Source: an uncultured Bdellovibrionales bacterium (GTDB lineage Bacteria > Patescibacteriota > Minisyncoccia > Moranbacterales > UBA2206). Taken from it: a DNA stretch of 64,000 bases. Location: the NCBI GenBank assembly GCA_964387895.1, contig CAYLWX010000002.1, forward strand, positions 15,779 to 79,778, read 5' to 3'. The notes below the pieces were generated by a model. That model saw nothing but the letters and a program-made list of their open reading frames with translations, made no database searches and was not told the origin of the DNA. This document shows, piece after piece, positions 1-64,000 of the stretch (positions are counted from its first letter, which is position 1; every line of letters starts with the position of its first letter). The position numbers and the translations under genes were made by a program.

Positions 1-154
1 TGTTCGATATTCCGCATTTCATATCTTTCAACATTACTGCTACCGCGACTACCGGCCCTGCCAGCGGACCGCGACCGGCCTCATCAATACCTATAATGTT
101 CCGATAGCCCTTTCTATAAAGTTCCTGCTCTAAAATAAACGTTGATTTCTGCAT
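1..154 (-). CDS. rnhB: ribonuclease HII, N-terminal fragment (gene runs off the window start)
   Basis: Minus-strand translation from the ATG at 154 gives [40 protein letters not shown]. That is the conserved RNase HII N-terminal catalytic motif ([15 protein letters not shown]). Not in the ORF track because of the window edge. Confidence 0.7.
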
Positions 155-313
155 AGTTTTATTATATAGTAAAAGTACCGCATCGGATAATTTTATCTCG
201 CAGCACCCATTGAGCGATCAGGGAAATGGAGATAAGTTAAAATATGAGAAAGTTTAGAGAAATAAATTTAGATTTGTTGTATGCAAAGCTTTTCCACAAG
301 TGGAAAGCTTTTT

Positions 314-396
314 AAATTTCCAATTCCCAATTTCCAATAAATGTCCAATGATTAAATTCCAAAATTTTGGACATTGGAAATTGGGAATTGGAAATT
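314..396. repeat. family-A dyad element: inverted arrays of 7-bp GGAAATT/GGGAATT units around a CCAAAATTTTGG centre
   Basis: Read directly. aaatttccaattcccaatttccaataaatgtccaa ... ttggacattggaaattgggaattggaaatt. Similar copies at 23836-23944 and 36496-36622. Sits between the divergent rnhB and dnaE starts. Confidence 0.75.
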
Positions 397-408
397 ACAG
401 CCATACCT

Positions 409-3400
409 ATGTCAAAATTTACTCATTTACACGTTCACTCTCATTATTCTTTATTGGATGGACTGGCAAAGATAGATGATCTTCTTGACCGCGCCAAAGA
501 ACTTGGCATGGATTCTTTAGCGCTTACTGATCACGGTGTGCTCTATGGCGCGATAGAATTTTTTATGAAAGCAAAGGAAAAAGGGATCAAGCCGGTTATT
601 GGATGCGAGATGTACGTAACGCCCAACGATCTTCACAGCAAAAACCCGACCAGTGAAGACCGCAAGCGGTATCATTTGATTCTTCTGGCAAAAAACGAGA
701 GGGGATACAAAAATCTCATGAAACTTATTTCCATCGCGCATCTGGAAGGATTTTATTACAAACCTCGCATTGACCGGAGTGCGCTCCGGGAATACGCGGA
801 AGGACTCATCGGCCTTTCCGCCTGCGCGGAAGGAGAAGTTCCGGCTAATGTCATTATGGGACAAACAGGCAAGGCAGAAGAGCTGGCGCTGGAATACCAG
901 GATATTTTTGGGAAAGGCAACTTCTATTTAGAAATTCAATGCCATCCCAATTTCACTCCCCAGCAAACCGCCAACGACGGATTGATTCAGATTTCAAAAA
1001 AACATACCATTCCGCTGGTCGCGACCAATGACATTCACTATGTAAAAAAAGAAGACGCGCCTATTCAGGATATTTTGCTCTGCATCCAGACCAACAAAAA
1101 AGTAGATGTGAAAGATCGGATGAATTTGATGGATTTTGAGTTACATCTCAAAAGTCCGGAAGAAATGGAAAATCATTTTAGAGACATTCCCGAGGCGATC
1201 AGTAACACCCAGGAAATAGTGGATAAATGCCAGATGGAGATTACTTTGGGCGAAACCCAACTCCCTATCTATGAGGTGCCGGAAGGATTTACGCCTGAAA
1301 GTTACCTTCGCGCACTTACCGAAGAAGGGCTGCAAAAAAGATTCAACCAACAAATCACTTCCCAGCGACAAGAGAGAATGGAATATGAGCTGGAAGTAAT
1401 CGAAAAAACCGGATTTGCTTCGTACTTTCTGATCGTGCAGGACTTTGTAAACTGGGCTAAAAACCAGGGAATTGTAGTCGGTCCCGGACGAGGCAGCGCC
1501 GCCGGAAGCTTTGTGTCCTACCTCATCGGAATTACTAATATTGATCCTATTAAATATGATTTGCTTTTTGAACGATTTTTGAATCCGGAAAGAATTTCCA
1601 TGCCTGATGTTGACATGGATTTCGCGGACGACAGGCGCGATGAAGTACTGGAGTATGTCCGAAAAAAATACGGCAATGACCACGTGGCGCAAATTATTAC
1701 TTTTGGAACTATGGCCGCCCGCGCCGCGATCCGCGACGCGGGAAGAGCGCTGGGACTGCCGTATGATTTTTGCGATAAAACCGCGAAGCTTATTCCCATG
1801 TTTTCTTCTATTGAAAAAGCGCTGGAAGAAGTGAAGGAATTTAAGGATTTATACGCGAGCGGAGAGGACGCCAAACGTCTCATAGACAGCGCGAAACGAT
1901 TGGAAGGAGTCGCCCGCCACGCCTCCATGCATGCTTGCGGAGTAGTGATCACCAAAGATCCGGTTACGGAATATACCCCGTTACAGAATATTACTAAAAA
2001 AGGGAAAGAAAAAAGCGAGGGAACGGTTACCCAGTATTCCGCTTCCACTAAAAGCAGCTTTGTGGAAAAGATCGGCCTGCTAAAGATGGATTTTTTAGGT
2101 CTGAAAAATCTCACCATCATCCAAAATACGTTGCGCATCGTCAGGAAAACAAGTGGAATAGATATTAATATTGATGACATCCCTTCCGATGATAAAGAAA
2201 CCTTCGCGCTTCTCCAGCGCGCGGAAACTACGGGAGTATTCCAATTGGAAAGTTCGGGTATGAAGCGGTATCTCAAACAGCTTTCCCCCACCGTTTTTGA
2301 AGACATTATCGCCATGGTCGCGCTCTACCGCCCGGGTCCGATGGATTGGATTCCGGATTTTATCGCCCGAAAACACGGCAAAAAGGAAATGACTTACCTT
2401 CATCCAAAATTAAAACCCATCCTGGAAAAAACCTACGGCGTGGCGGTATACCAGGAACAGGTCATGCAAATCGCGAGGGACCTGGCCGGATTTTCCCTGG
2501 GCGAAGCGGACGTGTTGCGAAAAGCCATGGGGAAAAAGATTTTCGCGTTGATTACTGAACAAAAATTGAAGTTTGTCGAAGGGTGCGCAAGCCAGGGAGT
2601 AGATAAAAAAATCGGCGAGAAAGTGTTTGAATTTATTGAACCGTTTGCCGGCTACGGATTTAACCGCTCCCACGCGGCCTGTTACGCGCTAATCGGCTAT
2701 CAAACGGCATATCTCAAAGCCCGCTTTCCCGCCGCGTTCATGGCCGCGCTACTCACGTCAGACCAAAATGATACCGACCGGGTAGCCATCGAAGTTTCTG
2801 AATGCCGCGATATGGGCATCGAAGTACTGCCGCCGCATGTGAATGAGAGCTTTGAAGAATTCGCAGTAATCGTAGATGAGGGAGAAAATAAAAAAGAACG
2901 GATCCGCTTTGGTCTCAACGCTATTAAAAACGTCGGCCACACCGTCGCGCGTGAAATTGTGGAAGAAAGAAAACGCGGCGGAAAATTTAAAAGCCTCACT
3001 GATTTTATCGAGCGAGTGCATACGAAAGATTTAAACAAAAAATCACTGGAAGCGCTGGCGAAAGTCGGCGCGCTGGAAGGATTTGGAGAACGCAATCAAA
3101 TCCTTTCTTCTATGGATACTATTCTCGCTCACGCGAAAAATTTTCAAAATCTAAAAAATTCCAGCCAGCGCAGCCTCTTCGGAGCTGACGCGATGAAGCT
3201 TCCGGAAATTTCTCTCGTCCCCACCCAACCATCCTCCAAAAAGCAATTGCTTTCCTGGGAAAAAGAACTGCTGGGACTCTATATAAGCGACCACCCCACC
3301 AAAGAATACAAAGAATATTTTCAACGCATGGCGGTACCCATCAAAGAAATCAACGCCCAGATGGTAGGGGAAAATATTCACGTGGGAGGAGTAGTTTCCA

Positions 3401-3921
3401 AGGTGCAAAAGATTTTTCTGAAAAGCCAGCAGACCATGTATTTTGTGACCATTGAAGACATGGAAGGAAAAATCGAAATTCTGGTGTTTCCCAAAATTCT
3501 TGAAACTACCCAACTCACGTGGGAAGAAGATAAAATTGTGCTAGTTCACGGAAAACTGTCTGATAAAGACGGAGTATTTAAACTTTTATGCGACGATGTA
3601 AAAGCAGTAAACGATCAGGAAATTAAAGAGTTTAAAAGAATTATGAATACTCAAAAATCAAACGGTGCTACCGCGTCTTCTTACATGGATCAATTTTCTC
3701 AAAAATCCCAGAAACTCATAATCACCCTTCCGCCCAATTGCGACCAGACTACTCTCCAAAAACTTTCCCAGTTTTTAAGCCATTGCAAGGAAGGAGCCAT
3801 GAGGGTATATCTGGTGGTAAACAGCGCGAAAGTGGAAACTTCCTATCAGATTAATAACCGGGAATATTTGCTGGATGATTTGAAAGTGATTGTGCCGGGG
3901 AGTAAGGTGGAAGTGACGTAA
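409..3921 (+). CDS. dnaE: DNA polymerase III alpha subunit
   Basis: ORF 367-3921. PHP domain HLHVHSHYSLLDG at the N-terminus, polymerase core, OB-fold C-terminus. The track start at 367 is TTG inside the family-A repeat. ATG at 409 (MSKFTHLHVHS) is the likely start. Confidence 0.9.
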   Translation: MSKFTHLHVHSHYSLLDGLAKIDDLLDRAKELGMDSLALTDHGVLYGAIEFFMKAKEKGIKPVIGCEMYVTPNDLHSKNPTSEDRKRYHLILLAKNERGYKNLMKLISIAHLEGFYYKPRIDRSALREYAEGLIGLSACAEGEVPANVIMGQTGKAEELALEYQDIFGKGNFYLEIQCHPNFTPQQTANDGLIQISKKHTIPLVATNDIHYVKKEDAPIQDILLCIQTNKKVDVKDRMNLMDFELHLKSPEEMENHFRDIPEAISNTQEIVDKCQMEITLGETQLPIYEVPEGFTPESYLRALTEEGLQKRFNQQITSQRQERMEYELEVIEKTGFASYFLIVQDFVNWAKNQGIVVGPGRGSAAGSFVSYLIGITNIDPIKYDLLFERFLNPERISMPDVDMDFADDRRDEVLEYVRKKYGNDHVAQIITFGTMAARAAIRDAGRALGLPYDFCDKTAKLIPMFSSIEKALEEVKEFKDLYASGEDAKRLIDSAKRLEGVARHASMHACGVVITKDPVTEYTPLQNITKKGKEKSEGTVTQYSASTKSSFVEKIGLLKMDFLGLKNLTIIQNTLRIVRKTSGIDINIDDIPSDDKETFALLQRAETTGVFQLESSGMKRYLKQLSPTVFEDIIAMVALYRPGPMDWIPDFIARKHGKKEMTYLHPKLKPILEKTYGVAVYQEQVMQIARDLAGFSLGEADVLRKAMGKKIFALITEQKLKFVEGCASQGVDKKIGEKVFEFIEPFAGYGFNRSHAACYALIGYQTAYLKARFPAAFMAALLTSDQNDTDRVAIEVSECRDMGIEVLPPHVNESFEEFAVIVDEGENKKERIRFGLNAIKNVGHTVAREIVEERKRGGKFKSLTDFIERVHTKDLNKKSLEALAKVGALEGFGERNQILSSMDTILAHAKNFQNLKNSSQRSLFGADAMKLPEISLVPTQPSSKKQLLSWEKELLGLYISDHPTKEYKEYFQRMAVPIKEINAQMVGENIHVGGVVSKVQKIFLKSQQTMYFVTIEDMEGKIEILVFPKILETTQLTWEEDKIVLVHGKLSDKDGVFKLLCDDVKAVNDQEIKEFKRIMNTQKSNGATASSYMDQFSQKSQKLIITLPPNCDQTTLQKLSQFLSHCKEGAMRVYLVVNSAKVETSYQINNREYLLDDLKVIVPGSKVEVT

Positions 3922-4025
3922 AAAATATTATTCCTGTTGGACTTTTTTATACTTTCATGATAAAAAAGCTTTAGCAGTTTTCGCTCCTCTTTTTAACACT
4001 ATTATAAAAAACAAGGAGGCTGGAG

Positions 4026-4310
4026 ATGCCTGGCATTCACATCACAAACGAGATGGATTACCCAGAAAAAAAGAAACGAGTTAGAACAAGAAGGAGGAGT
4101 AAATTCCAAAGGGAAAACATAAGAAAAGATAAGTCAACCGGAAAACGAACATGCGATTATCCAGGATGTATCACCATCCTGAGCACAACTAACCCCGGTC
4201 CTTTTTGTTGTTATCATACTGGAGAGCTGGCCAGAAAAAAAATGGATGAGGAAATTAAAAAGTATAACTATGACGGAATGCCCATAGGAAAGCATTCCTC
4301 AAAAAAGTGA
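4026..4310 (+). CDS. hypothetical small basic protein with Cys/His cluster (possible Zn-binding)
   Basis: 94-aa ORF preceded by AAGGAGG and followed by a rho-independent terminator. No recognisable family. Confidence 0.45.
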   Translation: MPGIHITNEMDYPEKKKRVRTRRRSKFQRENIRKDKSTGKRTCDYPGCITILSTTNPGPFCCYHTGELARKKMDEEIKKYNYDGMPIGKHSSKK

Positions 4311-4314
4311 CCGA

Positions 4315-4352
4315 GGGAGGCAAGGGATAGACCTTGCCTCCGTTTTATTTAT
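4315..4352 (+). terminator. rho-independent terminator
   Basis: ggaggcaagg-gataga-ccttgcctcc hairpin followed by a T-tract (gttttatttattt), immediately after the 4026-4310 ORF. Confidence 0.6.
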
Positions 4353-4362
4353 TTCATGACAA

Positions 4363-4392
4363 TTGACTACTCTCTTTCTTTTCCTCTATAAT
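4363..4392 (+). promoter_or_regulatory. sigma70-like promoter (TTGACT, 18-bp spacer, TATAAT) for thrS; TSS would fall at or near the ATG
   Basis: TTGACT at 4363-4368, TATAAT at 4387-4392, thrS ATG at 4400 with no SD. Possibly a leaderless mRNA. Confidence 0.4.
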
Positions 4393-4399
4393 AAGGCTT

Positions 4400-6172
4400 A
4401 TGAACAAGAAATATTCAGAAGACCAACATTCTAAATTGTCGATCCTTCGCCACTCCGCTGCCCATGTGCTTGCGACAGCAGTATTGGAGATGTTTCCGGA
4501 GACTAAGTTCGGCATGGGACCCGCGATTGAGAACGGATTTTATTATGACTTTGATCTGCCTCGCACGTTGATTCCCGAAGATCTGGAAATTTTGGAATCA
4601 AAGATGAGAGAGATTATTAAGCTCAATCATTCTTTTGAACGGGCGGAAGTTTCCACCAAAGAAGCCAGAGAAGATTTTGAAAAACTGGGGCAAACTTATA
4701 AAGTAGAAATTGTCAACGACCTAGAAAAAGAAAAGAACGAAAAAGTTTCCGTGTATAAATCCGGTCCTTTCGTGGATTTATGCGCCGGCCCGCACGTGGA
4801 TTCCACCGGAGAAATAAACCCCAACGCATTTAAGCTCACCAAAATATCCGGCGCGTATTGGAAAGGAAATGAAAAAAATAAACAGCTGCAAAGGATTTAC
4901 GGCGTGGTATTTGAAACGGAAAAAGAATTACAGGATTACCCGAACGCGTTGGAAGAGGCAGAGAAAAGAGATCACCGGAAAATAGGAAAAGAGTTGGATT
5001 TGTTTGTATTCTCTGACCTGGTGGGCAAGGGATTGCCGCTTCTTACCCCTAAGGGGTCGATTATCCGGCAGGAATTGGAACGATTCATTGTTGATGAAGA
5101 AACTAAAAGAGGATATTCCAGGACTTATACCCCTGAACTGGCTAAAGTAGAGCTGTACAAAAAATCCGGCCATTGGGATCATTATCAGGACAGCATGTAT
5201 CCTGCCATAGAAGTAGACGGGGAACAATATGTGTTGCGGCCCATGACTTGCCCGCACCAGTTTATGATCTATAATTCCCGCCCGAGAAGTTACAGGGAAC
5301 TTCCTATCCGCTACGCCGAAATAGCCAAACTCTATCGCAAGGAACAATCAGGAGAATTATCCGGATTAATCCGTGTGATGAGTTTTTCTTTGGTGGATGC
5401 CCATATCATTTGCCGCCCCGATCAAGTGGAAGAAGAATTTATGAAGGTGGTGGATTTAGTTCAATATGGCATGAAAGTGCTTGGCATAACTGATTTTTGG
5501 TACCGCTTTTCCAAGTGGGATCCCGACAATAAAGAAAAGTATATTAATAATCCAGGAGCCTGGGAAACTACGCAAGCGTCCATGAAAAAAATACTGGATC
5601 ACCTGCGTCTTGAATATGTCGAAGCCGAAAACGAGGCCGCTTTTTACGGTCCGAAGCTGGACGTGCAAATGAGAAACGTAAATGGAAAAGAAGATACGGC
5701 TTTTACCATTCAAATTGATTTTGCCATGCCGGAACGTTTCGATATGAGTTACATTGACGAAAATGGCAAGCACCAGCGGCCCATGGTTATTCACCGGTCT
5801 TCCATCGGATGCATTGAAAGAACCATGGCCTTCCTCATCGAACACTACGCCGGCGCGTTTCCCGTCTGGCTCTCCCCTGTCCAGGTTGCCATTATCCCTG
5901 TTTCAGAAAAATTCAACGAATATGCTTCTACTGTGGAACAAAAATTAAAAGAAGCCAATATTCGAGTAGAATTCCACGACGCAAACGAGCCGCTTGGCAA
6001 GCGCATCCGCGAAGCCGAAATGCAAAAAATCCCTTACATGCTCGTAGTCGGAGAAAAAGAATCCGCATCGGGAAACGTCACCGTGCGAGAGAGAGGAAAA
6101 AAAGAACAGGAGACGATTTTGCTGGAAGAGTTTGCGGAGAAGATTAAAACAAAGATTGGGGAGAGAAAATAG
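4400..6172 (+). CDS. thrS: threonine--tRNA ligase (lacks the N-terminal TGS domain)
   Basis: Editing-domain motif HSAAHVL...GPAIENGFYYDF, class II core and anticodon-binding domain. 590 aa, starting at the equivalent of E. coli residue ~65. Confidence 0.9.
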   Translation: MNKKYSEDQHSKLSILRHSAAHVLATAVLEMFPETKFGMGPAIENGFYYDFDLPRTLIPEDLEILESKMREIIKLNHSFERAEVSTKEAREDFEKLGQTYKVEIVNDLEKEKNEKVSVYKSGPFVDLCAGPHVDSTGEINPNAFKLTKISGAYWKGNEKNKQLQRIYGVVFETEKELQDYPNALEEAEKRDHRKIGKELDLFVFSDLVGKGLPLLTPKGSIIRQELERFIVDEETKRGYSRTYTPELAKVELYKKSGHWDHYQDSMYPAIEVDGEQYVLRPMTCPHQFMIYNSRPRSYRELPIRYAEIAKLYRKEQSGELSGLIRVMSFSLVDAHIICRPDQVEEEFMKVVDLVQYGMKVLGITDFWYRFSKWDPDNKEKYINNPGAWETTQASMKKILDHLRLEYVEAENEAAFYGPKLDVQMRNVNGKEDTAFTIQIDFAMPERFDMSYIDENGKHQRPMVIHRSSIGCIERTMAFLIEHYAGAFPVWLSPVQVAIIPVSEKFNEYASTVEQKLKEANIRVEFHDANEPLGKRIREAEMQKIPYMLVVGEKESASGNVTVRERGKKEQETILLEEFAEKIKTKIGERK

Positions 6173-6224
6173 AAAATCCGTACAATAAAAAGCAAGAAGA
6201 GCAGTCCTAAAGGACCAGCTTTTT

Positions 6225-6335
6225 TTGTCTGAACCACTGATTCGCACATGATTACCCTGATTCCACTGATTATTTTATTTATACCAATTAATCAGTGCAA
6301 TCATGAAAATCAGTGATAATCAGTGGTTCAGACAA
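6225..6335. repeat. family-D palindromic element (TTGTCTGAACCACTGATT ... AATCAGTGGTTCAGACAA), empty form
   Basis: ~110-bp near-perfect dyad with internal CACTGATT/AATCAGTG sub-repeats. Lies between the thrS stop and the miaB start. Copies at 14178-14487 (carrying a nested element), 55819-55927 and a degenerate one at 7598-8004. Confidence 0.75.
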
Positions 6336-6340
6336 TTATT

Positions 6341-7612
6341 ATGAAGTATTACATCAAAACTTTCGGCTGCCAGATGAATCACTCCGACTCCGAAAGGATT
6401 GCCCGATACTTTGAAGAGAATAATATCGAATCGGCTTCAGATGTACATGAAGCTGATTTAGTTATGTTCAATACCTGCGGCGTGCGACAGATGGCGGAAG
6501 ATCGGATCTACGGACAGATCCATAATTTACGCAAGGCAAACCCAGATATAAAGATTGTGCTCACTGGCTGCCTTGCCAACCGCCAGGATGTGCGGAAAAA
6601 AATTTCGAGTAAAGTAGATTTATTTGTCGAGATAAAAAACATCGGCAGCGCGCTTGCCCAACTGGGTCTCGACCAAAAAGAATACACCCGCGATTACTTA
6701 TCTCTCCTGCCGAAACATACCAACAATTTCCAGGCATACATCCCCATCATGACCGGCTGCGATAATTTCTGCGCCTATTGCGTCGTGCCCTACGCGCGGG
6801 GAAGAGAAACTTCGCTTCTGGCAAAGGAAATTCTGGAAGAAATAAAAAATTTAGCGGCGCGAGGATGCAAAGAAATTATTCTCTTAGGACAAAATGTGAA
6901 CAGCTACCGCGATGGAACTGTAAATTTTCCCCGACTTTTACGAAAAGCAAACGCTATCCCCGGAAAATTTTGGATTCAGTTTATTTCTTCTCATCCCAAA
7001 GACGCGACTGATGAATTTATTAAAACTATAACCAAATTAAAGAAAGTTTGCGAGTATATTCACCTTCCTGTTCAATCCGGAGATGATGAAATATTGCAAC
7101 GCATGAATCGAAAGTACACCGCTAAACATTACTTACAACTGGTGAGAAAAATAAAACAGTCGTTTAAAAAATATAAACCAGACATGCTTTATTCTCTCAC
7201 TTCAGACATTATCGTCGGTTTCCCGGGAGAAACTCGCGCGCGATTCATGGAGTCAGCCAAAATCATGGAAAAAGCTAATTACGACATGGTTTATTTCGGC
7301 CAATATTCCCCCCGCCCCAACACCGCCGCATGGAAAATGAAAGATAATGTTTCCAAAAAAGAAAAAGTCCGTCGGGAGAAATATTTAAATAATATTCTCA
7401 AAAAAACTTCTTCGAATAATAACAAAAAATATTTGAAAAAAATAATTGAAGTGCTGGTAGAAAAAGAAGAAGGCGGTTATTATTTTGGCAGAACAAGAAC
7501 CAGCAAGCATGTGAAGTTTCCTGTAAGTAAAGAAAATCTTGTGGGAAAATTTACAAAAGTGAAAATAGTTAAGGCGAATGTGTGGAACCTTGAAGGATTG
7601 TCTGAACCATGA
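6341..7612 (+). CDS. miaB: tRNA-i6A37 methylthiotransferase (MiaB family radical SAM, MTTase + TRAM)
   Basis: MKYYIKTFGCQMNHSDSE N-terminal MTTase domain, radical-SAM CxxxCxxC (CDNFCAYC), C-terminal TRAM. The ORF-track start at 6323 is GTG inside the repeat. ATG at 6341 preferred. Confidence 0.8.
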   Translation: MKYYIKTFGCQMNHSDSERIARYFEENNIESASDVHEADLVMFNTCGVRQMAEDRIYGQIHNLRKANPDIKIVLTGCLANRQDVRKKISSKVDLFVEIKNIGSALAQLGLDQKEYTRDYLSLLPKHTNNFQAYIPIMTGCDNFCAYCVVPYARGRETSLLAKEILEEIKNLAARGCKEIILLGQNVNSYRDGTVNFPRLLRKANAIPGKFWIQFISSHPKDATDEFIKTITKLKKVCEYIHLPVQSGDDEILQRMNRKYTAKHYLQLVRKIKQSFKKYKPDMLYSLTSDIIVGFPGETRARFMESAKIMEKANYDMVYFGQYSPRPNTAAWKMKDNVSKKEKVRREKYLNNILKKTSSNNNKKYLKKIIEVLVEKEEGGYYFGRTRTSKHVKFPVSKENLVGKFTKVKIVKANVWNLEGLSEP

Positions 7613-8004
7613 TTTGCTTGATTTAATGATTTCATGATTACACCTCCAAGCAGGTTCAAGCGTCTCACTTGAACCTTGGATTTCTGACAGGCTATAGTCC
7701 GCAAGAAACTAAAAGTTCAGGCGTCTCGCCTGAACTTGTAAGAAGTAAAAAATGATTTTATATTTTTAGGGCTTACGCATTTGACTGTCTTTTGTCATTC
7801 CCGTGTAGACGGGAATCCAGGAGAATACGACATATTTATCCTATAATAATCCAGTTATAGAGCAAAAAGAAACTAAATCAGCTTTGTTATGTATATCGTT
7901 TTCCTCGATGAATCCTGGATCCCCGCCTACGCGGGGATGACAAATGCGTAAGTCCTAATTTTGATTTGTCATTTTGATTTTTGATTTTTACATTTTTCAT
8001 TTTT
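7598..8004. repeat. composite repeat region: truncated family-D arms enclosing two small GCGTCTC-loop hairpins and a reverse-oriented family-E MITE-like element
   Basis: Left D arm ttgtctgaaccatgatttgcttgattt overlaps the last miaB codons. Hairpins at 7648-7678 and 7715-7735. E copy at 7771-7953. A partial D right arm (gtcattttgatttttgattttt) runs into the miaA start. Confidence 0.6.
7771..7953 (-). mobile_element. family-E MITE-like element (GC-rich hairpin terminal inverted repeats), copy 1, reverse orientation
   Basis: TIRs gtcattcccgtgtagacgggaatccagga / tcctggatccccgcctacgcggggatgac. Outer cttacgcatttg / caaatgcgtaag. The internal ~95 bp is ~80% identical (as reverse complement) to copies at 14231-14413 and 21145-21313. 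Confidence 0.5.
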
Positions 8005-8018
8005 ATTATAAAAAAAAT

Positions 8019-8912
8019 ATGAAAAAAATTATCGTCATCCTTGGTCCTACTTCTTCCGGAAAGTCCGATATTGCCATCAAACTTGCCCGGAAATTTAACG
8101 GCGAGATAATTTCGGCTGATTCCCGGCAGGTGTATCGCGGTATGGATTTGGGAACAGGAAAAGTTTCCAAAAAAGAACAGCAACTGGCGCCGCATCATAT
8201 GTTGGATATCGTCAGCCCCAAAACGGACTACAACGCGGCTAAATTCAAAAAGCAAGTGGAAAAAGTTATTGTTGATATTTTGAAAAGAAAAAAATTGCCT
8301 ATCCTCTGTGGCGGAACCGGATTTTGGATTAAAGCTTTGGTGGATGACATAACTTTTCCTAAAGTAAAACCGGATTGGAAACTAAGGAAGAAACTGGAAG
8401 CATATTCTGCTGATAAGTTATTCAGCATGATTAAAAAACTGGACAAATCCAGAGCTGAAACCATTGATCGGCATAATAAAGTGAGATTAACCAGGGCTAT
8501 TGAAATATGCAAATCTATCGGGAAAGTACCACGAGAGAAGAAAGAAGCAAGCAGTAAGCAGTATGCGTTTTTGCAAATCGGCGTTAGTGTTCCAAAAGAA
8601 GAATTGCATGAAAGAATTAAGGCCCGTTTGGAAAAAAGGTTTACGCAAGGGATGATCCGTGAAGTAGAAAAGTTGCACGGACAAAATAACGTAAGCTGGA
8701 AGAGAATGGAATCGTTTGGATTGGAATACTATTGGATCGCGTTATATTTGCAGAAAAAAATTTCCAGGAAAGATTTGAAAGAAAAACTTTTTCAAGACAG
8801 TAAAAATTACGCCAAACGGCAGATGACGTGGTTTCGGAAAGGTGAGAGGATTGTGTGGCTGGGAAATTATGAGGAGATTGAAAAATACGTGAAGATGTTT
8901 TTGGAGAAATAA
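8019..8912 (+). CDS. miaA: tRNA dimethylallyltransferase
   Basis: MKKIIVILGPTSSGKSDIAIKLA P-loop, DSRQVYRGMDLGTGK motif. Typical MiaA. Start moved to the ATG at 8019 (the track ORF starts upstream within the repeat). Confidence 0.85.
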   Translation: MKKIIVILGPTSSGKSDIAIKLARKFNGEIISADSRQVYRGMDLGTGKVSKKEQQLAPHHMLDIVSPKTDYNAAKFKKQVEKVIVDILKRKKLPILCGGTGFWIKALVDDITFPKVKPDWKLRKKLEAYSADKLFSMIKKLDKSRAETIDRHNKVRLTRAIEICKSIGKVPREKKEASSKQYAFLQIGVSVPKEELHERIKARLEKRFTQGMIREVEKLHGQNNVSWKRMESFGLEYYWIALYLQKKISRKDLKEKLFQDSKNYAKRQMTWFRKGERIVWLGNYEEIEKYVKMFLEK

Positions 8913-8931
8913 AAATATTGAGAGCCGGCGC

Positions 8932-8955
8932 TAAATTGCGCCGGCTCTATTTTTA
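8932..8955. terminator. bidirectional rho-independent terminator between convergent miaA and the amidohydrolase gene
   Basis: gagccggcgc-taaatt-gcgccggctc perfect 10-bp stem, flanked by A-run and T-run. Confidence 0.6.
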
Positions 8956-10080
8956 GATTTTAGGAAAATCTCCATTTATACCCTGAAAAACCTTAGTGTC
9001 CCGGTAGAGAGCTCTGGAAACCTGCTCCCTGTCCATATCATTTGGAGTTTCCCCGCAACCGATTTTTGCCCAGAGATCCAGGACATAAAATCGGAGGGAA
9101 TCCGCAAGATACACCAATTCTTCCAATATATTCGCGTCTCCGGTGGGAATAAAAATGTCAGCAATGTTATCCGTCCCTATCCGAATAGGAATTTCCCATT
9201 TAATCATTTCCAGAATTCGCGCGACACTATTATGTATCGGCGCGGAGAGAGATCGTAATTGACGCATGGAAAGAGCGGCTCTGGGGCAGCAAATCACGCC
9301 TATGTGGTATGTTTTCAGCCCTTCCAGAAGTTTCTTGAATCTGTATTCATCGTAGCAGGAAGGGGAAAGCGCGTGGACTGCCCATACCGTTGGATAAAAG
9401 TGACGCTCTATCTCAGGAGAGCCAATCCATCGCACTGCTTCAATGAGGGTTTCTGTTCCATTTTCCCGAGGATCATTCCCCTGGTCAACATGCACGTGAA
9501 CTTCTTTCTTTAGCGCTATGCCTAACTCCAGTACTCTCTTCAAATGAGCATCGTAGCCAATTCTGTCCGGCGCGTCATCTTTTTCCGGCAACGCACCAAT
9601 AAAATCGCACATTCTTGATGCTTCTACAAACACTTCCCACCGGTCTGGATTTACTTCTGGTTTTTTAAATCCAAAGATGGGCTGGGTTCCCACCTGAAAA
9701 TTAATCCTGCCCTTAAATTCTTCCTTGAGTTCCAGTGCTGGAATAATTGCTTTTAGTCCTATATCCGGAGTCGCGTCAATGAGTGAAGCCACTCTCTTTG
9801 TTCCAAAGTGAATCATTCTTTCCAGCTGGCACGCTACTCTGTCTTTAAATTCTTTATATTTATACGCGTCACTTTTGTGAAGCTCTCCGGTAAGATTTTG
9901 CTTTACTCTTAATGGAAGCGTGGCTGCCTCCAATGGGTCAATGCTGGCACGTTCCCAAAACTTTGGATCAAGCGTATTCGCCCGATCCAGATGGGCATGC
10001 GCATTCACCCAACCGCCATACTCTTCCGCCCTGTCCAAAAGTTTTCTCTTGAATGGAGAAAGCGCTTCCTTCCAGTCCAT
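8953..10080 (-). CDS. metal-dependent amidohydrolase, cytosine-deaminase-like
   Basis: WVNAHAHLD metal-binding HxH motif near the N-terminus, HVHVDQ and GTDN motifs. Overall resemblance to CodA/amidohydrolase_3. Substrate not assignable. Confidence 0.55.
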   Translation of the reverse strand: MDWKEALSPFKRKLLDRAEEYGGWVNAHAHLDRANTLDPKFWERASIDPLEAATLPLRVKQNLTGELHKSDAYKYKEFKDRVACQLERMIHFGTKRVASLIDATPDIGLKAIIPALELKEEFKGRINFQVGTQPIFGFKKPEVNPDRWEVFVEASRMCDFIGALPEKDDAPDRIGYDAHLKRVLELGIALKKEVHVHVDQGNDPRENGTETLIEAVRWIGSPEIERHFYPTVWAVHALSPSCYDEYRFKKLLEGLKTYHIGVICCPRAALSMRQLRSLSAPIHNSVARILEMIKWEIPIRIGTDNIADIFIPTGDANILEELVYLADSLRFYVLDLWAKIGCGETPNDMDREQVSRALYRDTKVFQGINGDFPKI

Positions 10081-10326
10081 ATCCTGCCCTTTCTATTCTA
10101 TTGTTAAAAAACAAAAAAGACGTCCCTTTAGACGTCCCTCCCTTGGAAATAGTGATTTCGTTTTCCGCATACTTTCAGAAGTATAGCGAAAATGGTTCGG
10201 GATTGTCAAATCAACTTCCTCTTAATAGTTGAAATCTTTATTTTTCAGAAGCTTATATTTTATACAGTTAGTAGAGATGTTTTTGAAATAAAATTACACT
10301 ATAAAATATTTTCCTGAAACACACTG

Positions 10327-10800
10327 TTATACGTATTTTTTCTTTAGTTTTTCCTCATCTTCTTCAGTATATCTAGGTTTTATAGTTTTAATATATAAAT
10401 CATCAACCAGCTCATCGGGGTCATAAGCTAAATTTTCTCTTTGTATTCTGAAAAACTCTCTTACTTCTTTAACCGTTCCAGTTAGTATTGGTGGCATTCC
10501 GGACAATGGATCGTAAACTTTTAAAAATTGTGAATAAGATGGATCTGCAATCAACTTTTCTTCATCTCTACGATCAATGTCGTCAGTAAGAGAAATATGT
10601 CCGCTACCCTGTTGTTCCGCCATGACTATTCCTTCTCGCTCCAGAGCCACTCTTAATTGCCTGGTGTAATCAATGCAACCTGCTCTTCCATCGCTTGACC
10701 ACGAGCTTAAAACAGGTGGCGCTTTTTGTTTAGCTCTTTCAAGCGCGGCAATTAAAATGGTTCGCGTTAATTTTTCTCTTCCAACTTCAAATGAACTCAT
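10327..10800 (-). CDS. hypothetical protein
   Basis: 157-aa ORF, no recognisable motif. Confidence 0.4.
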   Translation of the reverse strand: MSSFEVGREKLTRTILIAALERAKQKAPPVLSSWSSDGRAGCIDYTRQLRVALEREGIVMAEQQGSGHISLTDDIDRRDEEKLIADPSYSQFLKVYDPLSGMPPILTGTVKEVREFFRIQRENLAYDPDELVDDLYIKTIKPRYTEEDEEKLKKKYV

Positions 10801-10901
10801 TTTTATTTTCCAGAAACTTATATTTTTACAGTCAGTAAACTTAAAATAACTAGTTATAAACTCATTCCTGACATAGTAGTGTTTGCAAGATTTTTAAAAC
10901 T

Positions 10902-11831
10902 TTATTTAGCACTGTCAGCTTGTTCCCAACCCGATGTTTTGTTATATTCCACAGCCTTTTTCTTCGCCCATTCAACAAGATCATCAGAAACATCTTCTGA
11001 TTTTTGATCAACGACATCATACCTAGATTCGTTAATACTACTAATGTATTTATCGGCATCTTTATTTGGATATTTCTCTTTATAGGCAACTTTCAATTGA
11101 TCCAGAAATTTTGGATCACCCATGAGCTGTCTAGATGCCCATTGTCCAGTGTTTGCAGGGTTTATCTTAAATGCCTCCAACATGAACTTAGCGTTATTCC
11201 GAAGCGCAGGATACATACCCTTAATTGTTCCGTCTTTATCATACAAAGTCGCTACTTTAAGCCGTTCATAAACAATATTTTCTTGATTTTCCGCTTGCTC
11301 TTCCTGATCTTTTCCCGCTACATCTTCACTGCCAGCTCCCTTTATCCTCTCCAAAATATCTGCCGCTTTTTTGGCGTCTTCTTCCGCCTGGAGCCTGTCT
11401 TGTTCCGCAAGTTCGGCTTTTCTTTTTGCTTCTTCTTCCGCGGCTTTAGCGGCTTTGGCTTCATCAAAAGCCTTATTTTCTTTGAGAGCTTCCCCATGAG
11501 CTTTATCCATTTTCTCTTTATCACGCGTTACATTTTCTTCCAAGGCTTCGCCATGGGCGCTTTCAATCATTTCACTTTTTTGCGCTTCCATTTTTCCCTT
11601 CTGCGTCTCTTCTTGCCTTATGCCTCCTTCCTCCGCTTGTAACGCTTCCCCTTGCTGTTGCAGTTTTTTGCCCAAAGCAATTAATTCTTCCGGTGATTCA
11701 GCCTTCATCACTTCTTGAGACATTTCGCTTTTGGTTCCTTCAAATTTTTTCTTGAAATTTTCCCACTTATTTTTCACCGATTCTTTGGCTCCTTCATAGG
11801 CTTTCGCCACTTTTTCAAATGCGGCTCTCAT
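10902..11831 (-). CDS. hypothetical Glu/Lys-rich coiled-coil protein with internal repeats
   Basis: 309-aa ORF. Repeated HGEALEEN / AHGEALKENKAF segments. Predicted long coiled coil. Confidence 0.45.
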   Translation of the reverse strand: MRAAFEKVAKAYEGAKESVKNKWENFKKKFEGTKSEMSQEVMKAESPEELIALGKKLQQQGEALQAEEGGIRQEETQKGKMEAQKSEMIESAHGEALEENVTRDKEKMDKAHGEALKENKAFDEAKAAKAAEEEAKRKAELAEQDRLQAEEDAKKAADILERIKGAGSEDVAGKDQEEQAENQENIVYERLKVATLYDKDGTIKGMYPALRNNAKFMLEAFKINPANTGQWASRQLMGDPKFLDQLKVAYKEKYPNKDADKYISSINESRYDVVDQKSEDVSDDLVEWAKKKAVEYNKTSGWEQADSAK

Positions 11832-11866
11832 GTTTTTTATGTTAAAGATTATTATAAATACCTATT

Positions 11867-12181
11867 TTACGCCACCCTGATTCCAGTCTTTTTTATCTCC
11901 CTAACCATCGGATCAACCTCGCTTTCAAAATCTTCTGGAACAAATCCAATTGGTTCGATTCTTAAATCTACGTCCACGCCAATTTTCCATAATAGCTCCT
12001 CATTCTTATTCCAGTCTTTTTTTAATTTATCAGATAAGACCGCGATATCAATATCACTTCCTGCGTGATATTTTCCAACTGCGTATGAACCAAATAGATA
12101 AATCGCGGAAAAGGGATAGTTTTCTGCTTTCAATTTTTCTCCAAACTTTATGGCTATTTTTTTAGCGTCAGCTTTTGACAT
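11867..12181 (-). CDS. nucleotidyltransferase-domain protein (MNT/antitoxin-like)
   Basis: GSYAVGKYHAGSDIDIAVL is the minimal nucleotidyltransferase G[SG]...D.D motif. No HEPN partner seen nearby. Confidence 0.55.
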   Translation of the reverse strand: MSKADAKKIAIKFGEKLKAENYPFSAIYLFGSYAVGKYHAGSDIDIAVLSDKLKKDWNKNEELLWKIGVDVDLRIEPIGFVPEDFESEVDPMVREIKKTGIRVA

Positions 12182-12207
12182 AAATTCTGGTACAATTTCT
12201 TATCTCA

Positions 12208-12702
12208 TTACGCTTTTTTCAGTTTTAGCACCGCTCTGAATTGTTTCACTTCTTTTTCCAAGTTTCTCACTCTTTCCATGAGAGAGATGCGATTTCCTTC
12301 ATCCATGTTTCCTTCTTCCAGATGCTCCAGTCGTTTTTTTATATCTTTTATTTCCTCGTCAAGATTAGAAAAATATTCAAAAACTGTTTTGAAGTTGCTT
12401 TTGGTTTCATCTCTAAATTCAAAAAGTTTCTTAAAATTAATCGCAGTTTCATCTTTGAATTCAAAGAGTTTCTTAAAATTAATCGCAGTTTCATCTTTGA
12501 ATTCTCGCAATTCTTCCTGCAGTATGGTTTGCCCTTCCGCCACGGCGTCAAATTTTCCTTCCAAATGTTCAATAAGCGCGCCTACTTCGCTCGCTCGAAA
12601 CATCCGTTCTATTTTTTTATCCATTTTTTTAAACTTTTTTTTCTTCATAGTAGTGAATAAATTCGCCCTAAAAGTATAGCATAAATGGAACGGCCTTATC
12701 AC
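12208..12702 (-). CDS. hypothetical coiled-coil protein containing a perfect 14-aa tandem repeat
   Basis: FKDETAINFKKLFE x2 then a diverged third copy. Start overlaps gatB stop by 4 bp (ATGA); alternative start at 12648 (MKKKKF). Confidence 0.4.
   Translation of the reverse strand: MIRPFHLCYTFRANLFTTMKKKKFKKMDKKIERMFRASEVGALIEHLEGKFDAVAEGQTILQEELREFKDETAINFKKLFEFKDETAINFKKLFEFRDETKSNFKTVFEYFSNLDEEIKDIKKRLEHLEEGNMDEGNRISLMERVRNLEKEVKQFRAVLKLKKA
12418..12501. repeat. 2 x 42-bp perfect tandem repeat inside a CDS
   Basis: ttcaaa(a/g)agtttcttaaaattaatcgcagtttcatctttgaa twice, in-frame within ORF 12208-12702. Confidence 0.8.
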
Positions 12703-14168
12703 CCCAACCTTCCCCTTAATATCTCCATCACCACCTTCGGATTCGCCTTTCCTTTCGTCGTAGCCATAACCTGCCCCATTAAAAACTGCAACGCGTTTTG
12801 CTTTCCGCTTTTGTAGTCTTCCACTGATTTCGTATTGCGCGCGAGTACTTCGTCTACCGCTTTTTCCAGCTCAATCGTATCACTTACCTGGGAAAGTCCC
12901 CTAGATTCAATGATCTGGGAAGGATCGCCTCCAGTTCGATACATTTCCTCCAGCACCGCCTGCGCCGCGCTCGAGTTTATTTTCTCACCCGCTACAAAGC
13001 CGATCAGTTCAGCATAATTTTCCGCGGTAATTTTTATGTCCTTTACCGTCTGGTTATTTTTTATTAAATGCTTTTGCAATTCGCTTACAATATAGTTAGC
13101 CGCCAGCTTAATAAACTTTTCCTCGAGTGCTGATACTTCGCCGGAATCCTTCATGGCTTTCAGCTCTGAAATCACTTCTTCAAAATACTGAGCCAAATCT
13201 TTGTCGCTCACCAGCACTTCCGCGTTTTCCCTGGAGACGCCATACTCTGCCATGAGTCTTTGCCTCCTGGCCTCCGGAAGTTCCGGGAGTTTACGCCGTA
13301 AGTTTTCGATATATTCATCCGTAAATACCATTGGCGGGATGTCCGGTTCTGGGAAATAGCGGTAGTCATGCGCCGCTTCCTTTTTACGCTGTGATACAGT
13401 TATACTTTTACCGCTGTCAAATCCTCTCGTTTCCTGTACTACTTTTTCTCCCTTATCCAAAATTTCCGTCTGCCGTTTAATCTCATACTCCACCGCTTTT
13501 TCCACAAATCGAAATGAGTTAATGTTCTTCACCTCTACTTTAGTACCGCTTAATTTGCCTTCTCCCTCTTTGTGCAAAGAAATATTTACCTCGCAGCGCA
13601 TGTGCCCTTTTTCCATATCCGCGTCAGAAATTTCCAGATAGCGGAAAATCTGCTGCAATTTCTGGCAAAACATCCGCGCTTCGAACGCCGATTCAATATC
13701 CGGTTCCGTAACCAGCTCCATAAGAGGCACGCCGGCACGATTGAAATCTACTAAAGAATACTTCGCGCCAGCAGGATGCACTAATTTCCCGGTATCTTCT
13801 TCCAGATGAATCCGGGTAATGCCGACTTTTTTATCATTTATTTCCAAATACCCCCGCTCGCAAAGCGGCTGGTCATATTGAGAAATCTGATACCCCTTGG
13901 GAAGATCGGGATAAAAATAATTTTTCCGGTCAAATTTAGATTCTTTTCTTAACTCGCAATTCAAAGCCAATCCGGCCATCTGAACAAATTCAATCGCCTG
14001 CCGATTCGGCACTGGTAACGTCCCGGGCTGGCCGGTGCACACAGGGCAAATATTCACATTCGGTTCTGTTTCCCCGCCCATGCCGTTTTTGCTTGCGCAA
14101 AACATCTTGGACTTTGTTTTAAGTTCAACATGGATTTCGAGACCGATAGTGGAAAGATAAGTTGGCAT
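12699..14168 (-). CDS. gatB: Asp-tRNA(Asn)/Glu-tRNA(Gln) amidotransferase subunit B
   Basis: MPTYLSTIGLEIHVEL..., C-terminal YqeY-like tail. No gatA/gatC adjacent. Confidence 0.9.
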   Translation of the reverse strand: MPTYLSTIGLEIHVELKTKSKMFCASKNGMGGETEPNVNICPVCTGQPGTLPVPNRQAIEFVQMAGLALNCELRKESKFDRKNYFYPDLPKGYQISQYDQPLCERGYLEINDKKVGITRIHLEEDTGKLVHPAGAKYSLVDFNRAGVPLMELVTEPDIESAFEARMFCQKLQQIFRYLEISDADMEKGHMRCEVNISLHKEGEGKLSGTKVEVKNINSFRFVEKAVEYEIKRQTEILDKGEKVVQETRGFDSGKSITVSQRKKEAAHDYRYFPEPDIPPMVFTDEYIENLRRKLPELPEARRQRLMAEYGVSRENAEVLVSDKDLAQYFEEVISELKAMKDSGEVSALEEKFIKLAANYIVSELQKHLIKNNQTVKDIKITAENYAELIGFVAGEKINSSAAQAVLEEMYRTGGDPSQIIESRGLSQVSDTIELEKAVDEVLARNTKSVEDYKSGKQNALQFLMGQVMATTKGKANPKVVMEILRGRLG

Positions 14169-14177
14169 AAAGTTTAT

Positions 14178-14487
14178 TTGTCTGAACCACTGATTATCAC
14201 GTGATTACACATGATTTCACTGATTCATGACTTACGCATTTGTCATCCCCGCGAAGGCGGGGATCCAGGATTCAATGGGCGAGGTGAAATATAAAAATAT
14301 ACTAATTTCGATTCTTTTTACTCTATATCTGGATTATTATTAGATAGCCGTATGGTATACTCCTGGATTCCCGCCTACGCGGGAATGACATAAAAGAAAG
14401 CCAAACGCGTAAGTCATGTGATTTTTATTTTTCACTAAGCCAATCTGTGTAATCAGGAAAATCAGTGCGAATCAGTGGTTCAGACAA
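14178..14487. repeat. family-D palindromic element with a nested family-E element inserted at its centre
   Basis: Left arm 14178-14230 and right arm 14414-14487 together match the 110-bp element at 6225-6335. Between divergent gatB and ndk. Confidence 0.7.
14231..14413 (+). mobile_element. family-E MITE-like element, copy 2
   Basis: cttacgcatttgtcatccccgcgaaggcggggatccagga ... tcctggattcccgcctacgcgggaatgacataaaagaaagccaaacgcgtaag. TIRs are themselves hairpins (ccccgc-gaag-gcgggg). Confidence 0.5.
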
Positions 14488-14626
14488 TTACGCTACCAGT
14501 CTAGCATAAAAATAACAAATGTAAAAGGCTTTGTTGAGCTATAAAATAATAAGAACCCTTGCTAAAATTTGTATTTTCGTGTAGGAATTATATAGCTTTC
14601 TTTGACAATAGAATGTTTTCCGGAAA

Positions 14627-14652
14627 AAAATGTGTTCGTCACATTTTTTAAC
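14627..14652. promoter_or_regulatory. 10-bp-arm inverted repeat AAAAAATGTG-ttcgt-CACATTTTTT upstream of ndk (candidate operator)
   Basis: Perfect dyad ~35 bp upstream of the ndk ATG, followed by AAGGAG SD. Confidence 0.3.
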
Positions 14653-14684
14653 TATCAACAAACAAGTGCACCAGTAAAGGAGAC

Positions 14685-15131
14685 TTGGCAATGGCAGTAG
14701 AGAAAACTGTTGTAGTGGTTAAACCTCATGTCCGCAGACACTTTCCAGATTATGGAAGAGTTCTGGAGGATATACTAGACGTTTACACAATGGGTCTGAA
14801 ATTAAAAATACTAGCTGTTAGAAACGTACTCTTTACCCAAAGACAAGCTGAAGCTTTCTATTCAGAACACTTTGGAAAAACATTTTACGAGAAACTTATC
14901 CAAGCTCAATTGGAAGGACCATGCACAGTGATAATATTAGAAGGAGAGGATGCGATCAAAGCGGTTCGCTACATCCACGGTCCCACTAATCCAGATGACT
15001 GGAGAGAGGGACACCTGAGAAAAAGATACGGAAAACCCGAAGAAGGAGGACCATACAACGCTCTTCACGCGACAGACAGCCCTGAAAAATATGAGAGAGA
15101 GTACCTGATCACACTAATGACGGTCGTTTAG
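14685..15131 (+). CDS. ndk: nucleoside diphosphate kinase, divergent
   Basis: VVVKPHV, GPTNPDDW and NALHATDSPE correspond to the NDK motifs (KPDG, GATNP, NxxHGSDS) including the catalytic His. Good SD. Confidence 0.55.
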   Translation: MAMAVEKTVVVVKPHVRRHFPDYGRVLEDILDVYTMGLKLKILAVRNVLFTQRQAEAFYSEHFGKTFYEKLIQAQLEGPCTVIILEGEDAIKAVRYIHGPTNPDDWREGHLRKRYGKPEEGGPYNALHATDSPEKYEREYLITLMTVV

Positions 15132-15175
15132 ACCACAAAAGAGGCGGTTCCAGTGAAACCGCCTCTGATTATTTT

Positions 15176-15937
15176 TTATTTCAGTATTTCCGCTACCGCG
15201 CTGCCATATCCGCCAATATTCCCTACAAAACTTTTTAAATCTTTTCCATCCACGCACACAAGTGATTTCATTTCCTGGTCATTATACTGTGAAAATAATT
15301 GCAATAATTCTCCGCAAGATATATTTAATGTTACAAAAAATAACGCGCCAACTGTGTAGCCGTCAGTAAGCACCAATCCTCTTATGTAACAATCTTTTAT
15401 TAATGTCGTACGTATTCCTGTCTCTTCTTCCAACTCTTTATAAAGTACGCTAAATAAATCCTTACTCCCAGCAATTACTAATTCATCGTGCGAAGCTACT
15501 CCTCCAATAAAATCAACCTTCTTATGATTCATGGTATTGCCGGATAATTCTCCGAAAATATACTTTTCATCAGAAGTTTTAATAATACTGGCTACAAAAA
15601 GTCCTTTGCTGTAGTATTCCTCATCCATTTCCGCCACCTCAGGAACAAAACGCATAGTGTTTCTCACACTAAAATCAATGGTTGAAAGTTCCAGGGATAA
15701 TTTCTTTTTAGAAAACGCATACGCGTTCAGACGATAGGTTGAAGAATCCCATACCTTTACGCCTTTATCCTTTGCTTCCCGCACCCGTTGATCCCAGAGA
15801 TTTATAATCTTACTTTCCAGTTCCGGATCTATTTTTCGATGAGAAGCTTCATTTACCGTGATAGAAATATCGTCAGGGTAGTAGATTCCTTGTAGTAATA
15901 CGCGTGGTAGATTTGTAGCCATTCTTTTTATTTTCAA
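15176..15937 (-). CDS. hypothetical protein, divergent Nudix-like (KELEEETGI resembles the REUxEExGU Nudix box)
   Basis: 253-aa ORF in the nucleotide module. Only a partial Nudix box is recognisable, so low confidence. Confidence 0.3.
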   Translation of the reverse strand: MKIKRMATNLPRVLLQGIYYPDDISITVNEASHRKIDPELESKIINLWDQRVREAKDKGVKVWDSSTYRLNAYAFSKKKLSLELSTIDFSVRNTMRFVPEVAEMDEEYYSKGLFVASIIKTSDEKYIFGELSGNTMNHKKVDFIGGVASHDELVIAGSKDLFSVLYKELEEETGIRTTLIKDCYIRGLVLTDGYTVGALFFVTLNISCGELLQLFSQYNDQEMKSLVCVDGKDLKSFVGNIGGYGSAVAEILK

Positions 15938-15956
15938 TCCTCTTTCCTTTTAATTT

Positions 15957-16496
15957 TCACACCTGCACCTCTTTCCCTTCCGTGCTCACTCTTCCTCCCT
16001 GCCACTGGCCTCGGTATTGGTTTCCCTCGCCGTCCACTTGATGAAAAGTAATGTGTACCACTCGCGCGCCGAAAGAAACTTTTATAGCGCTTTTTCCAAG
16101 ATTGCAAATGCCAAAGGTAAGTTCGCCGGAGTATCCTGGTTGGACCACTCCGTTAAAAAGTCCCAGTCCGGAACGGAACAGTGTGGTACGGGGGAAAATA
16201 ATTCCGGAAATATCTACCGGCAAATTCACCTTTTCCATGGTTTTTATCAAATAATACTTTCCCGGCTCAAACACAAAATGAGTTTCCTTTTCCGGATCAA
16301 AACCAGCAACCAGTTTTGCTTCAGGAGTATTTCTTTCTTCCACTCCTAAAAATCCATCGCCTTCTAATTCGTATATTTCCCCCATCCGCAAATCAAATCC
16401 CGCTCCTTCGGGATTATTCATCTCCCGTTCGCAAAGATTCTCCACTAACTTTATTTCATCAACAAGCTGATGAAGTTTTTTAATTCCCAAGATCAT
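15957..16496 (-). CDS. dcd: dCTP deaminase / dUTPase-superfamily enzyme
   Basis: GFDLRMG ... IFPRTTLFRSGL ... VQPGYSGELTFGICNLG are typical dcd/dut trimeric-fold motifs. Confidence 0.75.
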   Translation of the reverse strand: MILGIKKLHQLVDEIKLVENLCEREMNNPEGAGFDLRMGEIYELEGDGFLGVEERNTPEAKLVAGFDPEKETHFVFEPGKYYLIKTMEKVNLPVDISGIIFPRTTLFRSGLGLFNGVVQPGYSGELTFGICNLGKSAIKVSFGARVVHITFHQVDGEGNQYRGQWQGGRVSTEGKEVQV

Positions 16497-16505
16497 AAAA
16501 TAATG

Positions 16506-17006
16506 TTAACGAGTTAATTCTAAAAAAGTAAATTTATGCTCTCCGTTATCACGCGCCTCTTCACTTATTATATTTTTAAACTCTGAATAATCCGGAAAGT
16601 ATGTATCCGCTTCATATTCTCCTTCAACCACAGTAAGGTAAAGTTTATCCGCGAAACTCATCGCCTGCTGGTATACCTGCCCGCCGCCGATAACAAATAT
16701 TTCTTCTCTTTCTACTTCTCCTGCTTTTTCAAGCGCCTCTTCCATTGAATGGCATACAACACATCCTTCCAGTATTAAATCAGCTTTTCTCGTAAGCACA
16801 ATATTCACTCTCCTTGGTAACGGCCTGCCTATAGAGTAGAAAGTATTTTCTCCCATAATTACAGGGTGTCCCGCGGTGATAGATCTGAAATGCTGAAGGT
16901 CTTCCGGAATATTCCACAAAAGCCGGTTATCCTTGCCAATTGCCCGATCTCTGGCAATGGCGCAGATGATGCTAATGATTGGTTTTTTATTAACTTTTTC
17001 TGGCAT
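16506..17006 (-). CDS. folA: dihydrofolate reductase
   Basis: ISIICAIARDRAIGKDNRLLWNIPEDLQHFRSIT ... VIMGENTFYSIG. Classic DHFR. Confidence 0.85.
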   Translation of the reverse strand: MPEKVNKKPIISIICAIARDRAIGKDNRLLWNIPEDLQHFRSITAGHPVIMGENTFYSIGRPLPRRVNIVLTRKADLILEGCVVCHSMEEALEKAGEVEREEIFVIGGGQVYQQAMSFADKLYLTVVEGEYEADTYFPDYSEFKNIISEEARDNGEHKFTFLELTR

Positions 17007-18606
17007 AGTTTTTGGTAGTTTCCCTGAATCCTCCGATATTGGCTATAGGCGCCCTAAGAACGCCATGCGGATCGTAATTTTCGAGAATAATATCTTCTAG
17101 TTTGAATTCATCAATATTTTTTATTTCAGGATTCAGTTTTAACGTTGGAAACGGACGGGGAGTTCTTTCAAGCTGTTCTTTTACTTGATCAAAGTGATTA
17201 GAATATATATGAACATCTCCAAAAAAATGCACAAAATCTCCTACTGGAAGTCCGGTTGCCTGTGCCACCATCATGAGCAGCAACGCGTAGCTGGCAATAT
17301 TAAAGGGAACTCCCAGAAATGAATCCGCGCTTCTCTGGTAAAGTCCGCAATTTAATTTTCCATCTACCACCGCGAATTGGAAGGTCGTGTGGCAAAAAGG
17401 CGGCACCTCATTTTTATTTTTCTCGGACGCCATCGCGTAAATAAAATCCGGATTCCAGGCTGAGATTACATACGACTTGCGGTATGGATCATTTTTCAGC
17501 CCGTCAATTATCCACGAAAGCTGATCAATTTCCCTCCCGTCACTGGCTGGCCATCTCCGCCACATTCGTCCGTAAATCGTAATGAGATCTCCCCAGGTTT
17601 TCACAAACTCGCTGTCTTTATCCTCTGATTTAAGTTTGGCAATAAATTCTTCCTGGGATATATCCTGCTCCGCCAGATTATTCTGCGAGCAGTGTTTATG
17701 ATATCGCTTATACGCCCATTCATCCCAAATATGGACGTCCCTGTCCACCAGATACTTAATATTCGAATCTCCGCTTAAAAACCAAAGCAATTCAACAAAA
17801 ATTCCGCGGGAGAATACTTTTTTGGTTGTGAGAAGCGGAAAGCCCTTGCTTAATTCAAACCGCATGCTCCGTCCGAATACCGATCGAATGAAAGGAGGTT
17901 CTTCCCCCTTATCTTTGTATTGTTGCAATACTTCAGGAGTAAAGAATAATTGTTTGTCTGATCCGTTATCCAAAATATCTTGTAAGAGATTGAGATATTG
18001 ATACTCCGGATAAGTATCCTTAGTTTCCGCGACACAACTGCCACATGCGCCTGTGAAAATAATTTCTTCTTTTCCTTCAAAAGTATTTTTAAAATTCTCT
18101 AAATTTCCGGAAAATTTCTCCAATATTATTCCACGCTTGTTTGCCAATTCTTTTACTTCGTTTTCTTTTTCCGTTCCAGTGTTTCCTGCCTTAACTCTTT
18201 CATATTCTTCAAAATATACAATTCGTTTTACGCCTAAATTATTAAGCGCTTTCATGCAGTCGTAGCAGGGAGAAGAAGTAACGTATAACGTGGAATTTTT
18301 AAGTCGTGTGGGATTACCGGCATTCATGATGGCGTTAATCTCGCTGTGCGCGCCCCGACAACGTTTCAGTTCTTTGGTAACAGGATCGCCATCTACCTTG
18401 GCACATCCCACCTCAAGACAATGACTGTCTCCACGGCTCGGTCCATTATATCCTGTCGCGACAATTCGATGATCCTCATCCACAAACACCGACGCGATTT
18501 CATGGTACCGGCATGCCGCGCGCTTAGCTAAAATTTTAGCCAGCATCATAAATGTTTCATCCCAGTCAGGGCGGGTGTGCTTGATCACTTTTTTAGGTGA
18601 GGACAT
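16990..18606 (-). CDS. thyA: bifunctional dCMP deaminase (N-terminal) - thymidylate synthase ThyA (C-terminal) fusion protein
   Basis: N-terminal ~160 aa carry HCLEVGCAKV...CAHSEINAI...SSPCYDCMKAL (CDA-fold dCMP deaminase, HxE and PCxxC). The C-terminal ~340 aa are ThyA: PPFCHTTFQFAVVDGKLNCGLYQRSADSFLGVPFNIASYALLLMMVAQ has the catalytic Cys and the dUMP-specific Asn. Confidence 0.8.
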   Translation of the reverse strand: MSSPKKVIKHTRPDWDETFMMLAKILAKRAACRYHEIASVFVDEDHRIVATGYNGPSRGDSHCLEVGCAKVDGDPVTKELKRCRGAHSEINAIMNAGNPTRLKNSTLYVTSSPCYDCMKALNNLGVKRIVYFEEYERVKAGNTGTEKENEVKELANKRGIILEKFSGNLENFKNTFEGKEEIIFTGACGSCVAETKDTYPEYQYLNLLQDILDNGSDKQLFFTPEVLQQYKDKGEEPPFIRSVFGRSMRFELSKGFPLLTTKKVFSRGIFVELLWFLSGDSNIKYLVDRDVHIWDEWAYKRYHKHCSQNNLAEQDISQEEFIAKLKSEDKDSEFVKTWGDLITIYGRMWRRWPASDGREIDQLSWIIDGLKNDPYRKSYVISAWNPDFIYAMASEKNKNEVPPFCHTTFQFAVVDGKLNCGLYQRSADSFLGVPFNIASYALLLMMVAQATGLPVGDFVHFFGDVHIYSNHFDQVKEQLERTPRPFPTLKLNPEIKNIDEFKLEDIILENYDPHGVLRAPIANIGGFRETTKNYARKS

Positions 18607-18622
18607 AGGGTTAAATCAAAAA

Positions 18623-19180
18623 TTAACTTTTTATTCTTTTAATAATGCTATCCGCCTGACGGCATAATTCATCCACCGTTTTCTCATTAATTACCACGTA
18701 GTCCGCCATAGCAATAGGACCGGCCTGGTGCAGATTTTCTATTTGAGCGTAATCCCTGCTCTCTGACTCTTCAGGGGAAAGCGGCCGCACTGGTCTTTGG
18801 CTCAATCTTCCATACCTCACTTTTGGACAAGCATGCACTGCGATAGTTTCAAACTGGCTTCCAAAAAATTTTTTAAAATACAAATACTCCTCCCAGCTAT
18901 ATAAACTCTCTACTAAAATAATTTTTTCTTCTTTTAAAGATTTAATCTTCTTCACTACTTCTTCCGCGAGGCAAAGTAACCCTCTCTTTTCCCGCAAATC
19001 TTCGCGCGCCAACCGCTCGTTTTTTTCAGTGACCTCCAGACCTCTTCTTTTCATCTCATCAAAAACAACATCCCCGAAATATACCTTTTTAAGCGTGTAG
19101 TTTTCTACTAAATATTTTACTGTCTCTGTTTTCCCTGAACCAGGTAATCCTAACACTGCGATAATTTTTTGATTATCCAT
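18623..19180 (-). CDS. P-loop nucleoside/nucleotide monophosphate kinase-like protein (adenylate-kinase fold)
   Basis: VLGLPGSGKTETVKYL Walker A, 185 aa. The family is not resolvable (dephospho-CoA-kinase-like or NMP-kinase-like). Confidence 0.5.
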   Translation of the reverse strand: MDNQKIIAVLGLPGSGKTETVKYLVENYTLKKVYFGDVVFDEMKRRGLEVTEKNERLAREDLREKRGLLCLAEEVVKKIKSLKEEKIILVESLYSWEEYLYFKKFFGSQFETIAVHACPKVRYGRLSQRPVRPLSPEESESRDYAQIENLHQAGPIAMADYVVINEKTVDELCRQADSIIKRIKS

Positions 19181-19189
19181 TGGGTTATA

Positions 19190-20452
19190 TTACTTCAAAT
19201 TTTTATACAACGGAAACTTCTTACACAACCCTTTCACTTCCTTTCTCACCCGACTCAACACTTTCTTATCCGTATGATTTTCCACCACTTCATAAATCCA
19301 CTTCGCGATCATTTTTATTTCCTTCTCCTTCATTCCGCGCGTGGTGACTGCCGGCACGCCGATGCGTATGCCGCTTGGATCCATGGGGCTTCTCGGGTCA
19401 TCCGGAATCATGTTTTTGTTCAGCGTGATGCCGACTTCATCCAGCGCGACTTCGGCTTCTTTTCCTGTCACGCCCTTACTGCCGAATACATCCGCCAGCA
19501 CCATATGGTTATCCGTCCCGCCAAACATAATTTTAAAGCCGTATTGTACCAGTTCTTTTTCCAATACCTTCGCGTTTTTGATCACTTGTTTCGCGTAGCG
19601 GCGGAAATCCGGTCTCAAGGCTTCTCCAAACGCGACCGCTTTGGCCGCGATATTGTTCATATGCGGTCCGCCCTGAAATCCCGGGAAGGCCGCTTTATCG
19701 ATCGCTTTGGCAAATTCTGCTTTGCACAAAATCATTCCCCCTCTCGGACCGCGTAATGTTTTGTGCGTAGTGGTGGTTACAATGTCAAAATAAGGCACGG
19801 GATTCGGTAGCGCGCGTCCCGCGATGAGCCCCGCAATGTGCGCGATGTCAATCATGGACACGGCCCCGACTTTTTTGGCAATCGCCTGAAATTTCGCGTA
19901 ATCCAATTGGCGAGTGTACGCGGAAAATCCGGCTAAAATAAGTTGGGGGTTTTCTTTGATCGCCATTTCTTCCAGCGCTCTGTAATCAATAAGCCCTGAC
20001 GCGTCTGTTTTATATCGAATAAAATTATACACTTTTGCCGCAAGCGTTACCGGATGGCCATGTGTCAAATGTCCGCCATGGGAAAGATCCATGCCCAATA
20101 CTTTGTCGCCCGGTTTCAACACCGCGCTATAGGCAATCATATTGGCCGGCGCTCCGGAGAGCGGCTGGACATTGACATGTTCGGATCCAAAAAGTTTTTT
20201 CGCCCGCGCTATCGCCAATTCTTCCACTGCATCAGTATACTTCTGCCCGCCATAATATCTTCTCCCGGGATATCCTTCGGAATATTTATTAGTAAAGACT
20301 GACCCCAATGCTTCCAGCACCGCAGAAGAAACATAATTTTCCGAAGCAATAAGCTCCATTCCTTCCTGCTGGCGTTTAATCTCGCCCAGCGTGGCGCGAT
20401 ACACTTCTTTGTCCTGGAATTTGAGATGTTTCATAATTCCCAACCTTACCAT
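19190..20452 (-). CDS. glyA: serine hydroxymethyltransferase
   Basis: PLP-binding [14 protein letters not shown] motif, full-length SHMT. ATG at 20434 ([10 protein letters not shown]) is an alternative start. Confidence 0.9.
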
Positions 20453-20542
20453 TTATGCAATAATTGCAATTTTAGTATACCTGTTTATGCAAAACATGTC
20501 ATGCAAAAACAGTTGAAAGAAACAAAAAGCCCTCTCCGGGCT

Positions 20543-21103
20543 TTATTTATTCAATACTTTTTTCATTATTTCATCCACTGAAGTATACAGATAATCCAGA
20601 TCTTTTTCATTTACTATTTTAAAATCCGCCGTGGCGCCGATTTCCGGAATAAGTACTTCCGTGGCGCCCCGTTCGATTTCCTGGAATTTTTCAAAACTCA
20701 TATTGTCGTCTGATTTTTCCCCTCTTTTTATGGAGCGTTCCCAGCGCAGCTTTCGATCCGCGGTCGTGTAGATAACGTGACTCTCTGGAAAATTCTTTAC
20801 CATCTCATAATCTTCCCAATACCGTATACCATTCACCACCACTAATCCCTCTTCTTTATCAATTCTTCTTTTCAATCCCTTGCAAAGAATATTCGCGCCG
20901 AATCTTTTTTTAAATTCAATTGCCAGCCATTGCTGGTCTTCTTTGGAAATTTGATCAAAATAGATATGCAGCGCGTCTTTTAAAGGATCAATAAATCTCA
21001 TTACTTTTGCGCCGTAATGTCGCGTAAGATATTCCGCGACAGTATCCTTTCCTGATCCGCTTTCGCCGACGAGACCAATTAAAATTCTTTTTTTATATTC
21101 CAT
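20543..21103 (-). CDS. deoxynucleoside monophosphate kinase, phage T4 gp1-like
   Basis: LVGESGSGKDTVAEYL ... DPLKDAL matches the T4 Dnk signature (SGKDT ... PIKDAL). 186 aa. Confidence 0.6.
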   Translation of the reverse strand: MEYKKRILIGLVGESGSGKDTVAEYLTRHYGAKVMRFIDPLKDALHIYFDQISKEDQQWLAIEFKKRFGANILCKGLKRRIDKEEGLVVVNGIRYWEDYEMVKNFPESHVIYTTADRKLRWERSIKRGEKSDDNMSFEKFQEIERGATEVLIPEIGATADFKIVNEKDLDYLYTSVDEIMKKVLNK

Positions 21104-21144
21104 GAGGTCAAATCTATTAAGTTAAAGTTTTGTATATGTCAATT

Positions 21145-21313
21145 CTGCGTTTGGCTTTCTTTCTTGTCATCCCCGCGAAGGCGGGGATCCAGAATTTGAT
21201 AGGTAAGGCGAACTATATAAGGAAACTAATTTTGATTCTCTTTGCTTTATAACTGGATTATTATTGGATAGGTATGTTGTATACTCCTAGATTCCCGCCT
21301 ATGCGGGAATGAC
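21145..21313 (+). mobile_element. family-E MITE-like element, copy 3 (solo, without family-D arms)
   Basis: ctgcgtttggctttctttcttgtcatccccgcgaaggcggggatccagaa ... tcctagattcccgcctatgcgggaatgac. Between the dNMP kinase start and the rplA stop. Confidence 0.5.
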
Positions 21314-21341
21314 ATGGAAAACTTTCTTATTTTTGATAATT

Positions 21342-22028
21342 TTACCTTTGAATTTTCACCACAGGACCCATCGTAGAGCAAATACTTACACCAACGATAA
21401 GTTTTCCTTTAAACGCTGATGGTTTTGATTTTTCAATATATTCAATAAAAGTTCGGATATTTTCCACTAGTTGCTCCGCTTCAAAAGAAACTTTTCCCGC
21501 CACTTGATGCACGTTCCCTGAATCATCATTTTTGAACGCGATTTTCCCCTTTTTGAGCGCCGCGACTGTTTCTTTCACTTTGGCGGTCACTGTTTCAGAT
21601 TTAGGATTAGGCATAAGTCCTTTGGGCCCCAAAATCTTCGCGACAGCCGCCAGTTTCATCATGATTTCCGGAGTAGCTACCAGCACATCAAACTGCACAT
21701 TAGGAATAATTTTTCCGTTTTTTATTCCTTCAATCAATTCTTCTCCGCCCACCAGGTCAGCGCCAGCCTCCTTTGCCTCTGTTTCACCCAGAGAGGTGAT
21801 TACTGCTACTTTTTTCTCTTTTCCTGTGCCGTGCGGAAGCACTAAAGTTCCCCGCACTTGCTGGTCGCCTTTTTTAGGATCAATGTTAGTTCTTATATGC
21901 ACTTCCACTGATTCGTCAAACTTTGCAGTTTTATTCTCTTTTATAAACCGCACCGCTTCTTCAATAGTGTACACTTTATTTTTTTCTAATTTCTCAGCCG
22001 CGGCTCTATATTTTTTACCTCGTTTCAT
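21342..22028 (-). CDS. rplA: 50S ribosomal protein L1
   Basis: MKRGKKYRAAAEKL..., full-length L1. Confidence 0.9.
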   Translation of the reverse strand: MKRGKKYRAAAEKLEKNKVYTIEEAVRFIKENKTAKFDESVEVHIRTNIDPKKGDQQVRGTLVLPHGTGKEKKVAVITSLGETEAKEAGADLVGGEELIEGIKNGKIIPNVQFDVLVATPEIMMKLAAVAKILGPKGLMPNPKSETVTAKVKETVAALKKGKIAFKNDDSGNVHQVAGKVSFEAEQLVENIRTFIEYIEKSKPSAFKGKLIVGVSICSTMGPVVKIQR

Positions 22029-22085
22029 AATATTATCGCGGTTATAACGACTTGGTTATCTGGCCAGGTCTCCCGCAATTAAAAA

Positions 22086-22508
22086 TTATTCAACCTTGAT
22101 TCCCATCGATCTCGCGGTACCCGCGATAATTTTCATGGCTGCTTCCACGTCATTCGCATTGAGATCCGGCAATTTCTTTTCCGCAATTTCTCGAAGTTTA
22201 TCCTGGCTGATTTTACCCACTTTGTCTTTAAGAGGATTACCCGCTCCTTTTTCCACGCCTGCCGCTTTTTGAAGCAAATCCGACGCGGGAGGAGTTTTTA
22301 GCACAAATTCAAACGTTCGGTCATCATAGACCGTAATTTCCGCCGGAATAATATCTCCGATTTTATCTTTGGTCGCCTCGTTAAATTTGGTGCAAAATTC
22401 CTGAATATTTAATCCATGTTGTCCCAACGCCGGACCGACAGGAGGAGCCGGATTAGCTTTTCCAGCCGAAATCTGAAGCTTGATAATAGTCTTAATTTTC
22501 TTAGCCAT
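22086..22508 (-). CDS. rplK: 50S ribosomal protein L11
   Basis: [29 protein letters not shown]. Confidence 0.95.
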
Positions 22509-22516
22509 AAATTTAT

Positions 22517-22655
22517 TAAATCCTAAGCACGATCCCGAGTACTCGGGACTAAATCCTAAACAATATCTAAATTAAAATTACCCAAATTAAAAATGTTTTA
22601 GATTTTGGTAATTTGAATTTGTTTAGGATTTAGATATTAAAATTTAGAATTTAAA
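22517..22655. repeat. family-B dyad element (AAATCCT 7-mer inverted arrays around AAAATGTTTT) with embedded TCCCGAGTACTCGGGA palindrome
   Basis: Between the nusG stop and the rplK start. Shares a cgtgcttaggattt segment abutting the start codon with the copy at 51365-51497. Confidence 0.7.
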
Positions 22656-22661
22656 TATCGA

Positions 22662-23207
22662 TTATATTTTATTAATTTGCAAAAAGTCCAGTTCTACCGG
22701 AGTTTCTCTTCCGAATATTGACACCAGCACTTTTATTTTTCCTTTTCCTTCATCGACCGTATCCACTTTACCGTCAAAATCTTTAAACGGTCCGTCAACA
22801 ATTTTTACCGCATCCCCCTGCTTCACGTCGATCTTGTATTTAGGTTCGGTCATTCCCATTCTTTTCTTGAGCATTTCTATTTCCGCGGGATCAACTGGAG
22901 TAGGAGTGGTTCCCAGCCCTATGAATCCGGTCACATTGGGAGTGTTTCTCACTACATACCACGAGGCATCAGTCACAATCATTTCCACCAATACATACCC
23001 TGGATAAATCTTCTCTTCAATCACCGTTCTTTTTCCGCCCTTAATTTTAATCTTTTTTTCCATGGGAACCATTACGTCAAAGATCAAGTCCTGCATATCC
23101 ATGGATTCAATTCTTTGCCGTAAATTCCGGGCGACATTGTCTTCATACCCGCTGTAGGTATGGATTACATACCACGCCCGCCCATGATGTTGTGTTTGCT
23201 TCGCCAT
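22662..23207 (-). CDS. nusG: transcription termination/antitermination factor NusG
   Basis: WYVIHTYSGYEDNV NGN domain and C-terminal KOW. Start set at MAKQTQ (23207). The ORF-track N-terminus reads through the family-C repeat. Confidence 0.85.
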   Translation of the reverse strand: MAKQTQHHGRAWYVIHTYSGYEDNVARNLRQRIESMDMQDLIFDVMVPMEKKIKIKGGKRTVIEEKIYPGYVLVEMIVTDASWYVVRNTPNVTGFIGLGTTPTPVDPAEIEMLKKRMGMTEPKYKIDVKQGDAVKIVDGPFKDFDGKVDTVDEGKGKIKVLVSIFGRETPVELDFLQINKI

Positions 23208-23211
23208 AGAT

Positions 23212-23297
23212 TTCATGAAACATGGAACACATAACACGGAACAAAAAATCCAAGATGATTTGTTTCATGCTCTATGTTCCATGTTCTATGTTAGAGT
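23212..23297. repeat. family-C dyad element (CATGGAA/ACATGGA 7-mer inverted arrays)
   Basis: catgaaacatggaacacataacacggaac ... gtttcatgctctatgttccatgttctatg. Between secE and nusG. Confidence 0.65.
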
Positions 23298-23473
23298 ACA
23301 AATGTCTTTAATAAATACGCGAACAAATAATCCAGCCCTCCCAAAAATATTGCCAGCACTACGCTGATACCGATTACTATCAAAGTATACCGTACTACTT
23401 CCTGCTTTGAAGGCCAGTTTACTTTTAACAGCTCCGTTTTGGCTTCTTTGAAAAATATGACCAGCTTACTCAT
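23291..23473 (-). CDS. secE: preprotein translocase subunit SecE
   Basis: 60 aa with a single C-terminal TM helix and KVNWPSKQEV motif. Canonical position upstream of nusG. Confidence 0.8.
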   Translation of the reverse strand: MSKLVIFFKEAKTELLKVNWPSKQEVVRYTLIVIGISVVLAIFLGGLDYLFAYLLKTFVL

Positions 23474-23595
23474 CCTGAGTTTTTTAAAAAATATTCACCC
23501 GCTCCAATTTTACCCCAAAAAAGGACTTTTAAAAAGCCCTTCGGGCTTTTATTGATTCTAAACTAAATATACACCAGGATTAATTTCTTGTCAAA

Positions 23596-23672
23596 TGGTG
23601 GGCGTATCTGGATTCGAACCAGAGACCTCGTCATTATCAGTGACGCGCTCTAACCAACTGAGCTATACGCCC
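23596..23672 (-). tRNA. tRNA-Ile (anticodon GAT), CCA encoded
   Basis: Reverse complement GGGCGTATAGCTCAGTTGGTTAGAGCGCGTCACTGATAATGACGAGGTCTCTGGTTCGAATCCAGATACGCCCACCA folds as a cloverleaf with anticodon loop CTGATAA. Confidence 0.9.
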
Positions 23673-23675
23673 TTG

Positions 23676-23748
23676 TGGACCGTGCCGGACTCGAACCGGC
23701 CACCTCCTCGGTGCAAACGAGGCACTCTACCAGATGAGCTAACGGCCC
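23676..23748 (-). tRNA. tRNA-Ala (anticodon TGC)
   Basis: Reverse complement GGGCCGTTAGCTCATCTGGTAGAGTGCCTCGTTTGCACCGAGGAGGTGGCCGGTTCGAGTCCGGCACGGTCCA. Acceptor G3:U70 Ala identity pair present. Anticodon loop TTTGCAC. Confidence 0.9.
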
Positions 23749-23835
23749 TGTAGACTGACCGTTATTCTAACAAAAAATAATAATACTGTCCATACCAACC
23801 AGATTATTGTAAAATAAATAGATTTCAAAAATCCT

Positions 23836-23944
23836 AATATCCAAATCCCAATGCCAAATAAAATCCCAAATCCCAATTTCAAAACTTTTGGACATTCTGA
23901 TTTTGGGTTTTATTGGATATTGGGATTTGGGAATTGTAAATTTA
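23836..23944. repeat. family-A dyad element, diverged copy (CCCAAAT/GGGATTT arms, CAAAACTTTTGG centre)
   Basis: Upstream (5') of the minus-strand tRNA-Ala/Ile-secE-nusG block, downstream of murD. Confidence 0.65.
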
Positions 23945-23992
23945 GATCATAGTAAATATCTTCCAGCCACATACATTCACTTTTCTTTATTA

Positions 23993-25399
23993 TTATTTCA
24001 ATTCCATCACCGCTTTGTTGAACTTGTCTCCTCGGTCGAATTCATTTACAAAAAGTCCGAAACTGGCAGCTCCGGGAGAAAGAAGCACTACGTCTCCTTC
24101 TTCCGCCATACTGTTCGCGCGTGTAACCGCCTCTTCCATCGAATCAACTACAGGAAACTCTTCCAAATCTGAGATAGAATTTTTCCAACCCAGCTTTCGC
24201 AATTCCCCTATAAGCTTATCGGCCGCTTCCCCCTTTAAAAATACTGCTTTTTTTACTCTTTCTTTTATCGCGCGAGCTAAAATTGACATATCCAGATTTT
24301 TGCTCGACCCTCCGCACACAAGCACCAATGGATCCTTAAAAGAATGAATTCCGGCTGCCGCGCTTTCAGGGTTGGTAGCCGCGGTGTCATTGTAAAATTT
24401 TACTCCCCCGAACTCCCGGACAAGCTCAAGCCGGTATGGAATACCTGAAAAATTCATAATGGATTTGCGTATGTCTTTCAAAGAAATTTTCTCCATCCAT
24501 GCTACTCCTGTAGCTATCAGCACATTTTCAAGGTTATGCGATCCCGCAAGAGTAATTTCTGACACTTCCATAACTTTTTTTTCCTCTGTTCCGTCACTCA
24601 CATACACGCTTCCTTCACGAGTATACACTTCTTTCCCGGAACCTGTTTTTTCCGTGGAACATCTTACGATTTGAGAAGGAATTTCTCCCTCCATATTTCG
24701 CGCTCTCTCGCTATTCCAATTCACTACGCAATATTCTTCCGGTTTTTGATAAAGAAAAATATGTTTTTTGTCTTTCACATACGCCTCCACGGAAGAATAA
24801 TGATTCAGATGATCAGGAAAAATATTCGTAATGGCCGCGCCCTCTGGACTAAGAGAATACTTTCCCAACGCGCTTAGCCTCCAACTTGAAAGCTCAAAGA
24901 CCACTATATTATCTTTTTTCAGATCACCAAGCTTATCTAACACTGACACCTGCCCTACGCCTACTTTCAGCGGGTTTTTACCGGCAGTTTTTAAAATGCC
25001 ATACACCAAAGACGATACTGTTGTCTTTCCCTTGGTTCCTGTTATTCCTATAATACGGCTCCCGCATAATTTAAAGAAAAGACTGGAGTCCATTTCTACC
25101 GGAATTTTTCTCTCTAGCGCGAGCGCGATATACTTATTGTTCCATGGCACCGCGGGGTTTTTGACCACAAGTTCCGTCTTAGTAAAGTCCTCCGGACGAT
25201 GTTGTCCCAGAACATACTCAATATTTTTCAATCCCTTCAACTTCTCGAGCGAAGGAGCAAGATACGAGGCAGAATTTATATCAGTCACAACAATTTTTGC
25301 TCCCAGTGAATGCAAAAATCGAACCGCACCGACGGCGCCTCCATGAAGGCCCAGACCCATCACGGTTATTTTTTTACACTTAAAGTCCTGCAGAGTCAT
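23993..25399 (-). CDS. murD: UDP-N-acetylmuramoylalanine--D-glutamate ligase
   Basis: ITVMGLGLHGGAVGAVRFL N-terminal Rossmann and GTKGKTT P-loop. Mur ligase domains. Confidence 0.85.
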   Translation of the reverse strand: MTLQDFKCKKITVMGLGLHGGAVGAVRFLHSLGAKIVVTDINSASYLAPSLEKLKGLKNIEYVLGQHRPEDFTKTELVVKNPAVPWNNKYIALALERKIPVEMDSSLFFKLCGSRIIGITGTKGKTTVSSLVYGILKTAGKNPLKVGVGQVSVLDKLGDLKKDNIVVFELSSWRLSALGKYSLSPEGAAITNIFPDHLNHYSSVEAYVKDKKHIFLYQKPEEYCVVNWNSERARNMEGEIPSQIVRCSTEKTGSGKEVYTREGSVYVSDGTEEKKVMEVSEITLAGSHNLENVLIATGVAWMEKISLKDIRKSIMNFSGIPYRLELVREFGGVKFYNDTAATNPESAAAGIHSFKDPLVLVCGGSSKNLDMSILARAIKERVKKAVFLKGEAADKLIGELRKLGWKNSISDLEEFPVVDSMEEAVTRANSMAEEGDVVLLSPGAASFGLFVNEFDRGDKFNKAVMELK

Positions 25400-25417
25400 A
25401 TGCTTACTCCCTATTTT

Positions 25418-26989
25418 TTACTTCCTTATCACCTTCCCCTCCCGCATTCCTGTATACTTTCCTTCGCTTACCGCGAGTTTTCCATTTACCAGCAAAAAAT
25501 CAACTCCCTTGCTGTATTGATACGGATTATCTACTGATGCTAAATCCTCTATTTTGTCCCGATCAATAACCGCAATATCCGCGAAATATTTTTCTTCTAT
25601 TTTTCCTCTTTGCGCGATATTAAACTTTTCCGCCGGAAAGGAAGTCATTTTTTTCACCGCTTCTTCCCATCCCATAATTCTCTTGCCCAGCACGTACCGG
25701 GAAAATATTTTTGGAAACGTACCAAAACTCCTCGGATGCACAAGCTCTCCTGATTTTGCGTGTTCCAGATTATATCCCGACCCATTGGTCGCTACAATAC
25801 CCAGAGGATGGACGAGAGCTTTTTCCATATTCTCTTTATTGAGTACCTCCATAGAGGTGATTACCCTGCCTTCGGAAGCCAGCAATACATCAATCACGGC
25901 ATCCTCCACCGATTTCCCCTGCGACTCCGCGATATCCAAGATCTTTTTACGGGTTAATGTTTTATTTAAAAGTGATATGGCAATCACTATCTTGGAATAA
26001 TCGAATCCTGATTCTCTCATTTCTTCCACCACTCTAGCTCGAATAGACGGATCTTTCAGCCGGCCCAGCATTATTTTTTTTCCTCCATCCGATACCCACT
26101 GAGGCAAAAGCGCGTAGAGCACAGACCCCGTATTCGTGTAGGGATACACATCAAAAGTAATATCAATTCCGCTTTCTCTGGCCTGGTTAATCTGGAAAAA
26201 GGCATCATCCATCAACTTCCAGTTCTTTTCTCCCATTACTTTCAAATGAGAAATATGCAGTTTTACTTTTGATTGTTTCGCGATATTAATCGCTTCTGAT
26301 ACTGCTTCAGTAAAATTTTCCACTTCGTCACGCACGTGTGTCACGTAGACGCCATTATACTCGCGGATAATTTTCGCAAGCCGCACCAATTCTTCAGCAG
26401 AAGCAGATCGCGCGTGCGTATATACCAACCCGGATGACATTCCCAGCGCGCCTTCCTCCATAGACCGGATCAGCATCTTTTCCACGTATGCCATCTCTTT
26501 TGCTTCCAGTGGCCGCATCTGATCCTTCAACACCCCTCTCCGCAATGTCCCATGTCCGGCAAGCGTGGCAAAATTAACTGACAGTTTCCTTTTCGCGACC
26601 ACTTCAAGGAATTCCTCCATACGCAGCCAGTTCACATTAATCTGTTTTATATTAGCCCATTTTTGAATCGACTGAATGGCATTAGGCACCGCCAGAGGCG
26701 CGAGAGAAGACCCGCAATTACCCCCTACTACAGTGGTAATGCCCTGATATATTAAACTTTCCAGGGCAGGATTGAGAAAAATCTGCCAATAGGTATCGCT
26801 GTGATTATTTACATCAATAAATCCAGGACATACAAAACGGTCCGCGGCATCAATCTCGACTTCCCATTTCTCATTATGCAATTCCCCTATTTTCGCGATT
26901 TTATCTTCCTTAATTCCTATATCCGCTTTATACATAGGGCGGCCGGTCCCGTCAAGTATCAGGCCATTTTTTATAATGATGTCGTACAT
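25418..26989 (-). CDS. N-acyl-D-amino-acid deacylase family amidohydrolase (D-aminoacylase-like)
   Basis: MYDIIIKNGLILDGTG...PGFIDVNNHSD, ~520-aa D-aminoacylase architecture. Confidence 0.65.
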   Translation of the reverse strand: MYDIIIKNGLILDGTGRPMYKADIGIKEDKIAKIGELHNEKWEVEIDAADRFVCPGFIDVNNHSDTYWQIFLNPALESLIYQGITTVVGGNCGSSLAPLAVPNAIQSIQKWANIKQINVNWLRMEEFLEVVAKRKLSVNFATLAGHGTLRRGVLKDQMRPLEAKEMAYVEKMLIRSMEEGALGMSSGLVYTHARSASAEELVRLAKIIREYNGVYVTHVRDEVENFTEAVSEAINIAKQSKVKLHISHLKVMGEKNWKLMDDAFFQINQARESGIDITFDVYPYTNTGSVLYALLPQWVSDGGKKIMLGRLKDPSIRARVVEEMRESGFDYSKIVIAISLLNKTLTRKKILDIAESQGKSVEDAVIDVLLASEGRVITSMEVLNKENMEKALVHPLGIVATNGSGYNLEHAKSGELVHPRSFGTFPKIFSRYVLGKRIMGWEEAVKKMTSFPAEKFNIAQRGKIEEKYFADIAVIDRDKIEDLASVDNPYQYSKGVDFLLVNGKLAVSEGKYTGMREGKVIRK

Positions 26990-27025
26990 GTTTTTGTGTT
27001 GGTATAATTATTAATATCTATGCCG

Positions 27026-27721
27026 TTAAAGCGCGATGCTCATAAAAAAGTTAAGTACTACATTAAGAAAAAAACCGAGAGGACCGGAAAAAAGAAGAAT
27101 GAACATAAGAAGCAGCACAAATCCGAATTGTTCCAGAAGTGCCAGTGTTTCGATTTTAAGAGGAAACAGCGCGAAAAGCAATTTTGATCCATCCAGGGGA
27201 GGAATAGGGATAAGATTAAAAAAAGCCAATAGTACATTCCAAAATATCACCATTACAGAAAGTTCGAAAAAAATTGATCCCAACGAACCGGAAATAACAG
27301 AAGGAATCTGGCTCCAATTGGAAAAATTAGTAATGATGTCTACTTTTACTGCCAGAGGTATATCAATAAACTTCGCGAGAATCGCAAATATCACGGCAAG
27401 GGCGATATTGATACCCGGACCCGCAAAGGCAACTGCCGCCGGTCCCCACTTCTGGCTTTTTAGATTATACGGATTATAGGGAACCGGCTTTGCTCCGCCA
27501 AACGCGAAACGCCCCCCCGTCATAATAAGCATCAAAACTGGCACCGCGATCGTCATCCATGGATCAATGTGGCTAACCGGATTTAGCGTAAGGCGCCCCG
27601 CGTACTTAGCCGTTTTATCGCCCAGCCATAATGCCGCCAAACCGTGAAATACCTCATGCAGTATGACTGAATAGGCAAAGATGATAAAATAGAACATTAT
27701 GAGCACTATCCCGCTTAACAT
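27026..27721 (-). CDS. site-2 protease family (M50) membrane metalloprotease
   Basis: HEVFHGLAA HExxH in a TM helix, NLIPIPPLDGSKLL LDG motif, multiple TM segments. Confidence 0.75.
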   Translation of the reverse strand: MLSGIVLIMFYFIIFAYSVILHEVFHGLAALWLGDKTAKYAGRLTLNPVSHIDPWMTIAVPVLMLIMTGGRFAFGGAKPVPYNPYNLKSQKWGPAAVAFAGPGINIALAVIFAILAKFIDIPLAVKVDIITNFSNWSQIPSVISGSLGSIFFELSVMVIFWNVLLAFFNLIPIPPLDGSKLLFALFPLKIETLALLEQFGFVLLLMFILLFSGPLGFFLNVVLNFFMSIAL

Positions 27722-27850
27722 AATAAGAAAACATCTATGTATTTACTTGCCAAATCTCAATCCTTATGATAAGGTAAATCTTGTAATAAATCAAATAAGA
27801 ATTCAGAATTATAACTGGTTATATAAAGTTATAATTTTTATTTTACCGGT

Positions 27851-28021
27851 ATGAGCAAAGTATGTGAACTCTGCGGTCGCGGCACGCAATTTGGAAACAA
27901 AAGAAGCCATTCTAATATCGCGACGAAAAGAAAATTTGGCATCAATCTTCAAGTAAAAACAATTGACGGAATACGAAAAAAGGTCTGCACCCGATGCTTA
28001 AAATCACGCGCGAAGAATTAA
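27851..28021 (+). CDS. rpmB: 50S ribosomal protein L28
   Basis: Not in the ORF track (56 aa). MSKVCELCGRGTQFGNKRSHSNIATKRKFGINLQVKTIDGIRKKVCTRCLKSRAKN matches L28. Confidence 0.85.
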   Translation: MSKVCELCGRGTQFGNKRSHSNIATKRKFGINLQVKTIDGIRKKVCTRCLKSRAKN

Positions 28022-28731
28022 AGATTGACTCTTCGATATTCTTCCGCGTAGCGCACGCCATACTTTTTTCCTGCTTCTTTGGCGAGACGAGTAAACATTT
28101 TTCGAAAAAAGACAAGAGAATCACACACAGGACCTAATTGGCTCTCATGAAAAGCGAGGGCTTTTATTTTTTTATTAAAACTTTTGGAAATGTCAACCGC
28201 GAAATTCGGTTCTTTAGCTACCGCGAGATACAATTCCCGCACTTCATGCGGTTCTGTATCTTCGCTTATGTAATCTTTATAGAAATGCCAATTACCGGCA
28301 GGTATGAGGCTGTTCAGCACAATCCACCCTACGGTCCTGTGGTCAACATGGTTTACATAATTTTCCATAAACACATTCGTAGGATCCGGAGCAATCACCG
28401 TGTCCGGTTTCCACTGGCGCACCAGTTTCACTATTTGCGCTCTGGCGGCATGATTGTCTTCAATCTCTCCATCCCGATGATCCAGAAAGACTACTTCTTT
28501 AATTCCCATGAAATGAGCGGATGCCAGCGTTTCTTTTTTTCTCGTTTGCACTAACTTTTTCAGGTTTTCATTCTTGCTTTGCGATCCTTTTTCCCCGTCA
28601 GTCATAACCGCAAGCACCACCCGATTTCCTCGGGAGGCAAATTCAATCATCGCCCCTCCGCACATAATTTCGGCGTCGTCAGGATGAGCGGTAACCACAA
28701 GGACTGTTTTGTATTTTGATTCTTTAAACAT
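28018..28731 (-). CDS. PIG-L/LmbE family deacetylase
   Basis: VLVVTAHPDDAEIMCGGAMI, the diagnostic AHPDDE metal-binding motif. Confidence 0.75.
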   Translation of the reverse strand: MFKESKYKTVLVVTAHPDDAEIMCGGAMIEFASRGNRVVLAVMTDGEKGSQSKNENLKKLVQTRKKETLASAHFMGIKEVVFLDHRDGEIEDNHAARAQIVKLVRQWKPDTVIAPDPTNVFMENYVNHVDHRTVGWIVLNSLIPAGNWHFYKDYISEDTEPHEVRELYLAVAKEPNFAVDISKSFNKKIKALAFHESQLGPVCDSLVFFRKMFTRLAKEAGKKYGVRYAEEYRRVNL

Positions 28732-28776
28732 ACGCGGTTTACTGTTCCATTATTTTCATCATTTCCTCTCCTATTT

Positions 28777-29877
28777 TTAATTTTTACCAAAAGAAGTCCT
28801 CAATTTCTGTTCTTTCTCAAATCTTTCCATTGCCAGCATAATAAGCCGGTCAATCAGCTCCGAATAAGAAACGCCGCCAGCCTTCCAAAGCTGGGGATAC
28901 ATACTGATAGAAGTGAATCCCGGAATGGTATTAATTTCATTTACCAGTACGGCGCCGTTCTTTTTCACGAAAAAATCCACTCTTCCCATTCCTTCGCATC
29001 CAAGCACTTTAAATGTTTCGACTGCCAGTTTCTTCACCCGCTCGGTTATTTTTCCGGGAAGTTTCGCCGGAATTTCGAGTGCCGCGCCGTTTTCATCAAT
29101 ATATTTGGCTTCATAGGAATAAAATTCGTGCTTTACCACTACTTCACCCGGCACCGAGGCGACTGGATGTTCATTTCCCAACACTGAACATTCAATTTCT
29201 CTTCCTGAAATGTGTTCTTCGATAATTATCTTAGTATCATATCGGAACGCGTCTTTCAGCGCCTGTTGAAATTCTTTTTCATTATGCACCTTATGTACTC
29301 CTACTGAAGAACCCAGGTTGGCAGGTTTCAGAAAAAAGGGCAGTCCTAATTTTTTTACCATATATGCATAGTCGGTTTTTTCCGAATCTCGAAAGACCAG
29401 AAAATTGGCTATCGGAATTCCCGCGTCCCGCAACAATCGTTTCATGACGTCTTTGTCCATCCCTACCGCCGAACCCAGCACTCCTGCTCCCACGAACGGA
29501 ATATTGGCCAGCTTCAAAAGTCCCTGCACTGTGCCGTCTTCACCGAAGGGACCGTGCAATACGGGAAACACTACATCTATGGATTCCTGCGTCTCGGGAT
29601 GAGACAAGCGGGATACTTTCCCCTCGCTCTCCGGCACCAGTGCCACACGTTCACTGACTATGTCTTCCCTTGAACGCTCAATCGCCTTCGCGCCCAAAAG
29701 CGCGCGCGATTTCCCTCCCCATATCCACTTCCCGCCCTTGTCAATCCCGATAAGCACGGGGTTATATTTTTTCTTATCCATTGCCTCCACAATATTCTTC
29801 GCCGACCGCAACGACACTTCATGTTCGGCGGACTTTCCTCCAAAAAGGATCACCACGTTGATTTTTTTCCTGGGCAT
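28777..29877 (-). CDS. ddl: D-alanine--D-alanine ligase
   Basis: INVVILFGGKSAEHEVSLRSAKNI N-terminus, ATP-grasp core. Confidence 0.85.
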   Translation of the reverse strand: MPRKKINVVILFGGKSAEHEVSLRSAKNIVEAMDKKKYNPVLIGIDKGGKWIWGGKSRALLGAKAIERSREDIVSERVALVPESEGKVSRLSHPETQESIDVVFPVLHGPFGEDGTVQGLLKLANIPFVGAGVLGSAVGMDKDVMKRLLRDAGIPIANFLVFRDSEKTDYAYMVKKLGLPFFLKPANLGSSVGVHKVHNEKEFQQALKDAFRYDTKIIIEEHISGREIECSVLGNEHPVASVPGEVVVKHEFYSYEAKYIDENGAALEIPAKLPGKITERVKKLAVETFKVLGCEGMGRVDFFVKKNGAVLVNEINTIPGFTSISMYPQLWKAGGVSYSELIDRLIMLAMERFEKEQKLRTSFGKN

Positions 29878-30043
29878 AAGTATTGAATTAGTTTTTTTCT
29901 TAATTATCGTACCCCAAATTGCCGGCTCAGCATCCTATGACCTGAACCGTATGGTTCTTTTTTACAGTACCTCAACTGCATAAAAAATGGAAGAGGCCCG
30001 CAAGACAGATGCTCGCGAGCCTCAAAATATGTCAGGAGAAAAA

Positions 30044-30223
30044 CTATGTTTTACCAATATATCTAAAAATAATCTTATACGCCAAGAAACACATTGCTAT
30101 GCCTCCCAAAGCAAACACCATGCTTGCGTAAACATATTTCAAAAGAAGACATCCAGCTCCTGCTAACATTAATACCATGGACATAGCAAACGCTCTTATT
30201 GTAACTTTCTTCTTATCCTGCAT
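30044..30223 (-). CDS. small hypothetical membrane protein
   Basis: MQDKKKVTIRAFAMSMVLMLAGAGCLLL... with two TM helices. Start chosen to abut the purD stop. Confidence 0.35.
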   Translation of the reverse strand: MQDKKKVTIRAFAMSMVLMLAGAGCLLLKYVYASMVFALGGIAMCFLAYKIIFRYIGKT

Positions 30224-30224
30224 G

Positions 30225-31538
30225 TTACTCCCCTCCCTCCATAGCCTTCTTTCCAATATCGGTGCGATAATGCATGCCTTCAAACTTTATGCAACGCACT
30301 CCCAAATACGCAAGATCAATCGCTTCTTTCAGCATATCCCCAACCGCCGTTACTCCTACTACGCGTCCTCCGGAAGTAACCATCTGGCCACCGACATATC
30401 TGGTCCCGGCATGAAACACTGTCACGCCGGGAATTTTTTCTGCCTCATCAATACCGTAAATAGGAAATCCCGTTTCATATTTACCGGGGTATCCTCCAGA
30501 AGCCATGACCACACACACGGCAAAACCTTGCCGCCATTTAAGACTGATTTCCGAAAGCTTTCCTTCCACGCAGGCTTTTAAGACATCGAACAAGTCATTC
30601 TTTAGTAAGGGCATATATACCTGGGTTTCCGGATCCCCAAAGCGTCCATTAACCTCAAGCACCTGGGGTCCCGCAGGTGTCATTTTGAATCCCGGGTACA
30701 AGCAACCCGTGAATGGAAACCTGTATTTCTCCATAGCAACAAGAATATTTCGCACGATTTCATTGAACGCTGCCATGTCCGCATTATTGATTTGGGACAA
30801 TGGAGAAACAGCGCCCATTCCGCCGGTATTTTCTCCCCGGTCTCCATCTCCTACAGATTTATGGTCCTGCGAGGGAGGAAATAATTGAAAGTCATTTCCA
30901 TCACAAAGCGCGTGAATGGAAACTTCCGGACCGGGAATAAAATCCTCAATCACTACTTCGTTGCACGCGGTTCCGTATACGCGATCAAGCATCATTTCCC
31001 TAAGCGCCTGCTCCTCCTCTTCCAGAATATTGCATACGCGCACACCTTTTCCAGCTGCCAGTCCGCTGGCTTTTATAACACTCAAGCAACCGTGCCCGCG
31101 AATATAGGCTAAAGCGGCTTCGTAACCTTCCTGGTCGCCAGAAAATATCTCAAACGGAGCGGTGGGAATCCCGGCTAAGCTCATAAGCCTTTTGGCAAAT
31201 GCCTTAGACGCCTCTATTGTCATTGAGAATTTTGTGGGACCGAAAATAGGAAGTTCTCGCGATTGAAATAAATCAACTATTCCCAACGCAAGGGCATCTT
31301 CTCCTCCCACAATGGTAAGGCCTACTTGATGCTTCTCCGCAAAGTCGGCCAGCTCCACAACATCTCTTCCGTGAAGCGGGATATTTCCTAACATCTCCCA
31401 GGTTCCCCCGTTGCCCGGCGCGACATAGATAGTTTCCACTTTTGGCGATTGCTTTAACTTCCATGCCAACGCGTGCTCTCTTCCTCCGTAACCAATAACT
31501 AAAACGTTCTCACCCATCTCCACTTTCTCCTTTTTCAA
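30225..31538 (-). CDS. purD: phosphoribosylamine--glycine ligase
   Basis: VLVIGYGGREHALAWKL, ATP-grasp. Full-length PurD. No other pur genes adjacent. Confidence 0.85.
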   Translation of the reverse strand: MKKEKVEMGENVLVIGYGGREHALAWKLKQSPKVETIYVAPGNGGTWEMLGNIPLHGRDVVELADFAEKHQVGLTIVGGEDALALGIVDLFQSRELPIFGPTKFSMTIEASKAFAKRLMSLAGIPTAPFEIFSGDQEGYEAALAYIRGHGCLSVIKASGLAAGKGVRVCNILEEEEQALREMMLDRVYGTACNEVVIEDFIPGPEVSIHALCDGNDFQLFPPSQDHKSVGDGDRGENTGGMGAVSPLSQINNADMAAFNEIVRNILVAMEKYRFPFTGCLYPGFKMTPAGPQVLEVNGRFGDPETQVYMPLLKNDLFDVLKACVEGKLSEISLKWRQGFAVCVVMASGGYPGKYETGFPIYGIDEAEKIPGVTVFHAGTRYVGGQMVTSGGRVVGVTAVGDMLKEAIDLAYLGVRCIKFEGMHYRTDIGKKAMEGGE

Positions 31539-31758
31539 GGTACTGCGTTAAAAATTGAATCGCCCTCCTTCTTACAATGCTTCCATTAAAGCGTATCCTG
31601 GAAAAAAAGAAAAGAGCAGACTGGAATTTTTCCTCCTGGAATCTCTCATTGCACCTTATTTAGCGTACTCCTGAATTATACCTCTTAAAAACCAAATAGT
31701 TCCAAAAGACAATAAGTGCCCGCAAAGCTGATGCTCTGCGGGCACTCGGAAAAACCAG

Positions 31759-31846
31759 CGGAGAGGGTGGGATTCGAACCCACGGTCCGCTTAGGGCGGA
31801 CAACGGTTTTCAAGACCGCCGCATTCGACCGCTCTGCCACCTCTCC
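31759..31846 (-). tRNA. tRNA-Ser (anticodon TGA), long variable arm, no encoded CCA
   Basis: Reverse complement GGAGAGGTGGCAGAGCGGTCGAATGCGGCGGTCTTGAAAACCGTTGTCCGCCCTAAGCGGACCGTGGGTTCGAATCCCACCCTCTCCG. Confidence 0.85.
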
Positions 31847-31923
31847 GTAATAAAGAAATCATACCAATTGGAAATGAGATTGTAAATATGCTACCATAAA
31901 GCAAGAATAAAAAAATATGTTCT

Positions 31924-32487
31924 ATGTACGTAGAAGAATTTAGAAATAATAAAGAACCTTCAGACAACAAGCTTATTCCCACCGAGAGAAGATTGCCCCC
32001 CGGCACGGTACTCAAGAAACTGCCCAGCGGAGTAGTCATGCATTGGCAAGCTCCGGAATATGAAACATTTGAAAAAGACAGAACATGGTACGCGATTATA
32101 TCTTTACTGCTTGTTAGTGTTATCGGATACGCCATATATACTGACAGCCCGATCATGGCTATCACTTTTATCCTTATAGGCGTAGTAGGTTATATATTTT
32201 TAAACCGCGATCCGCGACTAATGGACTTTGCTATCACCCATCAGGGCATCATTGCGGGAAGAGAAATATATGAGTTCGAAAATATCCAGTCTTTCTGGAT
32301 TTTTTACGAACCGCATGACATAAAAGTGATAAGCCTGCATACAAAAAACAGGCTGCTTCCCTTTGTGCATATTCCGATTCACCAGGAAAATCCCCTTGAA
32401 GTTCGTAATTTTCTCTTGGAATATATTCCTGAAATAAAACAGGAGCCAAGCCTTGTAGACACTTTCGAGAGAATATTAAAAATATAG
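31924..32487 (+). CDS. hypothetical membrane protein
   Basis: 187 aa with two central TM helices. Confidence 0.4.
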   Translation: MYVEEFRNNKEPSDNKLIPTERRLPPGTVLKKLPSGVVMHWQAPEYETFEKDRTWYAIISLLLVSVIGYAIYTDSPIMAITFILIGVVGYIFLNRDPRLMDFAITHQGIIAGREIYEFENIQSFWIFYEPHDIKVISLHTKNRLLPFVHIPIHQENPLEVRNFLLEYIPEIKQEPSLVDTFERILKI

Positions 32488-32566
32488 ATGATTATTTCTT
32501 AAGGAACGGTAATTAAAAAAATAATCCCGATTGCTCGGGATTATTTTTTATATCGTACAAACTCAA

Positions 32567-32812
32567 TTAGAATCTGTCTCTCCTTCCTCCTCCGAATCCT
32601 CCTCCGTTTCCAAAGGGTCTTCGAGGCCTGTTTTGGATTCTTTTCTTGTTACATTCGTAACAATAGAGTTTTCCATAAGTATCATCTTCTTTCTTGGTCG
32701 GTTCAAATGGAAGCTTTTCGATAGCTGTTCCACATTCCGCGCAAGTGATACCTAACGAAGACACATCCACCATTTCTCTTTGTGGACGAGTCGCATTATC
32801 TTGATAAGCCAT
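32567..32812 (-). CDS. hypothetical zinc-ribbon protein with C-terminal RGG/Gly-rich tail
   Basis: CAECG...CYECNKKR (CxxC-x19-CxxC) followed by RPRRPFGNGGGFGGGRRDRF. Confidence 0.4.
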   Translation of the reverse strand: MAYQDNATRPQREMVDVSSLGITCAECGTAIEKLPFEPTKKEDDTYGKLYCYECNKKRIQNRPRRPFGNGGGFGGGRRDRF

Positions 32813-32991
32813 TAAAATATAGTCACCTCGCTTTCTAAAATTCTTCCCCTGGGGGAAATTAATTTCGGTGACTTACTCTAATAGCCCATCTAAATAGAAA
32901 CTAGATAACTAATTGAAATATTCACCTTGCTAAGAGTGTAGCACAAGATTAAAACAAAGTCAAGCAAGCCTTCTTTCCATATATTGGCGGA

Positions 32992-33984
32992 TTATCTTGA
33001 TATATGCTCCGCCATCTCGACTAAACGGTGCGAATACCCCCATTCATTGTCATACCAGCCTACCACTTTAGCCATAGGTCCGTTTACCATAGTAAGCGGC
33101 AAATCCACCACGGCTGAATGCGTGTCACCTTTAAAATCCATGGAAACCAAAGGTTCTTCCGTAACACTTAGAATACCTTTTAATCCATTTTGAGACGATT
33201 CTTTGAACGCCTGGTTAATTTCTTCCGCGCTGGCTTCGCGTTTCAAGGTGCAAATAAAATCAACGATGGACACCACGGGAGTCGGTACGCGAAGCGCGAT
33301 GCCGTCCAGCTTTCCTTCCAGATTTTTCAACGCTTTGCCCACCGTCCTGGCAGCGCCAGTCGTAGTGGGAATAATATTCAACGCGGCCGCTCTGGCTCGG
33401 CGTAAATCTTTGTGGGGAAGATCCTGAATTCGCTGATCATTAGTGTAAGAATGCGTGGTAGTCATAAATCCCCTTTCCACGCCAAAATTTTCATCCAAAA
33501 CTTTGATCATCGGCGCGAGACAATTAGTCGTGCAGGAGCCATTGGAAATAATTTCTTCTCCTTCATACTCCTCCGCGTTTACTCCCAGAAGATATACGGG
33601 AATGTCATCCTTGGGAGGGGCGGACAAAATTACTTTTTTTGCTCCCGCCGCGAGATGTTTTCCCGCCGCTTCTTTGGTATCAAATACTCCCGTACATTCA
33701 AGCACAATATCCACGCCCAATTCTCTCCAGGGAAGCTCTCCGGGATCTTTACTGCGGAAGTACTTGATTCTTGTCCCGTCTATAATCAACTCGGATTTTT
33801 CCTCATCTACCGTAACCTCACGCCCGTATCGTCCGTAAGAAGAATCAAATTTCAGCAAATGTGTCGCAGTCGCGAGATCACACAAATCATTTACCGCCAC
33901 GACTTCCAATTCATCTTTCTCGAAGGCGATTTTGCACGCCAACCGGCCGATCCGGCCAAACCCGTTAATAGCGATTTTTATCAT
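32992..33984 (-). CDS. gap: glyceraldehyde-3-phosphate dehydrogenase
   Basis: MIKIAINGFGRIGR...SCTTNCLAP catalytic Cys motif. Confidence 0.9.
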   Translation of the reverse strand: MIKIAINGFGRIGRLACKIAFEKDELEVVAVNDLCDLATATHLLKFDSSYGRYGREVTVDEEKSELIIDGTRIKYFRSKDPGELPWRELGVDIVLECTGVFDTKEAAGKHLAAGAKKVILSAPPKDDIPVYLLGVNAEEYEGEEIISNGSCTTNCLAPMIKVLDENFGVERGFMTTTHSYTNDQRIQDLPHKDLRRARAAALNIIPTTTGAARTVGKALKNLEGKLDGIALRVPTPVVSIVDFICTLKREASAEEINQAFKESSQNGLKGILSVTEEPLVSMDFKGDTHSAVVDLPLTMVNGPMAKVVGWYDNEWGYSHRLVEMAEHISR

Positions 33985-34011
33985 ACTATTATTTTAAAAT
34001 TATTATCAGAT

Positions 34012-34287
34012 TTATTCAGCTTCTATACTTTCTATTCTCCATACATCTCCCCCTGCTCTCTTTATTTCAAATCTCGCCCCTTCCAACACGGTATTCTTCG
34101 CCAGACTTTCTAATCCAAACTGTAAATTTTCCATGTTTATCTCTTCCGCGTGATCAGGCATCCCGTCATGCGAGAACGCGATGCTTCCTATCTCTAAACG
34201 CACCGCGGAAATTTTTTTTAATTTCTTCTCTTGCGCCACTTCCATAACTTTTCCAATTATTTCTTTGGCCAGAAAAAAATCATGCAT
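34012..34287 (-). CDS. HypA-like nickel-insertion protein, truncated (N-terminal MHD/MHE Ni-binding start but no C-terminal CxxC...CxxC zinc finger)
   Basis: Start set at MHDFFLAKEII (HypA begins MHE). 91 aa. No Cys pairs in the C-terminal part. Confidence 0.45.
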   Translation of the reverse strand: MHDFFLAKEIIGKVMEVAQEKKLKKISAVRLEIGSIAFSHDGMPDHAEEINMENLQFGLESLAKNTVLEGARFEIKRAGGDVWRIESIEAE

Positions 34288-34293
34288 ACTGTT

Positions 34294-34373
34294 TATGGAA
34301 CATAAAACATGGAACATGGAAAAAAATTTAAAATAATTTGTTCCATGTTATGTGTTCCATGTTTCATGTTTTT
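34294..34373. repeat. family-C dyad element (ACATGGA 7-mer inverted arrays around an A/T centre)
   Basis: ggaacataaaacatggaacatggaaaaaaatttaaaataatttgttccatgttatgtgttccatgtttcatg. Between the hydrogenase large-subunit stop and the HypA-like start. Confidence 0.65.
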
Positions 34374-35632
34374 TAGTGTACCGCGCAACTTATACACGGA
34401 TCATATGCTCTGATAAACGCTCTTAATTTCTTTTCTCTTTCTTTCTCAGGTAAGTCCACCACTTCAGGGATATAGGCTTTTATGTCATCCTCAAGATTGG
34501 ATAAAAATTGAGCGGTAGGAGTAATAATATTCACATTCTTTACGTATCCCTTCGCGTCTACCTCTGTATGATAATAGAGCGTGCCTCTGGGCGCTTCCAC
34601 CGCTGCCACACCAACCCCTTCCCGCGGGATATACTCTTTAGTTACCACTTGATTCAAATCGGCATTTAACAAAAGCCGCAACATTCTTCCTGATTCCTCC
34701 ACCGCGTGAATTACTTCTACCATTTGCGCCAGCACATTATGGAAAGGATTATAGTCCGGAAACTTCCACTGCAAAGAAGACAAATATTTTTCCGCCGCGG
34801 GAGAAAGCGCCATATGGTTTATATTCACTCTCGCGATTGCTCCTGTCATATAACTCTTTCCGTTGTGTTCCACTCTTTTTACTACCTCATGTTGTTTTTG
34901 CAGTTCGGAAAAATTGGATTCGAATTTGTCCACCGGTATATGCAACCCGTCGGAAGACACAATGTCCCCGTCATATACCGCGTACTCGTTTTTTTTCTGG
35001 AGACATACATATTCCGTATTCCGGGAAAAATACGGCAAGGTGATCTTCTTGAAAAATTCTCCCAGCTCCAACGCGTGCCGCAGTGTTTCTTCGCTATGCT
35101 CTATAATCTTTTTCACTGCCTCCGCGTCCGGCACTTTTTTGAATCCTCCTACCTCATTAGTGAGGGGATGCACGACTCGTCCTCCGATCACCCGCACGAT
35201 ATCCATGCCATATTCCCTGATCTTGATCGCTTTTTTGGCTTCTTCAGGATGTTCTTTGACCAATTGCAAATCGTTGCTGATATCCAGAAAATCAGCCAGC
35301 GATAAAAAGAAAAGATGCAGCCCGTGAGAGTGAATAATTTGTCCCAGCTCCAGAACCGCGCGAAGTTGCTCCGTCTCGCGGGTTACCATTACCCCCATTG
35401 CGTTTTCAAGGGATTTTATGGAAGTTAGATTGTGCACTACAGGACAAATCCCGCAAATCCGTTGCGCGATAACCGGCACATCTTTGTAGTGGCGTCCGAC
35501 TAAAATTCCTTCAATCAGGCGAATTCCCTCCTGCACTTCAATTTTTGCTTTGCGCACGTCACCTTTCAACACGCTGGCCATAAACCCCGCGTGCCCTTCC
35601 ATTTTTGCTACATGTTGTATGAGAATATCCAT
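34373..35632 (-). CDS. [NiFe]-hydrogenase large (catalytic) subunit, group-3-like, ending exactly at the DPCxxCxxH motif (no C-terminal extension)
   Basis: N-terminal RICGICPVVH (RxCGxCxxxH) and C-terminal DPCISCAVH-stop. Start set at MDILIQHVAKMEGHAGF (the ORF track extends to 35698, overlapping the small subunit). Confidence 0.8.
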   Translation of the reverse strand: MDILIQHVAKMEGHAGFMASVLKGDVRKAKIEVQEGIRLIEGILVGRHYKDVPVIAQRICGICPVVHNLTSIKSLENAMGVMVTRETEQLRAVLELGQIIHSHGLHLFFLSLADFLDISNDLQLVKEHPEEAKKAIKIREYGMDIVRVIGGRVVHPLTNEVGGFKKVPDAEAVKKIIEHSEETLRHALELGEFFKKITLPYFSRNTEYVCLQKKNEYAVYDGDIVSSDGLHIPVDKFESNFSELQKQHEVVKRVEHNGKSYMTGAIARVNINHMALSPAAEKYLSSLQWKFPDYNPFHNVLAQMVEVIHAVEESGRMLRLLLNADLNQVVTKEYIPREGVGVAAVEAPRGTLYYHTEVDAKGYVKNVNIITPTAQFLSNLEDDIKAYIPEVVDLPEKEREKKLRAFIRAYDPCISCAVH

Positions 35633-35636
35633 AATA

Positions 35637-36452
35637 TTATTCCTGGGTTCTTTCCTCAATAGCATCCCGTAATCCATAAATCTCCGTCGTATTTTCAAAC
35701 TCTTCGTCCGTCATCATATTTTTAAGCGTCGCGCGCATAGCTTTTACATTGCCTTTTGGACGAAGACCGCGGCAGCCCTGGCACATCATTTTGGAACTTG
35801 GACAGACTGCCTGGCAACCTCCCTGGATCATGGGACCAAAACAAGGTTTTTTATCCAGAAGAAGACAGCGATTGCCCAACTTTCTACATTCCACACACAC
35901 TGGCTGATCAGGAATTTCAGGAATCTTTCCTTCGATAATATCCGTCATATAGCGCAAAAATTCTTCACCGTCTATAGGACATCCCGGAAGCGTAAAGTCC
36001 ACTTTCACAAAATTATCCACTTCTTTAATTTCCGGATTAGAAACTCCCTGAATATATTTATAGACATGCTTGATCGTATTCTGCCCTTCCTGGTAATTTT
36101 TGATTTCCGGTATTCCTCCCATCGCCGCGCAATTTCCCAGTACTACCAGCAATTTACTTCGCTGTCTAAGTTGGAGAAGAGTTTTTATATTCTCTTCCGT
36201 CACCGGATTGCCTTCTATAATCCCCACATCGATATTTTCACCTTTATCTTCATCATCTTCCAGTAAACGAAAATCCACTAGTTCCACCTGCTGCAAAAAT
36301 TGTAAAAACCGCTCTCCTAAATCCAGAATGGCAAACTGGCATCCCTCACAGGAAGTAAGACTCACAATCGCAATTTTCGGTTTTGATCGATCTTTGGTTT
36401 TTATTTGTACCGCCAGATTCGAAATCTCCCGCGGATGAATAGATCCGGGCAT
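35637..36452 (-). CDS. [NiFe]-hydrogenase small/delta subunit with C-terminal poly-Cys Fe-S domain
   Basis: IAIVSLTSCEGCQ, GNCAAMGG, LPGCPIDG (complex I 20-kDa/NiFe small-subunit proximal-cluster motifs). C-terminal CVECRK...CFGPMIQGGCQAVCPSSKMMCQGCRG. Start set at 36452 (MPGSIHP). The track's N-terminus runs through the family-A repeat. Confidence 0.75.
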   Translation of the reverse strand: MPGSIHPREISNLAVQIKTKDRSKPKIAIVSLTSCEGCQFAILDLGERFLQFLQQVELVDFRLLEDDEDKGENIDVGIIEGNPVTEENIKTLLQLRQRSKLLVVLGNCAAMGGIPEIKNYQEGQNTIKHVYKYIQGVSNPEIKEVDNFVKVDFTLPGCPIDGEEFLRYMTDIIEGKIPEIPDQPVCVECRKLGNRCLLLDKKPCFGPMIQGGCQAVCPSSKMMCQGCRGLRPKGNVKAMRATLKNMMTDEEFENTTEIYGLRDAIEERTQE

Positions 36453-36495
36453 AATAGAGTTATCGATTATTGAAGCGAGGGTAGACACAATACTT

Positions 36496-36622
36496 AAATT
36501 TCCAATTCCCAAATCCCAATTTCCAATAAATGTCCAATGACCAAATTCCAAAAATTTTGCACATTGGGATTTGGGGTCCCGAGTACCCGGAATTGGAAAT
36601 TAGATATTGGGAATTGGAAATT
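36496..36622. repeat. family-A dyad element, copy with embedded GTCCCGAGTACCCGG palindrome
   Basis: aaatttccaattcccaaatcccaatttccaataaatgtccaatga ... ttgcacattgggatttggggtcccgagtacccggaattggaaattagatattgggaattggaaatt. Between hydG and the hydrogenase small subunit. Confidence 0.7.
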
Positions 36623-36687
36623 ACAGGAAATAAATTAAAAAAATTATAATCCAAACAGGCGGATCAACATATAAATTATATCACACT

Positions 36688-38082
36688 TTAGAAATACAAA
36701 TCTCTCTCTCCCTTCTCAATTCTCCCCAGTCTCTTTTCTGTCTCTTTTCTTACTTTCTTACTCGGTATTTCCCGCAGGTATTTTTTCATAATGTGTTCGC
36801 CTGATTCGCGCTCTTTGGGAGTGGCGTAATCTTCAAGATATTCTTTAAACGTGAGAATCGCGTTGGGGCGGCAGAAATTGTGAATGTTTCCAGGTTTGGC
36901 CAGATCCATAAAAGTCTCTCCGGTTCTTCCGGTTCGATAACAGGCGGTGCAAAAACTGGGAAGCAATTTTTGTTTTAAGATGCCCTGAATAAATTCCGCC
37001 ACGCTTCGATGATCGCTGGTATGAAACTGTTCTAATCTTTGTTCCTTTCCATATCCTCCCGGAGAAGTACGGGAGGCCGCGCTGGTTTGGGAAATGCCGA
37101 TCTTGAAAGCCCGCGAGCGAATTTGCGGCCGCTCGCGAGTGGAAATAATCATGCCGGTATAAGGTACGGCGAGGCGAAGTATCGCAATGATACGAAGCAA
37201 GTCCTGCTCGCTTACATGATACTTCGATTTGAAGGTTACCGTATCGGCCGGTTGCAATCGCGGTACGGAAATGGTATGCGGACCCACGCCGAATTTTTTC
37301 TCGAGATATTTCGCGTGGGAAAGCAGCCCTAATACTTCAAAACGATAATCGTATAATCCAAATAATACTCCCAATCCCACATCATCAATGTCAGCCCGAA
37401 AAGCGTTATCATGGGCAAAAAGCTGCCGCCGAAAATCAGCCTTGGGCCCATAGTGAAGCTTCTCGTAAGTTTCCAGGTGATACGTCTCCTGAAATAACTG
37501 ATACGTTCCGATGCCGGCCTTTTTGAGTTTGCGGTAATTTTCCACCGAAGTCGCGGCAATATTCACGTTCACTCTTCTGATAGCGCCGTTTTTTGATTTA
37601 GTTCCATAAATAGTTCTGATCACTTTCACTACATAATCAATAGTATTTTCTCCGGGATGCTCTCCAAATTCGAGCAGTAACCGCTTATGTCCCATATCCT
37701 CCAGTATTTTTACCTGTTCTTGTATCTCTTTTAAGGTAAGTTTTTTTCTCAGCGCCTTGTTACGCGCGTGAAACCCGCAATATTCGCAATCGTTCACGCA
37801 AAAACTGGAAATGTATAACGGGGCAAACAGCACCAGCCGTTCGCCGTATATTTCATCCTTGATCCTGCCCGCGACCTGGAATATTTCTTTCCAAAGCGCC
37901 TTGTCTTCGACCTGCAATAAATATCCGGCTTCCCTAAGATTCAGCCCCTTCTTTTTTTTAGCCTTTTCAAGCACAGAGCGCACCACTTCCTGTGAAGGGT
38001 TTTGCGTAGCACGTAATATAGCAACTATTTTTTTCTCGTTGATTATTGTTTTAATGTCAGACATAAAAAAATAATACCTCAT
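36688..38082 (-). CDS. hydG: [FeFe]-hydrogenase maturase HydG-like radical SAM tyrosine lyase
   Basis: Radical SAM CVNDCEYCGF (Cx3Cx2C) and a C-terminal CTAC-x22-C (Cx2Cx22C) auxiliary-cluster motif that distinguishes HydG from ThiH. ~460 aa. Confidence 0.7.
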   Translation of the reverse strand: MRYYFFMSDIKTIINEKKIVAILRATQNPSQEVVRSVLEKAKKKKGLNLREAGYLLQVEDKALWKEIFQVAGRIKDEIYGERLVLFAPLYISSFCVNDCEYCGFHARNKALRKKLTLKEIQEQVKILEDMGHKRLLLEFGEHPGENTIDYVVKVIRTIYGTKSKNGAIRRVNVNIAATSVENYRKLKKAGIGTYQLFQETYHLETYEKLHYGPKADFRRQLFAHDNAFRADIDDVGLGVLFGLYDYRFEVLGLLSHAKYLEKKFGVGPHTISVPRLQPADTVTFKSKYHVSEQDLLRIIAILRLAVPYTGMIISTRERPQIRSRAFKIGISQTSAASRTSPGGYGKEQRLEQFHTSDHRSVAEFIQGILKQKLLPSFCTACYRTGRTGETFMDLAKPGNIHNFCRPNAILTFKEYLEDYATPKERESGEHIMKKYLREIPSKKVRKETEKRLGRIEKGERDLYF

Positions 38083-38130
38083 ACTTTACGAAGGGGCGAG
38101 GGAGGACAAGGACATAACTAAAATATGGCA

Positions 38131-38160
38131 GGAGCGGGTTTGCAAACCCGCTCCTCTATT
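38131..38160. terminator. hairpin ggagcgggtttgcaaacccgctcc with flanking T-rich run, downstream of doxX and upstream of hydG
   Basis: Perfect 10-bp stem with a 4-nt loop. Confidence 0.4.
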
Positions 38161-38190
38161 TTACTTGCTTTATTGACTTTGTAAATATAA

Positions 38191-38628
38191 CTATTTCGTC
38201 TCTTCTGTTTTATTAGAGTATTCGCATACCCCCAATACTCTTGCCAAAGAATATTTCCCCACTCCTAAAAGCGTGATGCTCAGCGCGGCAAGAAGCAATA
38301 CTAAATCATATTCATATCCTCCTACAAAACCCTTGCTAAACTTGACCAGGAAGATCGCTCCCACCATTACTGCCGCGATTCCTATTCCTGCCATCCGCAC
38401 GCACAATCCTAAAATCATAGCGGCCCCTCCTAATGTTTCAATTGCTATCACAAGATAGGCAAGAAAAGCAGGAACTCCCAAAACGCCAAAAAATCCTACC
38501 GTACTGTCGAGCGTGGTAAGTTTTTGGATTCCATGAACTAAAAACACCACTCCCACTCCTAACCGGATAAGCAATATGCCCACATTAGGACGGCGTATCC
38601 ATTGGCGCTTGTTTCCACACATACACAT
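38191..38628 (-). CDS. DoxX family membrane protein
   Basis: LIRLGVGVVFLVHGIQKL, four TM helices. Confidence 0.7.
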   Translation of the reverse strand: MCMCGNKRQWIRRPNVGILLIRLGVGVVFLVHGIQKLTTLDSTVGFFGVLGVPAFLAYLVIAIETLGGAAMILGLCVRMAGIGIAAVMVGAIFLVKFSKGFVGGYEYDLVLLLAALSITLLGVGKYSLARVLGVCEYSNKTEETK

Positions 38629-38702
38629 AGTTTTATTTTAAATATTAAGAATACACTTTTTCTATTGTAGCATTTTTTGCGTATCTGTAAAATTCGCTCA
38701 TC

Positions 38703-38779
38703 TGGTGCACGCATCCGGACTCGAACCAGAGACCTCTTCAGTGTGAATGAAGCGCTCTAACCAACTGAGCTATGCGTGC
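38703..38779 (-). tRNA. tRNA-Val (anticodon CAC), CCA encoded
   Basis: Reverse complement GCACGCATAGCTCAGTTGGTTAGAGCGCTTCATTCACACTGAAGAGGTCTCTGGTTCGAGTCCGGATGCGTGCACCA. Confidence 0.9.
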
Positions 38780-38784
38780 GGAAA

Positions 38785-39462
38785 TTATATATCAATAGTA
38801 AAAAGTATCCTATCCCCGCTTCCTTCGAACGCTTCCTTTTCCAGTGGATTTTTCAAAATTTCCCGAAGAACAAGATTATCCGGAGTATTTTGCAAAGCTC
38901 CTTCATCCATAAAAAACGCTTTTGCCAGGGCGGGAGCATTATTCACACTGGAGTAATATTTCAGCGTTCCAATACTTTGAAATCCCAGCGAATCATAAAA
39001 TCCTTCATGTTTAGGATTAATGGCAATACACAGTGTGTCAATATCGTGAAAATGCGCGTAGTAAAAAACCACACGAAACAGCGAAAGCAATACTAATGAC
39101 TGCGCTTTTATTTTATTTTTCCCTATACCCTCCATATGCTCCCTATTGATCGCCAGTTGGGAAATTTCCGCGATTTTTCTGTTTTTATTTCTTAGCGCGT
39201 TTACCTCTTCTTTATAAATAGCTTCCATGGGCATGCCACGCGCTCCGTCTGTTACAATAGAAATAGTCGCAAGTAAAGTTTCCCCTATCCCAGCCTGAAA
39301 TGTAACAGATACCGGGAGAAGATTACCATGGGATACTGGATTTTTTTTTGAGCGCTCCGCTTTATCAATATACCCTTCTTTCAGGTATTCTTTACGCACT
39401 AATTGGGAAGATTTTTCAAACTTGTCTTTGGAGACGATAAGAGAAAAGACAATTTCAGACAT
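38785..39462 (-). CDS. putative acyl-ACP-dependent N-acyltransferase (OlsB / N-acyl amino acid synthase-like GNAT-fold)
   Basis: 225 aa. Weak resemblance to the Acetyltransf_5/OlsB family. Last gene of a nine-gene operon that also encodes an ACP, a PPTase and a PlsC acyltransferase. Assignment is tentative. Confidence 0.35.
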   Translation of the reverse strand: MSEIVFSLIVSKDKFEKSSQLVRKEYLKEGYIDKAERSKKNPVSHGNLLPVSVTFQAGIGETLLATISIVTDGARGMPMEAIYKEEVNALRNKNRKIAEISQLAINREHMEGIGKNKIKAQSLVLLSLFRVVFYYAHFHDIDTLCIAINPKHEGFYDSLGFQSIGTLKYYSSVNNAPALAKAFFMDEGALQNTPDNLVLREILKNPLEKEAFEGSGDRILFTIDI

Positions 39463-39469
39463 ATCCTTT

Positions 39470-41050
39470 TTAATATTGAGGCATTAAAATTACTTCCCTT
39501 TCATGCACTCCGCTCAGTATCTCGGTGAAGTTATCATCAGAAATTCCTGTTTCTATTTCCGCTTTTATATTTTTTCCATTTCTTACCATGTTCACAAAGC
39601 TTTTTCCTCCCGCTTTTTCTATATAACGGCCAGGCACTCTTATCGCGGTATCTTTTCTTCCAAATTCAATCCTGGCATCCGCCGTCATCCCTTCCCTGGC
39701 GCCAAAAACGAATCCCTCCAAAGATATGTTAGCTCTATAATATACATCTCCATTTTTATTCATCGGCTGGGGATCGATGGAAGTCACTTTTCCGGTTACT
39801 TTTTCGTCAGGGAAAGCCTTCAACTTCACATTCACATTATTCCCTATACTCACGTTCACGATATCCTCTTCCGGAACATCCGCGTGCAACTTTTGGTTAA
39901 AGGCGGAAAAAATCACCGCCGTTTGTCCTCCGGGAAACGCGGGAATAACTTCAGACTCTTTGAATAAAGTTTTCATTACCATTCCGTCCATTGGCGCTTT
40001 CAGAGTTGATTTATCAAGTTTATTATTCAAAATATCTATATTACTATGTATAAAATCAACTTCACTTTGAGCCATTCGCACGTCCTCGCTTCTCACCTTC
40101 GCGTCCGCGAACACAAGATTTTTCTGGGCTACATCACGATCGCCCTTCGCCTCACCCAAATCTATTACTGACTCTCTCACCGCGACCTTCGCCGCGTCCA
40201 TATTAGTTCTGGCCAAAGAAACGGAAGATTTCCATGAATCTATAGTAGCCTGGGACACGCCGTTATCCGTAGTAAGCTGGTTCACCGCCTGGGCAATTTT
40301 GTCCAGATAAGACTGGATGCTATCCATCCGGCTGTACCCTTTATCTAATGCATCGTCCAAATCATCTGAATACTCCAGCGCGTCCACTGAATCTTCCCAG
40401 TCATCAAGCTTTTCTTCCAATGAGCTTCTTTTAGATTCGATGTCACTCTCAAGACTGGAATCTCCAATGGTAAAGTTTAACCGGGGATTAGCGCTATCAG
40501 GATTAGAAAACATCTGGTTGGTTTTTCCGCGAACCGAGTCTTCTCCCGCCGTGTAAGCGCTCCTGACTACATCTACCAGGGCCTTCTTCGCGTCCTTAAT
40601 GGAACTGTTATAGGCTTTTACTTTTTCCTTATAGACTTGGATGCTTTCTTCGGTAGCTCCTGCCAGTATTTTGTCCAGATTCGCCTGGGATTTAATTAAA
40701 GACGCGTTAAGTCCCTTCATTTCCAGATCCAGATCATTGGTCTCAAGTTTCATAAGCGGATCCCCCTTCTTCACCGTAGCGCCCGCGGGAGCAAAAATTT
40801 TCTCGACTTTTCCGGAAAAAGAATAGGCCAGATTAAGATTTTCTTCCGAAACAACCACCGCGTCATCTATATCCACGTATTTTACCACTATGCCCCTTTC
40901 CGCCTGTACTGATTCTCCTGACTGCCCTTTATTATTGCTTGATTTATTATCATCTTTTTCAGCGGCCAAAATGCTCGCGCCCAAGAATACAAGCATAACC
41001 GAATTAGCGATGAAAAATAATATGATTAATATTTTTTTTATTTTTACCAT
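39470..41050 (-). CDS. HlyD/MacA-family periplasmic adaptor (membrane fusion) protein
   Basis: N-terminal TM anchor, ~200-aa coiled-coil hairpin, biotinyl/lipoyl-like and beta-barrel segments. Confidence 0.7.
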   Translation of the reverse strand: MVKIKKILIILFFIANSVMLVFLGASILAAEKDDNKSSNNKGQSGESVQAERGIVVKYVDIDDAVVVSEENLNLAYSFSGKVEKIFAPAGATVKKGDPLMKLETNDLDLEMKGLNASLIKSQANLDKILAGATEESIQVYKEKVKAYNSSIKDAKKALVDVVRSAYTAGEDSVRGKTNQMFSNPDSANPRLNFTIGDSSLESDIESKRSSLEEKLDDWEDSVDALEYSDDLDDALDKGYSRMDSIQSYLDKIAQAVNQLTTDNGVSQATIDSWKSSVSLARTNMDAAKVAVRESVIDLGEAKGDRDVAQKNLVFADAKVRSEDVRMAQSEVDFIHSNIDILNNKLDKSTLKAPMDGMVMKTLFKESEVIPAFPGGQTAVIFSAFNQKLHADVPEEDIVNVSIGNNVNVKLKAFPDEKVTGKVTSIDPQPMNKNGDVYYRANISLEGFVFGAREGMTADARIEFGRKDTAIRVPGRYIEKAGGKSFVNMVRNGKNIKAEIETGISDDNFTEILSGVHEREVILMPQY

Positions 41051-41061
41051 AGCGTTAAAAT

Positions 41062-41790
41062 CTATACATGTTGGGCACGGGAGTAAAAACGATTTTTTTC
41101 ATTTCCAACAAGCTTTCCATCCCGGAGAGTGATAATCCTGTCAGCCGATTGGGCTTCTTCTCTTTCATGAGTCACCAATATCATGGTTCTATGAAACACC
41201 TTATTTGCTTTTTTCAAAAAATCAATAACCATCCGTCCATTTTCTAAATCAAGATGAGCAGTAGGTTCATCTACGAGGATAATGAGAGAATCTTTCGCCA
41301 ACGCCCTGCCAATAGCCACTCTCTGCTGTTCTCCCCCTGAAAGCTCCCGCGGAAAGAAAGAAGCTCTGTCCTTAAGACCCAGAAAATCAATAATGCGCTG
41401 CGCCCTGCTTTTAGCCTCACTGCCGCTTAATCGCTGCAACTTTAACTGAAAAATAATATTTTCAACCGCCGTGTAATTTTCTATCAGGTTAAAAAACTGA
41501 AAAATAAATCCTACGGATTGCAACCGAAATTTATTTTTTTCCTTTTCAGAAAGCTTTTGAGTATCATTGCCATTTATAATTATTTTTCCGCCGGTAGGAT
41601 CGTCCAGAAGGCCGAGAAGGTTAAGCAAGGTTGTCTTGCCCGATCCGGATGAACCGTTAATAGCCAGAAATTCACCCCGCGAGACTTCAAAACTTACTCC
41701 GTTAAGAGCCGGCACTGTAACATATTTGCTCACTTTATATTCTTTATAAAGGTCCTGGACGCTTATTAACGTATCCGCAGTTTCATCCAT
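41062..41790 (-). CDS. ABC transporter ATP-binding protein, MacB/LolD/FtsE-type
   Basis: GSSGSGKTT Walker A, LSGGEQQRVAIGRAL signature, ILVDEPT Walker B. Confidence 0.85.
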   Translation of the reverse strand: MDETADTLISVQDLYKEYKVSKYVTVPALNGVSFEVSRGEFLAINGSSGSGKTTLLNLLGLLDDPTGGKIIINGNDTQKLSEKEKNKFRLQSVGFIFQFFNLIENYTAVENIIFQLKLQRLSGSEAKSRAQRIIDFLGLKDRASFFPRELSGGEQQRVAIGRALAKDSLIILVDEPTAHLDLENGRMVIDFLKKANKVFHRTMILVTHEREEAQSADRIITLRDGKLVGNEKNRFYSRAQHV

Positions 41791-42981
41791 TTAGATAGCA
41801 TTACGAATTACGTCTGCGATTCTTGTTTTAGCGGCAATGTAGGAAGGAATAATGCTTCCCGCAAGTGAAGCTCCCACTAGAATAAAAAATAATTTTATTG
41901 CTTCTCTTTCCACAAAGACAGTGTGAAAATCTCCAATCAAAAGATTTATAGGATGGTTAGTCGAGTAAATATTCAGCAGCATAAACAACAGAAAACCGAT
42001 AAAATAGGACAAGCTGGCATACACAAAGGTCTCGAAAATATAAATTGCGACCACAAATCTGTTGCTCGCTCCCATTGACTTAAGAATTCCAATCTGTCTT
42101 CGGCGCTGAAATACGTTAATAAATATTATCACACTCATTATAACAAACGTAGTTTCAATTAACAAATTAGTAATACTTCCCGTGATAAACACTACCGCCG
42201 CGATAATGTCCTTAATGTATCCTGCTTCGTCTTCCCACGTAAACACCGCTATCCCCTGCAATTGATTCTGAATTAACCTGCGGACATCCTCCATCCTGGA
42301 GGAGTCTTTCAGTCTCACGACTATCTCACTATCCTTTCCTCGTCCATCTATGCGTTCTGTTTCTTTTTTAGGCAAGACAGCCCACCAGTTGGAAAGAAAG
42401 TTTTTAGCGTCAAAAATTCCTACCACCGTATAGTTTTCCCATTCCCCTTCAACCGATCTGATTTTTACTTGTTCTCCTACGCGAATCATCTTTCCATCAT
42501 ACGCCAATCCTTCCAACGCGTCGGCAAACGTAATTCCCAGAGCAACGCTTTTAGTGTCATGCGGGTCAATAAACCTGCCGTGAATAATTCGCTCGGAAAC
42601 CTTCGAAGTTCTAATCTCGTTGAATACATCGACTCCCAGAATCGCATAGGGACGACTTATCCGGTTATCGTATTCGAAATCTGCCTGCCCATGGTTTCTT
42701 ATGCTGTAAGATTCCACTTCTTTTATCCGGGAAAGGTACTCCGCTACTTCGGATACATTTTCTATCTTCTTCTTTTTTTTCTCCGGCTTTACACGCAGAT
42801 GAGCATTAGTATCAACTTCCCCGTTTATTAAAGTTGCCTTAAACCCTTCCAGCACGCCAGAAGAAATAAACACCGCGGTAAACGCCGAACTTAGGCTTAT
42901 AATCGTAAGCACTAACACGGTCCTGCTTTTGGAAACATCTCTTAAGGCAAACGATATGAGGATGAGTATTCTGTTTAGCAT
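41791..42981 (-). CDS. ABC transporter permease, FtsX/MacB-type with large extracytoplasmic domain
   Basis: TM1, a ~220-aa periplasmic domain, three C-terminal TM helices. Abuts the ATPase gene. Confidence 0.75.
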   Translation of the reverse strand: MLNRILILISFALRDVSKSRTVLVLTIISLSSAFTAVFISSGVLEGFKATLINGEVDTNAHLRVKPEKKKKKIENVSEVAEYLSRIKEVESYSIRNHGQADFEYDNRISRPYAILGVDVFNEIRTSKVSERIIHGRFIDPHDTKSVALGITFADALEGLAYDGKMIRVGEQVKIRSVEGEWENYTVVGIFDAKNFLSNWWAVLPKKETERIDGRGKDSEIVVRLKDSSRMEDVRRLIQNQLQGIAVFTWEDEAGYIKDIIAAVVFITGSITNLLIETTFVIMSVIIFINVFQRRRQIGILKSMGASNRFVVAIYIFETFVYASLSYFIGFLLFMLLNIYSTNHPINLLIGDFHTVFVEREAIKLFFILVGASLAGSIIPSYIAAKTRIADVIRNAI

Positions 42982-42998
42982 GGGATATATTGTATGAA

Positions 42999-43892
42999 TC
43001 AGGTTCTACGCGACTTCAATAAAAATTTTTTCGCGTACCAGATTTTTAGTCTTTGCGTGATATTTTTATTACCGCCATAAATATACTTTTTTTTGTATTT
43101 TTTCACAAAGGGATCAAACTGAGACACAAAGGGAACCGTGTCTACTTTTTTACCAAGAATAATTTTAACAATCTCAGAACCAACCAGGACGGCGCACATT
43201 AGTGGTCCAATTCCAAGCGAAGGCGCTTTTTGGTCGTGAAAATCAATCGATTGCGGACGGAAATAAGAAGAGTGAATAAGAAAAGGACTTACCCCGAGAG
43301 AAAACCGTACCATCATTTCAGAATAATCCATGGCATCATCTATATTAAAATACTCTTCAAATGTCATACCTGATGGATCAAACACCAAAAGGGAAGCACC
43401 AAATCCTATCGGTCCGGAAGTTATCACAGGGATCCCTTTTCTTCTGGCTTCTCGAAAAAGCATCAAGCGATCCTTTATACAGAAAAAATCCAACCCGTCT
43501 ACTGCCACATTTGCCCCTTCTAAAAATATATCTACATTGTCTTTATGTATTCCATCCTCAAAAGCAGTTATATGTAAGAACGGATTTATGGCTTTAGCCA
43601 TTTTTCTCATTACCTCGCATTTTTTTTCTCCTAACGTGTTCGTATTGGCGCCCGCCTGGCGATTAATGTTAGCAACTTCGAAGGAATCAAAATCAGCAAT
43701 TGAAAAGTTTCCAATGCCGACCCTGGAAAGACTTAAGAGATAATTCCCGCCTACTCCGCCCATTCCCGCGATAGCAACTTTGGCCATCTTTAACTTATTC
43801 TGTTCTGAGAGTGATAAAACGCCAATATTTCTAGCATAAGCTTCCTGGTAAAAATCACTTTTCTTTTTCTCAAAATGTGTGTCATTAACCAT
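42999..43892 (-). CDS. ThiF/MoeB/HesA-family E1-like adenylyltransferase
   Basis: IAGMGGVGGNYLLSLSRVGIGNFSIADFDSFEVANINRQ is the E1 Rossmann nucleotide-binding motif. Confidence 0.7.
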   Translation of the reverse strand: MVNDTHFEKKKSDFYQEAYARNIGVLSLSEQNKLKMAKVAIAGMGGVGGNYLLSLSRVGIGNFSIADFDSFEVANINRQAGANTNTLGEKKCEVMRKMAKAINPFLHITAFEDGIHKDNVDIFLEGANVAVDGLDFFCIKDRLMLFREARRKGIPVITSGPIGFGASLLVFDPSGMTFEEYFNIDDAMDYSEMMVRFSLGVSPFLIHSSYFRPQSIDFHDQKAPSLGIGPLMCAVLVGSEIVKIILGKKVDTVPFVSQFDPFVKKYKKKYIYGGNKNITQRLKIWYAKKFLLKSRRT

Positions 43893-43906
43893 GTGGTAAG
43901 AGGCCG

Positions 43907-44668
43907 TTATTTTTTGTTAATAAAATTCAATGCCTCATTAAGGATATCCGGATTCACGTTTATAAAAGAATGCCCGCACGTAAGTTCTTTGAAATTTCCC
44001 TTCCGGGAAATTTGGTATTTCAGGGGAACGAGAATGTCTTTCCTGCAGGAAATATACAAATGCTTTTCGACTGAATTTTTATCCTGTATATATTCTAATA
44101 CTCCATTCCACGGTTCTGGATTAAAGGAAAAATTCTTATTATACTTATACGCTAATTCTGTGCTGGGAATAGGGATTGCGGGAGATATGATGGTAACCAG
44201 CTTGTCTACTTTTTCAGATCCATGCAACTTTTCTACGTAGTATCTTGCCGTGACTCCCCCCAGACAAATACCGATAATATTTAATTTTTTAGTCTTAGTT
44301 TCTTTAAGCACCTCGTCCACGTATTGACTAAGTTTCTTCGCTGACATATCCGGAGAGTCTTTATAATCATATTCAAATGAAACTACGCGCAATCCATTCT
44401 CCTTGAACCAGAGTGCCGTTCCGTATACATCCTTGTAGTACTCAGCCCCCGCTCCATGCACAAGAATAGTTAGCGAAGTTTGATTTTTTTTCGCATTCTC
44501 TATGCTTTCCTCATTGAATGTGTCCATTTTTTCCCTGGTTCCCGAGAGAGAAATCAGACTATAATACAGCTTGCTGCTGAAATTATTAAAATAATTAGAT
44601 GAGTTCAACCACGCAATAACCAAAAGCACTGTCAATACTACTACGATGATACCCGCTATTTTAAACAT
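43907..44668 (-). CDS. alpha/beta-hydrolase (lipase/esterase-like) with N-terminal TM anchor; nucleophile elbow is G-I-C-L-G (Cys in place of Ser)
   Basis: LVHGAGAEYY oxyanion region and IIGICLGG elbow. Confidence 0.55.
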   Translation of the reverse strand: MFKIAGIIVVVLTVLLVIAWLNSSNYFNNFSSKLYYSLISLSGTREKMDTFNEESIENAKKNQTSLTILVHGAGAEYYKDVYGTALWFKENGLRVVSFEYDYKDSPDMSAKKLSQYVDEVLKETKTKKLNIIGICLGGVTARYYVEKLHGSEKVDKLVTIISPAIPIPSTELAYKYNKNFSFNPEPWNGVLEYIQDKNSVEKHLYISCRKDILVPLKYQISRKGNFKELTCGHSFINVNPDILNEALNFINKK

Positions 44669-44694
44669 TGGATTATGATAATAATTTTTAGAAT

Positions 44695-44940
44695 TTACGT
44701 ATGCAACACTTCGGTGGCATATTTTACAATGTCCCCGACCGTTTCTATTCTTATCAATTCATCGTACTGAAGTCTTCGATTAAATTTTTTCTCAAATGCC
44801 ATAATAAGAGAAAATACCTGTATAGAGTCTTTGCATAAGTCCTCAATTTTTGAATCCATGGTTATCTCTGCTCGGTTTATTTTTAATTGTTCGCGGAGTA
44901 TATCATACACCGCATTGGTTATTTTTTCCTGACTTTCCAT
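44695..44940 (-). CDS. acyl carrier protein-like
   Basis: 81 aa. LCKDSIQVFSLIMAFEKKF fits the ACP helix-II DSL phosphopantetheine-attachment motif. Confidence 0.6.
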   Translation of the reverse strand: MESQEKITNAVYDILREQLKINRAEITMDSKIEDLCKDSIQVFSLIMAFEKKFNRRLQYDELIRIETVGDIVKYATEVLHT

Positions 44941-44944
44941 ACTG

Positions 44945-45661
44945 TTATGTTATAAAAACCTGGGAAACTACATAGTTATTATTGAATATCAACCATTGTA
45001 TTTTTGACGCCATGTAAGTACCTTCTTGTTTTAAAGCAAATTTTCCCTTGTTATCCTTACTTATAACTAACGATCCCGGGTGAATGAGGAGCCCCTGTCC
45101 ACAAGCCTTAAGATATGATTCCTTGATGCTCCAAAAAAGAGTAGCCATAATATTTTTTTCATCTTTCGAATTATCAGACAAGTACCCCAATTCTTCATTC
45201 GTAAGAAAATCTTCCAATAATTTTTGGGTAAACGTCTGTATCTTCTCAATATCCACGCCCACGTATCCGCTTCTTTCTTTCCACGACACCGACGCGATTC
45301 CTATTCCGTCTGTATGAGCTATACTAAGATCAATTTTCCTGTTTATAGAATTAATCCTTTTACTAAGTCTTCTTCTTGTGCGGTATGAAGGTTTTCGAAA
45401 TTTTCCACTCTCAATTTCAATCTCATGAAGAGGGATGAAGACAAAACAACTGTTGTAAAAAAAATTACTGAGTGCGATCTTGGCTGCAACTCTTCCCGCT
45501 ATCCAATCATCTCTTTTCACCCGGTGCTTCCCCTGGTATTCTTCCCACTCTCTATCAGTAAGATACTCTCTTAGCGGCAGGCTTTGTAGCATTTTTTGGT
45601 CTGCAATCGCGATCATCTTAATTAGAATAACTGTTTTCCAAAGCCAGATTATCAATGGCAT
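44945..45661 (-). CDS. 4'-phosphopantetheinyl transferase (Sfp-type)
   Basis: GVDIEKIQ and FWSIKESYLKACGQG match the PPTase (V/I)G(I/V)D and (F/W)(S/C/T)xKE(S/A)xxK motifs. Confidence 0.7.
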   Translation of the reverse strand: MPLIIWLWKTVILIKMIAIADQKMLQSLPLREYLTDREWEEYQGKHRVKRDDWIAGRVAAKIALSNFFYNSCFVFIPLHEIEIESGKFRKPSYRTRRRLSKRINSINRKIDLSIAHTDGIGIASVSWKERSGYVGVDIEKIQTFTQKLLEDFLTNEELGYLSDNSKDEKNIMATLFWSIKESYLKACGQGLLIHPGSLVISKDNKGKFALKQEGTYMASKIQWLIFNNNYVVSQVFIT

Positions 45662-46265
45662 TTTTTACAACATCGATATTTTTAAATTCTTCACTATATT
45701 CATATACCGGACTGAAAATCAACTGGCGCTGAGGATTCCAGACAGCCAGCCAATTACTTCTTTGAAATCCGACCATTTTAACAAACACGATATTCTCTGC
45801 CACGTCAACAAAAAAGGTTACCCCCAGATGAAAATCAGACAAATCGTTACTAGCGCATATTTTCCCTTCCGGAAACAGCATAATAGTTTTTCTGTCTATT
45901 AAATATTGGCGAGTCCGAAAAAGATTAGCCATTTTATCCTTTTTAGTATTTCCAATATCATAACAGCCTAGAATCGAAAAAAATCTTAACTTAGTATAAT
46001 ATTCATGTGAAGTGGGGAATCGCACAGGCAGTACTTTTATGAAGGTGCAAAAAGGAAGACGAGCAAGAATTAAAAATGGGTCCAACACTGATTGATGATT
46101 GGAGATAATCAGAGATCCTTTTTTCAATTGTCCGATATTATCAGAAATGCTGTTAACTGATCTGAAAAAATAACGCAGGAAACGAGAAAACACAACATAC
46201 GCCATGATCTGAGTAAGGGTTATAGCGTAGTCAACTGCTTTTCGCGAAAATATGTTGCTTTGCAT
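45618..46265 (-). CDS. PlsC-family lysophospholipid acyltransferase-like protein
   Basis: IISNHQSVLDPF (HxxxxD acyltransferase motif) and FPEG motif. Start set at MQSNIF. The track ORF extends to 46337. Confidence 0.65.
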   Translation of the reverse strand: MQSNIFSRKAVDYAITLTQIMAYVVFSRFLRYFFRSVNSISDNIGQLKKGSLIISNHQSVLDPFLILARLPFCTFIKVLPVRFPTSHEYYTKLRFFSILGCYDIGNTKKDKMANLFRTRQYLIDRKTIMLFPEGKICASNDLSDFHLGVTFFVDVAENIVFVKMVGFQRSNWLAVWNPQRQLIFSPVYEYSEEFKNIDVVKNAIDNLALENSYSN

Positions 46266-46477
46266 GATTTTTAGATAACCCCCATGAGATACATAATCGA
46301 AAATCAACCAGCAACCAGCTTTTTGCTCATTTCTCAACTCGCCTAATAGTAAATAATGGTGTTTGAAGCAATCATACCAAACTCGTAATGATAATGCAAA
46401 ATGCCGGAGTCAATTTTCTGGATTGCTCGCGCGCGGTATCGGTGCTATAATCCCAAAAAGCTGCAGCATCCTTATTT

Positions 46478-47536
46478 ATGGAAACCATTAGAGATTATAT
46501 CGTAGAAATACTCCAGGACGGACATCTGGCCCCTTCAGCGGATAATGCCCAGCCGTGGTTTTTTAATATTGAAGGCGACTCTATAGTGGTTACCCATGAC
46601 GTTGAAGCCACTCACGCCAACCATCTCTACAATCTTGATTATTTCGCGGATTACATAAGCTTAGGATGTGTAGTGGAAAATATTTTTATTAGCGCAAAAC
46701 GATACGGATATACCGCCGGCATTGTATCAACCGATCATAGCAACGGCCGATTTTCTATTCGAATTAAACTAGATAAAACACACGCTCCGTCAACTCTCCC
46801 TTTGTATGAAGCTATCAAAGAAAGAAAGACTGATCGCAACGCCTATCTCCAGAAGAAAATTCCCGGGCGTATTAGCAGGGAGTTATGTGCTATCACCTCA
46901 ACGCGGGGAGCTACTCTTCATTGGATAGAAAACGATTCCTTGCTTTCCTCGTTCGCTGACACAATAGCTCTGCATGACGCCATTTTATGGGAAGACGAAG
47001 CGGTAAGAATAAATCTTCTCCGAATGATCCGATTGGATAATAAGAAGTGCGAAGATGGATTGCCTATAAAAAGCCTCGGCTTGGGAATAAAGAGACATCT
47101 TTTTTATCCTTCCATAAAAATAGCCGGACATCTCCCTCTTTTTTGGAAAGTGCTGAAGTACAGCTCAATAGACCACACCAGAAAAAATACAAAAAAATCC
47201 GCCGCCCTGGGTATTCTTACTATGCCTAAAGAACATAGCCCACTTACCTACCTGGAAGGCGGAAGAATAATGCAATCTCTCTGGATTAATCTGACAATGA
47301 ATAAAATATCCTTCCAGCCTCTTTTCGGATCAGTAGCGTTAATACTGAACAGTAAACTTGGCACGGAAGGATTGTCAGAAAAACACAAGAAAATAAGAGA
47401 TACTATTTCAAATTTTTTCTATAGCCAAATTCCAGAACTTCAAACCGCTACTCCCATCGCGATTTTCCGCGTGGGATATGCCAGCAAACCTGCAGTAAGA
47501 TCGGGGAGAAAAAAATTAGACGCGGTAGTGCGGTAA
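46478..47536 (+). CDS. two-domain nitroreductase-family protein
   Basis: PSADNAQPWFF N-terminal nitroreductase motif. ~350 aa, consistent with tandem nitroreductase folds (SagB/Acg-like architecture). Confidence 0.5.
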   Translation: METIRDYIVEILQDGHLAPSADNAQPWFFNIEGDSIVVTHDVEATHANHLYNLDYFADYISLGCVVENIFISAKRYGYTAGIVSTDHSNGRFSIRIKLDKTHAPSTLPLYEAIKERKTDRNAYLQKKIPGRISRELCAITSTRGATLHWIENDSLLSSFADTIALHDAILWEDEAVRINLLRMIRLDNKKCEDGLPIKSLGLGIKRHLFYPSIKIAGHLPLFWKVLKYSSIDHTRKNTKKSAALGILTMPKEHSPLTYLEGGRIMQSLWINLTMNKISFQPLFGSVALILNSKLGTEGLSEKHKKIRDTISNFFYSQIPELQTATPIAIFRVGYASKPAVRSGRKKLDAVVR

Positions 47537-47559
47537 GCTTTAAAATTACTTTTCAGATT

Positions 47560-48828
47560 TCATCTTTCAATTTCCTCCCTCATTCTCTCCTCCAGCATCT
47601 GATAACTTTCTTCGGCTTTAAATAAGCCGTATTTTTCCCAAATATTTCCTTCTTCGTGAAATTTATTAGCATATATTTTATACAGCGGACGATATTTCGG
47701 CGGGGTGAGATTAAACATCAAAGAATTCGCGCCGGCCGTAAGCGCTTGTTTTCTAATGTCTTTTCCTGCTAATGTTTCCAACGCCGTTACCACCGGAATG
47801 CGGCCGGTTTTCATCATGAGACGCAACACCGCGATCATATTGAGAATTAATTGTACGTCTCCGACCGGCTGACCTTCCATAGGAGTATTATTCCCCGGCA
47901 CAAACGGACCAAAGCTGGCCATATGGGCCAGTTTTTTAATCAGCAGTACATCATCGGCAATATCTTCGATCGTCTGTCCGGGAAATCCTACAATGGATCC
48001 GGTCGCAATAAAGTAGCCGATACTTTTTAAATATCCCAAAGTTTCCAACCGGTTTTTCAAATTTTTTCCATGCGTATGAAATTTTTTGAAAAGTTCCAGG
48101 TTGGAAGTTTCAAAACGAAACAGTACTCCCGACGCGCCCGCTTCTTTCATTTTTTTGTACGCCTCTTTGCTTCGCTCTCCGACACTCATAAAAATAAACG
48201 CTTTGGCGCGATTTTTGATGCCTGTGATAATTTGAAGCAACATCTCGTCAGTATAAAACAAGTCTTCCCCCGACTGGAGCACGAAAAGCTTATATCCTTT
48301 TTCATCTACTGCCTGTACGGCCGTCTCTATAATTTCCGCAACACTCATACGGTAACGTTCTATGGCAGCATTTTGCGCCCGCAGTCCGCAATAAGCACAA
48401 TCATTTTTGCAATAATTGGAAAACTCTATAATGCCGTGAATACAAATAAAATCTTTAAGATAGGTTTTACGCAAAACATCCGCCTCGGCAAAAAGCGCTT
48501 CTCTTTCATCCCCTTCCGCCCTGAGAAGATATATAATTTCTTCTTTGGTTAAATCTCTTTCTTTTGACGCGGTGATTATATCTTTAAATTCTTGCGATAG
48601 CTTTTCCTTGTCCGCCAAAGGATGAAAATTCTCCAACAAACTGATAATTTCCTTCGCGTCAATTTCTGAAATTTTCCGGACCGCGGTATTGGAAGTATAC
48701 AGCAACCAGTCCCCGACTTTAAGATCGGGAATATAAGAAGCCAGAACTTTTCGACTTGAATTCGAGTCGTTAATAATGGCAAAATTGCCTTCCAGTTTAG
48801 TTACTTTGGCGGGGATGGTGAGACACAT
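47560..48828 (-). CDS. hydE: HypC-domain / HydE radical-SAM fusion protein
   Basis: N-terminal MCLTIPAKVTKLEGNFAIIN...VGDWLLY aligns to HypC/HybG (MC(I/L)xxP...GN.A.V...VGxWVL). The rest matches HydE: IIEFSNYCKNDCAYCGLRAQNAAIERYRM, FVLQSGED, GSIVGFPGQTIEDIADD. Confidence 0.7.
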   Translation of the reverse strand: MCLTIPAKVTKLEGNFAIINDSNSSRKVLASYIPDLKVGDWLLYTSNTAVRKISEIDAKEIISLLENFHPLADKEKLSQEFKDIITASKERDLTKEEIIYLLRAEGDEREALFAEADVLRKTYLKDFICIHGIIEFSNYCKNDCAYCGLRAQNAAIERYRMSVAEIIETAVQAVDEKGYKLFVLQSGEDLFYTDEMLLQIITGIKNRAKAFIFMSVGERSKEAYKKMKEAGASGVLFRFETSNLELFKKFHTHGKNLKNRLETLGYLKSIGYFIATGSIVGFPGQTIEDIADDVLLIKKLAHMASFGPFVPGNNTPMEGQPVGDVQLILNMIAVLRLMMKTGRIPVVTALETLAGKDIRKQALTAGANSLMFNLTPPKYRPLYKIYANKFHEEGNIWEKYGLFKAEESYQMLEERMREEIER

Positions 48829-49019
48829 GATAAAAACTTTAACTCGATAATAACAGATGAATGATCGCTAAATTTGTTTTTCTAGGTTCATGCAAATAAT
48901 ACAATGTTGTCAAAAGCAAAGCAATGGTCACTTTTTAGTATAGAGCCTAATAAATTTGACATAAAAAACGAGTGAGATAAAATTAGATTTAGTTATCAAG
49001 ACTATATTTGTAATAAAAA

Positions 49020-49316
49020 ATGAAATCATTCCAACTCCATAGTTATCAAATAACAAGAGAAGAAAAAGTCATAAAATATTTTGGACTATTCACAAGTCTC
49101 CTGCTTCTCACTCCATTTGGAGGATTTGCTATCATGATCTTTCCGTTAAGCTTTATTTTTCTTATTCCTGCTTTTTCCATTCCTCTCAGTAAATTCGTTA
49201 TAAAAAATAAATCCACAAGGAACATAATTATAGCAATAGACATTGCTATAATAGCAATCGCTTTATACGTTGACATTTACTTCATCGCAACTGGAGGAAA
49301 TATAATTGGATTGTAA
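49020..49316 (+). CDS. hypothetical small membrane protein
   Basis: 98 aa, 3 TM helices, followed by a strong terminator. Confidence 0.4.
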   Translation: MKSFQLHSYQITREEKVIKYFGLFTSLLLLTPFGGFAIMIFPLSFIFLIPAFSIPLSKFVIKNKSTRNIIIAIDIAIIAIALYVDIYFIATGGNIIGL

Positions 49317-49357
49317 TATTTCGATCGGTATATGCAGTTTATTCATAAAATAAATTA

Positions 49358-49388
49358 GCAGGGCTTTTTAATAGCCCTGCTTTTTTCC
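49358..49388 (+). terminator. rho-independent terminator
   Basis: gcagggc-tttttaata-gccctgc followed by TTTTTT. Confidence 0.7.
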
Positions 49389-49689
49389 GATGATGCAACA
49401 TTTTTAACAAATCCAAACACTAGCAACGAGCTAATAAACAAGGTTACCAGCTTCAAAAAAACATTTTTCATCTTCACTTCTCCTTCTGAATTGAAGTTTG
49501 TGGTACACGCAAAAATTAACAACCACATGTCTTCCCACCACCATTGTCATGCGTATTTATTTTCCCTCCTCTCTAAATGTTTTATTGTTAAACAGCTATA
49601 ACGCGAGCATCCGCACACAAAGATTAGCATGCTGTCTAATTGCTGTCAAAATTTCATGCGGAATTATATTTGTAAAAAGCCGTTATTTT

Positions 49690-50553
49690 TTACGCTTTTC
49701 CCTCGCTCCCGAACGCTCTTATCTTTTCTTTCACCACTTCCTTCACCGCCTCGCGGGAAGAACCTAAGAGTTTACGAAGATCGAATGTTATATCTCTTTT
49801 TTCCCGCACGGAACGGATAAGATTATTCAAAAAAGCGAGACGGATCGCCGTGTCAATATTGAAGCATGATATTCCGCGTTTTACTACTTCAGCAACTCTG
49901 CCTTCTTCCCAATCGGAAGCCCCGTGAAGAATAAGGGGGATATTCAAGGCCTCCCTGATTTTTTCCAGACGCTCATAATCCGGTGTTTTTCTTTCCTGAA
50001 AAAATCCGTGCGCGTTGCCAATAGCAACCGCCAGCGTATCTACATTGGTTTCACTTATAAATCGCTTCGCTTGCACAGGATCAGTCATAAAATCATCCCA
50101 CTTAAACTGACTCATGTCTCCTTCTCCCAGATACGGCACTCTTCCCAATTCCGCCTGCACATCTACTCCTCTCTCATGGCAAAAATCAGCTACTTTTTTT
50201 GTTACCAAAAGATTATCCGGAAATTCCTTGTCAGAACCGTCATACATAATCGAAGTAAAGCCAATATCTACCGCCCGCTGAATGATTTCAAAACTATGTC
50301 CGTGGTCGAGATGAATACCGACCGGAATATCCGGCGCGTAAAATTCCGCGTCGTTTTTTACAAGATGAAACATACCTCTTCCGCCGCCGTATTCCATTGT
50401 TTTTTCCGTGATTTGCACAATTACCGGAGAATGCATTTCACAGGCGCCCTCAATGATGGCGCGGGTCATCTCCAGATTCATCGTATTGAAAGCTCCGACA
50501 GCATAACCGCCTTCTTTGGCTTTGGTAAGAATTTCTTTGACACTGGTTATCAT
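49690..50553 (-). CDS. fba: class II fructose-bisphosphate aldolase
   Basis: GGYAVGAFNTMNLE, HLDHG and HGASD motifs. Confidence 0.85.
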   Translation of the reverse strand: MITSVKEILTKAKEGGYAVGAFNTMNLEMTRAIIEGACEMHSPVIVQITEKTMEYGGGRGMFHLVKNDAEFYAPDIPVGIHLDHGHSFEIIQRAVDIGFTSIMYDGSDKEFPDNLLVTKKVADFCHERGVDVQAELGRVPYLGEGDMSQFKWDDFMTDPVQAKRFISETNVDTLAVAIGNAHGFFQERKTPDYERLEKIREALNIPLILHGASDWEEGRVAEVVKRGISCFNIDTAIRLAFLNNLIRSVREKRDITFDLRKLLGSSREAVKEVVKEKIRAFGSEGKA

Positions 50554-50578
50554 AGTTATAAATTTAAGTAAATTTTCT

Positions 50579-51340
50579 CTACTCTAATAACTCTGCCATT
50601 TTTATAAACTCTCCGGGGTTTAATGATTCCCTTCCCACCAACACTCCGCTCATTCCAGGATCAATACAGACTTGCGGCAGGGTTTTTGCGTTGACGGATC
50701 CGCCGTAGATAATGGGAGAAACATCCGCGTATTGATTGCCGAATAATCCGACGAGAATTTTTTTAATTAAAAGCTTTGCGCCCAGCACCTCATCTGAAGA
50801 AGGAATCGCATCTGTTCCCACAGCCCATACCGGTTCATAGGCAATGATGAAATCTTTGGCTTTCACGCGCGAGACGTTTTCCAGTGCTCCCCGCACCTGG
50901 CGAGTAATTATTTGCAACGTCCCATGAGCGTTTTTTTCTTCTTTTGTTTCTCCGACGCAAATGACTGGTTTCAGACCGTTGCGAAGCGCGGAAAGCACTT
51001 TCAAATTTATTTCATGATCGCTTTCGGAAAAATACCTTCTCCTCTCGCTGTGTCCCACAATCACGTATTCACATCCAAGATTCTTAAGCATCAAAGGAGA
51101 AATTTCTCCTGTGTACGGACCGTGTATTTCCGGAAACATATCCTGCGCTCCCAGCATTATTCTTTTTCCTGCCGATTTTCGAAATGTTTCCAAATGCACG
51201 AATGGAGGACAAAGCACCAACGTCACGTTTCCAAACCTCTTTGTTTTCAACTCCTTTTTCAGCCCAGCCAAATAGCGCTCTCGCTCAAGGAGAGAGACGA
51301 GGTTCATTTTGAGATTGCCTATGAGTAGTTTGAGAGACAT
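50579..51340 (-). CDS. tpiA: triosephosphate isomerase
   Basis: LIGNLKMN (GNWKMN), AYEPVWAIGTG and GGSV motifs. Confidence 0.85.
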   Translation of the reverse strand: MSLKLLIGNLKMNLVSLLERERYLAGLKKELKTKRFGNVTLVLCPPFVHLETFRKSAGKRIMLGAQDMFPEIHGPYTGEISPLMLKNLGCEYVIVGHSERRRYFSESDHEINLKVLSALRNGLKPVICVGETKEEKNAHGTLQIITRQVRGALENVSRVKAKDFIIAYEPVWAVGTDAIPSSDEVLGAKLLIKKILVGLFGNQYADVSPIIYGGSVNAKTLPQVCIDPGMSGVLVGRESLNPGEFIKMAELLE

Positions 51341-51364
51341 ACTTTTGTAGTTTCTATTTTAGTA

Positions 51365-51497
51365 AAATCCTAAGCACGAAATCCTAAATCCTAAACAAAT
51401 TCAAATCACCAAAATACAGAAACTCAAAACGTTTTGAATTTAAACTATTTGTATTTTGAATTTGTTTAGTATTTAGATATTCGGATTTAGGATTTTA
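51365..51497. repeat. family-B dyad element (AAATCCT inverted arrays, AAAACGTTTT centre)
   Basis: aaatcctaagcacgaaatcctaaatcctaaacaaattcaaat ... atttgaatttgtttagtatttagatattcggatttaggattt. Immediately 5' of tpiA. Confidence 0.7.
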
Positions 51498-51504
51498 AAG
51501 AAAA

Positions 51505-51993
51505 TCAGGTCTTGGAAAACCATATAGTAATAATCAGCACTATCGCCCCTGAAGCCATCGTCCCCGACAACAATAACGGCACCGATCGTTTCAACGGAAC
51601 TCCAAATACAAACGCGGCGAGAGCTCCGGTCATGCCTCCTACCAACGGAATAGGAGTAGCCGCGAGTATGAAAATGGCCCACTGGCCGTATTTTTCCATT
51701 TTTTTATCCGCTCTTTTTCTGGTGTGCTCAAATATCCATTGGAAAAGTTTTTCAAAGAGAGTAATGTATCGGGACAAAAATTTTACAACCGGATCAAGCA
51801 CGATAACAATCAGCAGCATGGCAAAAAATGTTCCCGACACCGACCATAGCCACGCCGAAAAAGCTGAAAGTCCGTACACTTTATACGCCAACGGCAACGC
51901 TGCCCGAAGTTCAGTGACGGGAATAAGGGCAATGAGAAAAGTCGCGAGTTCTTTAGGAAAACTGGAAAACCAGTTGATTATAATTTCAGACAT
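51505..51993 (-). CDS. small integral membrane protein (putative small multidrug-export family)
   Basis: 162 aa, 4 TM helices, IPVTELRAALPLAY motif. Confidence 0.45.
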   Translation of the reverse strand: MSEIIINWFSSFPKELATFLIALIPVTELRAALPLAYKVYGLSAFSAWLWSVSGTFFAMLLIVIVLDPVVKFLSRYITLFEKLFQWIFEHTRKRADKKMEKYGQWAIFILAATPIPLVGGMTGALAAFVFGVPLKRSVPLLLSGTMASGAIVLIITIWFSKT

Positions 51994-52021
51994 AACTAAA
52001 TGAAACTAAAACAAAGAAGGA

Positions 52022-53098
52022 TTATTTTTGTTCCCTTAAATATTCCGCCGCCTTTTCCGGCTGTATTGTCGAAATTTCTATTCCGGTAGAAAGTTCGAAT
52101 CCGGCCCAGACGGAAGTGCGGGGAAGAATTTCTATGTGGTAGTGAAAATGAGGGTAATCCCTGCCGTCGCAAGGAGAAGTGTGGAGATAAAAATTGTAAG
52201 ACGGATCATTCAACGAGGTATATACTTTATTGAGCGCGACGCGGAGCGCTTCGCCTAATGCTAGTTTTTCTTCATTGGAAATACGTTCGAAGTAAGGTTT
52301 ATGTTTTTTGGGCAGGATCCATATTTCAAATGAAGCACGCGAGGAATAAGGGCAGAACGCAAAAAAGGAATCATTTTCAAACACCATTCTTCTTTTATGC
52401 TCGCTTTCCCAATCGATTATCGCGCAGTAAACACACTGTTTGTTTGCTTTATAGTAAAGTTCCGCGCCGTTAAGTTCTGACTTAATATAAGGAGAGATTA
52501 CCGGTACCGCCATCAATTGGGAATGAGGATGCGCGATGGACGCGCCGGCTTCCTTTCCATGATTATGAAAAATTTCAATATAATTAACGCTCTTTTTATT
52601 CATAAGATCAATATAGCGGCTCTGGTACGCGTCAATTATTTCCGCCGCTGCCAGGGGATCCATTAAAGCTATATGTTTTTCATGGTCGCGCGACACTACC
52701 AGTTCATGGTATCCCGTCCCGTCCATGCCGAAATAAGGTCCCTCTTCGAAATGCCGCATCGCCTTTCCTCTCGTGAATGCCGGATATTTATTAGGAAACA
52801 CTCTCAAACTCCATTCTCCTTCCGAAGTTTTATAGAGCAACACGTCTTTTTCCTGTCCGGTTTCTTCCGGAGAACAAAAAAAGCAAAGCTTGCCACTTTC
52901 CTCCTTGATGGTTTCCCTTCGCAAGGACGCAAACTCCTCGGGCCTTTTTGCTCGTCCCGTGGCAATTACGACCCAGTCTCCCGTTACCAGGTCCTGGCGT
53001 AATTCGGATAATTTTTTTTGTTCACTATGGGAATATTCCCCATCAGGAGGCGTCAAAGAATGATGCTGCCCCGCGCGAATTTTGGGTGTAGGCGACAT
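52022..53098 (-). CDS. galT: galactose-1-phosphate uridylyltransferase family (HIT-like) enzyme
   Basis: CFFCSPEE (CxxC Zn site) and HPHSQLMAV (HxHxQ active site). Confidence 0.7.
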   Translation of the reverse strand: MSPTPKIRAGQHHSLTPPDGEYSHSEQKKLSELRQDLVTGDWVVIATGRAKRPEEFASLRRETIKEESGKLCFFCSPEETGQEKDVLLYKTSEGEWSLRVFPNKYPAFTRGKAMRHFEEGPYFGMDGTGYHELVVSRDHEKHIALMDPLAAAEIIDAYQSRYIDLMNKKSVNYIEIFHNHGKEAGASIAHPHSQLMAVPVISPYIKSELNGAELYYKANKQCVYCAIIDWESEHKRRMVFENDSFFAFCPYSSRASFEIWILPKKHKPYFERISNEEKLALGEALRVALNKVYTSLNDPSYNFYLHTSPCDGRDYPHFHYHIEILPRTSVWAGFELSTGIEISTIQPEKAAEYLREQK

Positions 53099-53109
53099 TG
53101 AACGCTGCG

Positions 53110-53868
53110 TTATTTTTGTATTAGTTTAAGTTGGTATTTACCCGCCCAAAGCCGTAATCTGGTTTTAAAGAGATCTATAATCACCTGAATAAATCCATTG
53201 GGTCCGGTAAGGGTCACCGTGGAACCTTCTTCGTTCATCCATCGTACCGGCATTTGTTTGATTTTAAATCCGGCTTTTTTGGCAAGAATAATGAGCTCAA
53301 AATCAAATCCGAATCTGTCCACTACCATCCGGCTGGCCACATCCTCTGCCGCTTTAGCGGTAAGCATCTTAAATCCGCATTGCGTATCGGGATACGTCCA
53401 CAGACCCAGAACGATACGAATAAGCCAATTCCCCATATCGCCCATCACTTCTCTATAACGCGGCTGATGTACCTGGATATAGGCGCCTTTCACGTCGCGG
53501 GAACCGATTACCACGTCGTACCCTTTTTCGAACTCTGGAAGAAACGAGTCCAGATGAGTGATAGATGTCGATCCGTCCGCGTCAAGAAACACCCGCAACT
53601 CTCCCTTGGCCTCCAGAAGCCCCTGACGAACGACATATCCTTTCCCGTGATTTTCAGGATTGGCAATCACTCGCAAGTTCTTCATCCTGCTGGCATGCGC
53701 TTTCGCCACTTCGGCAGTATCATCAGGAGAACCGTCAGTAATAACAATCACCTCGTAAGAATAATTTTTGGAATTCAAGTATTGCTCAATTTCCGAAAGA
53801 TTGTTCTTTATTCGCTTACTTTCTTTGTACGCGGGAATAATCACCGACAAATAGGGACTCTTTTCCAT
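53110..53868 (-). CDS. family 2 glycosyltransferase (polyprenol-phosphate sugar synthase-like)
   Basis: LSVIIPAYKESKRI...VIVITDGSPDDT...DADG. GT2 DxD architecture. Confidence 0.75.
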   Translation of the reverse strand: MEKSPYLSVIIPAYKESKRIKNNLSEIEQYLNSKNYSYEVIVITDGSPDDTAEVAKAHASRMKNLRVIANPENHGKGYVVRQGLLEAKGELRVFLDADGSTSITHLDSFLPEFEKGYDVVIGSRDVKGAYIQVHQPRYREVMGDMGNWLIRIVLGLWTYPDTQCGFKMLTAKAAEDVASRMVVDRFGFDFELIILAKKAGFKIKQMPVRWMNEEGSTVTLTGPNGFIQVIIDLFKTRLRLWAGKYQLKLIQK

Positions 53869-53936
53869 AGGAGTATTAATACATTATTTTAAGTTAATTT
53901 ATTTTTATTCTAACATAAAATAAACGTTGCACCAAA

Positions 53937-54362
53937 TCAACCGCGCGCCAGTTCCGCGTCAAGCCAATCCTGCAAGATGATTCTGGCCGCTTCCTGGTTG
54001 TCCCAATGTTTGATATGTTTCGCTCCTTTCTCTTTCAGCCGCTCCTGCGCCATTTTGGTGGTGAACATTTCAGTGATATATTCCACTGTGACCTGAAATC
54101 TTTCTTTAATCTCCTCTCCTATCTTGTTCGCGTCAAAAGATTTGTTATAGGCACCCTTCACCTCGGCTTCCCCGATTACCACTATTTTTATGTCTTCCAA
54201 CTTAATAATCTCCCCCAGCTGCCGCATAAAATTTCGATCATTATTTAACGTATTATACGTAAAGGCGATTTTAGATTGTGAATCAGCGATGGCTAAACCG
54301 ATTTGGGATGTGCCATAGTCGATAGAGAGAATATGAATTGGATTGTCTGAATTTTTACTCAT
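53937..54362 (-). CDS. ruvX: Holliday junction resolvase-like protein RuvX/YqgF
   Basis: ILSIDYGTSQIGLAIAD. RNase H-fold. Confidence 0.8.
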   Translation of the reverse strand: MSKNSDNPIHILSIDYGTSQIGLAIADSQSKIAFTYNTLNNDRNFMRQLGEIIKLEDIKIVVIGEAEVKGAYNKSFDANKIGEEIKERFQVTVEYITEMFTTKMAQERLKEKGAKHIKHWDNQEAARIILQDWLDAELARG

Positions 54363-54377
54363 GTTTTATAATTAACA

Positions 54378-55166
54378 CTATTCCCAAACCGTCAAAACCT
54401 CAACTCCGTTTTCTGCTATAACCACTGTGTTTTCATAATGGGCACTCAAGCTCCTGTCTCGGGTAATAAACGTCCAGCCGTCCTTTGCCAAAACAGTATC
54501 TTTTCCTCCCATGTTTACCATTGGTTCCAACGCGAACGTCATGCCTGGTTTCAGAATCACATCGGAAAACTTTTTGTCGTAATAATTAAGCACATTGGGT
54601 TCTTCATGGAGCGTTCTGCCGATTCCGTGGCCGACAAGATTGCGTACTACTGAAAATCCATGGTGCTCCACATATTCTTGCACGGCTTTTGAGTACGCAC
54701 TAAGATAATCTTCCGGTTTCATCCGGCGGATGCCTTCCCAAAAAGATTGTTCCGTCACGTCAATAAGTTTACGCGCGCCAGAACTTATTTTTCCAATGAA
54801 AAAGGTTCGAGCCATGTCAGTATACATTCCCTGGTAGCGCATGCCAATATCAATTTTCAAAATATCTCCTTCCTGAAGCACTTTGTTCCTGGCGGGAATG
54901 CCATGCACCACTTCGAAATTCAAAGAAGCGCATATGGTAGCCGGAAAAGGCTTTGTACCCTTTTCTCCCTGATATCCCTTAAACGCGGGAACGCCCCCGC
55001 GAGAAAAAACAAGCTCTTCCGCGAGCTTGTCTAATTCGTAGGTAGTTTTTCCTGGAGCAACTCTTGAGGCTATTTCTTTCATAATGCCGGCGAGAATGTT
55101 TCCGCCTTCGCGCATCGTTTCCAGTTCTTTATCACTTTTTATTAGTATCGTTTTTTTACGTATCAT
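54378..55166 (-). CDS. map: type I methionine aminopeptidase
   Basis: pita-bread fold metal ligands (D...D...H...E...E), 262 aa. Confidence 0.85.
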   Translation of the reverse strand: MIRKKTILIKSDKELETMREGGNILAGIMKEIASRVAPGKTTYELDKLAEELVFSRGGVPAFKGYQGEKGTKPFPATICASLNFEVVHGIPARNKVLQEGDILKIDIGMRYQGMYTDMARTFFIGKISSGARKLIDVTEQSFWEGIRRMKPEDYLSAYSKAVQEYVEHHGFSVVRNLVGHGIGRTLHEEPNVLNYYDKKFSDVILKPGMTFALEPMVNMGGKDTVLAKDGWTFITRDRSLSAHYENTVVIAENGVEVLTVWE

Positions 55167-55815
55167 ATGGATCTTTAAGATGACTGAGAATATCCTGAAA
55201 CACCTTTTCTTTCGGCTGTTCTCCGTTAATTTCTGCCGCTAATCCCTGTTTTTGAAAATCCCGCACTACAGGAAGCGTTTCCCGGGCAAATACCTCGAGT
55301 CTTTTTTTAATTCCTTCCTCCGTGTCATCGACTCGTTGCGTGATATTTCCGCCGCACTTAGGGCAAGGATCTGCTGAATTCTCAATGTCCCTTCCCATAA
55401 TAAGAGGTTCCCCGCATGCGCCGCAACTCCATCGCCTGGATACTCTTCTTACAGACTCCTCCGGAGAAATATTTACAAAAAAAACTTTATTAATTTTTCT
55501 TCCATATTCCTGTACTACGGAAACCACACATTCAATTTGATCGATTGTTCTCGGTAATCCGTCCAGAATTAATCCTTGTTCCCGCGGAATGGATCCCAAT
55601 TTCAAACGCAACGCTTTCTGCAAAATTATGTTCGGCACCAGAGTATGCGTTACATTTTGAATAGCATATATCTCTTTCCCCAACTGGGTGTCCTGTTTCG
55701 CGATTCCCCGCAAGGCTTTCCCCATATCAACATGCTCCCATTGAAATTTACGCACCAGCATCTCAGCCTGCGTCCCTTTCCCCGACCCCTGAGGACCCAG
55801 TATTACTATATTCAT
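55156..55815 (-). CDS. adk: adenylate kinase (zinc-LID type)
   Basis: MNIVILGPQGSGKGTQ. LID CGACGEP...CPKCGG. Start set at MNIV (the track ORF extends to 55842). Confidence 0.9.
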   Translation of the reverse strand: MNIVILGPQGSGKGTQAEMLVRKFQWEHVDMGKALRGIAKQDTQLGKEIYAIQNVTHTLVPNIILQKALRLKLGSIPREQGLILDGLPRTIDQIECVVSVVQEYGRKINKVFFVNISPEESVRRVSRRWSCGACGEPLIMGRDIENSADPCPKCGGNITQRVDDTEEGIKKRLEVFARETLPVVRDFQKQGLAAEINGEQPKEKVFQDILSHLKDPYDT

Positions 55816-55818
55816 TTT

Positions 55819-55927
55819 TGTGTCAGAACCACTGATTCGCACGTGATTATCCTGATTTCACTGATTTTATTTTTCATCAGACTAATCTGTGTAATCAGGA
55901 AAATCAGTGATAATCAGTGGTTCTGAT
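55819..55927. repeat. family-D palindromic element, empty form
   Basis: gtcagaaccactgattcgcacgtgattatcctgatttcactgatt ... aatcaggaaaatcagtgataatcagtggttctgat. Fills the secY-adk intergenic space. Confidence 0.7.
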
Positions 55928-55928
55928 T

Positions 55929-57200
55929 TTAAAACCCTTCATAATCCCTCATCATTAACTGGCTTTGGATTTGTTTTACTATTTCAATTACTACGGAAAC
56001 GGCGATAAGGAGTCCGGTTCCGCCAATGCTTACCGATTTAAGATTAAACGCTCCCTGCACGATAAAAGGAAGTATGGCAATCACTCCCAGGAAGATCGCG
56101 CCGGATAAAGTAATCCTGTTAATAATCTTGTATAAATAATCCGCGGTAGTCTTTCCCGGCCGAATACCTGGAATGTATCCTCCGTTCTTCTGGAGACTTT
56201 CGGATATTTTATTAGGATCAAATATCACTGCCGTATAGAAATACGTGAACGCTACTACGAGAATAAAGTAAACGCTTCCATAGAGCCATTGATTTTGCAG
56301 AAAACCTCCTACCGCTTTGGCCGCGTTCGCTACCGCCTGATTAGAAACAGTCGATAAGAAGTTAGCAATCATACCGGGAAAAAGCATAATAGACATCGCG
56401 AAAATGATAGGAATAACCCCAGCCTGGTTCACCCGCAGAGGAAGATGGGTTGAAGCGCCTCCATACATCCTGTTTCCCCTGATTCTCTTCGCGTACGATA
56501 CGGGAATATTCCTTTGTCCTTCAGTTACCGCGACTACTCCGGCTATCGCGATTACTACCAACACCAATAAAAAAATATAGGTGAAAAACTGAGACGAATC
56601 CCACGTGGCAAAAACTCTCGAAAAACTGGATGGCAATCCCGCGACTATTCCCGCGAAGATGATCAGGGATACTCCGTTTCCAATGTTCTTTTCCGTAATT
56701 AATTCTCCCAGCCACATAAGAAACACTGTTCCCGCCACTGCCACCACTATTACTGACACGGTAGAGAACGCGTTCATTTCACCCAGAATATTCTGCGAGC
56801 GCAGCAGGGAAATCATTCCGAATGTCTGCAGCGCCGCCAAAGGAACTGTGAGAAACCGCGTCCATTGATTAAATTTTTGCCTGCCTGTTTCTCCTTCTTC
56901 CTTATAGATCTGCTCCAATCGTGGAACAATCATAGTCAGAAGCTGCATAATAATCGATGCGGTGATATAGGGGCCCACTCCCAGCATGACTATGGATATA
57001 CTGCTCAAGCCTCCTCCTGAGAATAAATTCAGAAGTCCGAACAATTCATTACTTTGGAAAAAATTCCGCAATTGTTCCTGATTCACGCCCGGTATAGGTA
57101 TATTAGCCACAAGACGAAATACTATTAAAAGAGCCAAAATAAAAAGTATCTTGTTTCGTAATTCTTTTACTTTGAATATTTGTACAATTTTTTCCTTCAT
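55929..57200 (-). CDS. secY: preprotein translocase subunit SecY
   Basis: 10-TM SecY. Confidence 0.95.
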   Translation of the reverse strand: MKEKIVQIFKVKELRNKILFILALLIVFRLVANIPIPGVNQEQLRNFFQSNELFGLLNLFSGGGLSSISIVMLGVGPYITASIIMQLLTMIVPRLEQIYKEEGETGRQKFNQWTRFLTVPLAALQTFGMISLLRSQNILGEMNAFSTVSVIVVAVAGTVFLMWLGELITEKNIGNGVSLIIFAGIVAGLPSSFSRVFATWDSSQFFTYIFLLVLVVIAIAGVVAVTEGQRNIPVSYAKRIRGNRMYGGASTHLPLRVNQAGVIPIIFAMSIMLFPGMIANFLSTVSNQAVANAAKAVGGFLQNQWLYGSVYFILVVAFTYFYTAVIFDPNKISESLQKNGGYIPGIRPGKTTADYLYKIINRITLSGAIFLGVIAILPFIVQGAFNLKSVSIGGTGLLIAVSVVIEIVKQIQSQLMMRDYEGF

Positions 57201-57203
57201 CTT

Positions 57204-57659
57204 TTATTTTTTCTTCTCACGGGCAAGAAATTTCCCGCCAGCGTTTTCTATAGCGCTTCTTGAAGAACCACTTACCAGAATACCTTCTTCAATGGTAAGC
57301 TTTTTCTTTATCCCTCCTGACCCCAGGATCTTTATTCTATAACTGGAATCTTTTCTACTAATAATCCCTTTTTCCACCAAAGCTTCCTTATTCACTACCG
57401 TGTCATTGTCAAACTTCTTTTCCAATACCGCAAGACTTACCGTTATCGCTTTGGTTTTTTGAGAAATAAATCCCTTCTTCTTTTTCATATGGTCAATCAA
57501 AGTGGATTTTCCTCCTTCAAAAAGAGGATCCACTGAAGCGCCGCTTCTTGCTTTTTGTCCTTTCATTCCTCTTCCGGAATAACTTCCTTTTCGACCTCCG
57601 CGTCCCACATCTTTCTTTTTCTTTCTTGGATTTTTCAATTGTAACGTATGTATCTGCAT
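57204..57659 (-). CDS. rplO: 50S ribosomal protein L15
   Basis: Gly/Arg-rich N-terminus GRGGRKGSYSGRG. Confidence 0.9.
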   Translation of the reverse strand: MQIHTLQLKNPRKKKKDVGRGGRKGSYSGRGMKGQKARSGASVDPLFEGGKSTLIDHMKKKKGFISQKTKAITVSLAVLEKKFDNDTVVNKEALVEKGIISRKDSSYRIKILGSGGIKKKLTIEEGILVSGSSRSAIENAGGKFLAREKKK

Positions 57660-57673
57660 CCCTATAGAACAAA

Positions 57674-58183
57674 TTAAGAGTTAACTTCCCGTACTCTCTC
57701 TTTTCTCGTTTTAATATGGCTTAGCGACGCAAATGCCGCAACCGTCGCGCGAGCCACGTTAAGCTTATTAGAGCTTCCCAATGACTTAGAAACAATATCC
57801 TTGACACCGGCGAAATCCACCACCGCCCGGATTGCTCCTCCCGCGATGATTCCCTTTCCTGGAGTGGCAGGCTTTAATAGCACTTTCGCGCTCCCAAGCT
57901 TATGATATACCTCATGAGGAATGGTATCTTTTCGCATCGGAACTATAATCATATTTTTCTTCGCATCATCAAACGCCTTTCGAATAGCCTCGGATACATC
58001 CGGACCCTTGCCTACTCCCACGCCCACTCTTCCTTTTCTATTCCCTATAACCAGCGTAGCTCTAAATCGAAAACGTCTCCCTCCTTTTACTACGCGGGTT
58101 ACTCTTGCTAAATCCAAAAGTTTCTGATCAAATTCAGGCTTCTCTTTTTTTACTCTGGAATTAGAACGCTTTTCTCTAGACAT
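57674..58183 (-). CDS. rpsE: 30S ribosomal protein S5
   Basis: VTRVVKGGRRFRFRATLVIGN. Directly followed by rplO with no rpmD (L30) between. Confidence 0.9.
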   Translation of the reverse strand: MSREKRSNSRVKKEKPEFDQKLLDLARVTRVVKGGRRFRFRATLVIGNRKGRVGVGVGKGPDVSEAIRKAFDDAKKNMIIVPMRKDTIPHEVYHKLGSAKVLLKPATPGKGIIAGGAIRAVVDFAGVKDIVSKSLGSSNKLNVARATVAAFASLSHIKTRKERVREVNS

Positions 58184-58222
58184 AATCTCACACCGTCAAA
58201 TAGTTAATATAAAAATGCTTTA

Positions 58223-58573
58223 TTAGAACTTTAATCCTCCTTCTCTTGCTCCTTCGGCAAGCGCTTTTACTTTTCCGTGATACTTGTACCCCCCTCTATC
58301 AAACACTACCTGGGTAATATTCTTTTCCAGACATTTCCTGGCGATATACTTGCCCGCTTCTCTTGCTCCCTCCACCGTATTCCCGGATTTCACTTCTTTT
58401 TGAGAGGAAAAAACCAGGGTAACTCCCTTCTCATCATTAATAACCTGGGAATATATATTTTTTAAACTCCTGAACACGACTAACCTGGGCCTTTTTTCAG
58501 TGCCGCGAATTCTTGCCTGAATTCTCCTTTTTCTTTGCAATCTTGCCTTATTCCGGCTTATTATTTTCTTCAT
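58223..58573 (-). CDS. rplR: 50S ribosomal protein L18
   Basis: Ribosomal L18 motifs. Confidence 0.9.
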   Translation of the reverse strand: MKKIISRNKARLQRKRRIQARIRGTEKRPRLVVFRSLKNIYSQVINDEKGVTLVFSSQKEVKSGNTVEGAREAGKYIARKCLEKNITQVVFDRGGYKYHGKVKALAEGAREGGLKF

Positions 58574-58591
58574 ACTACTTATGATGAAATA

Positions 58592-59140
58592 TTACTTTCC
58601 CGCAGCTGATTTCTTACCCGCTTTTCTCCTGACTCGTTCTCCTGCGTATCGAAATCCCTTGCCTTTATACGGTTCTACTTCTTTCAATGACCGCACTTCG
58701 GCGGCAAACTGACCCACGCGTTGTTTATCGATTCCGGAAATAGCCAGCACATTGCCTTCTTCTATCTTCACTTCCAGTCCTTCTGGAATATCAACCACTA
58801 CCGGATGGGAGAATCCCAGCGCCATATTCAGTTTATCCCCCTGGACAGACATTCTGTATCCCACGCCCTGAAGTTCCAACTTTTTTGCATACCCCTGGGT
58901 AACTCCCGTTATCATATTATTTATCAATGATCGGGTTAATCCCCAGATGGCGGAAGACTTTTTTGAATTACTGATTTTTTTTACCTGTATTTCCTTATCT
59001 GCCATTTCCAATGCCACATCCCTGATTTCAATATCCAACGCGAGGGTTCCCTTGGGACCTTTTATTTCAAGACGGCGACCCTGGAGATTCACTTCTACTC
59101 CATCTTTTACCGCCACTGGTTTTTTTCCTATCCTGCTCAT
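58592..59140 (-). CDS. rplF: 50S ribosomal protein L6
   Basis: MSRIGKKPV. Confidence 0.9.
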   Translation of the reverse strand: MSRIGKKPVAVKDGVEVNLQGRRLEIKGPKGTLALDIEIRDVALEMADKEIQVKKISNSKKSSAIWGLTRSLINNMITGVTQGYAKKLELQGVGYRMSVQGDKLNMALGFSHPVVVDIPEGLEVKIEEGNVLAISGIDKQRVGQFAAEVRSLKEVEPYKGKGFRYAGERVRRKAGKKSAAGK

Positions 59141-59177
59141 TATAATATCGATTCAAAAATTAAGTGTGTCTCTGTCA

Positions 59178-59582
59178 TTACCATACTTCACAAATATATT
59201 CTCCACCCAATCCAAGCTTTGTTGCTTCTTCTCCGGTCATAATTCCCCTGGAAGTGGAAATAATAGAGATTCCAAAATTGTTTTTTACCCTCCTGATAGC
59301 GTTATGCTTCACATAAATCCTTTGCCCTTCGCGACTCACACGCCTGATTTGCCTGATGGCGGGAATTTTTTGGGTAAGGCTTAGAGGATAATACTTCAAA
59401 TTGATTTTAATTTTTTCAAAACTTTCATCTTTTTCTCTCGCTACAGATTCCACGAATCCTTCTTTTTCCAAAACCTTCGCGATAGACAGTTTCAACTTAG
59501 ACGCCTCGACCAGCACCTCTCGTTTGCCCGCTCCCTGGGCATTTCTTATTCGTGTTAACATTTCCGCAATTGGATCTAGCAT
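59178..59582 (-). CDS. rpsH: 30S ribosomal protein S8
   Basis: MLDPIAEMLTRIRNA. Confidence 0.95.
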   Translation of the reverse strand: MLDPIAEMLTRIRNAQGAGKREVLVEASKLKLSIAKVLEKEGFVESVAREKDESFEKIKINLKYYPLSLTQKIPAIRQIRRVSREGQRIYVKHNAIRRVKNNFGISIISTSRGIMTGEEATKLGLGGEYICEVW

Positions 59583-59656
59583 ATTCTTAAAACTTAAAAC
59601 TTAAAACACGGATTAAAAGGAGTTATGAGTCGCGCGTTTCAAGTTACAAGGTTTAT

Positions 59657-59842
59657 TTACCAGCTTGATTTCTTTACTCCGGGGATCTGGCCTGTACTGG
59701 CAAGCTCCCTAAAACAAATTCGGCACATATTAAACTGACGCATATAGCCGTGCTTTCTCCCGCATTTCCAACACCGCTTTACTTCACGCGTGGAAAATTT
59801 AGGTTTCTTTCTTGCTCTTGCTTCTACTGATTTTTTTGCCAT
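59657..59842 (-). CDS. rpsN: 30S ribosomal protein S14 type Z (zinc-binding, 61 aa)
   Basis: [23 protein letters not shown]. CxxC...CxxC. Confidence 0.9.
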
Positions 59843-59845
59843 ATA

Positions 59846-60388
59846 TTATTCTTTATGTGATATGGGGAATTTTAATGCCTTAAACAAGGCCAATCCTCTT
59901 TCTCTTTCTCCCGCGGTAGTTGTGACGGTCACCTGCAGGCTCGTGATATTCTTTACGCTCTCAGGCACTATTTCCGGAAACACGACATGCTCTTTCAATC
60001 CTACATTCAAATTGCCATTCGCGTCTACTGCCGATTCCTTGATGCCCTGGAAGTCACGAATTCTGGGAATAGTAGCTCCTACCAATTTTTCTAAAAAATC
60101 CCACTTTCTTTTCCCCCTCAAAGTGACTTTCATTCCTACTTCCTGTCCTTCTCTCACTTTAAATCCAGCGATAGATTTTTTGGATTTAGTCATAAGAGGC
60201 TTCTGTCCAGTTATAAGCGCGAGTGAATGCGCGATATCCTGAACTATTCCGGAATCTTTGAGATATTTTCCCACGCCTATGTTCACTACTACTTTCTCAA
60301 TTCTGGGAACTTCTAAATCATTCTTCAATCCAAATTGACGCTTTATCTCCTTCATCGCTTCCTTATGATATTGTTCTTTCATATTCAT
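59846..60388 (-). CDS. rplE: 50S ribosomal protein L5
   Basis: Ribosomal L5 motifs. Confidence 0.9.
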   Translation of the reverse strand: MNMKEQYHKEAMKEIKRQFGLKNDLEVPRIEKVVVNIGVGKYLKDSGIVQDIAHSLALITGQKPLMTKSKKSIAGFKVREGQEVGMKVTLRGKRKWDFLEKLVGATIPRIRDFQGIKESAVDANGNLNVGLKEHVVFPEIVPESVKNITSLQVTVTTTAGERERGLALFKALKFPISHKE

Positions 60389-60397
60389 ATAATTCTT

Positions 60398-60724
60398 CTA
60401 AATTTCCGCCTGGCATTTCTTGCATATTCGCAACTTACTGCCGCCTTCAGCCTGTTTATAGTATACTCTGGCTGGTTTTCCGCACTTAGGACATATCAAC
60501 ACGGCATTGGAAACATCTAACTTTGCCGGAATTTTCACTCGTTGTCCTTTCTCTCCTTCTCTCCTGGGGCGTATATGCTTGGTTACCAAATGCAGTCCTT
60601 CCACGGTCATCTTTTTCTCGCCCTGAAAAGTTCGCAGGACTTTTCCCGCTTTGCCCTTGTCTTTTCCCGCTATTATTCTTACTTGATCGCCTTTTTTAAT
60701 CTTCATAACAATGTGTTCCGCCAT
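60398..60724 (-). CDS. rplX: 50S ribosomal protein L24 with C-terminal CxxC...CxxC zinc-ribbon extension
   Basis: KOW motif IAGKDKGKAGKV plus C-terminal CPKCGKPARVYYKQAEGGSKLRICKKCQ. Confidence 0.85.
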   Translation of the reverse strand: MAEHIVMKIKKGDQVRIIAGKDKGKAGKVLRTFQGEKKMTVEGLHLVTKHIRPRREGEKGQRVKIPAKLDVSNAVLICPKCGKPARVYYKQAEGGSKLRICKKCQAEI

Positions 60725-60732
60725 TTACCAAG

Positions 60733-61098
60733 TTAGAGCACCTCCGGAGCGAGGGATACAATTTTATTAAAACCCCTGTCTCTTAGTTCTCTCGCGACAG
60801 GTCCAAAAATTCTTGTTCCCTTCGGATCCTTGCCATCCACAATAACCGCGGCATTTTCATCAAAACGAATATAAGAACCGTCTCTTCTCTTCAGTTCTTT
60901 TTTTTGCCGCACAATTACCGCCTTCACTTTATCTCCTTTTTTTACCAATCCGCGCGGTTCCGCCGATTTGACGGAAGCCACGACAATATCACCGATCTTC
61001 GCGTATCGCTTTCTGGTACCGCCTAATACTTTGAAGCATTCTATTATTTTAGCTCCAGTATTATCCGCTACTTTCAATCTTGTCTCTGCTTGTATCAT
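60733..61098 (-). CDS. rplN: 50S ribosomal protein L14
   Basis: [17 protein letters not shown]. Confidence 0.95.
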
Positions 61099-61105
61099 AC
61101 TAGTA

Positions 61106-61354
61106 TTATACTACTTTAAATCTTTTTCCCTTGCTCATGGGACGGCATGGCACGATCTTCACCACGTCTCCGATTTTCCGCGTATTCTCCTCGTCGTGAG
61201 CCTTGTATCTCCTGGTTACTCTATACTTCTTCTTGTATTTCGAATGAGTCTTAAAACTATCCACCGCTACCACGACTGTCTTATGCATCGCATCGCTTAC
61301 CACTCTTCCTTTCCTGCTTGCGATTACCTTATTTTTTTCCGCTTGTTCTTTCAT
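61106..61354 (-). CDS. rpsQ: 30S ribosomal protein S17
   Basis: [14 protein letters not shown]. Confidence 0.9.
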
Positions 61355-61539
61355 TATTTTGATTCATTGATTAAGGTTAACATTCTTGCTATATCTCTCT
61401 TGTTATTCCTGATGTCCCTTACATTCTTAATCTGCCTGGAAGCAATATCAAACCTTAGCGTTCTCACCTGCTCTCTTTTTTCCCGCAAAAGCTTTTTCAG
61501 CTCTTCAACATTTTTTTCTCTTAATTCCTTAATCTTCAT
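61354..61539 (-). CDS. rpmC: 50S ribosomal protein L29
   Basis: [18 protein letters not shown]. Confidence 0.85.
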
Positions 61540-61955
61540 AATTGCAATTCTTTAGTTATGAATTTTGTCTTGACATTCAACTTATACGCGGCGAGCCGCA
61601 TTGCTTCCCTGGCTACCTTTTCTTTCACTCCGTCCATTTCAAATAAGACTCTTCCGGGCTTTACCACGCACACAAAATGATCTACGGTTCCTTTTCCCTT
61701 TCCCATGGGAGTTTCCGCTCCTTTTTGGGTCATAGGCTTGTCAGGAAAAATTCGTATCCAAATTTTTCCTCCTCTTTGGATATAACGCGTCATAGCCCTG
61801 CGCGCGGATTCAATTTGACGTGAAGAAACCAGATTCGCTTCTGTCGATTTTAATCCATAACTCCCGAAGCTCAGCAAAGTGCCTCGCGTGGCATTTCCGC
61901 GAATTGCTCCCCCGCGCTGCGTCTTCCTGTGTTTTACTTTTTTGGGCATCAACAT
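61536..61955 (-). CDS. rplP: 50S ribosomal protein L16
   Basis: [15 protein letters not shown]. Confidence 0.95.
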
Positions 61956-61964
61956 ATATTTCTT

Positions 61965-62609
61965 TTACGCGAATACTTCTCCTTTGTATAGCCATACTTT
62001 TACTCCTATTGTTCCAAAGGTAGTAAACGCGGTAGCCCTGGAAAAATCCACGTTGGCTCTAAGCGTATGCAGAGGCAGCCTTCCTCTTACTACCCATTCT
62101 CTGCGCGCCATTTCTGATCCATTCAATCTTCCGGCCACTTCTATTTTAACTCCCTTTACCATGTTGTTCTTTCCCACCTGGTCCAGCATTGATTTTATCG
62201 CCCTTCTGAAAGGAATTCTTTTTTCTAATTGTTCCGCGATATTTTGGGCAATAAGTGACGCGTTCTCTTCAAAATTTTTCACTTCCTGTGCTTCTACTCT
62301 TAGTTCCAGTCTTTTTCCCCGAAAAAAACAAGTTCTAATATATCGGGACATATCCTCAATTCCGCTTCCGCCTCTTCCGATTAATACTCCCGGTCTGGCT
62401 GTTTTTACTATCACCTTTACCATGGAAGAAGATCGCTCAATTTCCACTTCAGCAATAGCGGCGTTCTTCCATTTTTTCTTTACCGCGTCCCGCAATAAAA
62501 TATCCTCCTGAAGAATGCTCTTATATTCTTTTTTATCATTAAACCATTTGGACTTCCAGGTATTGGTAATACCGATTCTAAGTCCCACTGGATTGATTTT
62601 ATGTCCCAT
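61965..62609 (-). CDS. rpsC: 30S ribosomal protein S3
   Basis: MGHKINPVGLRIG, KH domain. Confidence 0.95.
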   Translation of the reverse strand: MGHKINPVGLRIGITNTWKSKWFNDKKEYKSILQEDILLRDAVKKKWKNAAIAEVEIERSSSMVKVIVKTARPGVLIGRGGSGIEDMSRYIRTCFFRGKRLELRVEAQEVKNFEENASLIAQNIAEQLEKRIPFRRAIKSMLDQVGKNNMVKGVKIEVAGRLNGSEMARREWVVRGRLPLHTLRANVDFSRATAFTTFGTIGVKVWLYKGEVFA

Positions 62610-62672
62610 ACTGGTTATTGGTTGTTTGGCGGTCTGGTAAATCAGAAACTGCGCAACCAGCCCGCTTAACCA

Positions 62673-63233
62673 CTACATTGATTTTCTTCGGAATATTTTG
62701 TTAACCCAATTTCCTTTTCCCAGCTCTCTTTTCGTTCTCGCCCCTCCATCCTCTTTTGATTTTTCCATTATTCCTGTTGGCGTTTTTTCCTTGTTCTTTT
62801 TCTCTTCTTCTTTTTGCGCCTTTCTTTTTTCTTCCAGCTTTTTCTGGCGCTCTTGTTCCAGTTGTTCCTTGCTTTTTCTATTTTTTCCTTCTATTTTTTC
62901 TTCCAGAATTAATTGTACCGTAGACGTTCTTTTGCGAATCTGCCCGGCCCTTCCATGCGCTTTCGGCATCCAGCGTTTTAATGTCGGTCCCGCTCCTACC
63001 AGCACAGTATGCACATAGAGATTGTTCTTATCCACTCCAAAATTATTTTCTCCGTTGCTTATCGCGCTCAGGAGAAGTTTTTTCATGGAGACATTTCCCC
63101 GTTTCACCTGTTGTTCAAGCTGGTGCAGCGCTTCATGCGCGTCCATTCCTTTAATAAGATTGGCAACCAGCCTTACTTTGCGGGGAGAAATTCTTATGTT
63201 GTGTATATGAGCGGATACTTTCATAGTATTCAA
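62673..63233 (-). CDS. rplV: 50S ribosomal protein L22 with ~70-aa Lys/Glu-rich C-terminal extension
   Basis: SPRKVRLVANLIKG core. 186 aa versus ~110 typical. Confidence 0.85.
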   Translation of the reverse strand: MNTMKVSAHIHNIRISPRKVRLVANLIKGMDAHEALHQLEQQVKRGNVSMKKLLLSAISNGENNFGVDKNNLYVHTVLVGAGPTLKRWMPKAHGRAGQIRKRTSTVQLILEEKIEGKNRKSKEQLEQERQKKLEEKRKAQKEEEKKNKEKTPTGIMEKSKEDGGARTKRELGKGNWVNKIFRRKSM

Positions 63234-63239
63234 ATCTTA

Positions 63240-63584
63240 TTATTTCTTCTTAGTGTCCGAAGAAGCCTTGGCTGATTTTGCCGCGTCCAGCTCTTTCTGC
63301 TTCGCGGCTGTCTCTATTTCTTTTTGCATTTTTCCTCCATGCCTCGTGAACTTTCTGGTTAGAGAAAACTCGCCTAACCGGTGCCCTACCATTTCTTCCG
63401 TTACGAACACGGAAATAAAATCTTTTCCATTATGCACGCCAAAGGTGAAACCGATCATTTCAGGAGAAATAACCGAGGCACGAGACCATGTCTTAATAAC
63501 CGATCGGTCTCCCGGTTTTTTGTCCACTATTTTCTTGAGTAATCTTTGATCCACGTAAGGACCTTTTTTCAGGCTTCGAGTCAT
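63240..63584 (-). CDS. rpsS: 30S ribosomal protein S19 (with short basic C-terminal tail)
   Basis: [12 protein letters not shown]. Confidence 0.9.
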
Positions 63585-63595
63585 ATAAAATACGG

Positions 63596-64000
63596 TTACT
63601 TCTTTCTTCTTTTTATTATAAACTTATTGCTATATTTCTTCTTTTTTCTCGTTCTATATCCCAACGCGGGTTTCCCCCAGGGAGTCTTAGGATGTTTAAG
63701 ACCGATTCCCTGCCGTCCTTCCCCTCCTCCATGAGGATGATCAACTGGATTCATGGCGGATCCGCGTACCGCGGGGCGTATACCCATCCATCTGCTTCTT
63801 CCCGCTTTCCCGATCATTATCGCGTTATGTTCAAAATTACTTACTTGTCCTATTGTAGCATAACATTCATTACTGACTAATCTCACTTCTCCGGAAGATA
63901 ATTTTATCTGGGCGTTCCGCTCGTCAATAGCCATGACTGCCGCGCCTGAACCGGCGCTTCTTACTGCCTGACCTCCCCGTCCAGGAAATAATTCCAGGTT
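63596..64000 (-). CDS. rplB: 50S ribosomal protein L2, C-terminal part (gene continues beyond window end)
   Basis: [34 protein letters not shown]...HPHGGGEGR. The reading frame is open to position 64000. The ORF-track M at 63934 is internal. Confidence 0.9.

What the first reader, a model, noticed from the sequence alone, without database searches (positions are those of the whole stretch)
16990..18606. Fused dCMP deaminase - thymidylate synthase in one 538-aa polypeptide
Seen: residues ~1-165 carry the zinc-dependent dCMP deaminase motifs (HCLEVGC, CAHSEINAI, PCYDCMKAL). Residues ~200-538 are a full ThyA with the catalytic Cys (PPFCH) and the dUMP-specifying Asn in PFNIASY. A short linker contains CGSC. 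Established: the two enzymes catalyse consecutive steps (dCMP to dUMP to dTMP). DHFR-TS fusions are known in protists, but I do not know of a dCMP-deaminase-TS fusion being characterised. Inference: the fusion would channel dUMP directly to ThyA.
Basis: partly seen in the sequence, partly recalled or inferred. Interest (0 to 1): 0.55.

Follow-up and report, generated by a model that had tools for sequence, protein, structure and literature searches.

The report
Fused dCMP deaminase–thymidylate synthase gene
Two neighbouring genes for consecutive steps of thymidine-nucleotide synthesis (dCMP to dUMP to dTMP) have merged into one 538-residue protein in this tiny-genome (Patescibacteria) bacterium; the merger looks real, is rare, has arisen several times independently, has no description in the papers I could search, and is made of two ordinary, well-known enzymes.

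Summary
Window 16990..18606 (-) is one uninterrupted 538-aa ORF. It has a complete zinc dCMP-deaminase domain (res 1-177: GYNG, HxE, PCxxC), an ~20-residue linker predicted to be disordered, and a complete ThyA (res 199-538: Cys405, Asn436).

It lies in a six-gene thymidylate operon: glyA, a P-loop kinase, the fusion, folA, a dcd/dut-like gene and an unknown ORF.

The closest relatives have the same gene order, but with two genes (186-aa deaminase, stop, 12-27 nt AT-rich spacer, ATG, 347-aa thyA). In the window, the stops, spacer and start codon are replaced by 21 in-frame bases (VAETKDT). ThyA therefore has no start codon of its own, so a one-base sequencing error cannot explain the fusion.

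Six other fused protein clusters exist in Patescibacteria, three of them dCD-Nudix-ThyA, plus one Dcd-ThyA fusion. Domain identities indicate at least three independent dCD-ThyA fusions. Only 1 of 160 scanned relatives' loci is fused; 23 have directly adjacent genes.

No paper describing this architecture was found, no solved structure spans both domains, and no phage record encodes it.

Most likely this is a functional bifunctional enzyme that fixes 1:1 stoichiometry and proximity. Direct dUMP channelling is unproven, and no fixed interface is predicted.

Verdict: new variant of a known kind, modest interest.

The parts
16990..18606 (-). Whole fused ORF, 538 aa plus stop codon (dCMP deaminase::ThyA)
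18076..18606 (-). dCMP deaminase domain, residues 1-177
   Evidence: Pfam PF00383 at res 14-132. PDB best hits are dCMP deaminases. AF2 pLDDT is mostly >90 for res 5-177.
18442..18453 (-). G52-Y-N-G55, matching the DCTD allosteric-site motif G(Y/W)N(A/G)
   Evidence: Position. Motif definition from PMC12088426.
18352..18423 (-). Loop-3 His/Cys cluster (H62, C63, C68, C83), candidate ligands of the second zinc typical of dCMP deaminases
   Evidence: Aligned to the S. mutans 2HVV loop. Second zinc on loop-3 of dCMP deaminases is described in PMC4683357. The ligand assignment is inferred.
18340..18348 (-). HxE catalytic motif (H87 zinc ligand, E89 proton shuttle)
18256..18270 (-). PCxxC zinc-ligand motif (P113-C114-Y-D-C117)
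18013..18075 (-). Linker, residues 178-198. It consists of the former C-terminal tail of the deaminase, including CGSC (18034-18045), plus a new 21-nt bridge.
   Evidence: AF2 pLDDT <50 for res 178-195. The tail is homologous to the '...GTGCSC*' end of the stand-alone P0121.
18013..18033 (-). 21-nt in-frame bridge GTCGCGGAAACTAAGGATACT (VAETKDT). It replaces the stop codons, AT-rich spacer and ATG found in unfused relatives.
16993..18012 (-). ThyA domain, residues 199-538, of the L. casei-like long type. It begins at YPEYQY, the same point as 'M..HPEYQY' in stand-alone relatives.
   Evidence: TIGR03284 361.8 bits (cut-off 108.35) and NF002496 343.6 bits (cut-off 325). PDB sequence and fold matches.
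17389..17403 (-). PPFCH with the catalytic Cys405. A Phe is inserted before the Cys, preceded by a 7-aa insert SEKNKNE (17407-17427).
   Evidence: HMMER alignment to 6AUJ and 3UWL. Positions.
17287..17307 (-). PFNIASY with the dUMP-specifying Asn436
19190..20452 (-). glyA (serine hydroxymethyltransferase), first gene of the operon
   Evidence: PF00464, E 1.1e-153
18623..19180 (-). P-loop nucleotide-kinase-like gene. Its stop codon ends 16 nt before the fusion's ATG.
   Evidence: AAA_17/AAA_18. Weak (d)CMP kinase and adenylate kinase hits. Weak hit to the kinase-like part of PADLOC dCTP-deaminase model.
16506..17006 (-). folA (dihydrofolate reductase). Its start overlaps the end of the fusion ORF by 17 nt.
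   Evidence: PF00186, E 4.3e-53. Coordinates.
15957..16496 (-). dCTP deaminase / dUTPase-like gene, a possible second route to dUMP
   Evidence: PF22769 9.3e-23 and PF00692 1.3e-11. Below the NCBIfam equivalog cut-offs.
15176..15937 (-). Last gene of the operon, 253 aa, unknown function
   Evidence: No Pfam hit even at E<=10
20474..20502 (-). Promoter-like site upstream of glyA (ATGACA-17-TATACT). This is a consensus match only.
15140..15166 (-). Terminator-like hairpin (12-bp stem, 7 G-C pairs) closing the operon

Best explanation
This is a genuine, evolutionarily recent gene fusion. In a Patescibacteria (Moranbacteria-like) genome, the intercistronic region between two adjacent genes was lost in frame. 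The two genes are a ComEB/DCTD-type dCMP deaminase and thyA. The loss removed the stop codon(s), the ~12-27 nt AT-rich spacer and the ATG. The product is one polypeptide with a complete deaminase (dCMP + H2O -> dUMP + NH3), a flexible linker of about 20 residues, and a complete ThyA (dUMP + CH2-THF -> dTMP + DHF). It is expressed from a thymidylate operon that also supplies SHMT and DHFR for the folate cycle. Shown: the continuous ORF, both complete domains with catalytic motifs, the unfused ancestral arrangement in syntenic relatives, and recurrence of the architecture in other lineages. Inferred: both activities are retained. Also inferred: the fusion's effect is obligatory 1:1 co-expression and co-localisation of the dUMP producer and consumer, probably in an oligomer built from deaminase rings and ThyA dimers, and the deaminase keeps dCTP/dTTP allosteric control because the GYNG motif is kept. 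True substrate channelling is possible but unproven.
For: The ORF is continuous and both domains are complete. AF2 gives two confident domains and a disordered linker. The closest deaminase relative, P0121 (186 aa; 80% over the whole domain+linker query, 85% over the 168-aa core), lies in contigs L006-L011. There the order is dCD, 18 nt, thyA(347 aa), folA, dcd/dut, which matches the window's synteny but unfused. The junction comparison is: relative '...GTGCSC TAA TAA gctaattttaaaaaa ATG EKNHPEYQY' against window '...TGACGSC VAETKDT YPEYQY'. The nearest in-frame canonical start after the junction is TTG at Leu212, inside ThyA's first helix (read; helix). ThyA therefore depends on the fusion for translation. 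Other fused clusters are P0002, P0391 (L069), P0392 and P0393-5; P0002 was seen in independent assemblies from ENA/JGI and Logan. Independence of the fusions rests on domain identities. The window's domains are 85%/84% identical to unfused proteins but only 60%/76% to any fused one. P0391's domains are 88%/87% identical to unfused proteins and 75%/71% to fused ones. The mutational path is short. In 9 of 13 adjacent pairs the two genes are in the same frame, and in several a single stop codon separates the two open frames.
Against: The window's exact fusion is a singleton: one NCBI contig, cluster size 1, and no identical or near-identical copy in 160 related loci. It therefore lacks independent read-level confirmation. 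No biochemical data exist for any member. The deaminase domain is below the NCBIfam ComEB equivalog cut-off (84.3 against 219.45). The ThyA clade has unusual features: a Phe inserted before the catalytic Cys, and K377/S378 where E. coli has R126/R127. Its activity is therefore inferred, not certain, although unfused relatives share these features. The fusion is rare (1 fused locus among 160 relatives), so any advantage is small or lineage-specific.
Confidence: 0.8

Rival explanations
1. The fusion is a dedicated channelling machine. dUMP made by the deaminase domain passes to the tethered ThyA active site without equilibrating with the pool. This would keep free dUMP/dUTP low and put dTMP output under the deaminase's dCTP/dTTP allostery.
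For: The two steps are consecutive. ThyA fusions to dUMP suppliers recur: dCD-ThyA, dCD-Nudix-ThyA and Dcd-ThyA. The allosteric GYNG motif is retained. From memory, not checked here: T4 dCMP deaminase and thymidylate synthase interact physically in the dNTP synthetase complex.
Against: AF2 predicts no fixed inter-domain interface; the linker has pLDDT<50 and pTM is 0.63. Linker sequences and lengths are unrelated among the fused lineages, at about 25-50 residues. The great majority of close relatives do without a fusion. Proximity alone seldom gives kinetic channelling of a small diffusible metabolite (general enzymology).
Confidence: 0.2
2. The fusion is an assembly or sequencing artefact, or an inactivating lesion in one MAG. 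In the real organism the genes are separate, as in its relatives.
For: It is a singleton sequence with no independent copy found. Relatives have the two genes in the same frame separated by as little as one stop codon, so a single error could in principle fuse them.
Against: The junction differs from relatives by loss of about 12 nt, of both stops, of the A/T-rich spacer and of the ATG, not by one base. If a stop were restored anywhere in the bridge, ThyA would have no start codon. Both flanks are syntenic, so a chimeric join is unlikely. The same architecture is present in independent assemblies of other lineages.
Confidence: 0.07
3. The deaminase domain is not a housekeeping dCMP deaminase but a dCTP or modified-nucleotide deaminase related to the anti-phage dCTP deaminases. 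On this view the locus is a defence or nucleotide-depletion module.
For: There are weak partial matches of the deaminase domain (67 bits) and of the upstream kinase-like gene (39 bits) to the two halves of the anti-phage dCTP deaminase models NF041025 and PDLC02373.
Against: Scores are far below the NF041025 cut-off (67 against 400). ComEB and solved dCMP deaminases match better. The context is a housekeeping glyA-thyA-folA operon conserved across Patescibacteria. Fusion to ThyA makes sense only for a dUMP-producing reaction.
Confidence: 0.03

Closest known systems
Stand-alone dCMP deaminase (ComEB/DCTD-type) plus ThyA encoded by adjacent genes in Patescibacteria (e.g. P0121 + 347-aa ThyA on L006-L011; L012, L013)
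   Same: 80-85% (deaminase) and about 81-84% (ThyA) identity. Same operon order: kinase, dCD, thyA, folA, dcd/dut. Same C-terminal Cys tail on the deaminase and the same HPEYQY start of ThyA.
   Different: In the relatives there are two polypeptides, separated by stop codon(s), a 12-27 nt AT-rich spacer and an ATG. Here those are replaced by 7 sense codons.
Bifunctional DHFR-TS of protozoa and plants (e.g. PDB 3DL6, 8DAE, 1J3I)
   Same: ThyA is the C-terminal domain of a two-enzyme polypeptide whose N-terminal partner belongs to the same thymidylate cycle, joined by a linker (the ThyA domain matches these entries).
   Different: The partner there is DHFR, which consumes ThyA's product DHF. Here the partner is the dUMP producer, and DHFR is a separate gene overlapping the 3' end of the fusion. 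No electrostatic channel or fixed interface is predicted here.
Other Patescibacteria ThyA fusions found here: dCD-ThyA (P0002, P0391, P0392), dCD-Nudix-ThyA (P0393-5), Dcd/dUTPase-like-ThyA (P0399)
   Same: A dUMP-supplying enzyme is fused N-terminally to ThyA, joining at the same (H/Y)PE(Y/H/R)QY start of ThyA.
   Different: These are independent events, with unrelated linkers, different gene order (DHFR is upstream of P0002), a different ThyA subclade (FPICH type) in P0391-P0399, and an extra Nudix domain in P0393-5.
Phage T4 dNTP synthetase complex (dCMP deaminase Cd with thymidylate synthase Td) - recalled from memory, not checked here
   Same: Physical association of the same two activities. 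T4 Cd (1VQ2) is a detectable homologue of the N-domain.
   Different: The T4 association is a non-covalent multi-enzyme complex. No phage record encodes the two as one ORF (0 of 5000 records with >=80% coverage).
[quoted passage not shown]
   Same: One polypeptide carries out consecutive steps leading to dUMP (described in PMC12088426). A Dcd/Dut-like gene sits two genes downstream of the fusion.
   Different: An unrelated fold and a single active site, not a two-domain fusion.
Anti-phage dCTP deaminase (NF041025 / PADLOC PDLC02373)
   Same: Kinase-like module followed by a dCMP-deaminase-like module, in the same order as the window's kinase gene followed by the deaminase domain.
   Different: Scores are far below cut-off. 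Here the kinase is a separate gene and the deaminase is fused to ThyA in a housekeeping operon.

Membership tests
Zinc-dependent dCMP deaminase (DCTD/ComEB type, EC 3.5.4.12) | HxE catalytic motif (zinc-ligand His and proton-shuttle Glu) | tested here: met
   H87-S-E89, aligned to HAE of 2HVV, 1VQ2 and 2W4L. Definition from PMC12088426.
Zinc-dependent dCMP deaminase (DCTD/ComEB type, EC 3.5.4.12) | PCxxC zinc-ligand motif | tested here: met
   P113-C114-Y-D-C117
Zinc-dependent dCMP deaminase (DCTD/ComEB type, EC 3.5.4.12) | Allosteric-site motif G(Y/W)N(A/G) | tested here: met
   G52-Y-N-G55. Motif as stated in PMC12088426.
Zinc-dependent dCMP deaminase (DCTD/ComEB type, EC 3.5.4.12) | Closer to dCMP deaminases than to TadA, RibD or CDA | tested here: met
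   The PDB top four are all dCMP deaminases, E 2e-17 to 1e-10. NCBIfam scores: ComEB 84 bits, RibD 27, TadA 26.
Zinc-dependent dCMP deaminase (DCTD/ComEB type, EC 3.5.4.12) | Score above the NCBIfam ComEB equivalog cut-off (TIGR02571) | tested here: not met
   84.3 bits against a cut-off of 219.45. It should be filed as dCMP-deaminase family (Pfam PF00383 passes: 77.6 against 25), not as a ComEB equivalog.
Zinc-dependent dCMP deaminase (DCTD/ComEB type, EC 3.5.4.12) | Ring-shaped homohexamer; activation by dCTP and inhibition by dTTP; activity on dCMP | not testable with these tools
   Needs purified protein.
Thymidylate synthase ThyA (EC 2.1.1.45) | Score above curated equivalog cut-offs | tested here: met
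   TIGR03284 361.8 against 108.35; NF002496 343.6 against 325
Thymidylate synthase ThyA (EC 2.1.1.45) | Catalytic nucleophile Cys followed by His (E. coli C146-H147) | tested here: met
   C405-H406, aligned to the CH of 6AUJ and 3UWL. An unusual Phe is inserted immediately before the Cys.
Thymidylate synthase ThyA (EC 2.1.1.45) | dUMP-specifying Asn (E. coli N177), as opposed to Asp in dCMP hydroxymethylases | tested here: met
   N436 in PFNIASY
Thymidylate synthase ThyA (EC 2.1.1.45) | Phosphate-binding Arg pair donated by the partner subunit (E. coli R126/R127) | tested here: inconclusive
   The aligned positions are K377 and S378, with an Arg (R376) one position earlier. This is shared with unfused clade members P0003, P0008 and P0002, so it is a clade trait, not a defect of the fusion.
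Thymidylate synthase ThyA (EC 2.1.1.45) | Obligate homodimer; DHF-producing methyl transfer | not testable with these tools
   Indirect support only: DHFR and SHMT genes lie in the same operon.
DHFR-TS bifunctional enzymes | DHFR domain fused N-terminally to TS | tested here: not met
   The N-domain is PF00383, not PF00186. DHFR is the separate ORF 16506-17006.
Anti-phage dCTP deaminase (NF041025 / PDLC02373) | Full-length match above cut-off, with a kinase-like N-domain fused to the deaminase | tested here: not met
   67.4 bits against a cut-off of 400, and only the deaminase part matches (336-432 of 437). The kinase-like protein is a separate gene.

The most novel reading that the evidence does not exclude
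The covalent dCMP deaminase-ThyA protein assembles into a defined particle, for example a deaminase hexamer ring carrying three ThyA dimers. In that particle dUMP would be kinetically channelled and dTMP output gated by dCTP/dTTP binding to the deaminase. On this reading the fusion is a natural 'Rosetta stone', showing that these two enzymes also work as a physical complex where they are separate (unfused Patescibacteria, the T4 dNTP synthetase complex).
Probability: 0.2. Interest if true: 0.55.

Novelty: new variant of a known kind. Interest (0 to 1): 0.35.

Why it matters
The fusion links the dUMP-producing and dUMP-consuming steps of dTMP synthesis in one chain, a partner combination different from the well-studied DHFR-TS. 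ThyA has been fused repeatedly and independently to dUMP suppliers in Patescibacteria: to dCMP deaminase, to deaminase plus Nudix, and to a Dcd/dUTPase-like enzyme. This pattern suggests that coupling dUMP supply to ThyA is useful in these tiny, low-copy-number cells. It also provides ready-made constructs to test whether dUMP is channelled and whether deaminase allostery controls ThyA flux. In practice it shows that annotation pipelines label such proteins simply 'thymidylate synthase' and so hide the second activity. It does not reveal new chemistry.

Tried and rejected
(1) A protein-word search with the deaminase part alone returned only stand-alone deaminases and not even P0001 itself. It therefore cannot be used to judge how rare fusions are.

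(2) A full-length search of the 50%-identity representative library showed no fused representative among the best 150. The query's own cluster is represented by a 337-aa ThyA, so fusions are hidden inside ThyA clusters. This gives only weak evidence of rarity.

(3) An exact look-up of P0001 in the contig index found nothing, and its cluster has one member. There is therefore no independent copy of this exact fusion.

(4) The metagenome scan gave 80 loci, none fused and 11 with adjacent genes. None was closer than 84% in ThyA.

(5) tblastn against phages found no record covering at least 80% of the query in one place. The viral fold search gave one 408-aa 'CMP/dCMP deaminase domain' protein aligned over 287 columns at 15% identity. 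I could not retrieve it to test for a distant phage analogue.

(6) The afdb50 fold library was unavailable.

(7) Literature searches for the fusion found no description of a natural dCMP deaminase-TS fusion in titles or abstracts. I opened only one of these papers. My guess is that the few Toxoplasma papers matching 'deaminase-thymidylate synthase' concern engineered selection markers.

(8) I tested whether the last operon ORF (15176-15937) is the Nudix found in the triple fusions. There is no Pfam hit at E<=10 and no BLASTP similarity, so this was rejected.

(9) A defence-system reading was rejected because the scores are far below cut-off and the context is housekeeping.
Full report
OBSERVATION

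The ORF 16990..18606 on the minus strand (ATG start, 538 aa) exists exactly as described.

- **Domains.** Pfam finds a complete dCMP_cyt_deam_1 domain (res 14-132, profile 2-101/102, E 7.7e-22). It also finds a complete Thymidylat_synt domain (res 203-522, profile 2-265/266, E 2.4e-93).
- **ThyA models.** The NCBIfam ThyA equivalog models are passed: TIGR03284 scores 361.8 against a cut-off of 108.35, and NF002496 scores 343.6 against 325.
- **Motifs.** All quoted motifs are present, with one small misreading.
- **Junction.** The true junction is at 18013-18075 rather than ~18100.
- **Other copies.** No second deaminase or thyA copy is in the window.

THE TWO DOMAINS

The deaminase domain:
- The N-terminal 197 residues match solved dCMP deaminases best: S. 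mutans 2HVV (2.3e-17), T4 1VQ2, human 2W4L and cyanophage S-TIM5 4P9C.
- Among NCBIfam deaminase models, ComEB is best at 84 bits, against RibD 27 and TadA 26. However, 84 bits is below the ComEB equivalog cut-off of 219.
- The domain has HxE (H87, E89), PCxxC (C114, C117) and G52YNG55. The last fits the G(Y/W)N(A/G) allosteric motif that PMC12088426 gives for dCMP deaminases.
- A His/Cys-rich loop-3 (H62, C63, C68, C83) sits where dCMP deaminases hold a second zinc. The ligand assignment is inferred.

The ThyA domain:
- It is the long L. casei / E. faecalis type, 45-47% identical to those structures.
- It has the nucleophile Cys405-His406 and the dUMP-specifying Asn436.
- It has clade-wide peculiarities, shared with unfused relatives. 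A Phe is inserted directly before the catalytic Cys. A 7-residue insert (SEKNKNE) precedes it. K377/S378 stand where E. coli has R126/R127, with an Arg one position earlier.

The predicted structure:
- AlphaFold2 (84-row alignment) gives mean pLDDT 84.6. It predicts two confident domains and a stretch with pLDDT<50 at residues 178-195; pTM is 0.63.
- No solved structure covers both domains; TM-score normalised to the query is at most 0.52, which corresponds to the ThyA part only.

CONTEXT

The gene lies in a minus-strand operon:
- promoter-like site, 20502-20474;
- glyA (SHMT), 20452-19190;
- a P-loop kinase-like gene, 19180-18623;
- the fusion, 18606-16990;
- folA (DHFR), 17006-16506, overlapping the fusion by 17 nt;
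- a dCTP-deaminase/dUTPase-like gene, 16496-15957;
- an unknown 253-aa ORF, 15937-15176;
- a strong terminator-like hairpin, 15166-15140.

The operon thus encodes the whole thymidylate cycle (SHMT, TS, DHFR) plus two possible routes to dUMP. The relatives are all Patescibacteria MAGs (Moranbacteria/Moraniibacteriota, Parcubacteria, Falkowbacteria and others).

HOW THE FUSION AROSE

- **Closest relatives are single-domain proteins.** For the deaminase this is P0121 (186 aa; 80% over the whole query, 85% over the core). For ThyA they are P0003 and L096 (346 aa; 83-84%).
- **Same synteny, unfused.** The contigs carrying P0121 (L006-L011) have dCD(186 aa), 18 nt, thyA(347 aa), folA, dcd/dut. This is the window's gene order, but unfused.
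- **The junction.** In the relative it reads '...GGT TGT TCT TGC TAA TAA gctaattttaaaaaa ATG GAA AAA AAT CAT CCC GAA TAT'. In the window it reads '...GGC GCA TGT GGC AGT TGT GTC GCG GAA ACT AAG GAT ACT TAT CCG GAG TAT'.
- **What was kept.** The deaminase's natural Cys-rich C-terminal tail (CGSC) and ThyA's natural N-terminus (PEYQY) are both retained.
- **What was lost.** The two stops, the A/T-rich spacer and the ATG are replaced by 21 in-frame bases encoding VAETKDT.
- **No independent start for ThyA.** No ATG, GTG or TTG lies in frame until Leu212, inside ThyA's first helix. ThyA can therefore only be made as part of the fusion.
- **Not a one-base error.** A single-base sequencing error cannot create this junction, and the flanks are syntenic, which argues against a chimeric join.
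- **Remaining weakness.** This exact sequence is a singleton: cluster size 1, absent from the contig index, and no near-identical copy in 160 related loci. I could not inspect reads.

HOW COMMON IS THE ARCHITECTURE

- **GTDB species representatives.** Of 80 loci, one is fused: L069, Ca. Staskawiczbacteria, equal to P0391. Twelve have dCD directly upstream of thyA, and many more have one or two genes in between.
- **Metagenome loci.** Of 80 loci, none is fused and 11 have directly adjacent genes.
- **Protein searches.** These add P0002 (524 aa; independent ENA/JGI and Logan assemblies; DHFR upstream there) and P0392 (537 aa). They also add three dCD-Nudix-ThyA triple fusions (P0393-5, 643-697 aa). 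One of these is in NCBI nr as plain 'thymidylate synthase [Candidatus Falkowbacteria bacterium]'. There is also a Dcd/dUTPase-like-ThyA fusion, P0399 (527 aa, 13 members).
- **Independence.** The window protein is 85%/84% identical to unfused proteins but only 60%/76% to the nearest fused one. P0391 is 88%/87% identical to unfused proteins and 75%/71% to fused ones. The P0002/P0392/P0393-5 group shares a deaminase lineage but carries different ThyA subclades. This implies at least three independent fusions.
- **Linkers.** They are unrelated in sequence and about 25-50 residues long, but all join at the same (H/Y)PE(Y/H/R)QY start of ThyA.
- **A short mutational path.** In 9 of 13 adjacent pairs the genes share a frame, and in several a single stop codon separates the two open frames.
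- **Elsewhere.** No phage record encodes the two as one ORF. The searchable literature yielded no description of a natural dCMP deaminase-TS fusion.

MECHANISM

The best-supported reading (about 0.8) is a functional bifunctional enzyme. The deaminase domain makes dUMP from dCMP. The tethered ThyA methylates it to dTMP using methylene-THF from the co-encoded SHMT. The co-encoded DHFR recycles the DHF.

What the fusion certainly changes is genetic. Two cistrons a few bases apart, which were probably co-translated, become an obligatory 1:1 product that is always co-localised.

According to PMC12088426, dCMP deaminases are ring hexamers with inter-subunit allosteric sites. From general knowledge, ThyA is an obligate dimer. 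A closed assembly of one ring with three ThyA dimers is geometrically conceivable, but this is inference.

It is not supported by the disordered, non-conserved linkers, by the absence of a predicted interface, or by the rarity of the fusion.

I put artefact at about 0.07 and a defence-type dCTP deaminase at about 0.03. For the latter, the partial matches are far below cut-off and the context is housekeeping.

COMPARISON AND NOVELTY

The closest known things are:
- the unfused gene pair in sister genomes;
- DHFR-TS (same principle, different partner, with ThyA also C-terminal);
- the non-covalent T4 dCMP deaminase / TS association (from memory, not checked here);
- DCD-DUT.

The protein qualifies as a dCMP-deaminase-family domain plus a ThyA equivalog. 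It is not a member of DHFR-TS or of the anti-phage dCTP deaminases.

As an architecture it is a new variant of a known kind. It is present but unremarked in databases and is uncharacterised. Its chemistry is predictable from its parts, so interest is modest (0.35).

The more interesting by-product is the pattern: ThyA is repeatedly fused to different dUMP suppliers in Patescibacteria.

Noticed in passing
P0393, P0394, P0395 (643-697 aa) and P0399 (527 aa), found with L069:2870-4417 as query: Other Patescibacteria carry dCMP deaminase-NUDIX-ThyA triple fusions and a dCTP-deaminase/dUTPase-like-ThyA fusion. P0395 is in NCBI nr named only 'thymidylate synthase'. Stand-alone Nudix genes lie between dCD and thyA in some loci (L020, L044, L105, L106).
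   Followed up: partly
window 17389-17484 (-), residues 375-406 of the fusion; also P0003, P0008, P0002: The ThyA of this clade has a Phe inserted directly before the catalytic Cys (PPFCH) and a 7-aa insert (SEKNKNE). It has K377/S378 where E. coli ThyA has the phosphate-binding R126/R127, with an Arg shifted one position earlier. A second Patescibacteria ThyA clade (L069, L019, L086, P0392-P0399) has FPICH and no Arg pair at all (xHNA(I/L)VNSWNP).
   Followed up: partly
window 18034-18045 (-) (CGSC); stand-alone relatives P0121-P0240: 37 of 120 stand-alone dCMP deaminases of this clade end in a C-terminal CxC/CxxC tail. Another subset ends in a basic residue plus an aromatic one (...RF or ...RW). 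The function of these tails is unknown. The Cys tail survives inside the fusion's linker.
   Followed up: partly
window 18623-19180 (-) and 20543-21103 (-): Two P-loop nucleotide-kinase-like genes flank glyA. Both, together with the deaminase domain, weakly match the kinase-like and deaminase halves of the anti-phage dCTP deaminase models (PDLC02373, NF041025). This hints that the defence enzyme has the same kinase-then-deaminase order as this housekeeping gene pair.
   Followed up: partly
window 15176-15937 (-): The last gene of the thymidylate operon (253 aa) has no Pfam match even at E<=10. It contains KELEEETGI, which resembles the end of a Nudix box. It shows no BLASTP similarity to the Nudix domain of P0395. 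Syntenic relatives have a MazG gene after dcd/dut instead.
   Followed up: partly
window 14685-15131 (+): A nucleoside diphosphate kinase homologue (PF00334, 9.4e-28) with a TTG start lies on the opposite strand, just beyond the operon's terminator. The hairpin at 15140-15166 scores as a terminator on both strands.
   Followed up: no
window ~8900-10100: Convergent switch of gene orientation (long ORFs mostly on + before ~8.9 kb, on - after). It coincides with a change of GC skew from slightly positive to about -0.2 for the rest of the window. This could be a replication-terminus-like region or only a local strand switch.
   Followed up: no
window 23596-23748 (-): Adjacent tRNA-Ile(GAT) and tRNA-Ala(TGC), the pair usually found in rRNA operon spacers. 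I did not check whether rRNA genes flank them.
   Followed up: no
BFVD entry A0A8S5MQL3 (Myoviridae sp. ctOAa14, 408 aa): A phage protein annotated as containing a CMP/dCMP-type deaminase domain aligns structurally with the model over 287 columns (15% identity). It may be a distant phage deaminase + TS/hydroxymethylase-like fusion. The sequence could not be retrieved.
   Followed up: no

What the first reader, a model, noticed from the sequence alone, without database searches (positions are those of the whole stretch)
34012..38082. HydG ([FeFe]-type CO/CN synthase) sits in the same strand block as a [NiFe] hydrogenase; the NiFe large subunit has no C-terminal extension
Seen: the gene order on the minus strand is hydG, a family-A dyad element, the NiFe small/delta subunit, the NiFe large subunit, a family-C dyad element, then a HypA-like gene. 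The 36688-38082 product has the radical-SAM Cx3Cx2C plus a C-terminal CTAC-x22-C (Cx2Cx22C). That motif marks HydG rather than ThiH. The large subunit has both Ni-binding motifs (RICGICPVVH ... DPCISCAVH) but the ORF stops directly after the final His. So there is no peptide for a HycI/HybD-type maturation endopeptidase to remove. The HypA-like ORF keeps the MH(D/E) nickel-binding N-terminus but lacks the CxxC-x-CxxC zinc finger. Established: canonical [NiFe] maturation needs HypA-F plus C-terminal cleavage. HydG makes CO and CN- from tyrosine for [FeFe] enzymes. Inference: together with the HypC-HydE fusion, this locus looks like a non-canonical, protease-independent [NiFe] maturation system using tyrosine-derived ligands. 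Only the alpha/delta pair of what resembles a group-3 hydrogenase is present; no beta/gamma diaphorase subunits are adjacent.
Basis: partly seen in the sequence, partly recalled or inferred. Interest (0 to 1): 0.75.

Follow-up and report, generated by a model that had tools for sequence, protein, structure and literature searches.

The report
HydG/HypC-HydE maturases serving a NiFe hydrogenase
A tiny groundwater-type bacterium (Moranbacteria) has put two enzymes known only for building iron-iron hydrogenases (HydG, and HydE fused to the nickel-iron chaperone HypC) where its relatives keep the standard HypCDEF genes next to the same nickel-iron hydrogenase, which suggests a second, tyrosine-based way of making the nickel-iron active site.

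Summary
On the minus strand lie a true HydG, a group-3b-like [NiFe] small and large subunit, and a zinc-finger-less HypA. A HypC-HydE fusion lies 9.4 kb upstream. The large subunit ends at the last histidine.

Comparative data support the main inference. Two relatives' contigs have the tight order aldolase, HypC-HydE, HydG, small, large, HypA-like. This is the slot where about 30 other Moranbacteria carry HypC-HypD-HypE-HypF.

Among 83 HydG loci, 48 have a HypC-HydE fusion beside HydG.
- 21 of those also carry a [NiFe] large subunit.
- None has HydF, [FeFe] HydA, or HypD or HypE.
- Complete unfused HydE goes with HydF (5 of 8) and never with NiFe.

Fused HydEs have lost R54, R155 and T134, the cyanide-contacting residues of the HydE dimerisation cavity. 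Fused HypC domains have lost His51, the proposed Fe-coordinating histidine of the HypC-HypD scaffold.

The missing C-terminal extension is a separate trait of CPR 3b enzymes. It also occurs in HypCDEF-type relatives.

No paper I found proposes this pathway. One 2026 preprint notes an "unusual HydE-HypC fusion" in a NiFe operon.

There is no biochemistry, and HypDEF elsewhere in the genome cannot be excluded.

The parts
34012..34287 (-). Zn-finger-less HypA-like nickel chaperone (91 aa, starts MHD)
   Evidence: Pfam HypA 36.7 bits, profile positions 1-69 of 112 only. A homologue of about 90 aa lies downstream of the large subunit in nearly all related loci. In all 67 recovered: an [MVL]HD start, no CxxC, and a conserved insertion aHDg..EH.EDi. 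It aligns to T. kodakarensis HypA 3A43 residues 1-64 only.
34295..34372 (.). Dyad (hairpin) element built from CATGGAA-type repeats, between the large subunit and the HypA-like gene
   Evidence: Inverted repeats I1-I4. Folding energy -27.5 kcal/mol, z -5.9. The same word family recurs at 23214-23290.
34373..35632 (-). [NiFe] hydrogenase large (alpha) subunit, CPR group-3b type, ending at the C-terminal His
   Evidence: Best NCBIfam matches are sulfhydrogenase ShyA/HydA alpha. Best PDB match is P. furiosus SHI alpha: query 2-419 aligns to residues 7-424 of the 428-residue chain. Homologues of 71-90% identity are nearly all 419 aa and end DPCISCAVH.
35637..36452 (-). [NiFe] hydrogenase small (delta) subunit; start approximate
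   Evidence: Pfam Oxidored_q6. Best NCBIfam matches are HydD/ShyD delta. 72-80% identical in related loci.
36496..36622 (.). Dyad element built from GGGAATTGGAAAT-type repeats, between hydG and the small subunit
   Evidence: Folding energy -51.2 kcal/mol, z -4.7. Copies of the same word lie at 316-395 and 23837-23941.
36688..38064 (-). HydG, radical-SAM tyrosine lyase / Fe(CO)2(CN) synthon synthase
   Evidence: TIGR03955 583.8 bits against a cutoff of 312. 553 bits to 4WCX, with CX2CX22C conserved. The exact 458-aa product is in NCBI on a 98,029-bp contig.
38130..38155 (-). Terminator-like GC hairpin upstream of hydG, closing the preceding inserted segment; a promoter-like site lies at 38185-38158
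   Evidence: Consensus scan only.
38191..47536 (.). About 9.4 kb inserted segment that separates hydG from the fusion gene. Contents: DoxX, tRNA at 38706-38779, FeeM-like, efflux/ABC, ThiF-like, hydrolase, PPTase, acyltransferase, nitroreductase-like.
   Evidence: In L062 and L063 the fusion gene abuts hydG. Gene content. tRNA.
47560..48828 (-). HypC-HydE fusion (HypC domain aa 1-65, starting MCLTIP; HydE radical-SAM domain from about aa 80 to 390)
   Evidence: More than 120 clusters of 54-90% identity share the two-domain architecture. AF2 model: pLDDT 90.4, pTM 0.89. The model superposes on T. maritima HydE.

Best explanation
The locus encodes a CPR group-3b-type [NiFe] hydrogenase. I propose that its Fe(CN)x(CO)y unit is made by a hybrid maturation module, HydG plus a HypC-HydE fusion, rather than by HypC/HypD/HypE/HypF.

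Proposed mechanism:
1. HydG cleaves tyrosine and assembles the [Fe(Cys)(CO)2(CN)] synthon. This chemistry is established for the HydG family. Membership is shown here by sequence.
2. The HydE domain takes up that synthon and removes the cysteine scaffold by radical chemistry. This is established for T. maritima HydE. The radical-SAM cysteines and the Fe-holding Met224 and Met291 are conserved here.
3. The fused HydE cavity lacks R54, R155 and T134, which contact the cyanides of the two Fe(I) units in canonical HydE. I infer that the units do not dimerise for HydF. Instead a mononuclear iron carbonyl-cyanide is passed to Cys2 of the tethered HypC domain.
4. The HypC domain has lost His51, which is proposed to help hold the Fe on the HypC-HypD scaffold. 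I infer that it delivers the iron unit to the apo large subunit.
5. Nickel is inserted with the help of the Zn-less HypA-like protein (inferred).
6. No proteolytic step is needed, because the large subunit already ends at the His. This last trait belongs to the whole CPR 3b clade.

How Fe(CO)2(CN) becomes Fe(CO)(CN)2 is not explained. A second HydG-derived cyanide is the obvious candidate.
For: (1) Positional replacement. L062 and L063 read aldolase, HypC-HydE, HydG, small, large, (Dfx), HypA-like, GAPDH. About 30 Moranbacteria loci have HypC-HypD-HypE-HypF immediately upstream of the same small subunit. The window has the same order with a 9.4-kb insertion.

(2) Embedding in structural and hyp operons. 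In other CPR contigs (L085, L117, L140, L086) the two maturase genes sit between the gamma and delta subunit genes. In the Deltaproteobacteria locus L126 the order is hypA, hypB, HypC-HydE, HydG.

(3) A clean dichotomy across 83 HydG loci.
- 48 loci have a fused HypC-HydE. Of these, 21 have a NiFe large subunit, and none has HydF, HydA, HypD or HypE.
- 8 loci have a complete unfused HydE. Of these, 5 have HydF, 2 have HydA, and none has NiFe.
- Fisher's exact test gives p = 1.5e-5 for HydF and p = 0.02 for NiFe.

(4) Residue signatures.
- Fused against unfused HydE: R54 to H in 47/47, R155 to G/A/S in 47/47, T134 to F/I/L in 41/47. M224, M291, L157, V105, R159 and T269 are kept.
- R54, T134, R155 and T269 are the residues reported to contact the CN ligands in the HydE dimerisation cavity (PMC11826987).
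- HypC His51 is His in 19/19 HypD-adjacent HypCs and never His in the 48 fused domains. Cys2 is kept in all but one, and that one misses it only through a start-call gap.
- C2 and possibly H51 of HypC, with C41 of HypD, are proposed to coordinate the Fe (PMC12134894).

(5) Same hydrogenase, either cassette. No large-subunit alignment column separates HydG-type from HypDEF-type enzymes, and the cassette types are interspersed on the large-subunit tree.

(6) HydG itself is undifferentiated between the two contexts. This fits HydG delivering the same synthon to either downstream partner.

(7) Independent mention. [quoted passage not shown]
Against: - All the evidence is comparative. There is no expression, activity or spectroscopy.
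- Only 64 kb of the genome is visible, so HypD/E/F, HydF or an [FeFe] hydrogenase could lie elsewhere.
- 27 of the 48 fusion loci show no hydrogenase within the sequence held. Some are 20 kb long (L065, L068, L090, L095), so the module is not always linked.
- In L064 and L146 the fusion stands alone next to ribosomal genes.
- HydG's known product carries 2 CO and 1 CN, whereas the NiFe site needs 1 CO and 2 CN.
- None of the 57 GTDB species-representative Moranbacteria loci carries HydG near the hydrogenase. The arrangement is therefore a minority within this lineage.
- The role of the R54, T134 and R155 contacts comes from a QM/MM study, not from mutagenesis.
Confidence: 0.62

Rival explanations
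1. HydG and HypC-HydE mature an [FeFe] hydrogenase encoded elsewhere in the genome. Their position beside NiFe genes is a 'hydrogen island' coincidence, and the HypC-like domain merely shuttles the synthon between HydG, HydE and a distant HydF.
For: Both proteins pass the NCBIfam HydG and HydE equivalog cutoffs. HydG is 553 bits to a bona fide [FeFe] maturase, and HydF-linked and fusion-linked HydGs intermix on the tree. Several long fusion loci show no hydrogenase at all.
Against: HydF and HydA are each absent from all 48 fusion loci, whereas HydF is present in 5 of 8 unfused loci and HydA in 2 of 8. The module sits inside NiFe structural operons and a hypA-hypB operon. The HydE cavity residues that contact the cyanides of the di-iron product are lost in every fused HydE. 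HypC is a NiFe large-subunit chaperone, and its essential Cys2 is kept at the free N-terminus.
Confidence: 0.1
2. The module supplies only part of the cofactor, for example the CO ligand whose anaerobic origin is unknown. It would work together with a HypD/HypE/HypF set encoded elsewhere in the genome.
For: The anaerobic source of CO in NiFe maturation is unresolved (PMC12134894). HydG makes CO. The ligand stoichiometry problem disappears if HypEF provide the cyanides. The rest of this genome is unseen.
Against: The module occupies the exact slot of HypCDEF in close relatives. It is never found together with HypD or HypE in 83 loci. The fused HypC domains have lost His51, which would be expected to be retained if they still worked on HypD. 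The Legionellales symbiont paper lists HybD, HypA, HypB and the fusion as the operon's 'full maturation machinery', and its text never mentions HypD, HypE or HypF.
Confidence: 0.15
3. The HydG/HypC-HydE genes are decaying or inactive remnants of a transferred gene set, and the hydrogenase is non-functional or is matured by unknown factors.
For: CPR genomes are reduced and patchy. Some relatives show no maturation genes within 5-9 kb upstream. A third cassette (HypC, EamA, DUF6390) also exists.
Against: All catalytic motifs are intact in HydG, HydE, HypC and the large subunit. The fusion family has more than 120 clusters at 54-90% identity with many invariant columns. It spans CPR, Elusimicrobia, Chlamydiae and Deltaproteobacteria.
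Confidence: 0.05

Closest known systems
Canonical [NiFe] maturation (HypA-F plus endopeptidase), as reviewed in Metallomics 2025 (PMC12134894)
   Same: It serves the same kind of target, a large subunit with RxCGxC...DPCxxCxxH. It uses a HypC chaperone with the essential N-terminal Cys and a HypA-type nickel chaperone. About 30 close relatives use HypC-HypD-HypE-HypF in the same slot.
   Different: There is no HypD, HypE, HypF or HypB in the window or in any of the 83 HydG loci, apart from HypB in L126 and L128. HypC is fused to a radical-SAM enzyme and lacks His51. HypA lacks the zinc domain. There is no C-terminal peptide to cleave.
[FeFe] H-cluster maturation (HydE, HydF, HydG)
   Same: HydG is a full-length member with the CX2CX22C domain. 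The HydE domain passes the equivalog cutoff and has the HydE fold with Met224 and Met291.
   Different: No HydF scaffold and no HydA target is linked. HydE carries an N-terminal HypC domain, lacks the auxiliary-cluster cysteines, and has R54H, R155G and T134F/I in the cavity where the di-iron product forms.
CPR group-3b [NiFe] hydrogenases 'hyd1/hyd2' (Jaffe et al. 2020, BMC Biol, PMC7304191)
   Same: The same enzyme clade and the same patchy subunit context. [quoted passage not shown]
   Different: That paper does not mention HydG or HydE and does not address maturation.
'Unusual HydE-HypC fusion' in the NiFe operon of Ca. Centrionella anaeramoebae (bioRxiv 10.64898/2026.04.11.717937)
   Same: The same fusion architecture, sitting in a NiFe operon with HypA.
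   Different: It is mentioned in one sentence without interpretation. HydG is not mentioned. That operon also has HypB and a HybD protease, and its hydrogenase is a different group-3 type.
[NiFe] large subunits without a C-terminal extension (Ech/CooH-type group 4 and sensory group 2b enzymes; from my own knowledge, not tested here)
   Same: The large subunit ends at or just after the final His, so no endopeptidase step is needed.
   Different: Here the trait occurs in a group-3b lineage whose archaeal relatives carry a 4-residue extension. Query residues 2-419 align to residues 7-424 of a 428-residue chain.

Membership tests
HydG (TIGR03955) | Whole-protein score above the curated equivalog cutoff, and above ThiH | tested here: met
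   583.8 bits against a cutoff of 312. ThiH scores 287.8, below its cutoff of 380.
HydG (TIGR03955) | Radical-SAM CX3CX2C plus the C-terminal CX2CX22C auxiliary-cluster domain | tested here: met
   CVNDCEYC and CTAC-x22-C read from the translation. The C-terminal domain aligns to 4WCX through its last residue.
HydG (TIGR03955) | Works with HydF and an [FeFe] hydrogenase | tested here: not met
   No HydF or HydA in the window, nor in any of the 48 loci where HydG neighbours a fusion. Whole genomes were not available.
HydG (TIGR03955) | Tyrosine lyase activity giving CO and CN- | not testable with these tools
   Needs an enzyme assay.
HydE (TIGR03956) | Score above the curated cutoff; HydE fold | tested here: met
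   276.5 bits against a cutoff of 254.6. 227 bits to TmHydE. Foldseek TM-score 0.85-0.89 relative to the target.
HydE (TIGR03956) | Fe(I)-holding Met224 and Met291 and the radical-SAM cysteines | tested here: met
   M291 in 47/47, M224 in 46/47, and C63, C67 and C70 all conserved in fused HydEs.
HydE (TIGR03956) | Polar residues R54, T134 and R155 contacting the CN ligands in the dimerisation cavity (PMC11826987) | tested here: not met
   H in 47/47, F/I/L in 41/47, and G/A/S in 47/47 of fused HydEs. The corresponding residues are R in 9/9, T in 8/9 and R in 9/9 of unfused HydEs.
HypC/HupF (PF01455) | Pfam score above gathering; N-terminal Met-Cys | tested here: met
   53.2 bits against a cutoff of 28.5. 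MC[LY][TA]IP lies at the N-terminus of the fusion ORFs found.
HypC/HupF (PF01455) | Conserved His51 and partnership with HypD | tested here: not met
   His51 is never His in the 48 fused domains, against 19/19 in HypD-adjacent HypCs. No HypD in 83 loci.
Group 3b [NiFe] hydrogenase | Large subunit with both Ni-binding motifs, closest to sulfhydrogenase alpha | tested here: met
   RICGICPVVH and DPCISCAVH are invariant in 64 relatives. Best NCBIfam matches are ShyA/HydA. Best PDB matches are P. furiosus SHI alpha at 217 bits and HyhL. HydDB itself was not available.
Group 3b [NiFe] hydrogenase | Heterotetramer with beta (FeS) and gamma (FAD/NAD(P)) subunits | tested here: not met
   No beta or gamma homologue in the window or in any Moranbacteria locus. 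Other CPR loci (L074, L085, L086, L117, L140) do have both.
Group 3b [NiFe] hydrogenase | C-terminal peptide removed by an endopeptidase | tested here: not met
   The ORF stops after the His. The same holds in more than 60 relatives.
HypA (PF01155) | N-terminal MHE/MHD nickel site | tested here: met
   MHD in 59 of 67 sequences and [VL]HD start calls in the rest.
HypA (PF01155) | CxxC...CxxC zinc domain | tested here: not met
   No CxxC in any of the 67 sequences. The Pfam match stops at profile position 69 of 112.
Canonical Hyp pathway | HypD, HypE and HypF present in the genome | tested here: inconclusive
   Absent from the 64-kb window. The remaining 34 kb of the contig and the rest of the genome could not be read.

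The most novel reading that the evidence does not exclude
A HypD/E/F-independent biosynthesis of the [NiFe] active-site iron unit exists in CPR bacteria, Elusimicrobia, Chlamydiae and Deltaproteobacteria. HydG homologues of about 70% identity also occur in DPANN archaea, whose contexts I did not inspect. In this pathway all diatomic ligands come from tyrosine through HydG. A specialised HydE strips the cysteine scaffold and hands a mononuclear Fe-carbonyl-cyanide directly to its own fused HypC domain. This would be an evolutionary and mechanistic bridge between the [FeFe] and [NiFe] maturation machineries.
Probability: 0.5. Interest if true: 0.92.

Novelty: new variant of a known kind. Interest (0 to 1): 0.82.

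Why it matters
[NiFe] and [FeFe] hydrogenases are textbook examples of convergent active sites built by unrelated machineries. The first uses the Hyp proteins with carbamoyl phosphate. The second uses the Hyd proteins with tyrosine and radical SAM chemistry.

A natural module that couples HydG/HydE chemistry to a HypC carrier for a [NiFe] enzyme would have several consequences.
- It would show the two pathways are interchangeable at the level of the Fe(CO)(CN) unit.
- It would give a defined source for the CO ligand in at least some anaerobes. The 2025 review (PMC12134894) calls the anaerobic origin of CO the most pressing open question in the field.
- It would offer a compact gene set (hydG, hypC-hydE, hypA-like) for heterologous production of NiFe hydrogenases.
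- It would change annotation practice, because 'HydE/HydG present' could no longer be read as evidence for [FeFe] hydrogenase metabolism in metagenomic surveys of CPR bacteria and other uncultured lineages.

Tried and rejected
- I tried to retrieve the window's own genome to look for HypDEF, HydF or HydA elsewhere. Exact-product look-ups for HydG (both start calls), the large subunit and ThrRS found no record. The S19 look-up found only a 1.4-kb Logan contig. Only the contig length (98,029 bp, NCBI) was recovered.
- I searched for HydG subfamily signatures separating NiFe-linked from HydF-linked HydG. There is no discriminating column and the two types intermix on the tree. I therefore dropped the idea of a specialised 'NiFe-HydG'.
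- I searched for large-subunit residues specific to HydG-type maturation and found none.
- I considered the Peptidase_M10 gene found between the small and large subunit genes in relatives as a substitute maturation protease. I rejected it: it has an N-terminal hydrophobic signal or anchor, the large subunits have nothing to cleave, and the window lacks the gene.
- I considered ThiH or thiamine biosynthesis for the HydG gene. I rejected it on the NCBIfam cutoffs and the presence of the C-terminal domain.
- Nine full-text literature searches found no paper proposing HydG/HydE-dependent NiFe maturation.
- The AF2 model of the fusion is confident (pTM 0.89). The tool returns no coordinates, so the Cys2-to-cavity distance could not be measured.

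Full report
**What is in the window**

The minus strand between 34.0 and 38.1 kb carries four genes, in the order of transcription.
- hydG: ORF 36688-38082, with the likely start at 38064.
- A [NiFe] small/delta subunit: 35637 to about 36452.
- A [NiFe] large subunit: 34373-35632.
- A 91-aa HypA-like gene: 34012-34287.

HydG is unambiguous. TIGR03955 scores 583.8 bits against a cutoff of 312, while ThiH falls below its own cutoff. The radical-SAM CX3CX2C motif and the C-terminal CTAC-x22-C motif are both present. The protein aligns over its whole length to the crystallised T. italicus HydG at 553 bits.

The large subunit has both nickel-binding motifs and stops directly after DPCISCAVH. Its best family matches are the sulfhydrogenase alpha subunits. 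Its best solved relatives are P. furiosus sulfhydrogenase I alpha and T. kodakarensis HyhL. Query residues 2-419 align to residues 7-424 of the 428-residue chain, so it ends where those alignments end, four residues before the end of that chain.

The HypA-like protein starts MHD, contains no cysteine, and matches only the N-terminal 69 of 112 HypA profile positions.

A HypC-HydE fusion lies at 47560-48828. Pfam HypC scores 53 bits over aa 1-65, and TIGR03956 HydE scores 276.5 against a cutoff of 254.6.

The two intergenic dyads are real. They fold far better than shuffles (z -4.7 and -5.9) and belong to word families repeated elsewhere in the window.

No beta/gamma, NuoF/G-like, HypB, HypD, HypE or HypF gene exists in the 64 kb.

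**Whose genome, and what the relatives look like**

The large subunit has thousands of homologues. The closest 120 are 71-90% identical, nearly all 419 aa long, and named Moranbacteria, Moraniibacteriota or Parcubacteria, which are CPR bacteria. All those inspected end in the same His.

A scan of one genome per GTDB species gave 57 Moranbacteria loci. All 57 come from MAGs; some are labelled only as Patescibacteria, Parcubacteria, 'bacterium' or uncultured Bdellovibrionales. A tblastn table of their neighbourhoods shows the following.
- The short HypA-like gene follows the large subunit in nearly all of them.
- About 30 carry HypC-HypD-HypE and a short HypF immediately upstream of the small subunit. 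These are often preceded by NuoF- and NuoG-like genes.
- A few carry HypC + EamA + DUF6390, or a lone HypC, in that slot.
- None carries HydG or HydE.

**The key comparison**

Two Logan contigs (L062, L063) have large subunits 74-76% identical to the window's. They read aldolase, HypC-HydE, HydG, small, large, (desulfoferrodoxin), HypA-like, GAPDH. The window has the same anchors: aldolase at 49690-50553 and GAPDH at 32992-33984. It also has the same order, but a 9.4-kb segment containing a tRNA (38706-38779) and an unrelated gene set has been inserted between hydG and the fusion gene.

So within one lineage, and on essentially the same hydrogenase, the HypCDEF cassette and the HypC-HydE + HydG cassette occupy the same position. 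On a large-subunit tree the cassette types are interspersed. No alignment column distinguishes large subunits of the two types. This argues that both cassettes deliver a compatible cofactor.

**How general the association is**

A metagenome scan with HydG returned 80 loci with HydG 57-74% identical to the window's. Together with the window, L062 and L063, this makes 83 loci.
- 48 loci have a HypC-HydE fusion ORF (392-450 aa) directly beside HydG. The HypC domain occupies aa 1-65, and the ORFs start MC[LY][TA]IP apart from a few start-call variants.
- Of these 48, 21 also contain a [NiFe] large subunit. The types differ: 3b with beta/gamma, Mbh/Mrp-like group 4, and enzymes with longer extensions.
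- None of the 48 contains HydF or an [FeFe] HydA.
- Profile searches find no HypD or HypE in any of the 83 loci. The single HypF hit is a TsaD false positive.
- The eight loci with a complete, unfused HydE contain HydF in five and HydA in two. None contains a NiFe subunit.
- Fisher's exact test gives p = 1.5e-5 for HydF and p = 0.02 for NiFe.

In CPR contigs L085, L117, L140 and L086 the two maturase genes lie between the gamma and delta structural genes. In a Deltaproteobacteria MAG (L126) the order is hypA, hypB, HypC-HydE, HydG.

Source names place the fusion in Patescibacteria (Falkowbacteria, Portnoybacteria), Elusimicrobia, Parachlamydiales/Chlamydiae and Deltaproteobacteria. HydG homologues of about 70% identity are also named from DPANN archaea.

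**Residue-level support for a changed mechanism**

HydG shows no subfamily signature between the two contexts. It most likely makes the same [Fe(Cys)(CO)2(CN)] synthon in both.

HydE does differ. I compared 47 fused HydEs with 8 unfused ones plus T. maritima HydE.
- The radical-SAM cysteines, Met224, Met291, L157, V105, R159 and T269 are conserved.
- R54 is His in 47/47 fused proteins.
- R155 is Gly, Ala or Ser in 47/47.
- T134 is Phe, Ile or Leu in 41/47.
- All three residues are conserved in the unfused set.

A 2025 QM/MM study names exactly R54, T134, R155 and T269 as the polar residues contacting the cyanide ligands of the two Fe(I) units. [quoted passage not shown] The fused HydE also lacks the C-terminal auxiliary-cluster cysteines.

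The HypC part has changed as well. Cys2 is kept in all but one fused domain, and that one misses it only through a start-call gap. His51 (E. coli numbering) is His in 19/19 HypD-adjacent HypCs, never His in the 48 fused domains, and Gln in 11/11 stand-alone HypCs that lack a HypD neighbour. The 2025 minireview states that C2 and possibly H51 of HypC, with C41 of HypD, hold the iron on the HypCD scaffold.

An AF2 model of the fusion is confident as a single body (pLDDT 90.4, pTM 0.89) and superposes on TmHydE.

**Most likely mechanism**

Shown by sequence: the locus encodes a complete HydG. It also encodes a HydE with intact radical chemistry and iron-holding methionines but a remodelled product cavity, tethered to a HypC with a free Cys2 that no longer looks built for HypD.

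Inferred steps:
1. HydG makes the Fe(CO)2(CN)-cysteine synthon from tyrosine.
2. The HydE domain removes the cysteine scaffold.
3. Instead of dimerising two units for HydF, it passes a mononuclear iron carbonyl-cyanide to Cys2 of its own HypC domain.
4. The HypC domain inserts the unit into the apo large subunit.
5. The Zn-less HypA-like protein helps insert nickel.
6. No proteolysis follows.

Unexplained: the change from 2 CO/1 CN to 1 CO/2 CN. I put this reading at about 0.6.

**Rivals**

- The module serves an unseen [FeFe] enzyme (about 0.1). HydF and HydA are totally absent from the fusion loci, and the module is embedded in NiFe and hyp operons, which argues against it.
- The module supplies only CO and cooperates with HypDEF encoded elsewhere (about 0.15). 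This cannot be excluded without whole genomes. It fits poorly with the slot replacement and the loss of His51.
- The genes are decaying remnants (about 0.05). Strong conservation contradicts this.

**The missing C-terminal extension is a separate matter**

All the Moranbacteria large subunits, and other CPR 3b enzymes, end at the His whichever cassette is next to them. HydG-linked hydrogenases outside the CPR keep extensions (for example HFLKVNWL) and have HycI-type protease genes nearby.

**Comparison with the literature**

Jaffe et al. 2020 described these CPR 3b hydrogenases. They noted a neighbouring protein family with 'homology to hypC' and did not discuss maturation.

The 2025 minireview of NiFe cofactor biosynthesis does not mention radical SAM, tyrosine or HydG. 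It calls the anaerobic origin of CO the most pressing open question.

Greening et al. 2024 treat HydEFG only as [FeFe] maturases.

[quoted passage not shown] It gives no interpretation, and HydG and HypDEF are never mentioned in its text.

Nine full-text searches found no proposal of HydG/HydE-dependent NiFe maturation. The library does not cover subscription journals fully.

**Verdict**

The main interpretation is well supported by comparative genomics but remains unproven. The protease-independence link is not supported. The finding is best described as a new variant of known maturation systems, a natural Hyp/Hyd hybrid. It is widespread in uncultured anaerobes and of high interest.

Noticed in passing
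L001 6341-8145; L145 4605-6410; also L018, L024, L036: A third cassette occupies the same slot upstream of the small subunit in close relatives. It consists of a stand-alone HypC (His51 replaced by Gln), an EamA transporter and a DUF6390 protein with a weak C-terminal HypC-like hit. No HypDEF or HydG lies within 10 kb. It may be another unknown maturation solution.
   Followed up: partly
L003 8940-9893; L001 8924-9862; about 25 Moranbacteria loci: A Peptidase_M10 (matrixin-like) gene with an N-terminal hydrophobic segment sits between the small and large subunit genes in many relatives. It is absent from the window, where the two genes abut.
   Followed up: partly
L003 11283-11657; L062 14794-15168; about 30 loci: A desulfoferrodoxin (superoxide-reductase-type) gene lies between the large subunit and the HypA-like gene in many relatives. 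This hints at a link between this two-subunit hydrogenase and oxygen or superoxide detoxification. It is absent from the window.
   Followed up: no
window 38191-47536: A 9.4-kb segment is inserted between hydG and the fusion gene. It holds DoxX, a tRNA (38706-38779), a FeeM-like N-acyl amino acid synthase, an efflux/ABC trio, a ThiF-like gene, a hydrolase, a PPTase, an acyltransferase and a nitroreductase-like gene. The FeeM, ThiF and nitroreductase genes match separate parts of the multidomain Rv1355c/PRK14852 family, as if that protein were split into genes.
   Followed up: partly
window 316-395, 23837-23941, 23214-23290: Further copies of the two hairpin-forming repeat families (GGGAATTGGAAAT-type and CATGGAACATGGAA-type) lie in other intergenic regions. 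They look like genome-wide palindromic intergenic elements built from 7-nt units.
   Followed up: partly
L003 4590-5705 and the HypF hits in about 30 loci: Moranbacteria HypF is only about 370 aa. It has the Kae1-like C-terminal domains only, without the acylphosphatase, zinc-finger or YrdC domains, and it is always on the opposite strand to HypCDE.
   Followed up: partly
window 34012-34287 and 67 homologues: The Zn-less HypA-like proteins share a conserved 11-residue insertion (aHDg..EH.EDi) that T. kodakarensis HypA lacks. It may be a substitute metal site.
   Followed up: partly
L095 7094-9991, L100, L134; L090 11368-16007: In some non-CPR loci the HydG and fusion pair is flanked by feoB-feoA iron transport genes. 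In a Chlamydiae contig it is flanked by suf Fe-S assembly genes.
   Followed up: no
one search hits P0322, P0333, P0361: HydG homologues about 70% identical to the window's are annotated from DPANN archaea (Aenigmarchaeota, Nanoarchaeota, Altiarchaeota) on contigs of up to 610 kb. Their contexts were not inspected.
   Followed up: no

What the first reader, a model, noticed from the sequence alone, without database searches (positions are those of the whole stretch)
34294..34373. Family-C dyad element (ACATGGA 7-mers): a third family sharing the same architecture (inverted 7-bp tandem arrays around an A/T-tract centre)
Seen: copies at 23212-23297 (secE/nusG junction) and 34294-34373 (hydrogenase large subunit/HypA-like junction). 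Families A, B and C differ in unit sequence but share unit length (7 bp), inverted-array layout, A4-7/T4-7 centres and placement immediately 5' of minus-strand genes. Inference: this points to a common generating or recognition mechanism. Options are 7-bp-register slippage plus selection for a hairpin, or recognition by a protein reading a 7-bp repeat.
Basis: seen in the sequence. Interest (0 to 1): 0.55.

Follow-up and report, generated by a model that had tools for sequence, protein, structure and literature searches.

The report
Heptad-repeat palindromes between operon genes
Two roughly 80-bp hairpin-forming repeats made of 7-bp units lie between neighbouring genes of a candidate-phyla-radiation bacterium, and they belong to a repeat family found across that bacterial group, so this is a new example of a known but poorly understood kind of bacterial repeat.

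Summary
Window 23208-23290 and 34288-34372 are two copies of one imperfect palindrome. Each arm has 4-5 degenerate heptads (CAYRNAA) around an A-run/T-run centre. Each copy exactly fills the spacer between a stop codon and the next start codon (secE|nusG and NiFe-hydrogenase large subunit|hypA).

The host is a Moranbacteria-like Patescibacterium. In most relatives the secE|nusG spacer is 0-25 nt, so this copy is a derived insertion. Other relatives carry dyads with different 7-, 8- or 9-bp units at the same junctions.

The same heptad family gave at least 118 hits in public genomes, mostly Patescibacteria of many classes. About 40% of arrays form dyads of one fixed polarity. Single arrays also occur in frame inside housekeeping genes. 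Orthologous copies are often more conserved than the flanking genes.

No transposase, target duplication, Rfam family, promoter or terminator signature was found.

The best reading is a dispersed REP/MITE-like palindromic repeat of the known heptameric-SSR kind (Xanthomonas, cyanobacteria, Beggiatoa). It is co-transcribed as an intercistronic hairpin. Its mode of spread and its function are not resolved.

Seven bp is preferred but not exclusive. A single protein that reads all the unit types is unlikely.

The parts
23208..23290 (.). Family-C dyad, copy 1. It fills the whole secE|nusG spacer (83 nt).
   Evidence: (I4). It folds as a hairpin at -33.7 kcal/mol on the gene (-) strand, z -6.9. The same junction is 0-25 nt in 48 of 73 relatives.
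23214..23248 (+). Copy 1 left arm, five heptads: CATGAAA CATGGAA CACATAA CACGGAA CAAAAAA
23263..23290 (+). Copy 1 right arm, four heptads: TTTCATG CTCTATG TTCCATG TTCTATG
34288..34372 (.). Family-C dyad, copy 2. It fills the whole spacer between the hydrogenase large subunit and hypA (85 nt).
   Evidence: (I9, I14, I21, I22). Fold z -5.2 to -6.1. It has the opposite orientation to copy 1.
34294..34321 (+). Copy 2 left arm: TATGGAA CATAAAA CATGGAA CATGGAA
34341..34368 (+). Copy 2 right arm: TTCCATG TTATGTG TTCCATG TTTCATG
23291..23473 (-). secE. Its stop codon abuts copy 1.
   Evidence: Pfam SecE, 4.7e-19
22662..23207 (-). nusG, with the true start MAKQ. The ATG lies 6 nt after the hairpin.
   Evidence: Pfam NusG/KOW. 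Homologues of 181 aa.
34373..35698 (-). NiFe-hydrogenase large subunit. Its stop codon lies 4 nt before the first heptad of copy 2. Its start codon is uncertain.
   Evidence: Pfam NiFeSe_Hases, 1.2e-33
34012..34287 (-). hypA-like gene (91 aa, start MHDFF)
   Evidence: Pfam HypA, 3.1e-09, aligned from residue 1
23566..23594 (-). Promoter-like site upstream of secE (TTGACA-17-TATATT). This places copy 1 inside the secE-nusG transcription unit (an inference).
   Evidence: 11 of 12 matches

Best explanation
The two sites are copies of one non-coding imperfect palindrome of about 80 bp. Each arm has 4-5 degenerate heptads (CAYRNAA), and the centre is an A-run followed by a T-run. The element belongs to a repeat family dispersed through Patescibacteria genomes.

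Shown:
- The two copies are homologous as whole elements.
- The secE|nusG copy is a derived insertion into a normally tight, translationally coupled junction.
- The family recurs at unrelated junctions, and in frame inside genes, in many candidate-phyla-radiation (CPR) classes.
- Dyads of the family have a fixed polarity.
- Orthologous copies are often under stronger constraint than the flanking genes.

Inferred:
- The family spreads as DNA by copying into A-rich tracts. The mechanism is unknown. It could be templated or gene-conversion-like copying, or an unidentified trans-acting enzyme. Slippage in 7-bp steps then changes the unit number.
- Each inserted copy is co-transcribed with its operon. 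It folds into a hairpin that begins at or within 2-4 nt of the upstream stop codon (0 nt in copy 1) and ends 6-11 nt before the next start codon.
- This keeps stop and start close together in the folded mRNA, so the insertion is tolerated. It probably also modulates mRNA stability or the relative translation of the two cistrons, as REP hairpins do.

The element is not a protein-coding gene, a known RNA family, a promoter or an intrinsic terminator.
For: Reality and homology of the copies:
-.

The secE|nusG copy is an insertion:
- The gap is 1 nt in L001 and L123/L124, 8 nt in L122 and 10 nt in L002/L003.
- It is 25 nt or less in 48 of 73 metagenomic relatives.

The same junctions hold other dyads:
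- At secE|nusG: L130 (8-mer units), L131 and L165 (7-mer), L170 (9-mer).
- At the LSU 3' junction: family-C-like in L131, other families in L133, L045 and L001.

Dispersal:
- At least 118 genome stretches match a 21-nt family pattern, against roughly 13-22 expected by chance (my estimate). Most are in Patescibacteria of many classes, and several genomes have 2-5 hits.
- The loop TTTAAAATAATT of copy 2 recurs in a non-orthologous Moranbacteria site (L013/L121).
- The tpiA|fba junction carries a family-C dyad in L022/L045/L111 but is a 25-nt spacer with no such element in the window.

Polarity:
- An inverted partner lies 3' of the CATGGAA array in 50 cases and 5' in 8 or fewer.

In-frame arrays:
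- They occur in TrmD (a 7-aa insertion relative to solved TrmD structures), UvrC, GltX, an NrdG-like protein and glycosyltransferases.

Constraint:
- Element against flank identity is 97% against 76% (p = 1e-8), 99% against 83%, and 100% against 77%. A control intergenic region is 59% identical.

Hairpin geometry:
- 16 of 19 inserts of 50 nt or more at secE|nusG fold with z of -2.7 or lower, mostly with tails of 10 nt or less.

Other classes excluded:
- Rfam finds nothing near a gathering score.
- No promoter or terminator consensus lies inside the elements.
- None of the ~72 window ORFs scanned (11 have no Pfam match at all) matches a transposase, recombinase or reverse-transcriptase family.
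Against: - No target-site duplication and no mobilising enzyme were found, so mobility is inferred only from distribution.
- There are no transcript data.
- The gene-sense strand does not fold better than the antisense strand (14 against 17 elements).
- The arms of one dyad are no more complementary to each other than to arms of other dyads (19.4 against 19.1 of 28 positions; permutation p about 0.06). This argues against strong selection on pairing itself.
- The family-C dyads at the LSU 3' junction in the window and in L131 are not alignable beyond the unit level, so constraint is not universal.
- A perfect (CATGGAA)x9 array in L198 and a unit-number difference between L008 and L030 show that local slippage also contributes.
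- The stop/start "bridge" role is an inference.
Confidence: 0.6

Rival explanations
1. Purely local origin. Each dyad arose in place by replication slippage in 7-bp register, and selection kept the hairpin-forming products. No copying between loci is involved.
For: - Period 7 is strongly preferred. This fits the published idea that about 7 nt is the slippage-prone length (cited in PMC4679880 and PMC4692102).
- L198 has a perfect (CATGGAA)x9 array.
- L008 and L030 differ by a unit-sized indel.
- 93 distinct heptads occur among 154 arrays.
Against: - A 32-nt arm differs at one base between two unlinked loci in the window.
- A loop sequence is shared with a non-orthologous site in another genome.
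- The same degenerate unit repertoire occurs in at least 118 stretches in many classes, clustered in particular genomes.
- The empty TrmD site is A-rich and has no CATGGAA precursor.
- Family C has a fixed polarity.
- Orthologous copies are nearly invariant rather than fast-evolving.
Confidence: 0.15
2. The arrays are binding sites for a protein that reads nucleic acid in 7-nt steps, and the dyad is a regulatory operator or RNA-protein switch. An OB-fold cold-shock-type protein on RNA or ssDNA would be one candidate.
For: - Primary sequence, loops included, is conserved above the level of flanking genes.
- The arms do not covary, so sequence rather than pairing appears to be constrained.
- CspB binds one protein per heptamer according to PMC4679880.
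- The elements abut start codons in a genome that rarely uses Shine-Dalgarno sequences.
Against: - Dozens of unrelated unit sequences, and units of 8-10 bp, share the same layout.
- The arrays are tolerated in frame inside housekeeping genes.
- Different unit families replace each other at one junction.
- No candidate protein has been identified.
Confidence: 0.12
3. A classical MITE. The arms are terminal inverted repeats recognised by a transposase encoded elsewhere in the genome, and the single arrays are solo ends.
For: - The arms are polar and TIR-like.
- Presence/absence varies at given junctions.
- L168 has a 23S_rRNA_IVP gene between inverted arrays at the same junction.
- The genome does host a bona fide MITE with a TSD-like TGATT, nested in another dyad.
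Against: - Neither window copy nor L020/L022 shows a consistent target-site duplication.
- Arm length and unit order vary between copies.
- No transposase is present in 64 kb.
- Only 2 hits occur in viral contigs.
Confidence: 0.2
4. An intrinsic terminator or attenuator that separates the upstream gene from the downstream gene.
For: - The hairpin lies directly after a stop codon.
- Copy 2 is followed by TTTTTT on the + strand.
- A dyad is present 3' of the hydrogenase large-subunit gene in all five genomes examined.
Against: - The T-run is on the strand antisense to the genes, and there is no U-tract on the gene strand in either copy.
- The stems are AT-rich and the terminator scan reports nothing there.
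- secE-nusG is tightly coupled in relatives.
Confidence: 0.05

Closest known systems
Heptameric simple-sequence-repeat arrays of Xanthomonas (GGGAATC) and Nostoc (GGGGAYT) (Rehm et al. 2015, PMC4692102)
   Same: - Tandem 7-bp units, mostly about four per array.
- 89-93% of arrays are intergenic, usually between co-oriented genes and close to the upstream gene.
- 70-75 pairs per genome lie in convergent (inverted) orientation and can form stem-loops.
- Heptamers are over-represented among bacterial SSRs.
   Different: - The units are G-rich and quadruplex-forming; here they are A-rich CAYRNAA.
- Those arrays differ in length and sequence even between the two closely related species, and long arrays are not at the same genes. 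Here orthologous copies are nearly invariant.
- That work describes no in-frame copies in conserved proteins and no spread across classes.
TAACTGA heptamer direct repeats of marine Beggiatoaceae and cyanobacteria (MacGregor 2015, PMC4679880)
   Same: - Short arrays of 2-6 heptads.
- They are intergenic and often end within 1 nt of a start codon.
- They are scattered over distant lineages, which suggests horizontal spread with no evident mechanism.
- A few lie inside ORFs.
   Different: - They are almost always direct arrays, with one inverted repeat among 170 sets.
- There is a single unit sequence.
Cyanobacterial STRR heptanucleotide repeats (Calothrix PCC 7601; cited in PMC4692102)
   Same: - Several families of tandem heptamers in intergenic DNA of one genome.
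- From my own memory, not checked here: STRRs extend a hairpin (P12) of the RNase P RNA gene, which would also be an inverted-array arrangement inside a functional gene.
   Different: - Different units and a different phylum.
- Their function is equally unknown.
REP / REPIN elements (Bertels & Rainey 2011, PMC3116915)
   Same: - An extragenic inverted doublet with a short spacer, forming a hairpin in ssDNA or mRNA.
- Dispersed families that differ between genomes.
- Doublets are better conserved than singlets.
- Singlets are also present.
   Different: - Each REP is itself a short palindrome, and each family sits next to a RAYT transposase.
- Here the arms are tandem arrays, not palindromes, and no RAYT was seen.
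Rickettsia palindromic elements (own knowledge: Ogata et al. 2000, not read here)
   Same: Small repeats that occur both between genes and in frame inside conserved protein genes without destroying them.
   Different: RPEs insert as whole palindromes of 100-150 bp. Here only single arms of 21-28 nt are found in ORFs.

Membership tests
Heptameric SSR / STRR-type arrays | Head-to-tail repeats of a 7-nt unit, at least 2-3 copies, perfect or heterogeneous | tested here: met
   TRF reports period 7, with 3.9-4.6 copies per arm. The pattern CAYRDAR x3 matches only these loci.
Heptameric SSR / STRR-type arrays | Strong intergenic preference | tested here: met
   Both window copies fill intercistronic spacers. 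In other genomes most dyads lie outside long open frames (32 of 46), although 31 of 73 single arrays lie in long open frames.
Heptameric SSR / STRR-type arrays | Arrays frequently paired in convergent (inverted) orientation, as in Xanthomonas | tested here: met
   Both window copies are dyads. About 40% of 123 arrays elsewhere have a partner 3' of the CATGGAA array.
REPIN | Each half (REP) is itself a short imperfect palindrome | tested here: not met
   Each arm is a tandem array of CAYRNAA units with no internal hairpin. The predicted folds pair arm with arm.
REPIN | A cognate RAYT (Y1 transposase) gene in the genome, flanked by the repeats | tested here: inconclusive
   None of the ~72 window ORFs has a transposase-family Pfam match. 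The window is only 64 kb of the genome.
MITE | Terminal inverted repeats | tested here: met
   The arms are inverted and have a fixed polarity.
MITE | Target-site duplication flanking the element | tested here: not met
   The flanks of both window copies and of L020/L022 show no consistent duplication. By contrast, the nested GC-hairpin element at 14226-14432 has TGATT on both sides.
MITE | A related autonomous element with the same ends | not tested
   The only lead is L168, where a 23S_rRNA_IVP ORF sits between inverted arrays of another unit type.
Intrinsic terminator | GC-rich stem followed by a U-tract on the transcribed strand | tested here: not met
   The scans report no terminator-like site in either element. 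The gene strand reads ...CAUGAAAUCUAUG and ...CCAUAAACAGUAUG after the stem.
Any Rfam RNA family | Score at or above the family's gathering threshold | tested here: not met
   The whole-window gathering scan finds only 4 tRNAs. The permissive scans give only generic miRNA-precursor hairpin models far below threshold.
CRISPR array | Repeats separated by unique spacers of similar length | tested here: not met
   The units are contiguous, 7 bp long and arranged as an inverted pair.

The most novel reading that the evidence does not exclude
Patescibacteria carry a phylum-wide class of sequence-constrained short-unit palindromes, of which family C (CAYRNAA) is the commonest. Under this reading they are functional intercistronic modules rather than junk. 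One possible role is a hairpin bridge or protein-binding platform that sets translational coupling and cistron stoichiometry in genomes that largely lack Shine-Dalgarno sites. They would propagate by a transposase-independent, templated copying process into A-rich tracts, and the same process would write 7-aa peptides into loops of essential proteins.
Probability: 0.2. Interest if true: 0.7.

Novelty: new member of a known kind. Interest (0 to 1): 0.45.

Why it matters
Candidate-phyla-radiation (CPR) bacteria have tiny, gene-dense genomes, so anything that repeatedly occupies their scarce intergenic space needs an explanation.

- About 13 of the 32 longer spacers in this window are strongly hairpin-forming, most of them repeat elements of this or another kind, and several lie inside essential operons (secE-nusG, secY-adk, nusG-rplK).
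- If the elements are only tolerated selfish DNA, they are a useful marker of genome dynamics and a source of annotation errors. ORF callers extend nusG, hypA and the hydrogenase small subunit into the repeats.
- If the sequence constraint seen between species reflects function, the elements would be an unrecognised layer of operon regulation in organisms that cannot be cultured.
- They would also offer a tractable system for the old open question of why heptamer repeats are favoured in bacteria.

Tried and rejected
- **Source genome lookup.** Exact-protein look-ups for the window's GAPDH and for P0001 found nothing on record, so the source contig beyond the window could not be read.
- **RNA family.** Rfam gathering and permissive scans found nothing.
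- **Promoter or terminator.** The consensus scans found nothing inside the elements.
- **Selection on mRNA folding.** I compared fold energies and G.U against A.C counts on the sense and antisense strands of 31 co-directional dyads and found no sense bias. This analysis is weakened because I picked the G-rich arm by design and used crude gene maps.
- **Arm covariation.** A permutation test was not significant.
- **General polarity rule.** I tested whether the A-rich arm always comes first. Non-C families show 27 against 24, so there is no such rule.
- **Phage vector.** Only 2 hits occur in IMG/VR.
- **Transposase in the window.** None was found.
- **Literature.** No paper in the searchable library contains the repeat sequence or describes CPR heptad repeats. 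The Elhai 2008 paper on small dispersed repeats is not in the library.
- **P0003 contig.** This is one of the closest relatives (NusG 94% identical), and its secE|nusG gap of 167 nt may hold the shared structured insert of L135 type, but its DNA was not retrievable.

Full report
**1. Observation**

Copy 1 on the + strand:
- left arm: CATGAAA CATGGAA CACATAA CACGGAA CAAAAAA (23214-23248)
- centre: TCCAAGATGA TTTG
- right arm: TTTCATG CTCTATG TTCCATG TTCTATG (23263-23290)

Copy 2 on the + strand:
- left arm: TATGGAA CATAAAA CATGGAA CATGGAA (34294-34321)
- centre: AAAAATTTAAAATAATTTG
- right arm: TTCCATG TTATGTG TTCCATG TTTCATG (34341-34368)

Tandem Repeats Finder reports period-7 arrays, and also period 14 because CATGGAA alternates with degenerate units. 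The repeat finder reports the inverted arms (I4, I9, I14, I21, I22).

The structure is far beyond chance:
- A three-heptad degenerate pattern matches 9 times, only at these two loci, against 0.01 expected.
- A 21-nt family pattern matches 5 times against 0.06 expected.
- Both copies fold as long hairpins on either strand, at -25.6 to -33.7 kcal/mol and z -4.8 to -6.9.

The two copies are homologous as whole elements but lie in opposite orientation relative to the genes. A 32-nt stretch (arm plus the start of the centre) differs at one base.

**2. Exact placement**

Pfam confirms SecE, NusG, the NiFe-hydrogenase large subunit and a 91-aa HypA-like protein. The mechanical ORFs that start at 23237 (GTG) and 34317 (ATG) run into the repeats. 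Homologous NusG proteins are 181 aa and start MAKQ, and the HypA profile aligns from residue 1 of MHDFF.

Each element therefore fills the whole spacer:
- Copy 1 (23208-23290) runs from the secE stop to the nusG ATG.
- Copy 2 (34288-34372) runs from the large-subunit stop to the hypA ATG.

On the gene (-) strand, the copy 1 hairpin starts at the first base after the stop codon and ends 6 nt before the ATG. The copy 2 hairpin leaves 2 and 11 unpaired nt.

**3. Organism and surroundings**

The closest NusG homologues are Moranbacteria, Parcubacteria and Patescibacteria. GC content is 42%.

The window holds housekeeping genes, including dnaE, thrS, the ribosomal-protein operons, secY, murD, ddl, tpiA and fba. 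None of the ~72 ORFs scanned matches a transposase, recombinase or reverse-transcriptase family.

About 85% of the genes are on the minus strand, so "5' of minus-strand genes" carries little information.

Only 7 of 63 starts have a Shine-Dalgarno-like motif.

A strong promoter-like site (TTGACA-17-TATATT) lies upstream of secE. No promoter- or terminator-like site lies inside either element. Rfam finds only four tRNAs at gathering score. With permissive settings it returns only generic hairpin (miRNA-precursor) models far below threshold.

**4. Other dyads in the window**

The same layout occurs with other units:
- AATTTCC/AATTCCC at 315-396 and 36497-36622
- AAATCCC/AAATCCT at 23819-23946 and 51363-51497
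- a related array at 22549-22633, in the nusG|rplK junction

There is also a family with 9-10-bp TGATT units at 6225-6335, 55823-55926 (the secY|adk junction) and 14183-14486. In the last of these a different, roughly 205-bp GC-hairpin element is nested in the loop, with TGATT on both sides.

A strict scan for inverted tandem arrays found 7 loci at period 7, 1 at period 6, and none at the other periods from 4 to 14.

Thirteen of the 32 spacers of 60 nt or more fold with z of -4 or lower.

**5. The same junctions in relatives**

The secE|nusG gap varies as follows:
- 1 nt in L001 and L123/L124, 8 nt in L122, 10 nt in L002/L003.
- 25 nt or less in 48 of 73 NusG-selected metagenomic loci.

The 83-nt family-C element is therefore a derived insertion.

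The other 25 junctions carry inserts of 26-486 nt. Several are dyads with other units:
- L131: CTTGAAA 7-mers
- L165: AACTTAT 7-mers
- L130: TACAAAAA 8-mers
- L170: AAGTTCATA 9-mers

One insert (L168) has a 23S_rRNA_IVP gene between inverted arrays. Five relatives share a different structured insert of 161-223 nt.

Sixteen of the 19 inserts of 50 nt or more fold with z of -2.7 or lower, mostly with unpaired tails of 10 nt or less.

The junction 3' of the hydrogenase large subunit carries a dyad in all five genomes seen:
- family-C-like in the window and in L131, though the two are not alignable beyond the unit level
- other families in L133, L045 and L001

Conversely, tpiA|fba carries a family-C dyad in L022/L045/L111 but is a 25-nt spacer with no such element in the window.

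**6. Family C elsewhere**

My estimate of the chance expectation is about 13-22.

Most hits are from Patescibacteria of many named classes: Moran-, Staskawicz-, Kuenen-, Magasanik-, Yonath-, Nealson-, Falkow-, Buchanan- and Roizmanbacteria, and Saccharibacteria-labelled MAGs. Several genomes contribute 2-5 hits. Some taxon labels of the third-party (TPA) assemblies are unreliable. L051, labelled "Gammaproteobacteria", is orthologous to a Roizmanbacteria locus. Viral contigs gave 2 hits.

Further properties of the family:
- Arrays are 4-5 units long.
- About 40% have an inverted partner 3' of the CATGGAA array, and only about 3-6% have one 5' of it.
- In 614 kb selected only by NusG, 9 of the 63 period-7 arrays are family-C-like. 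These include a perfect (CATGGAA)x9 in L198.
- That unbiased sample gives 63 arrays at period 7, 14 at period 8, 9 at period 14, 8 at period 9, 7 at period 6, and 3 or fewer at the rest. Shuffled sequence gives about 0.
- The repeat-selected loci gave 154 non-C arrays at period 7, with 93 distinct heptads.

**7. Arrays inside genes**

Thirty-one of 73 single arrays lie in long open frames. I inspected 16 of them, chosen because the array lies on the frame's strand. In all 16 the array is in frame, mostly in a recognisable conserved protein, and encodes HGTHNMEQ, MEHKTWN or TWNIEHGT. The proteins include TrmD, UvrC, GltX, an NrdG/PflA-like activase, an Elp3-like enzyme and glycosyltransferases.

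Among the single arrays in long open frames, 23 are sense and 8 antisense (my count).

The TrmD case:
- The TrmD array is a 7-aa insertion relative to solved TrmD structures.
- That loop is hypervariable among Staskawiczbacteria.
- Two species share the array with different unit variants.
- An "empty" relative has the A-rich sequence AAT AAC AAA AAA ACA AAA at that position.

**8. Constraint and structure tests**

Identity of orthologous copies against about 1.2 kb of flank:

| Pair | Element | Flanks | Significance |
|---|---|---|---|
| L022/L111 | 97% | 76% | p = 1e-8 |
| L020/L113 | 99% | 83% | p = 6e-7 |
| L051/L089 | 100% | 77% | p = 9e-6 |
| L008/L030 | 81% | 66% | p = 0.006 |
| L013/L121 | 92% | 83% | p = 0.03 |
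| L034/L096 | 92% | 90% | not significant |

Another spacer in L022/L111 is only 59% identical.

Two results argue against selection on pairing:
- The arms of one dyad are no more complementary to each other than to arms of other dyads.
- The gene-sense strand does not fold better than the antisense strand.

The constraint therefore appears to act on sequence rather than on pairing. This is unexplained.

**9. Interpretation**

The evidence favours a dispersed repeat family. It shows copying between loci, presence/absence at junctions, fixed polarity, genome-specific clustering and in-frame copies. Slippage in 7-bp steps acts on top of this.

No target duplication or mobilising enzyme was found, so the mode of spread is unknown. 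The A-rich empty site and the A-rich flanks are compatible with templated or microhomology-driven copying, but this is an inference.

Once inserted in an operon, the element should be co-transcribed and fold so that the stop and start codons stay close together. That would explain why tight coupling junctions accept only palindromes. Whether the element also tunes mRNA stability or translation was not tested.

The rival explanations (pure slippage, a protein reading heptads, a classical MITE, a terminator) are weighed in the rival section.

**10. Relation to the literature**

- Heptamers are the over-represented SSR class in many bacteria (cited in PMC4679880 and PMC4692102).
- Xanthomonas GGGAATC arrays are mostly four units long, 89-93% intergenic, and often in convergent inverted pairs.
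- TAACTGA arrays in Beggiatoaceae and cyanobacteria sit just upstream of start codons and are scattered across phyla.
- REPINs are inverted REP doublets linked to RAYT transposases.

Family C fits the first kind. It fails the defining tests for REPIN (the arms are not palindromes) and for MITE (no target duplication).

No paper in the searchable library mentions this repeat or CPR heptad repeats.

**11. Verdict**

- The element is a new member of a known kind of repeat.
- Two features deserve follow-up: the sequence constraint above the level of flanking genes, and the in-frame copies in essential proteins.

Noticed in passing
window 14183-14486 (nested element about 14226-14432); second copy at window 7775-7952: A TGATT-unit dyad is split by a nested element of about 205 bp. 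That element has terminal inverted repeats CATGACTTACGCATTTGTCAT... and GC-rich hairpins (GTCATCCCCGCGAAGGCGGGGATCC), with TGATT on both sides, which resembles a target duplication. The same GC-hairpin family fills the LSU|hypA and L11|L1 gaps in relative L001.
   Followed up: partly
window 6225-6335, 55823-55926 (secY|adk junction), 14183-14486: A dyad family with 9-10-bp units (CACTGATTNN) has the same inverted-array layout. This shows that the unit length is not always 7.
   Followed up: partly
window 23532-23550 (minus strand), downstream of the promoter-like site at 23566-23594: A conserved hairpin, AAAAGCCCGAAGGGCTTTTT plus an A/T run, lies in the secE leader. It is also present upstream of secE in L001, L002, L122 and L123. 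It is a candidate leader terminator or attenuator of the secE-nusG operon.
   Followed up: no
L128, L132, L135, L136, L150 (the 161-223 nt before nusG; for example L135 5068-5229): Five relatives share a structured insert in secE|nusG. Its last hairpin (CATnnTTGT...ACAAnnATG) includes the nusG start codon. It has no Rfam match. The untrievable P0003 contig, with a 167-nt gap, may carry the same insert.
   Followed up: partly
L168 5515-6000: A 486-nt insert at secE|nusG consists of a 23S_rRNA_IVP (four-helix-bundle, Avd-like) gene flanked by inverted short-unit arrays. It could be an example of such arrays acting as the ends of a gene-carrying element.
   Followed up: partly
L105 (TrmD), L207, L077, L086, L043, L025, L004, L031, L080: Family-C heptad arrays of 3-4 units lie in frame in loops of housekeeping proteins of other CPR bacteria. 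The TrmD loop is hypervariable in length among Staskawiczbacteria and also carries other repeat-like peptides.
   Followed up: partly
L198 5589-5733: A perfect (CATGGAA)x9 array with a degenerate inverted partner lies upstream of secE. This is evidence of recent unit expansion.
   Followed up: no
L131 374-754 and the corresponding region of L133: Relatives have an extra desulfoferrodoxin gene between the hydrogenase large subunit and hypA, with dyads on its flanks. The window lacks this gene.
   Followed up: partly
window, all gene starts: Only 7 of 63 genes have a Shine-Dalgarno-like motif, and the leaders are A/T-rich. ORF callers extend nusG, hypA, the hydrogenase small subunit (35637-36551) and dnaE (367-) into the repeats.
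   Followed up: partly
window 12404-12504: A 42-bp tandem repeat (2.4 copies, 94% matches) lies inside an ORF with no Pfam match (12208-12702).
   Followed up: no
window 23596-23748: A tRNA-Ile(GAT)/tRNA-Ala(TGC) pair, which usually sits in rRNA operon spacers, stands alone upstream of secE with no rRNA gene in the window.
   Followed up: no
L051 against L089 (and other TPA_asm loci): Taxon labels of some third-party MAG records look unreliable. A locus labelled "Gammaproteobacteria" is orthologous (77% flank identity) to a Roizmanbacteria locus.
   Followed up: no
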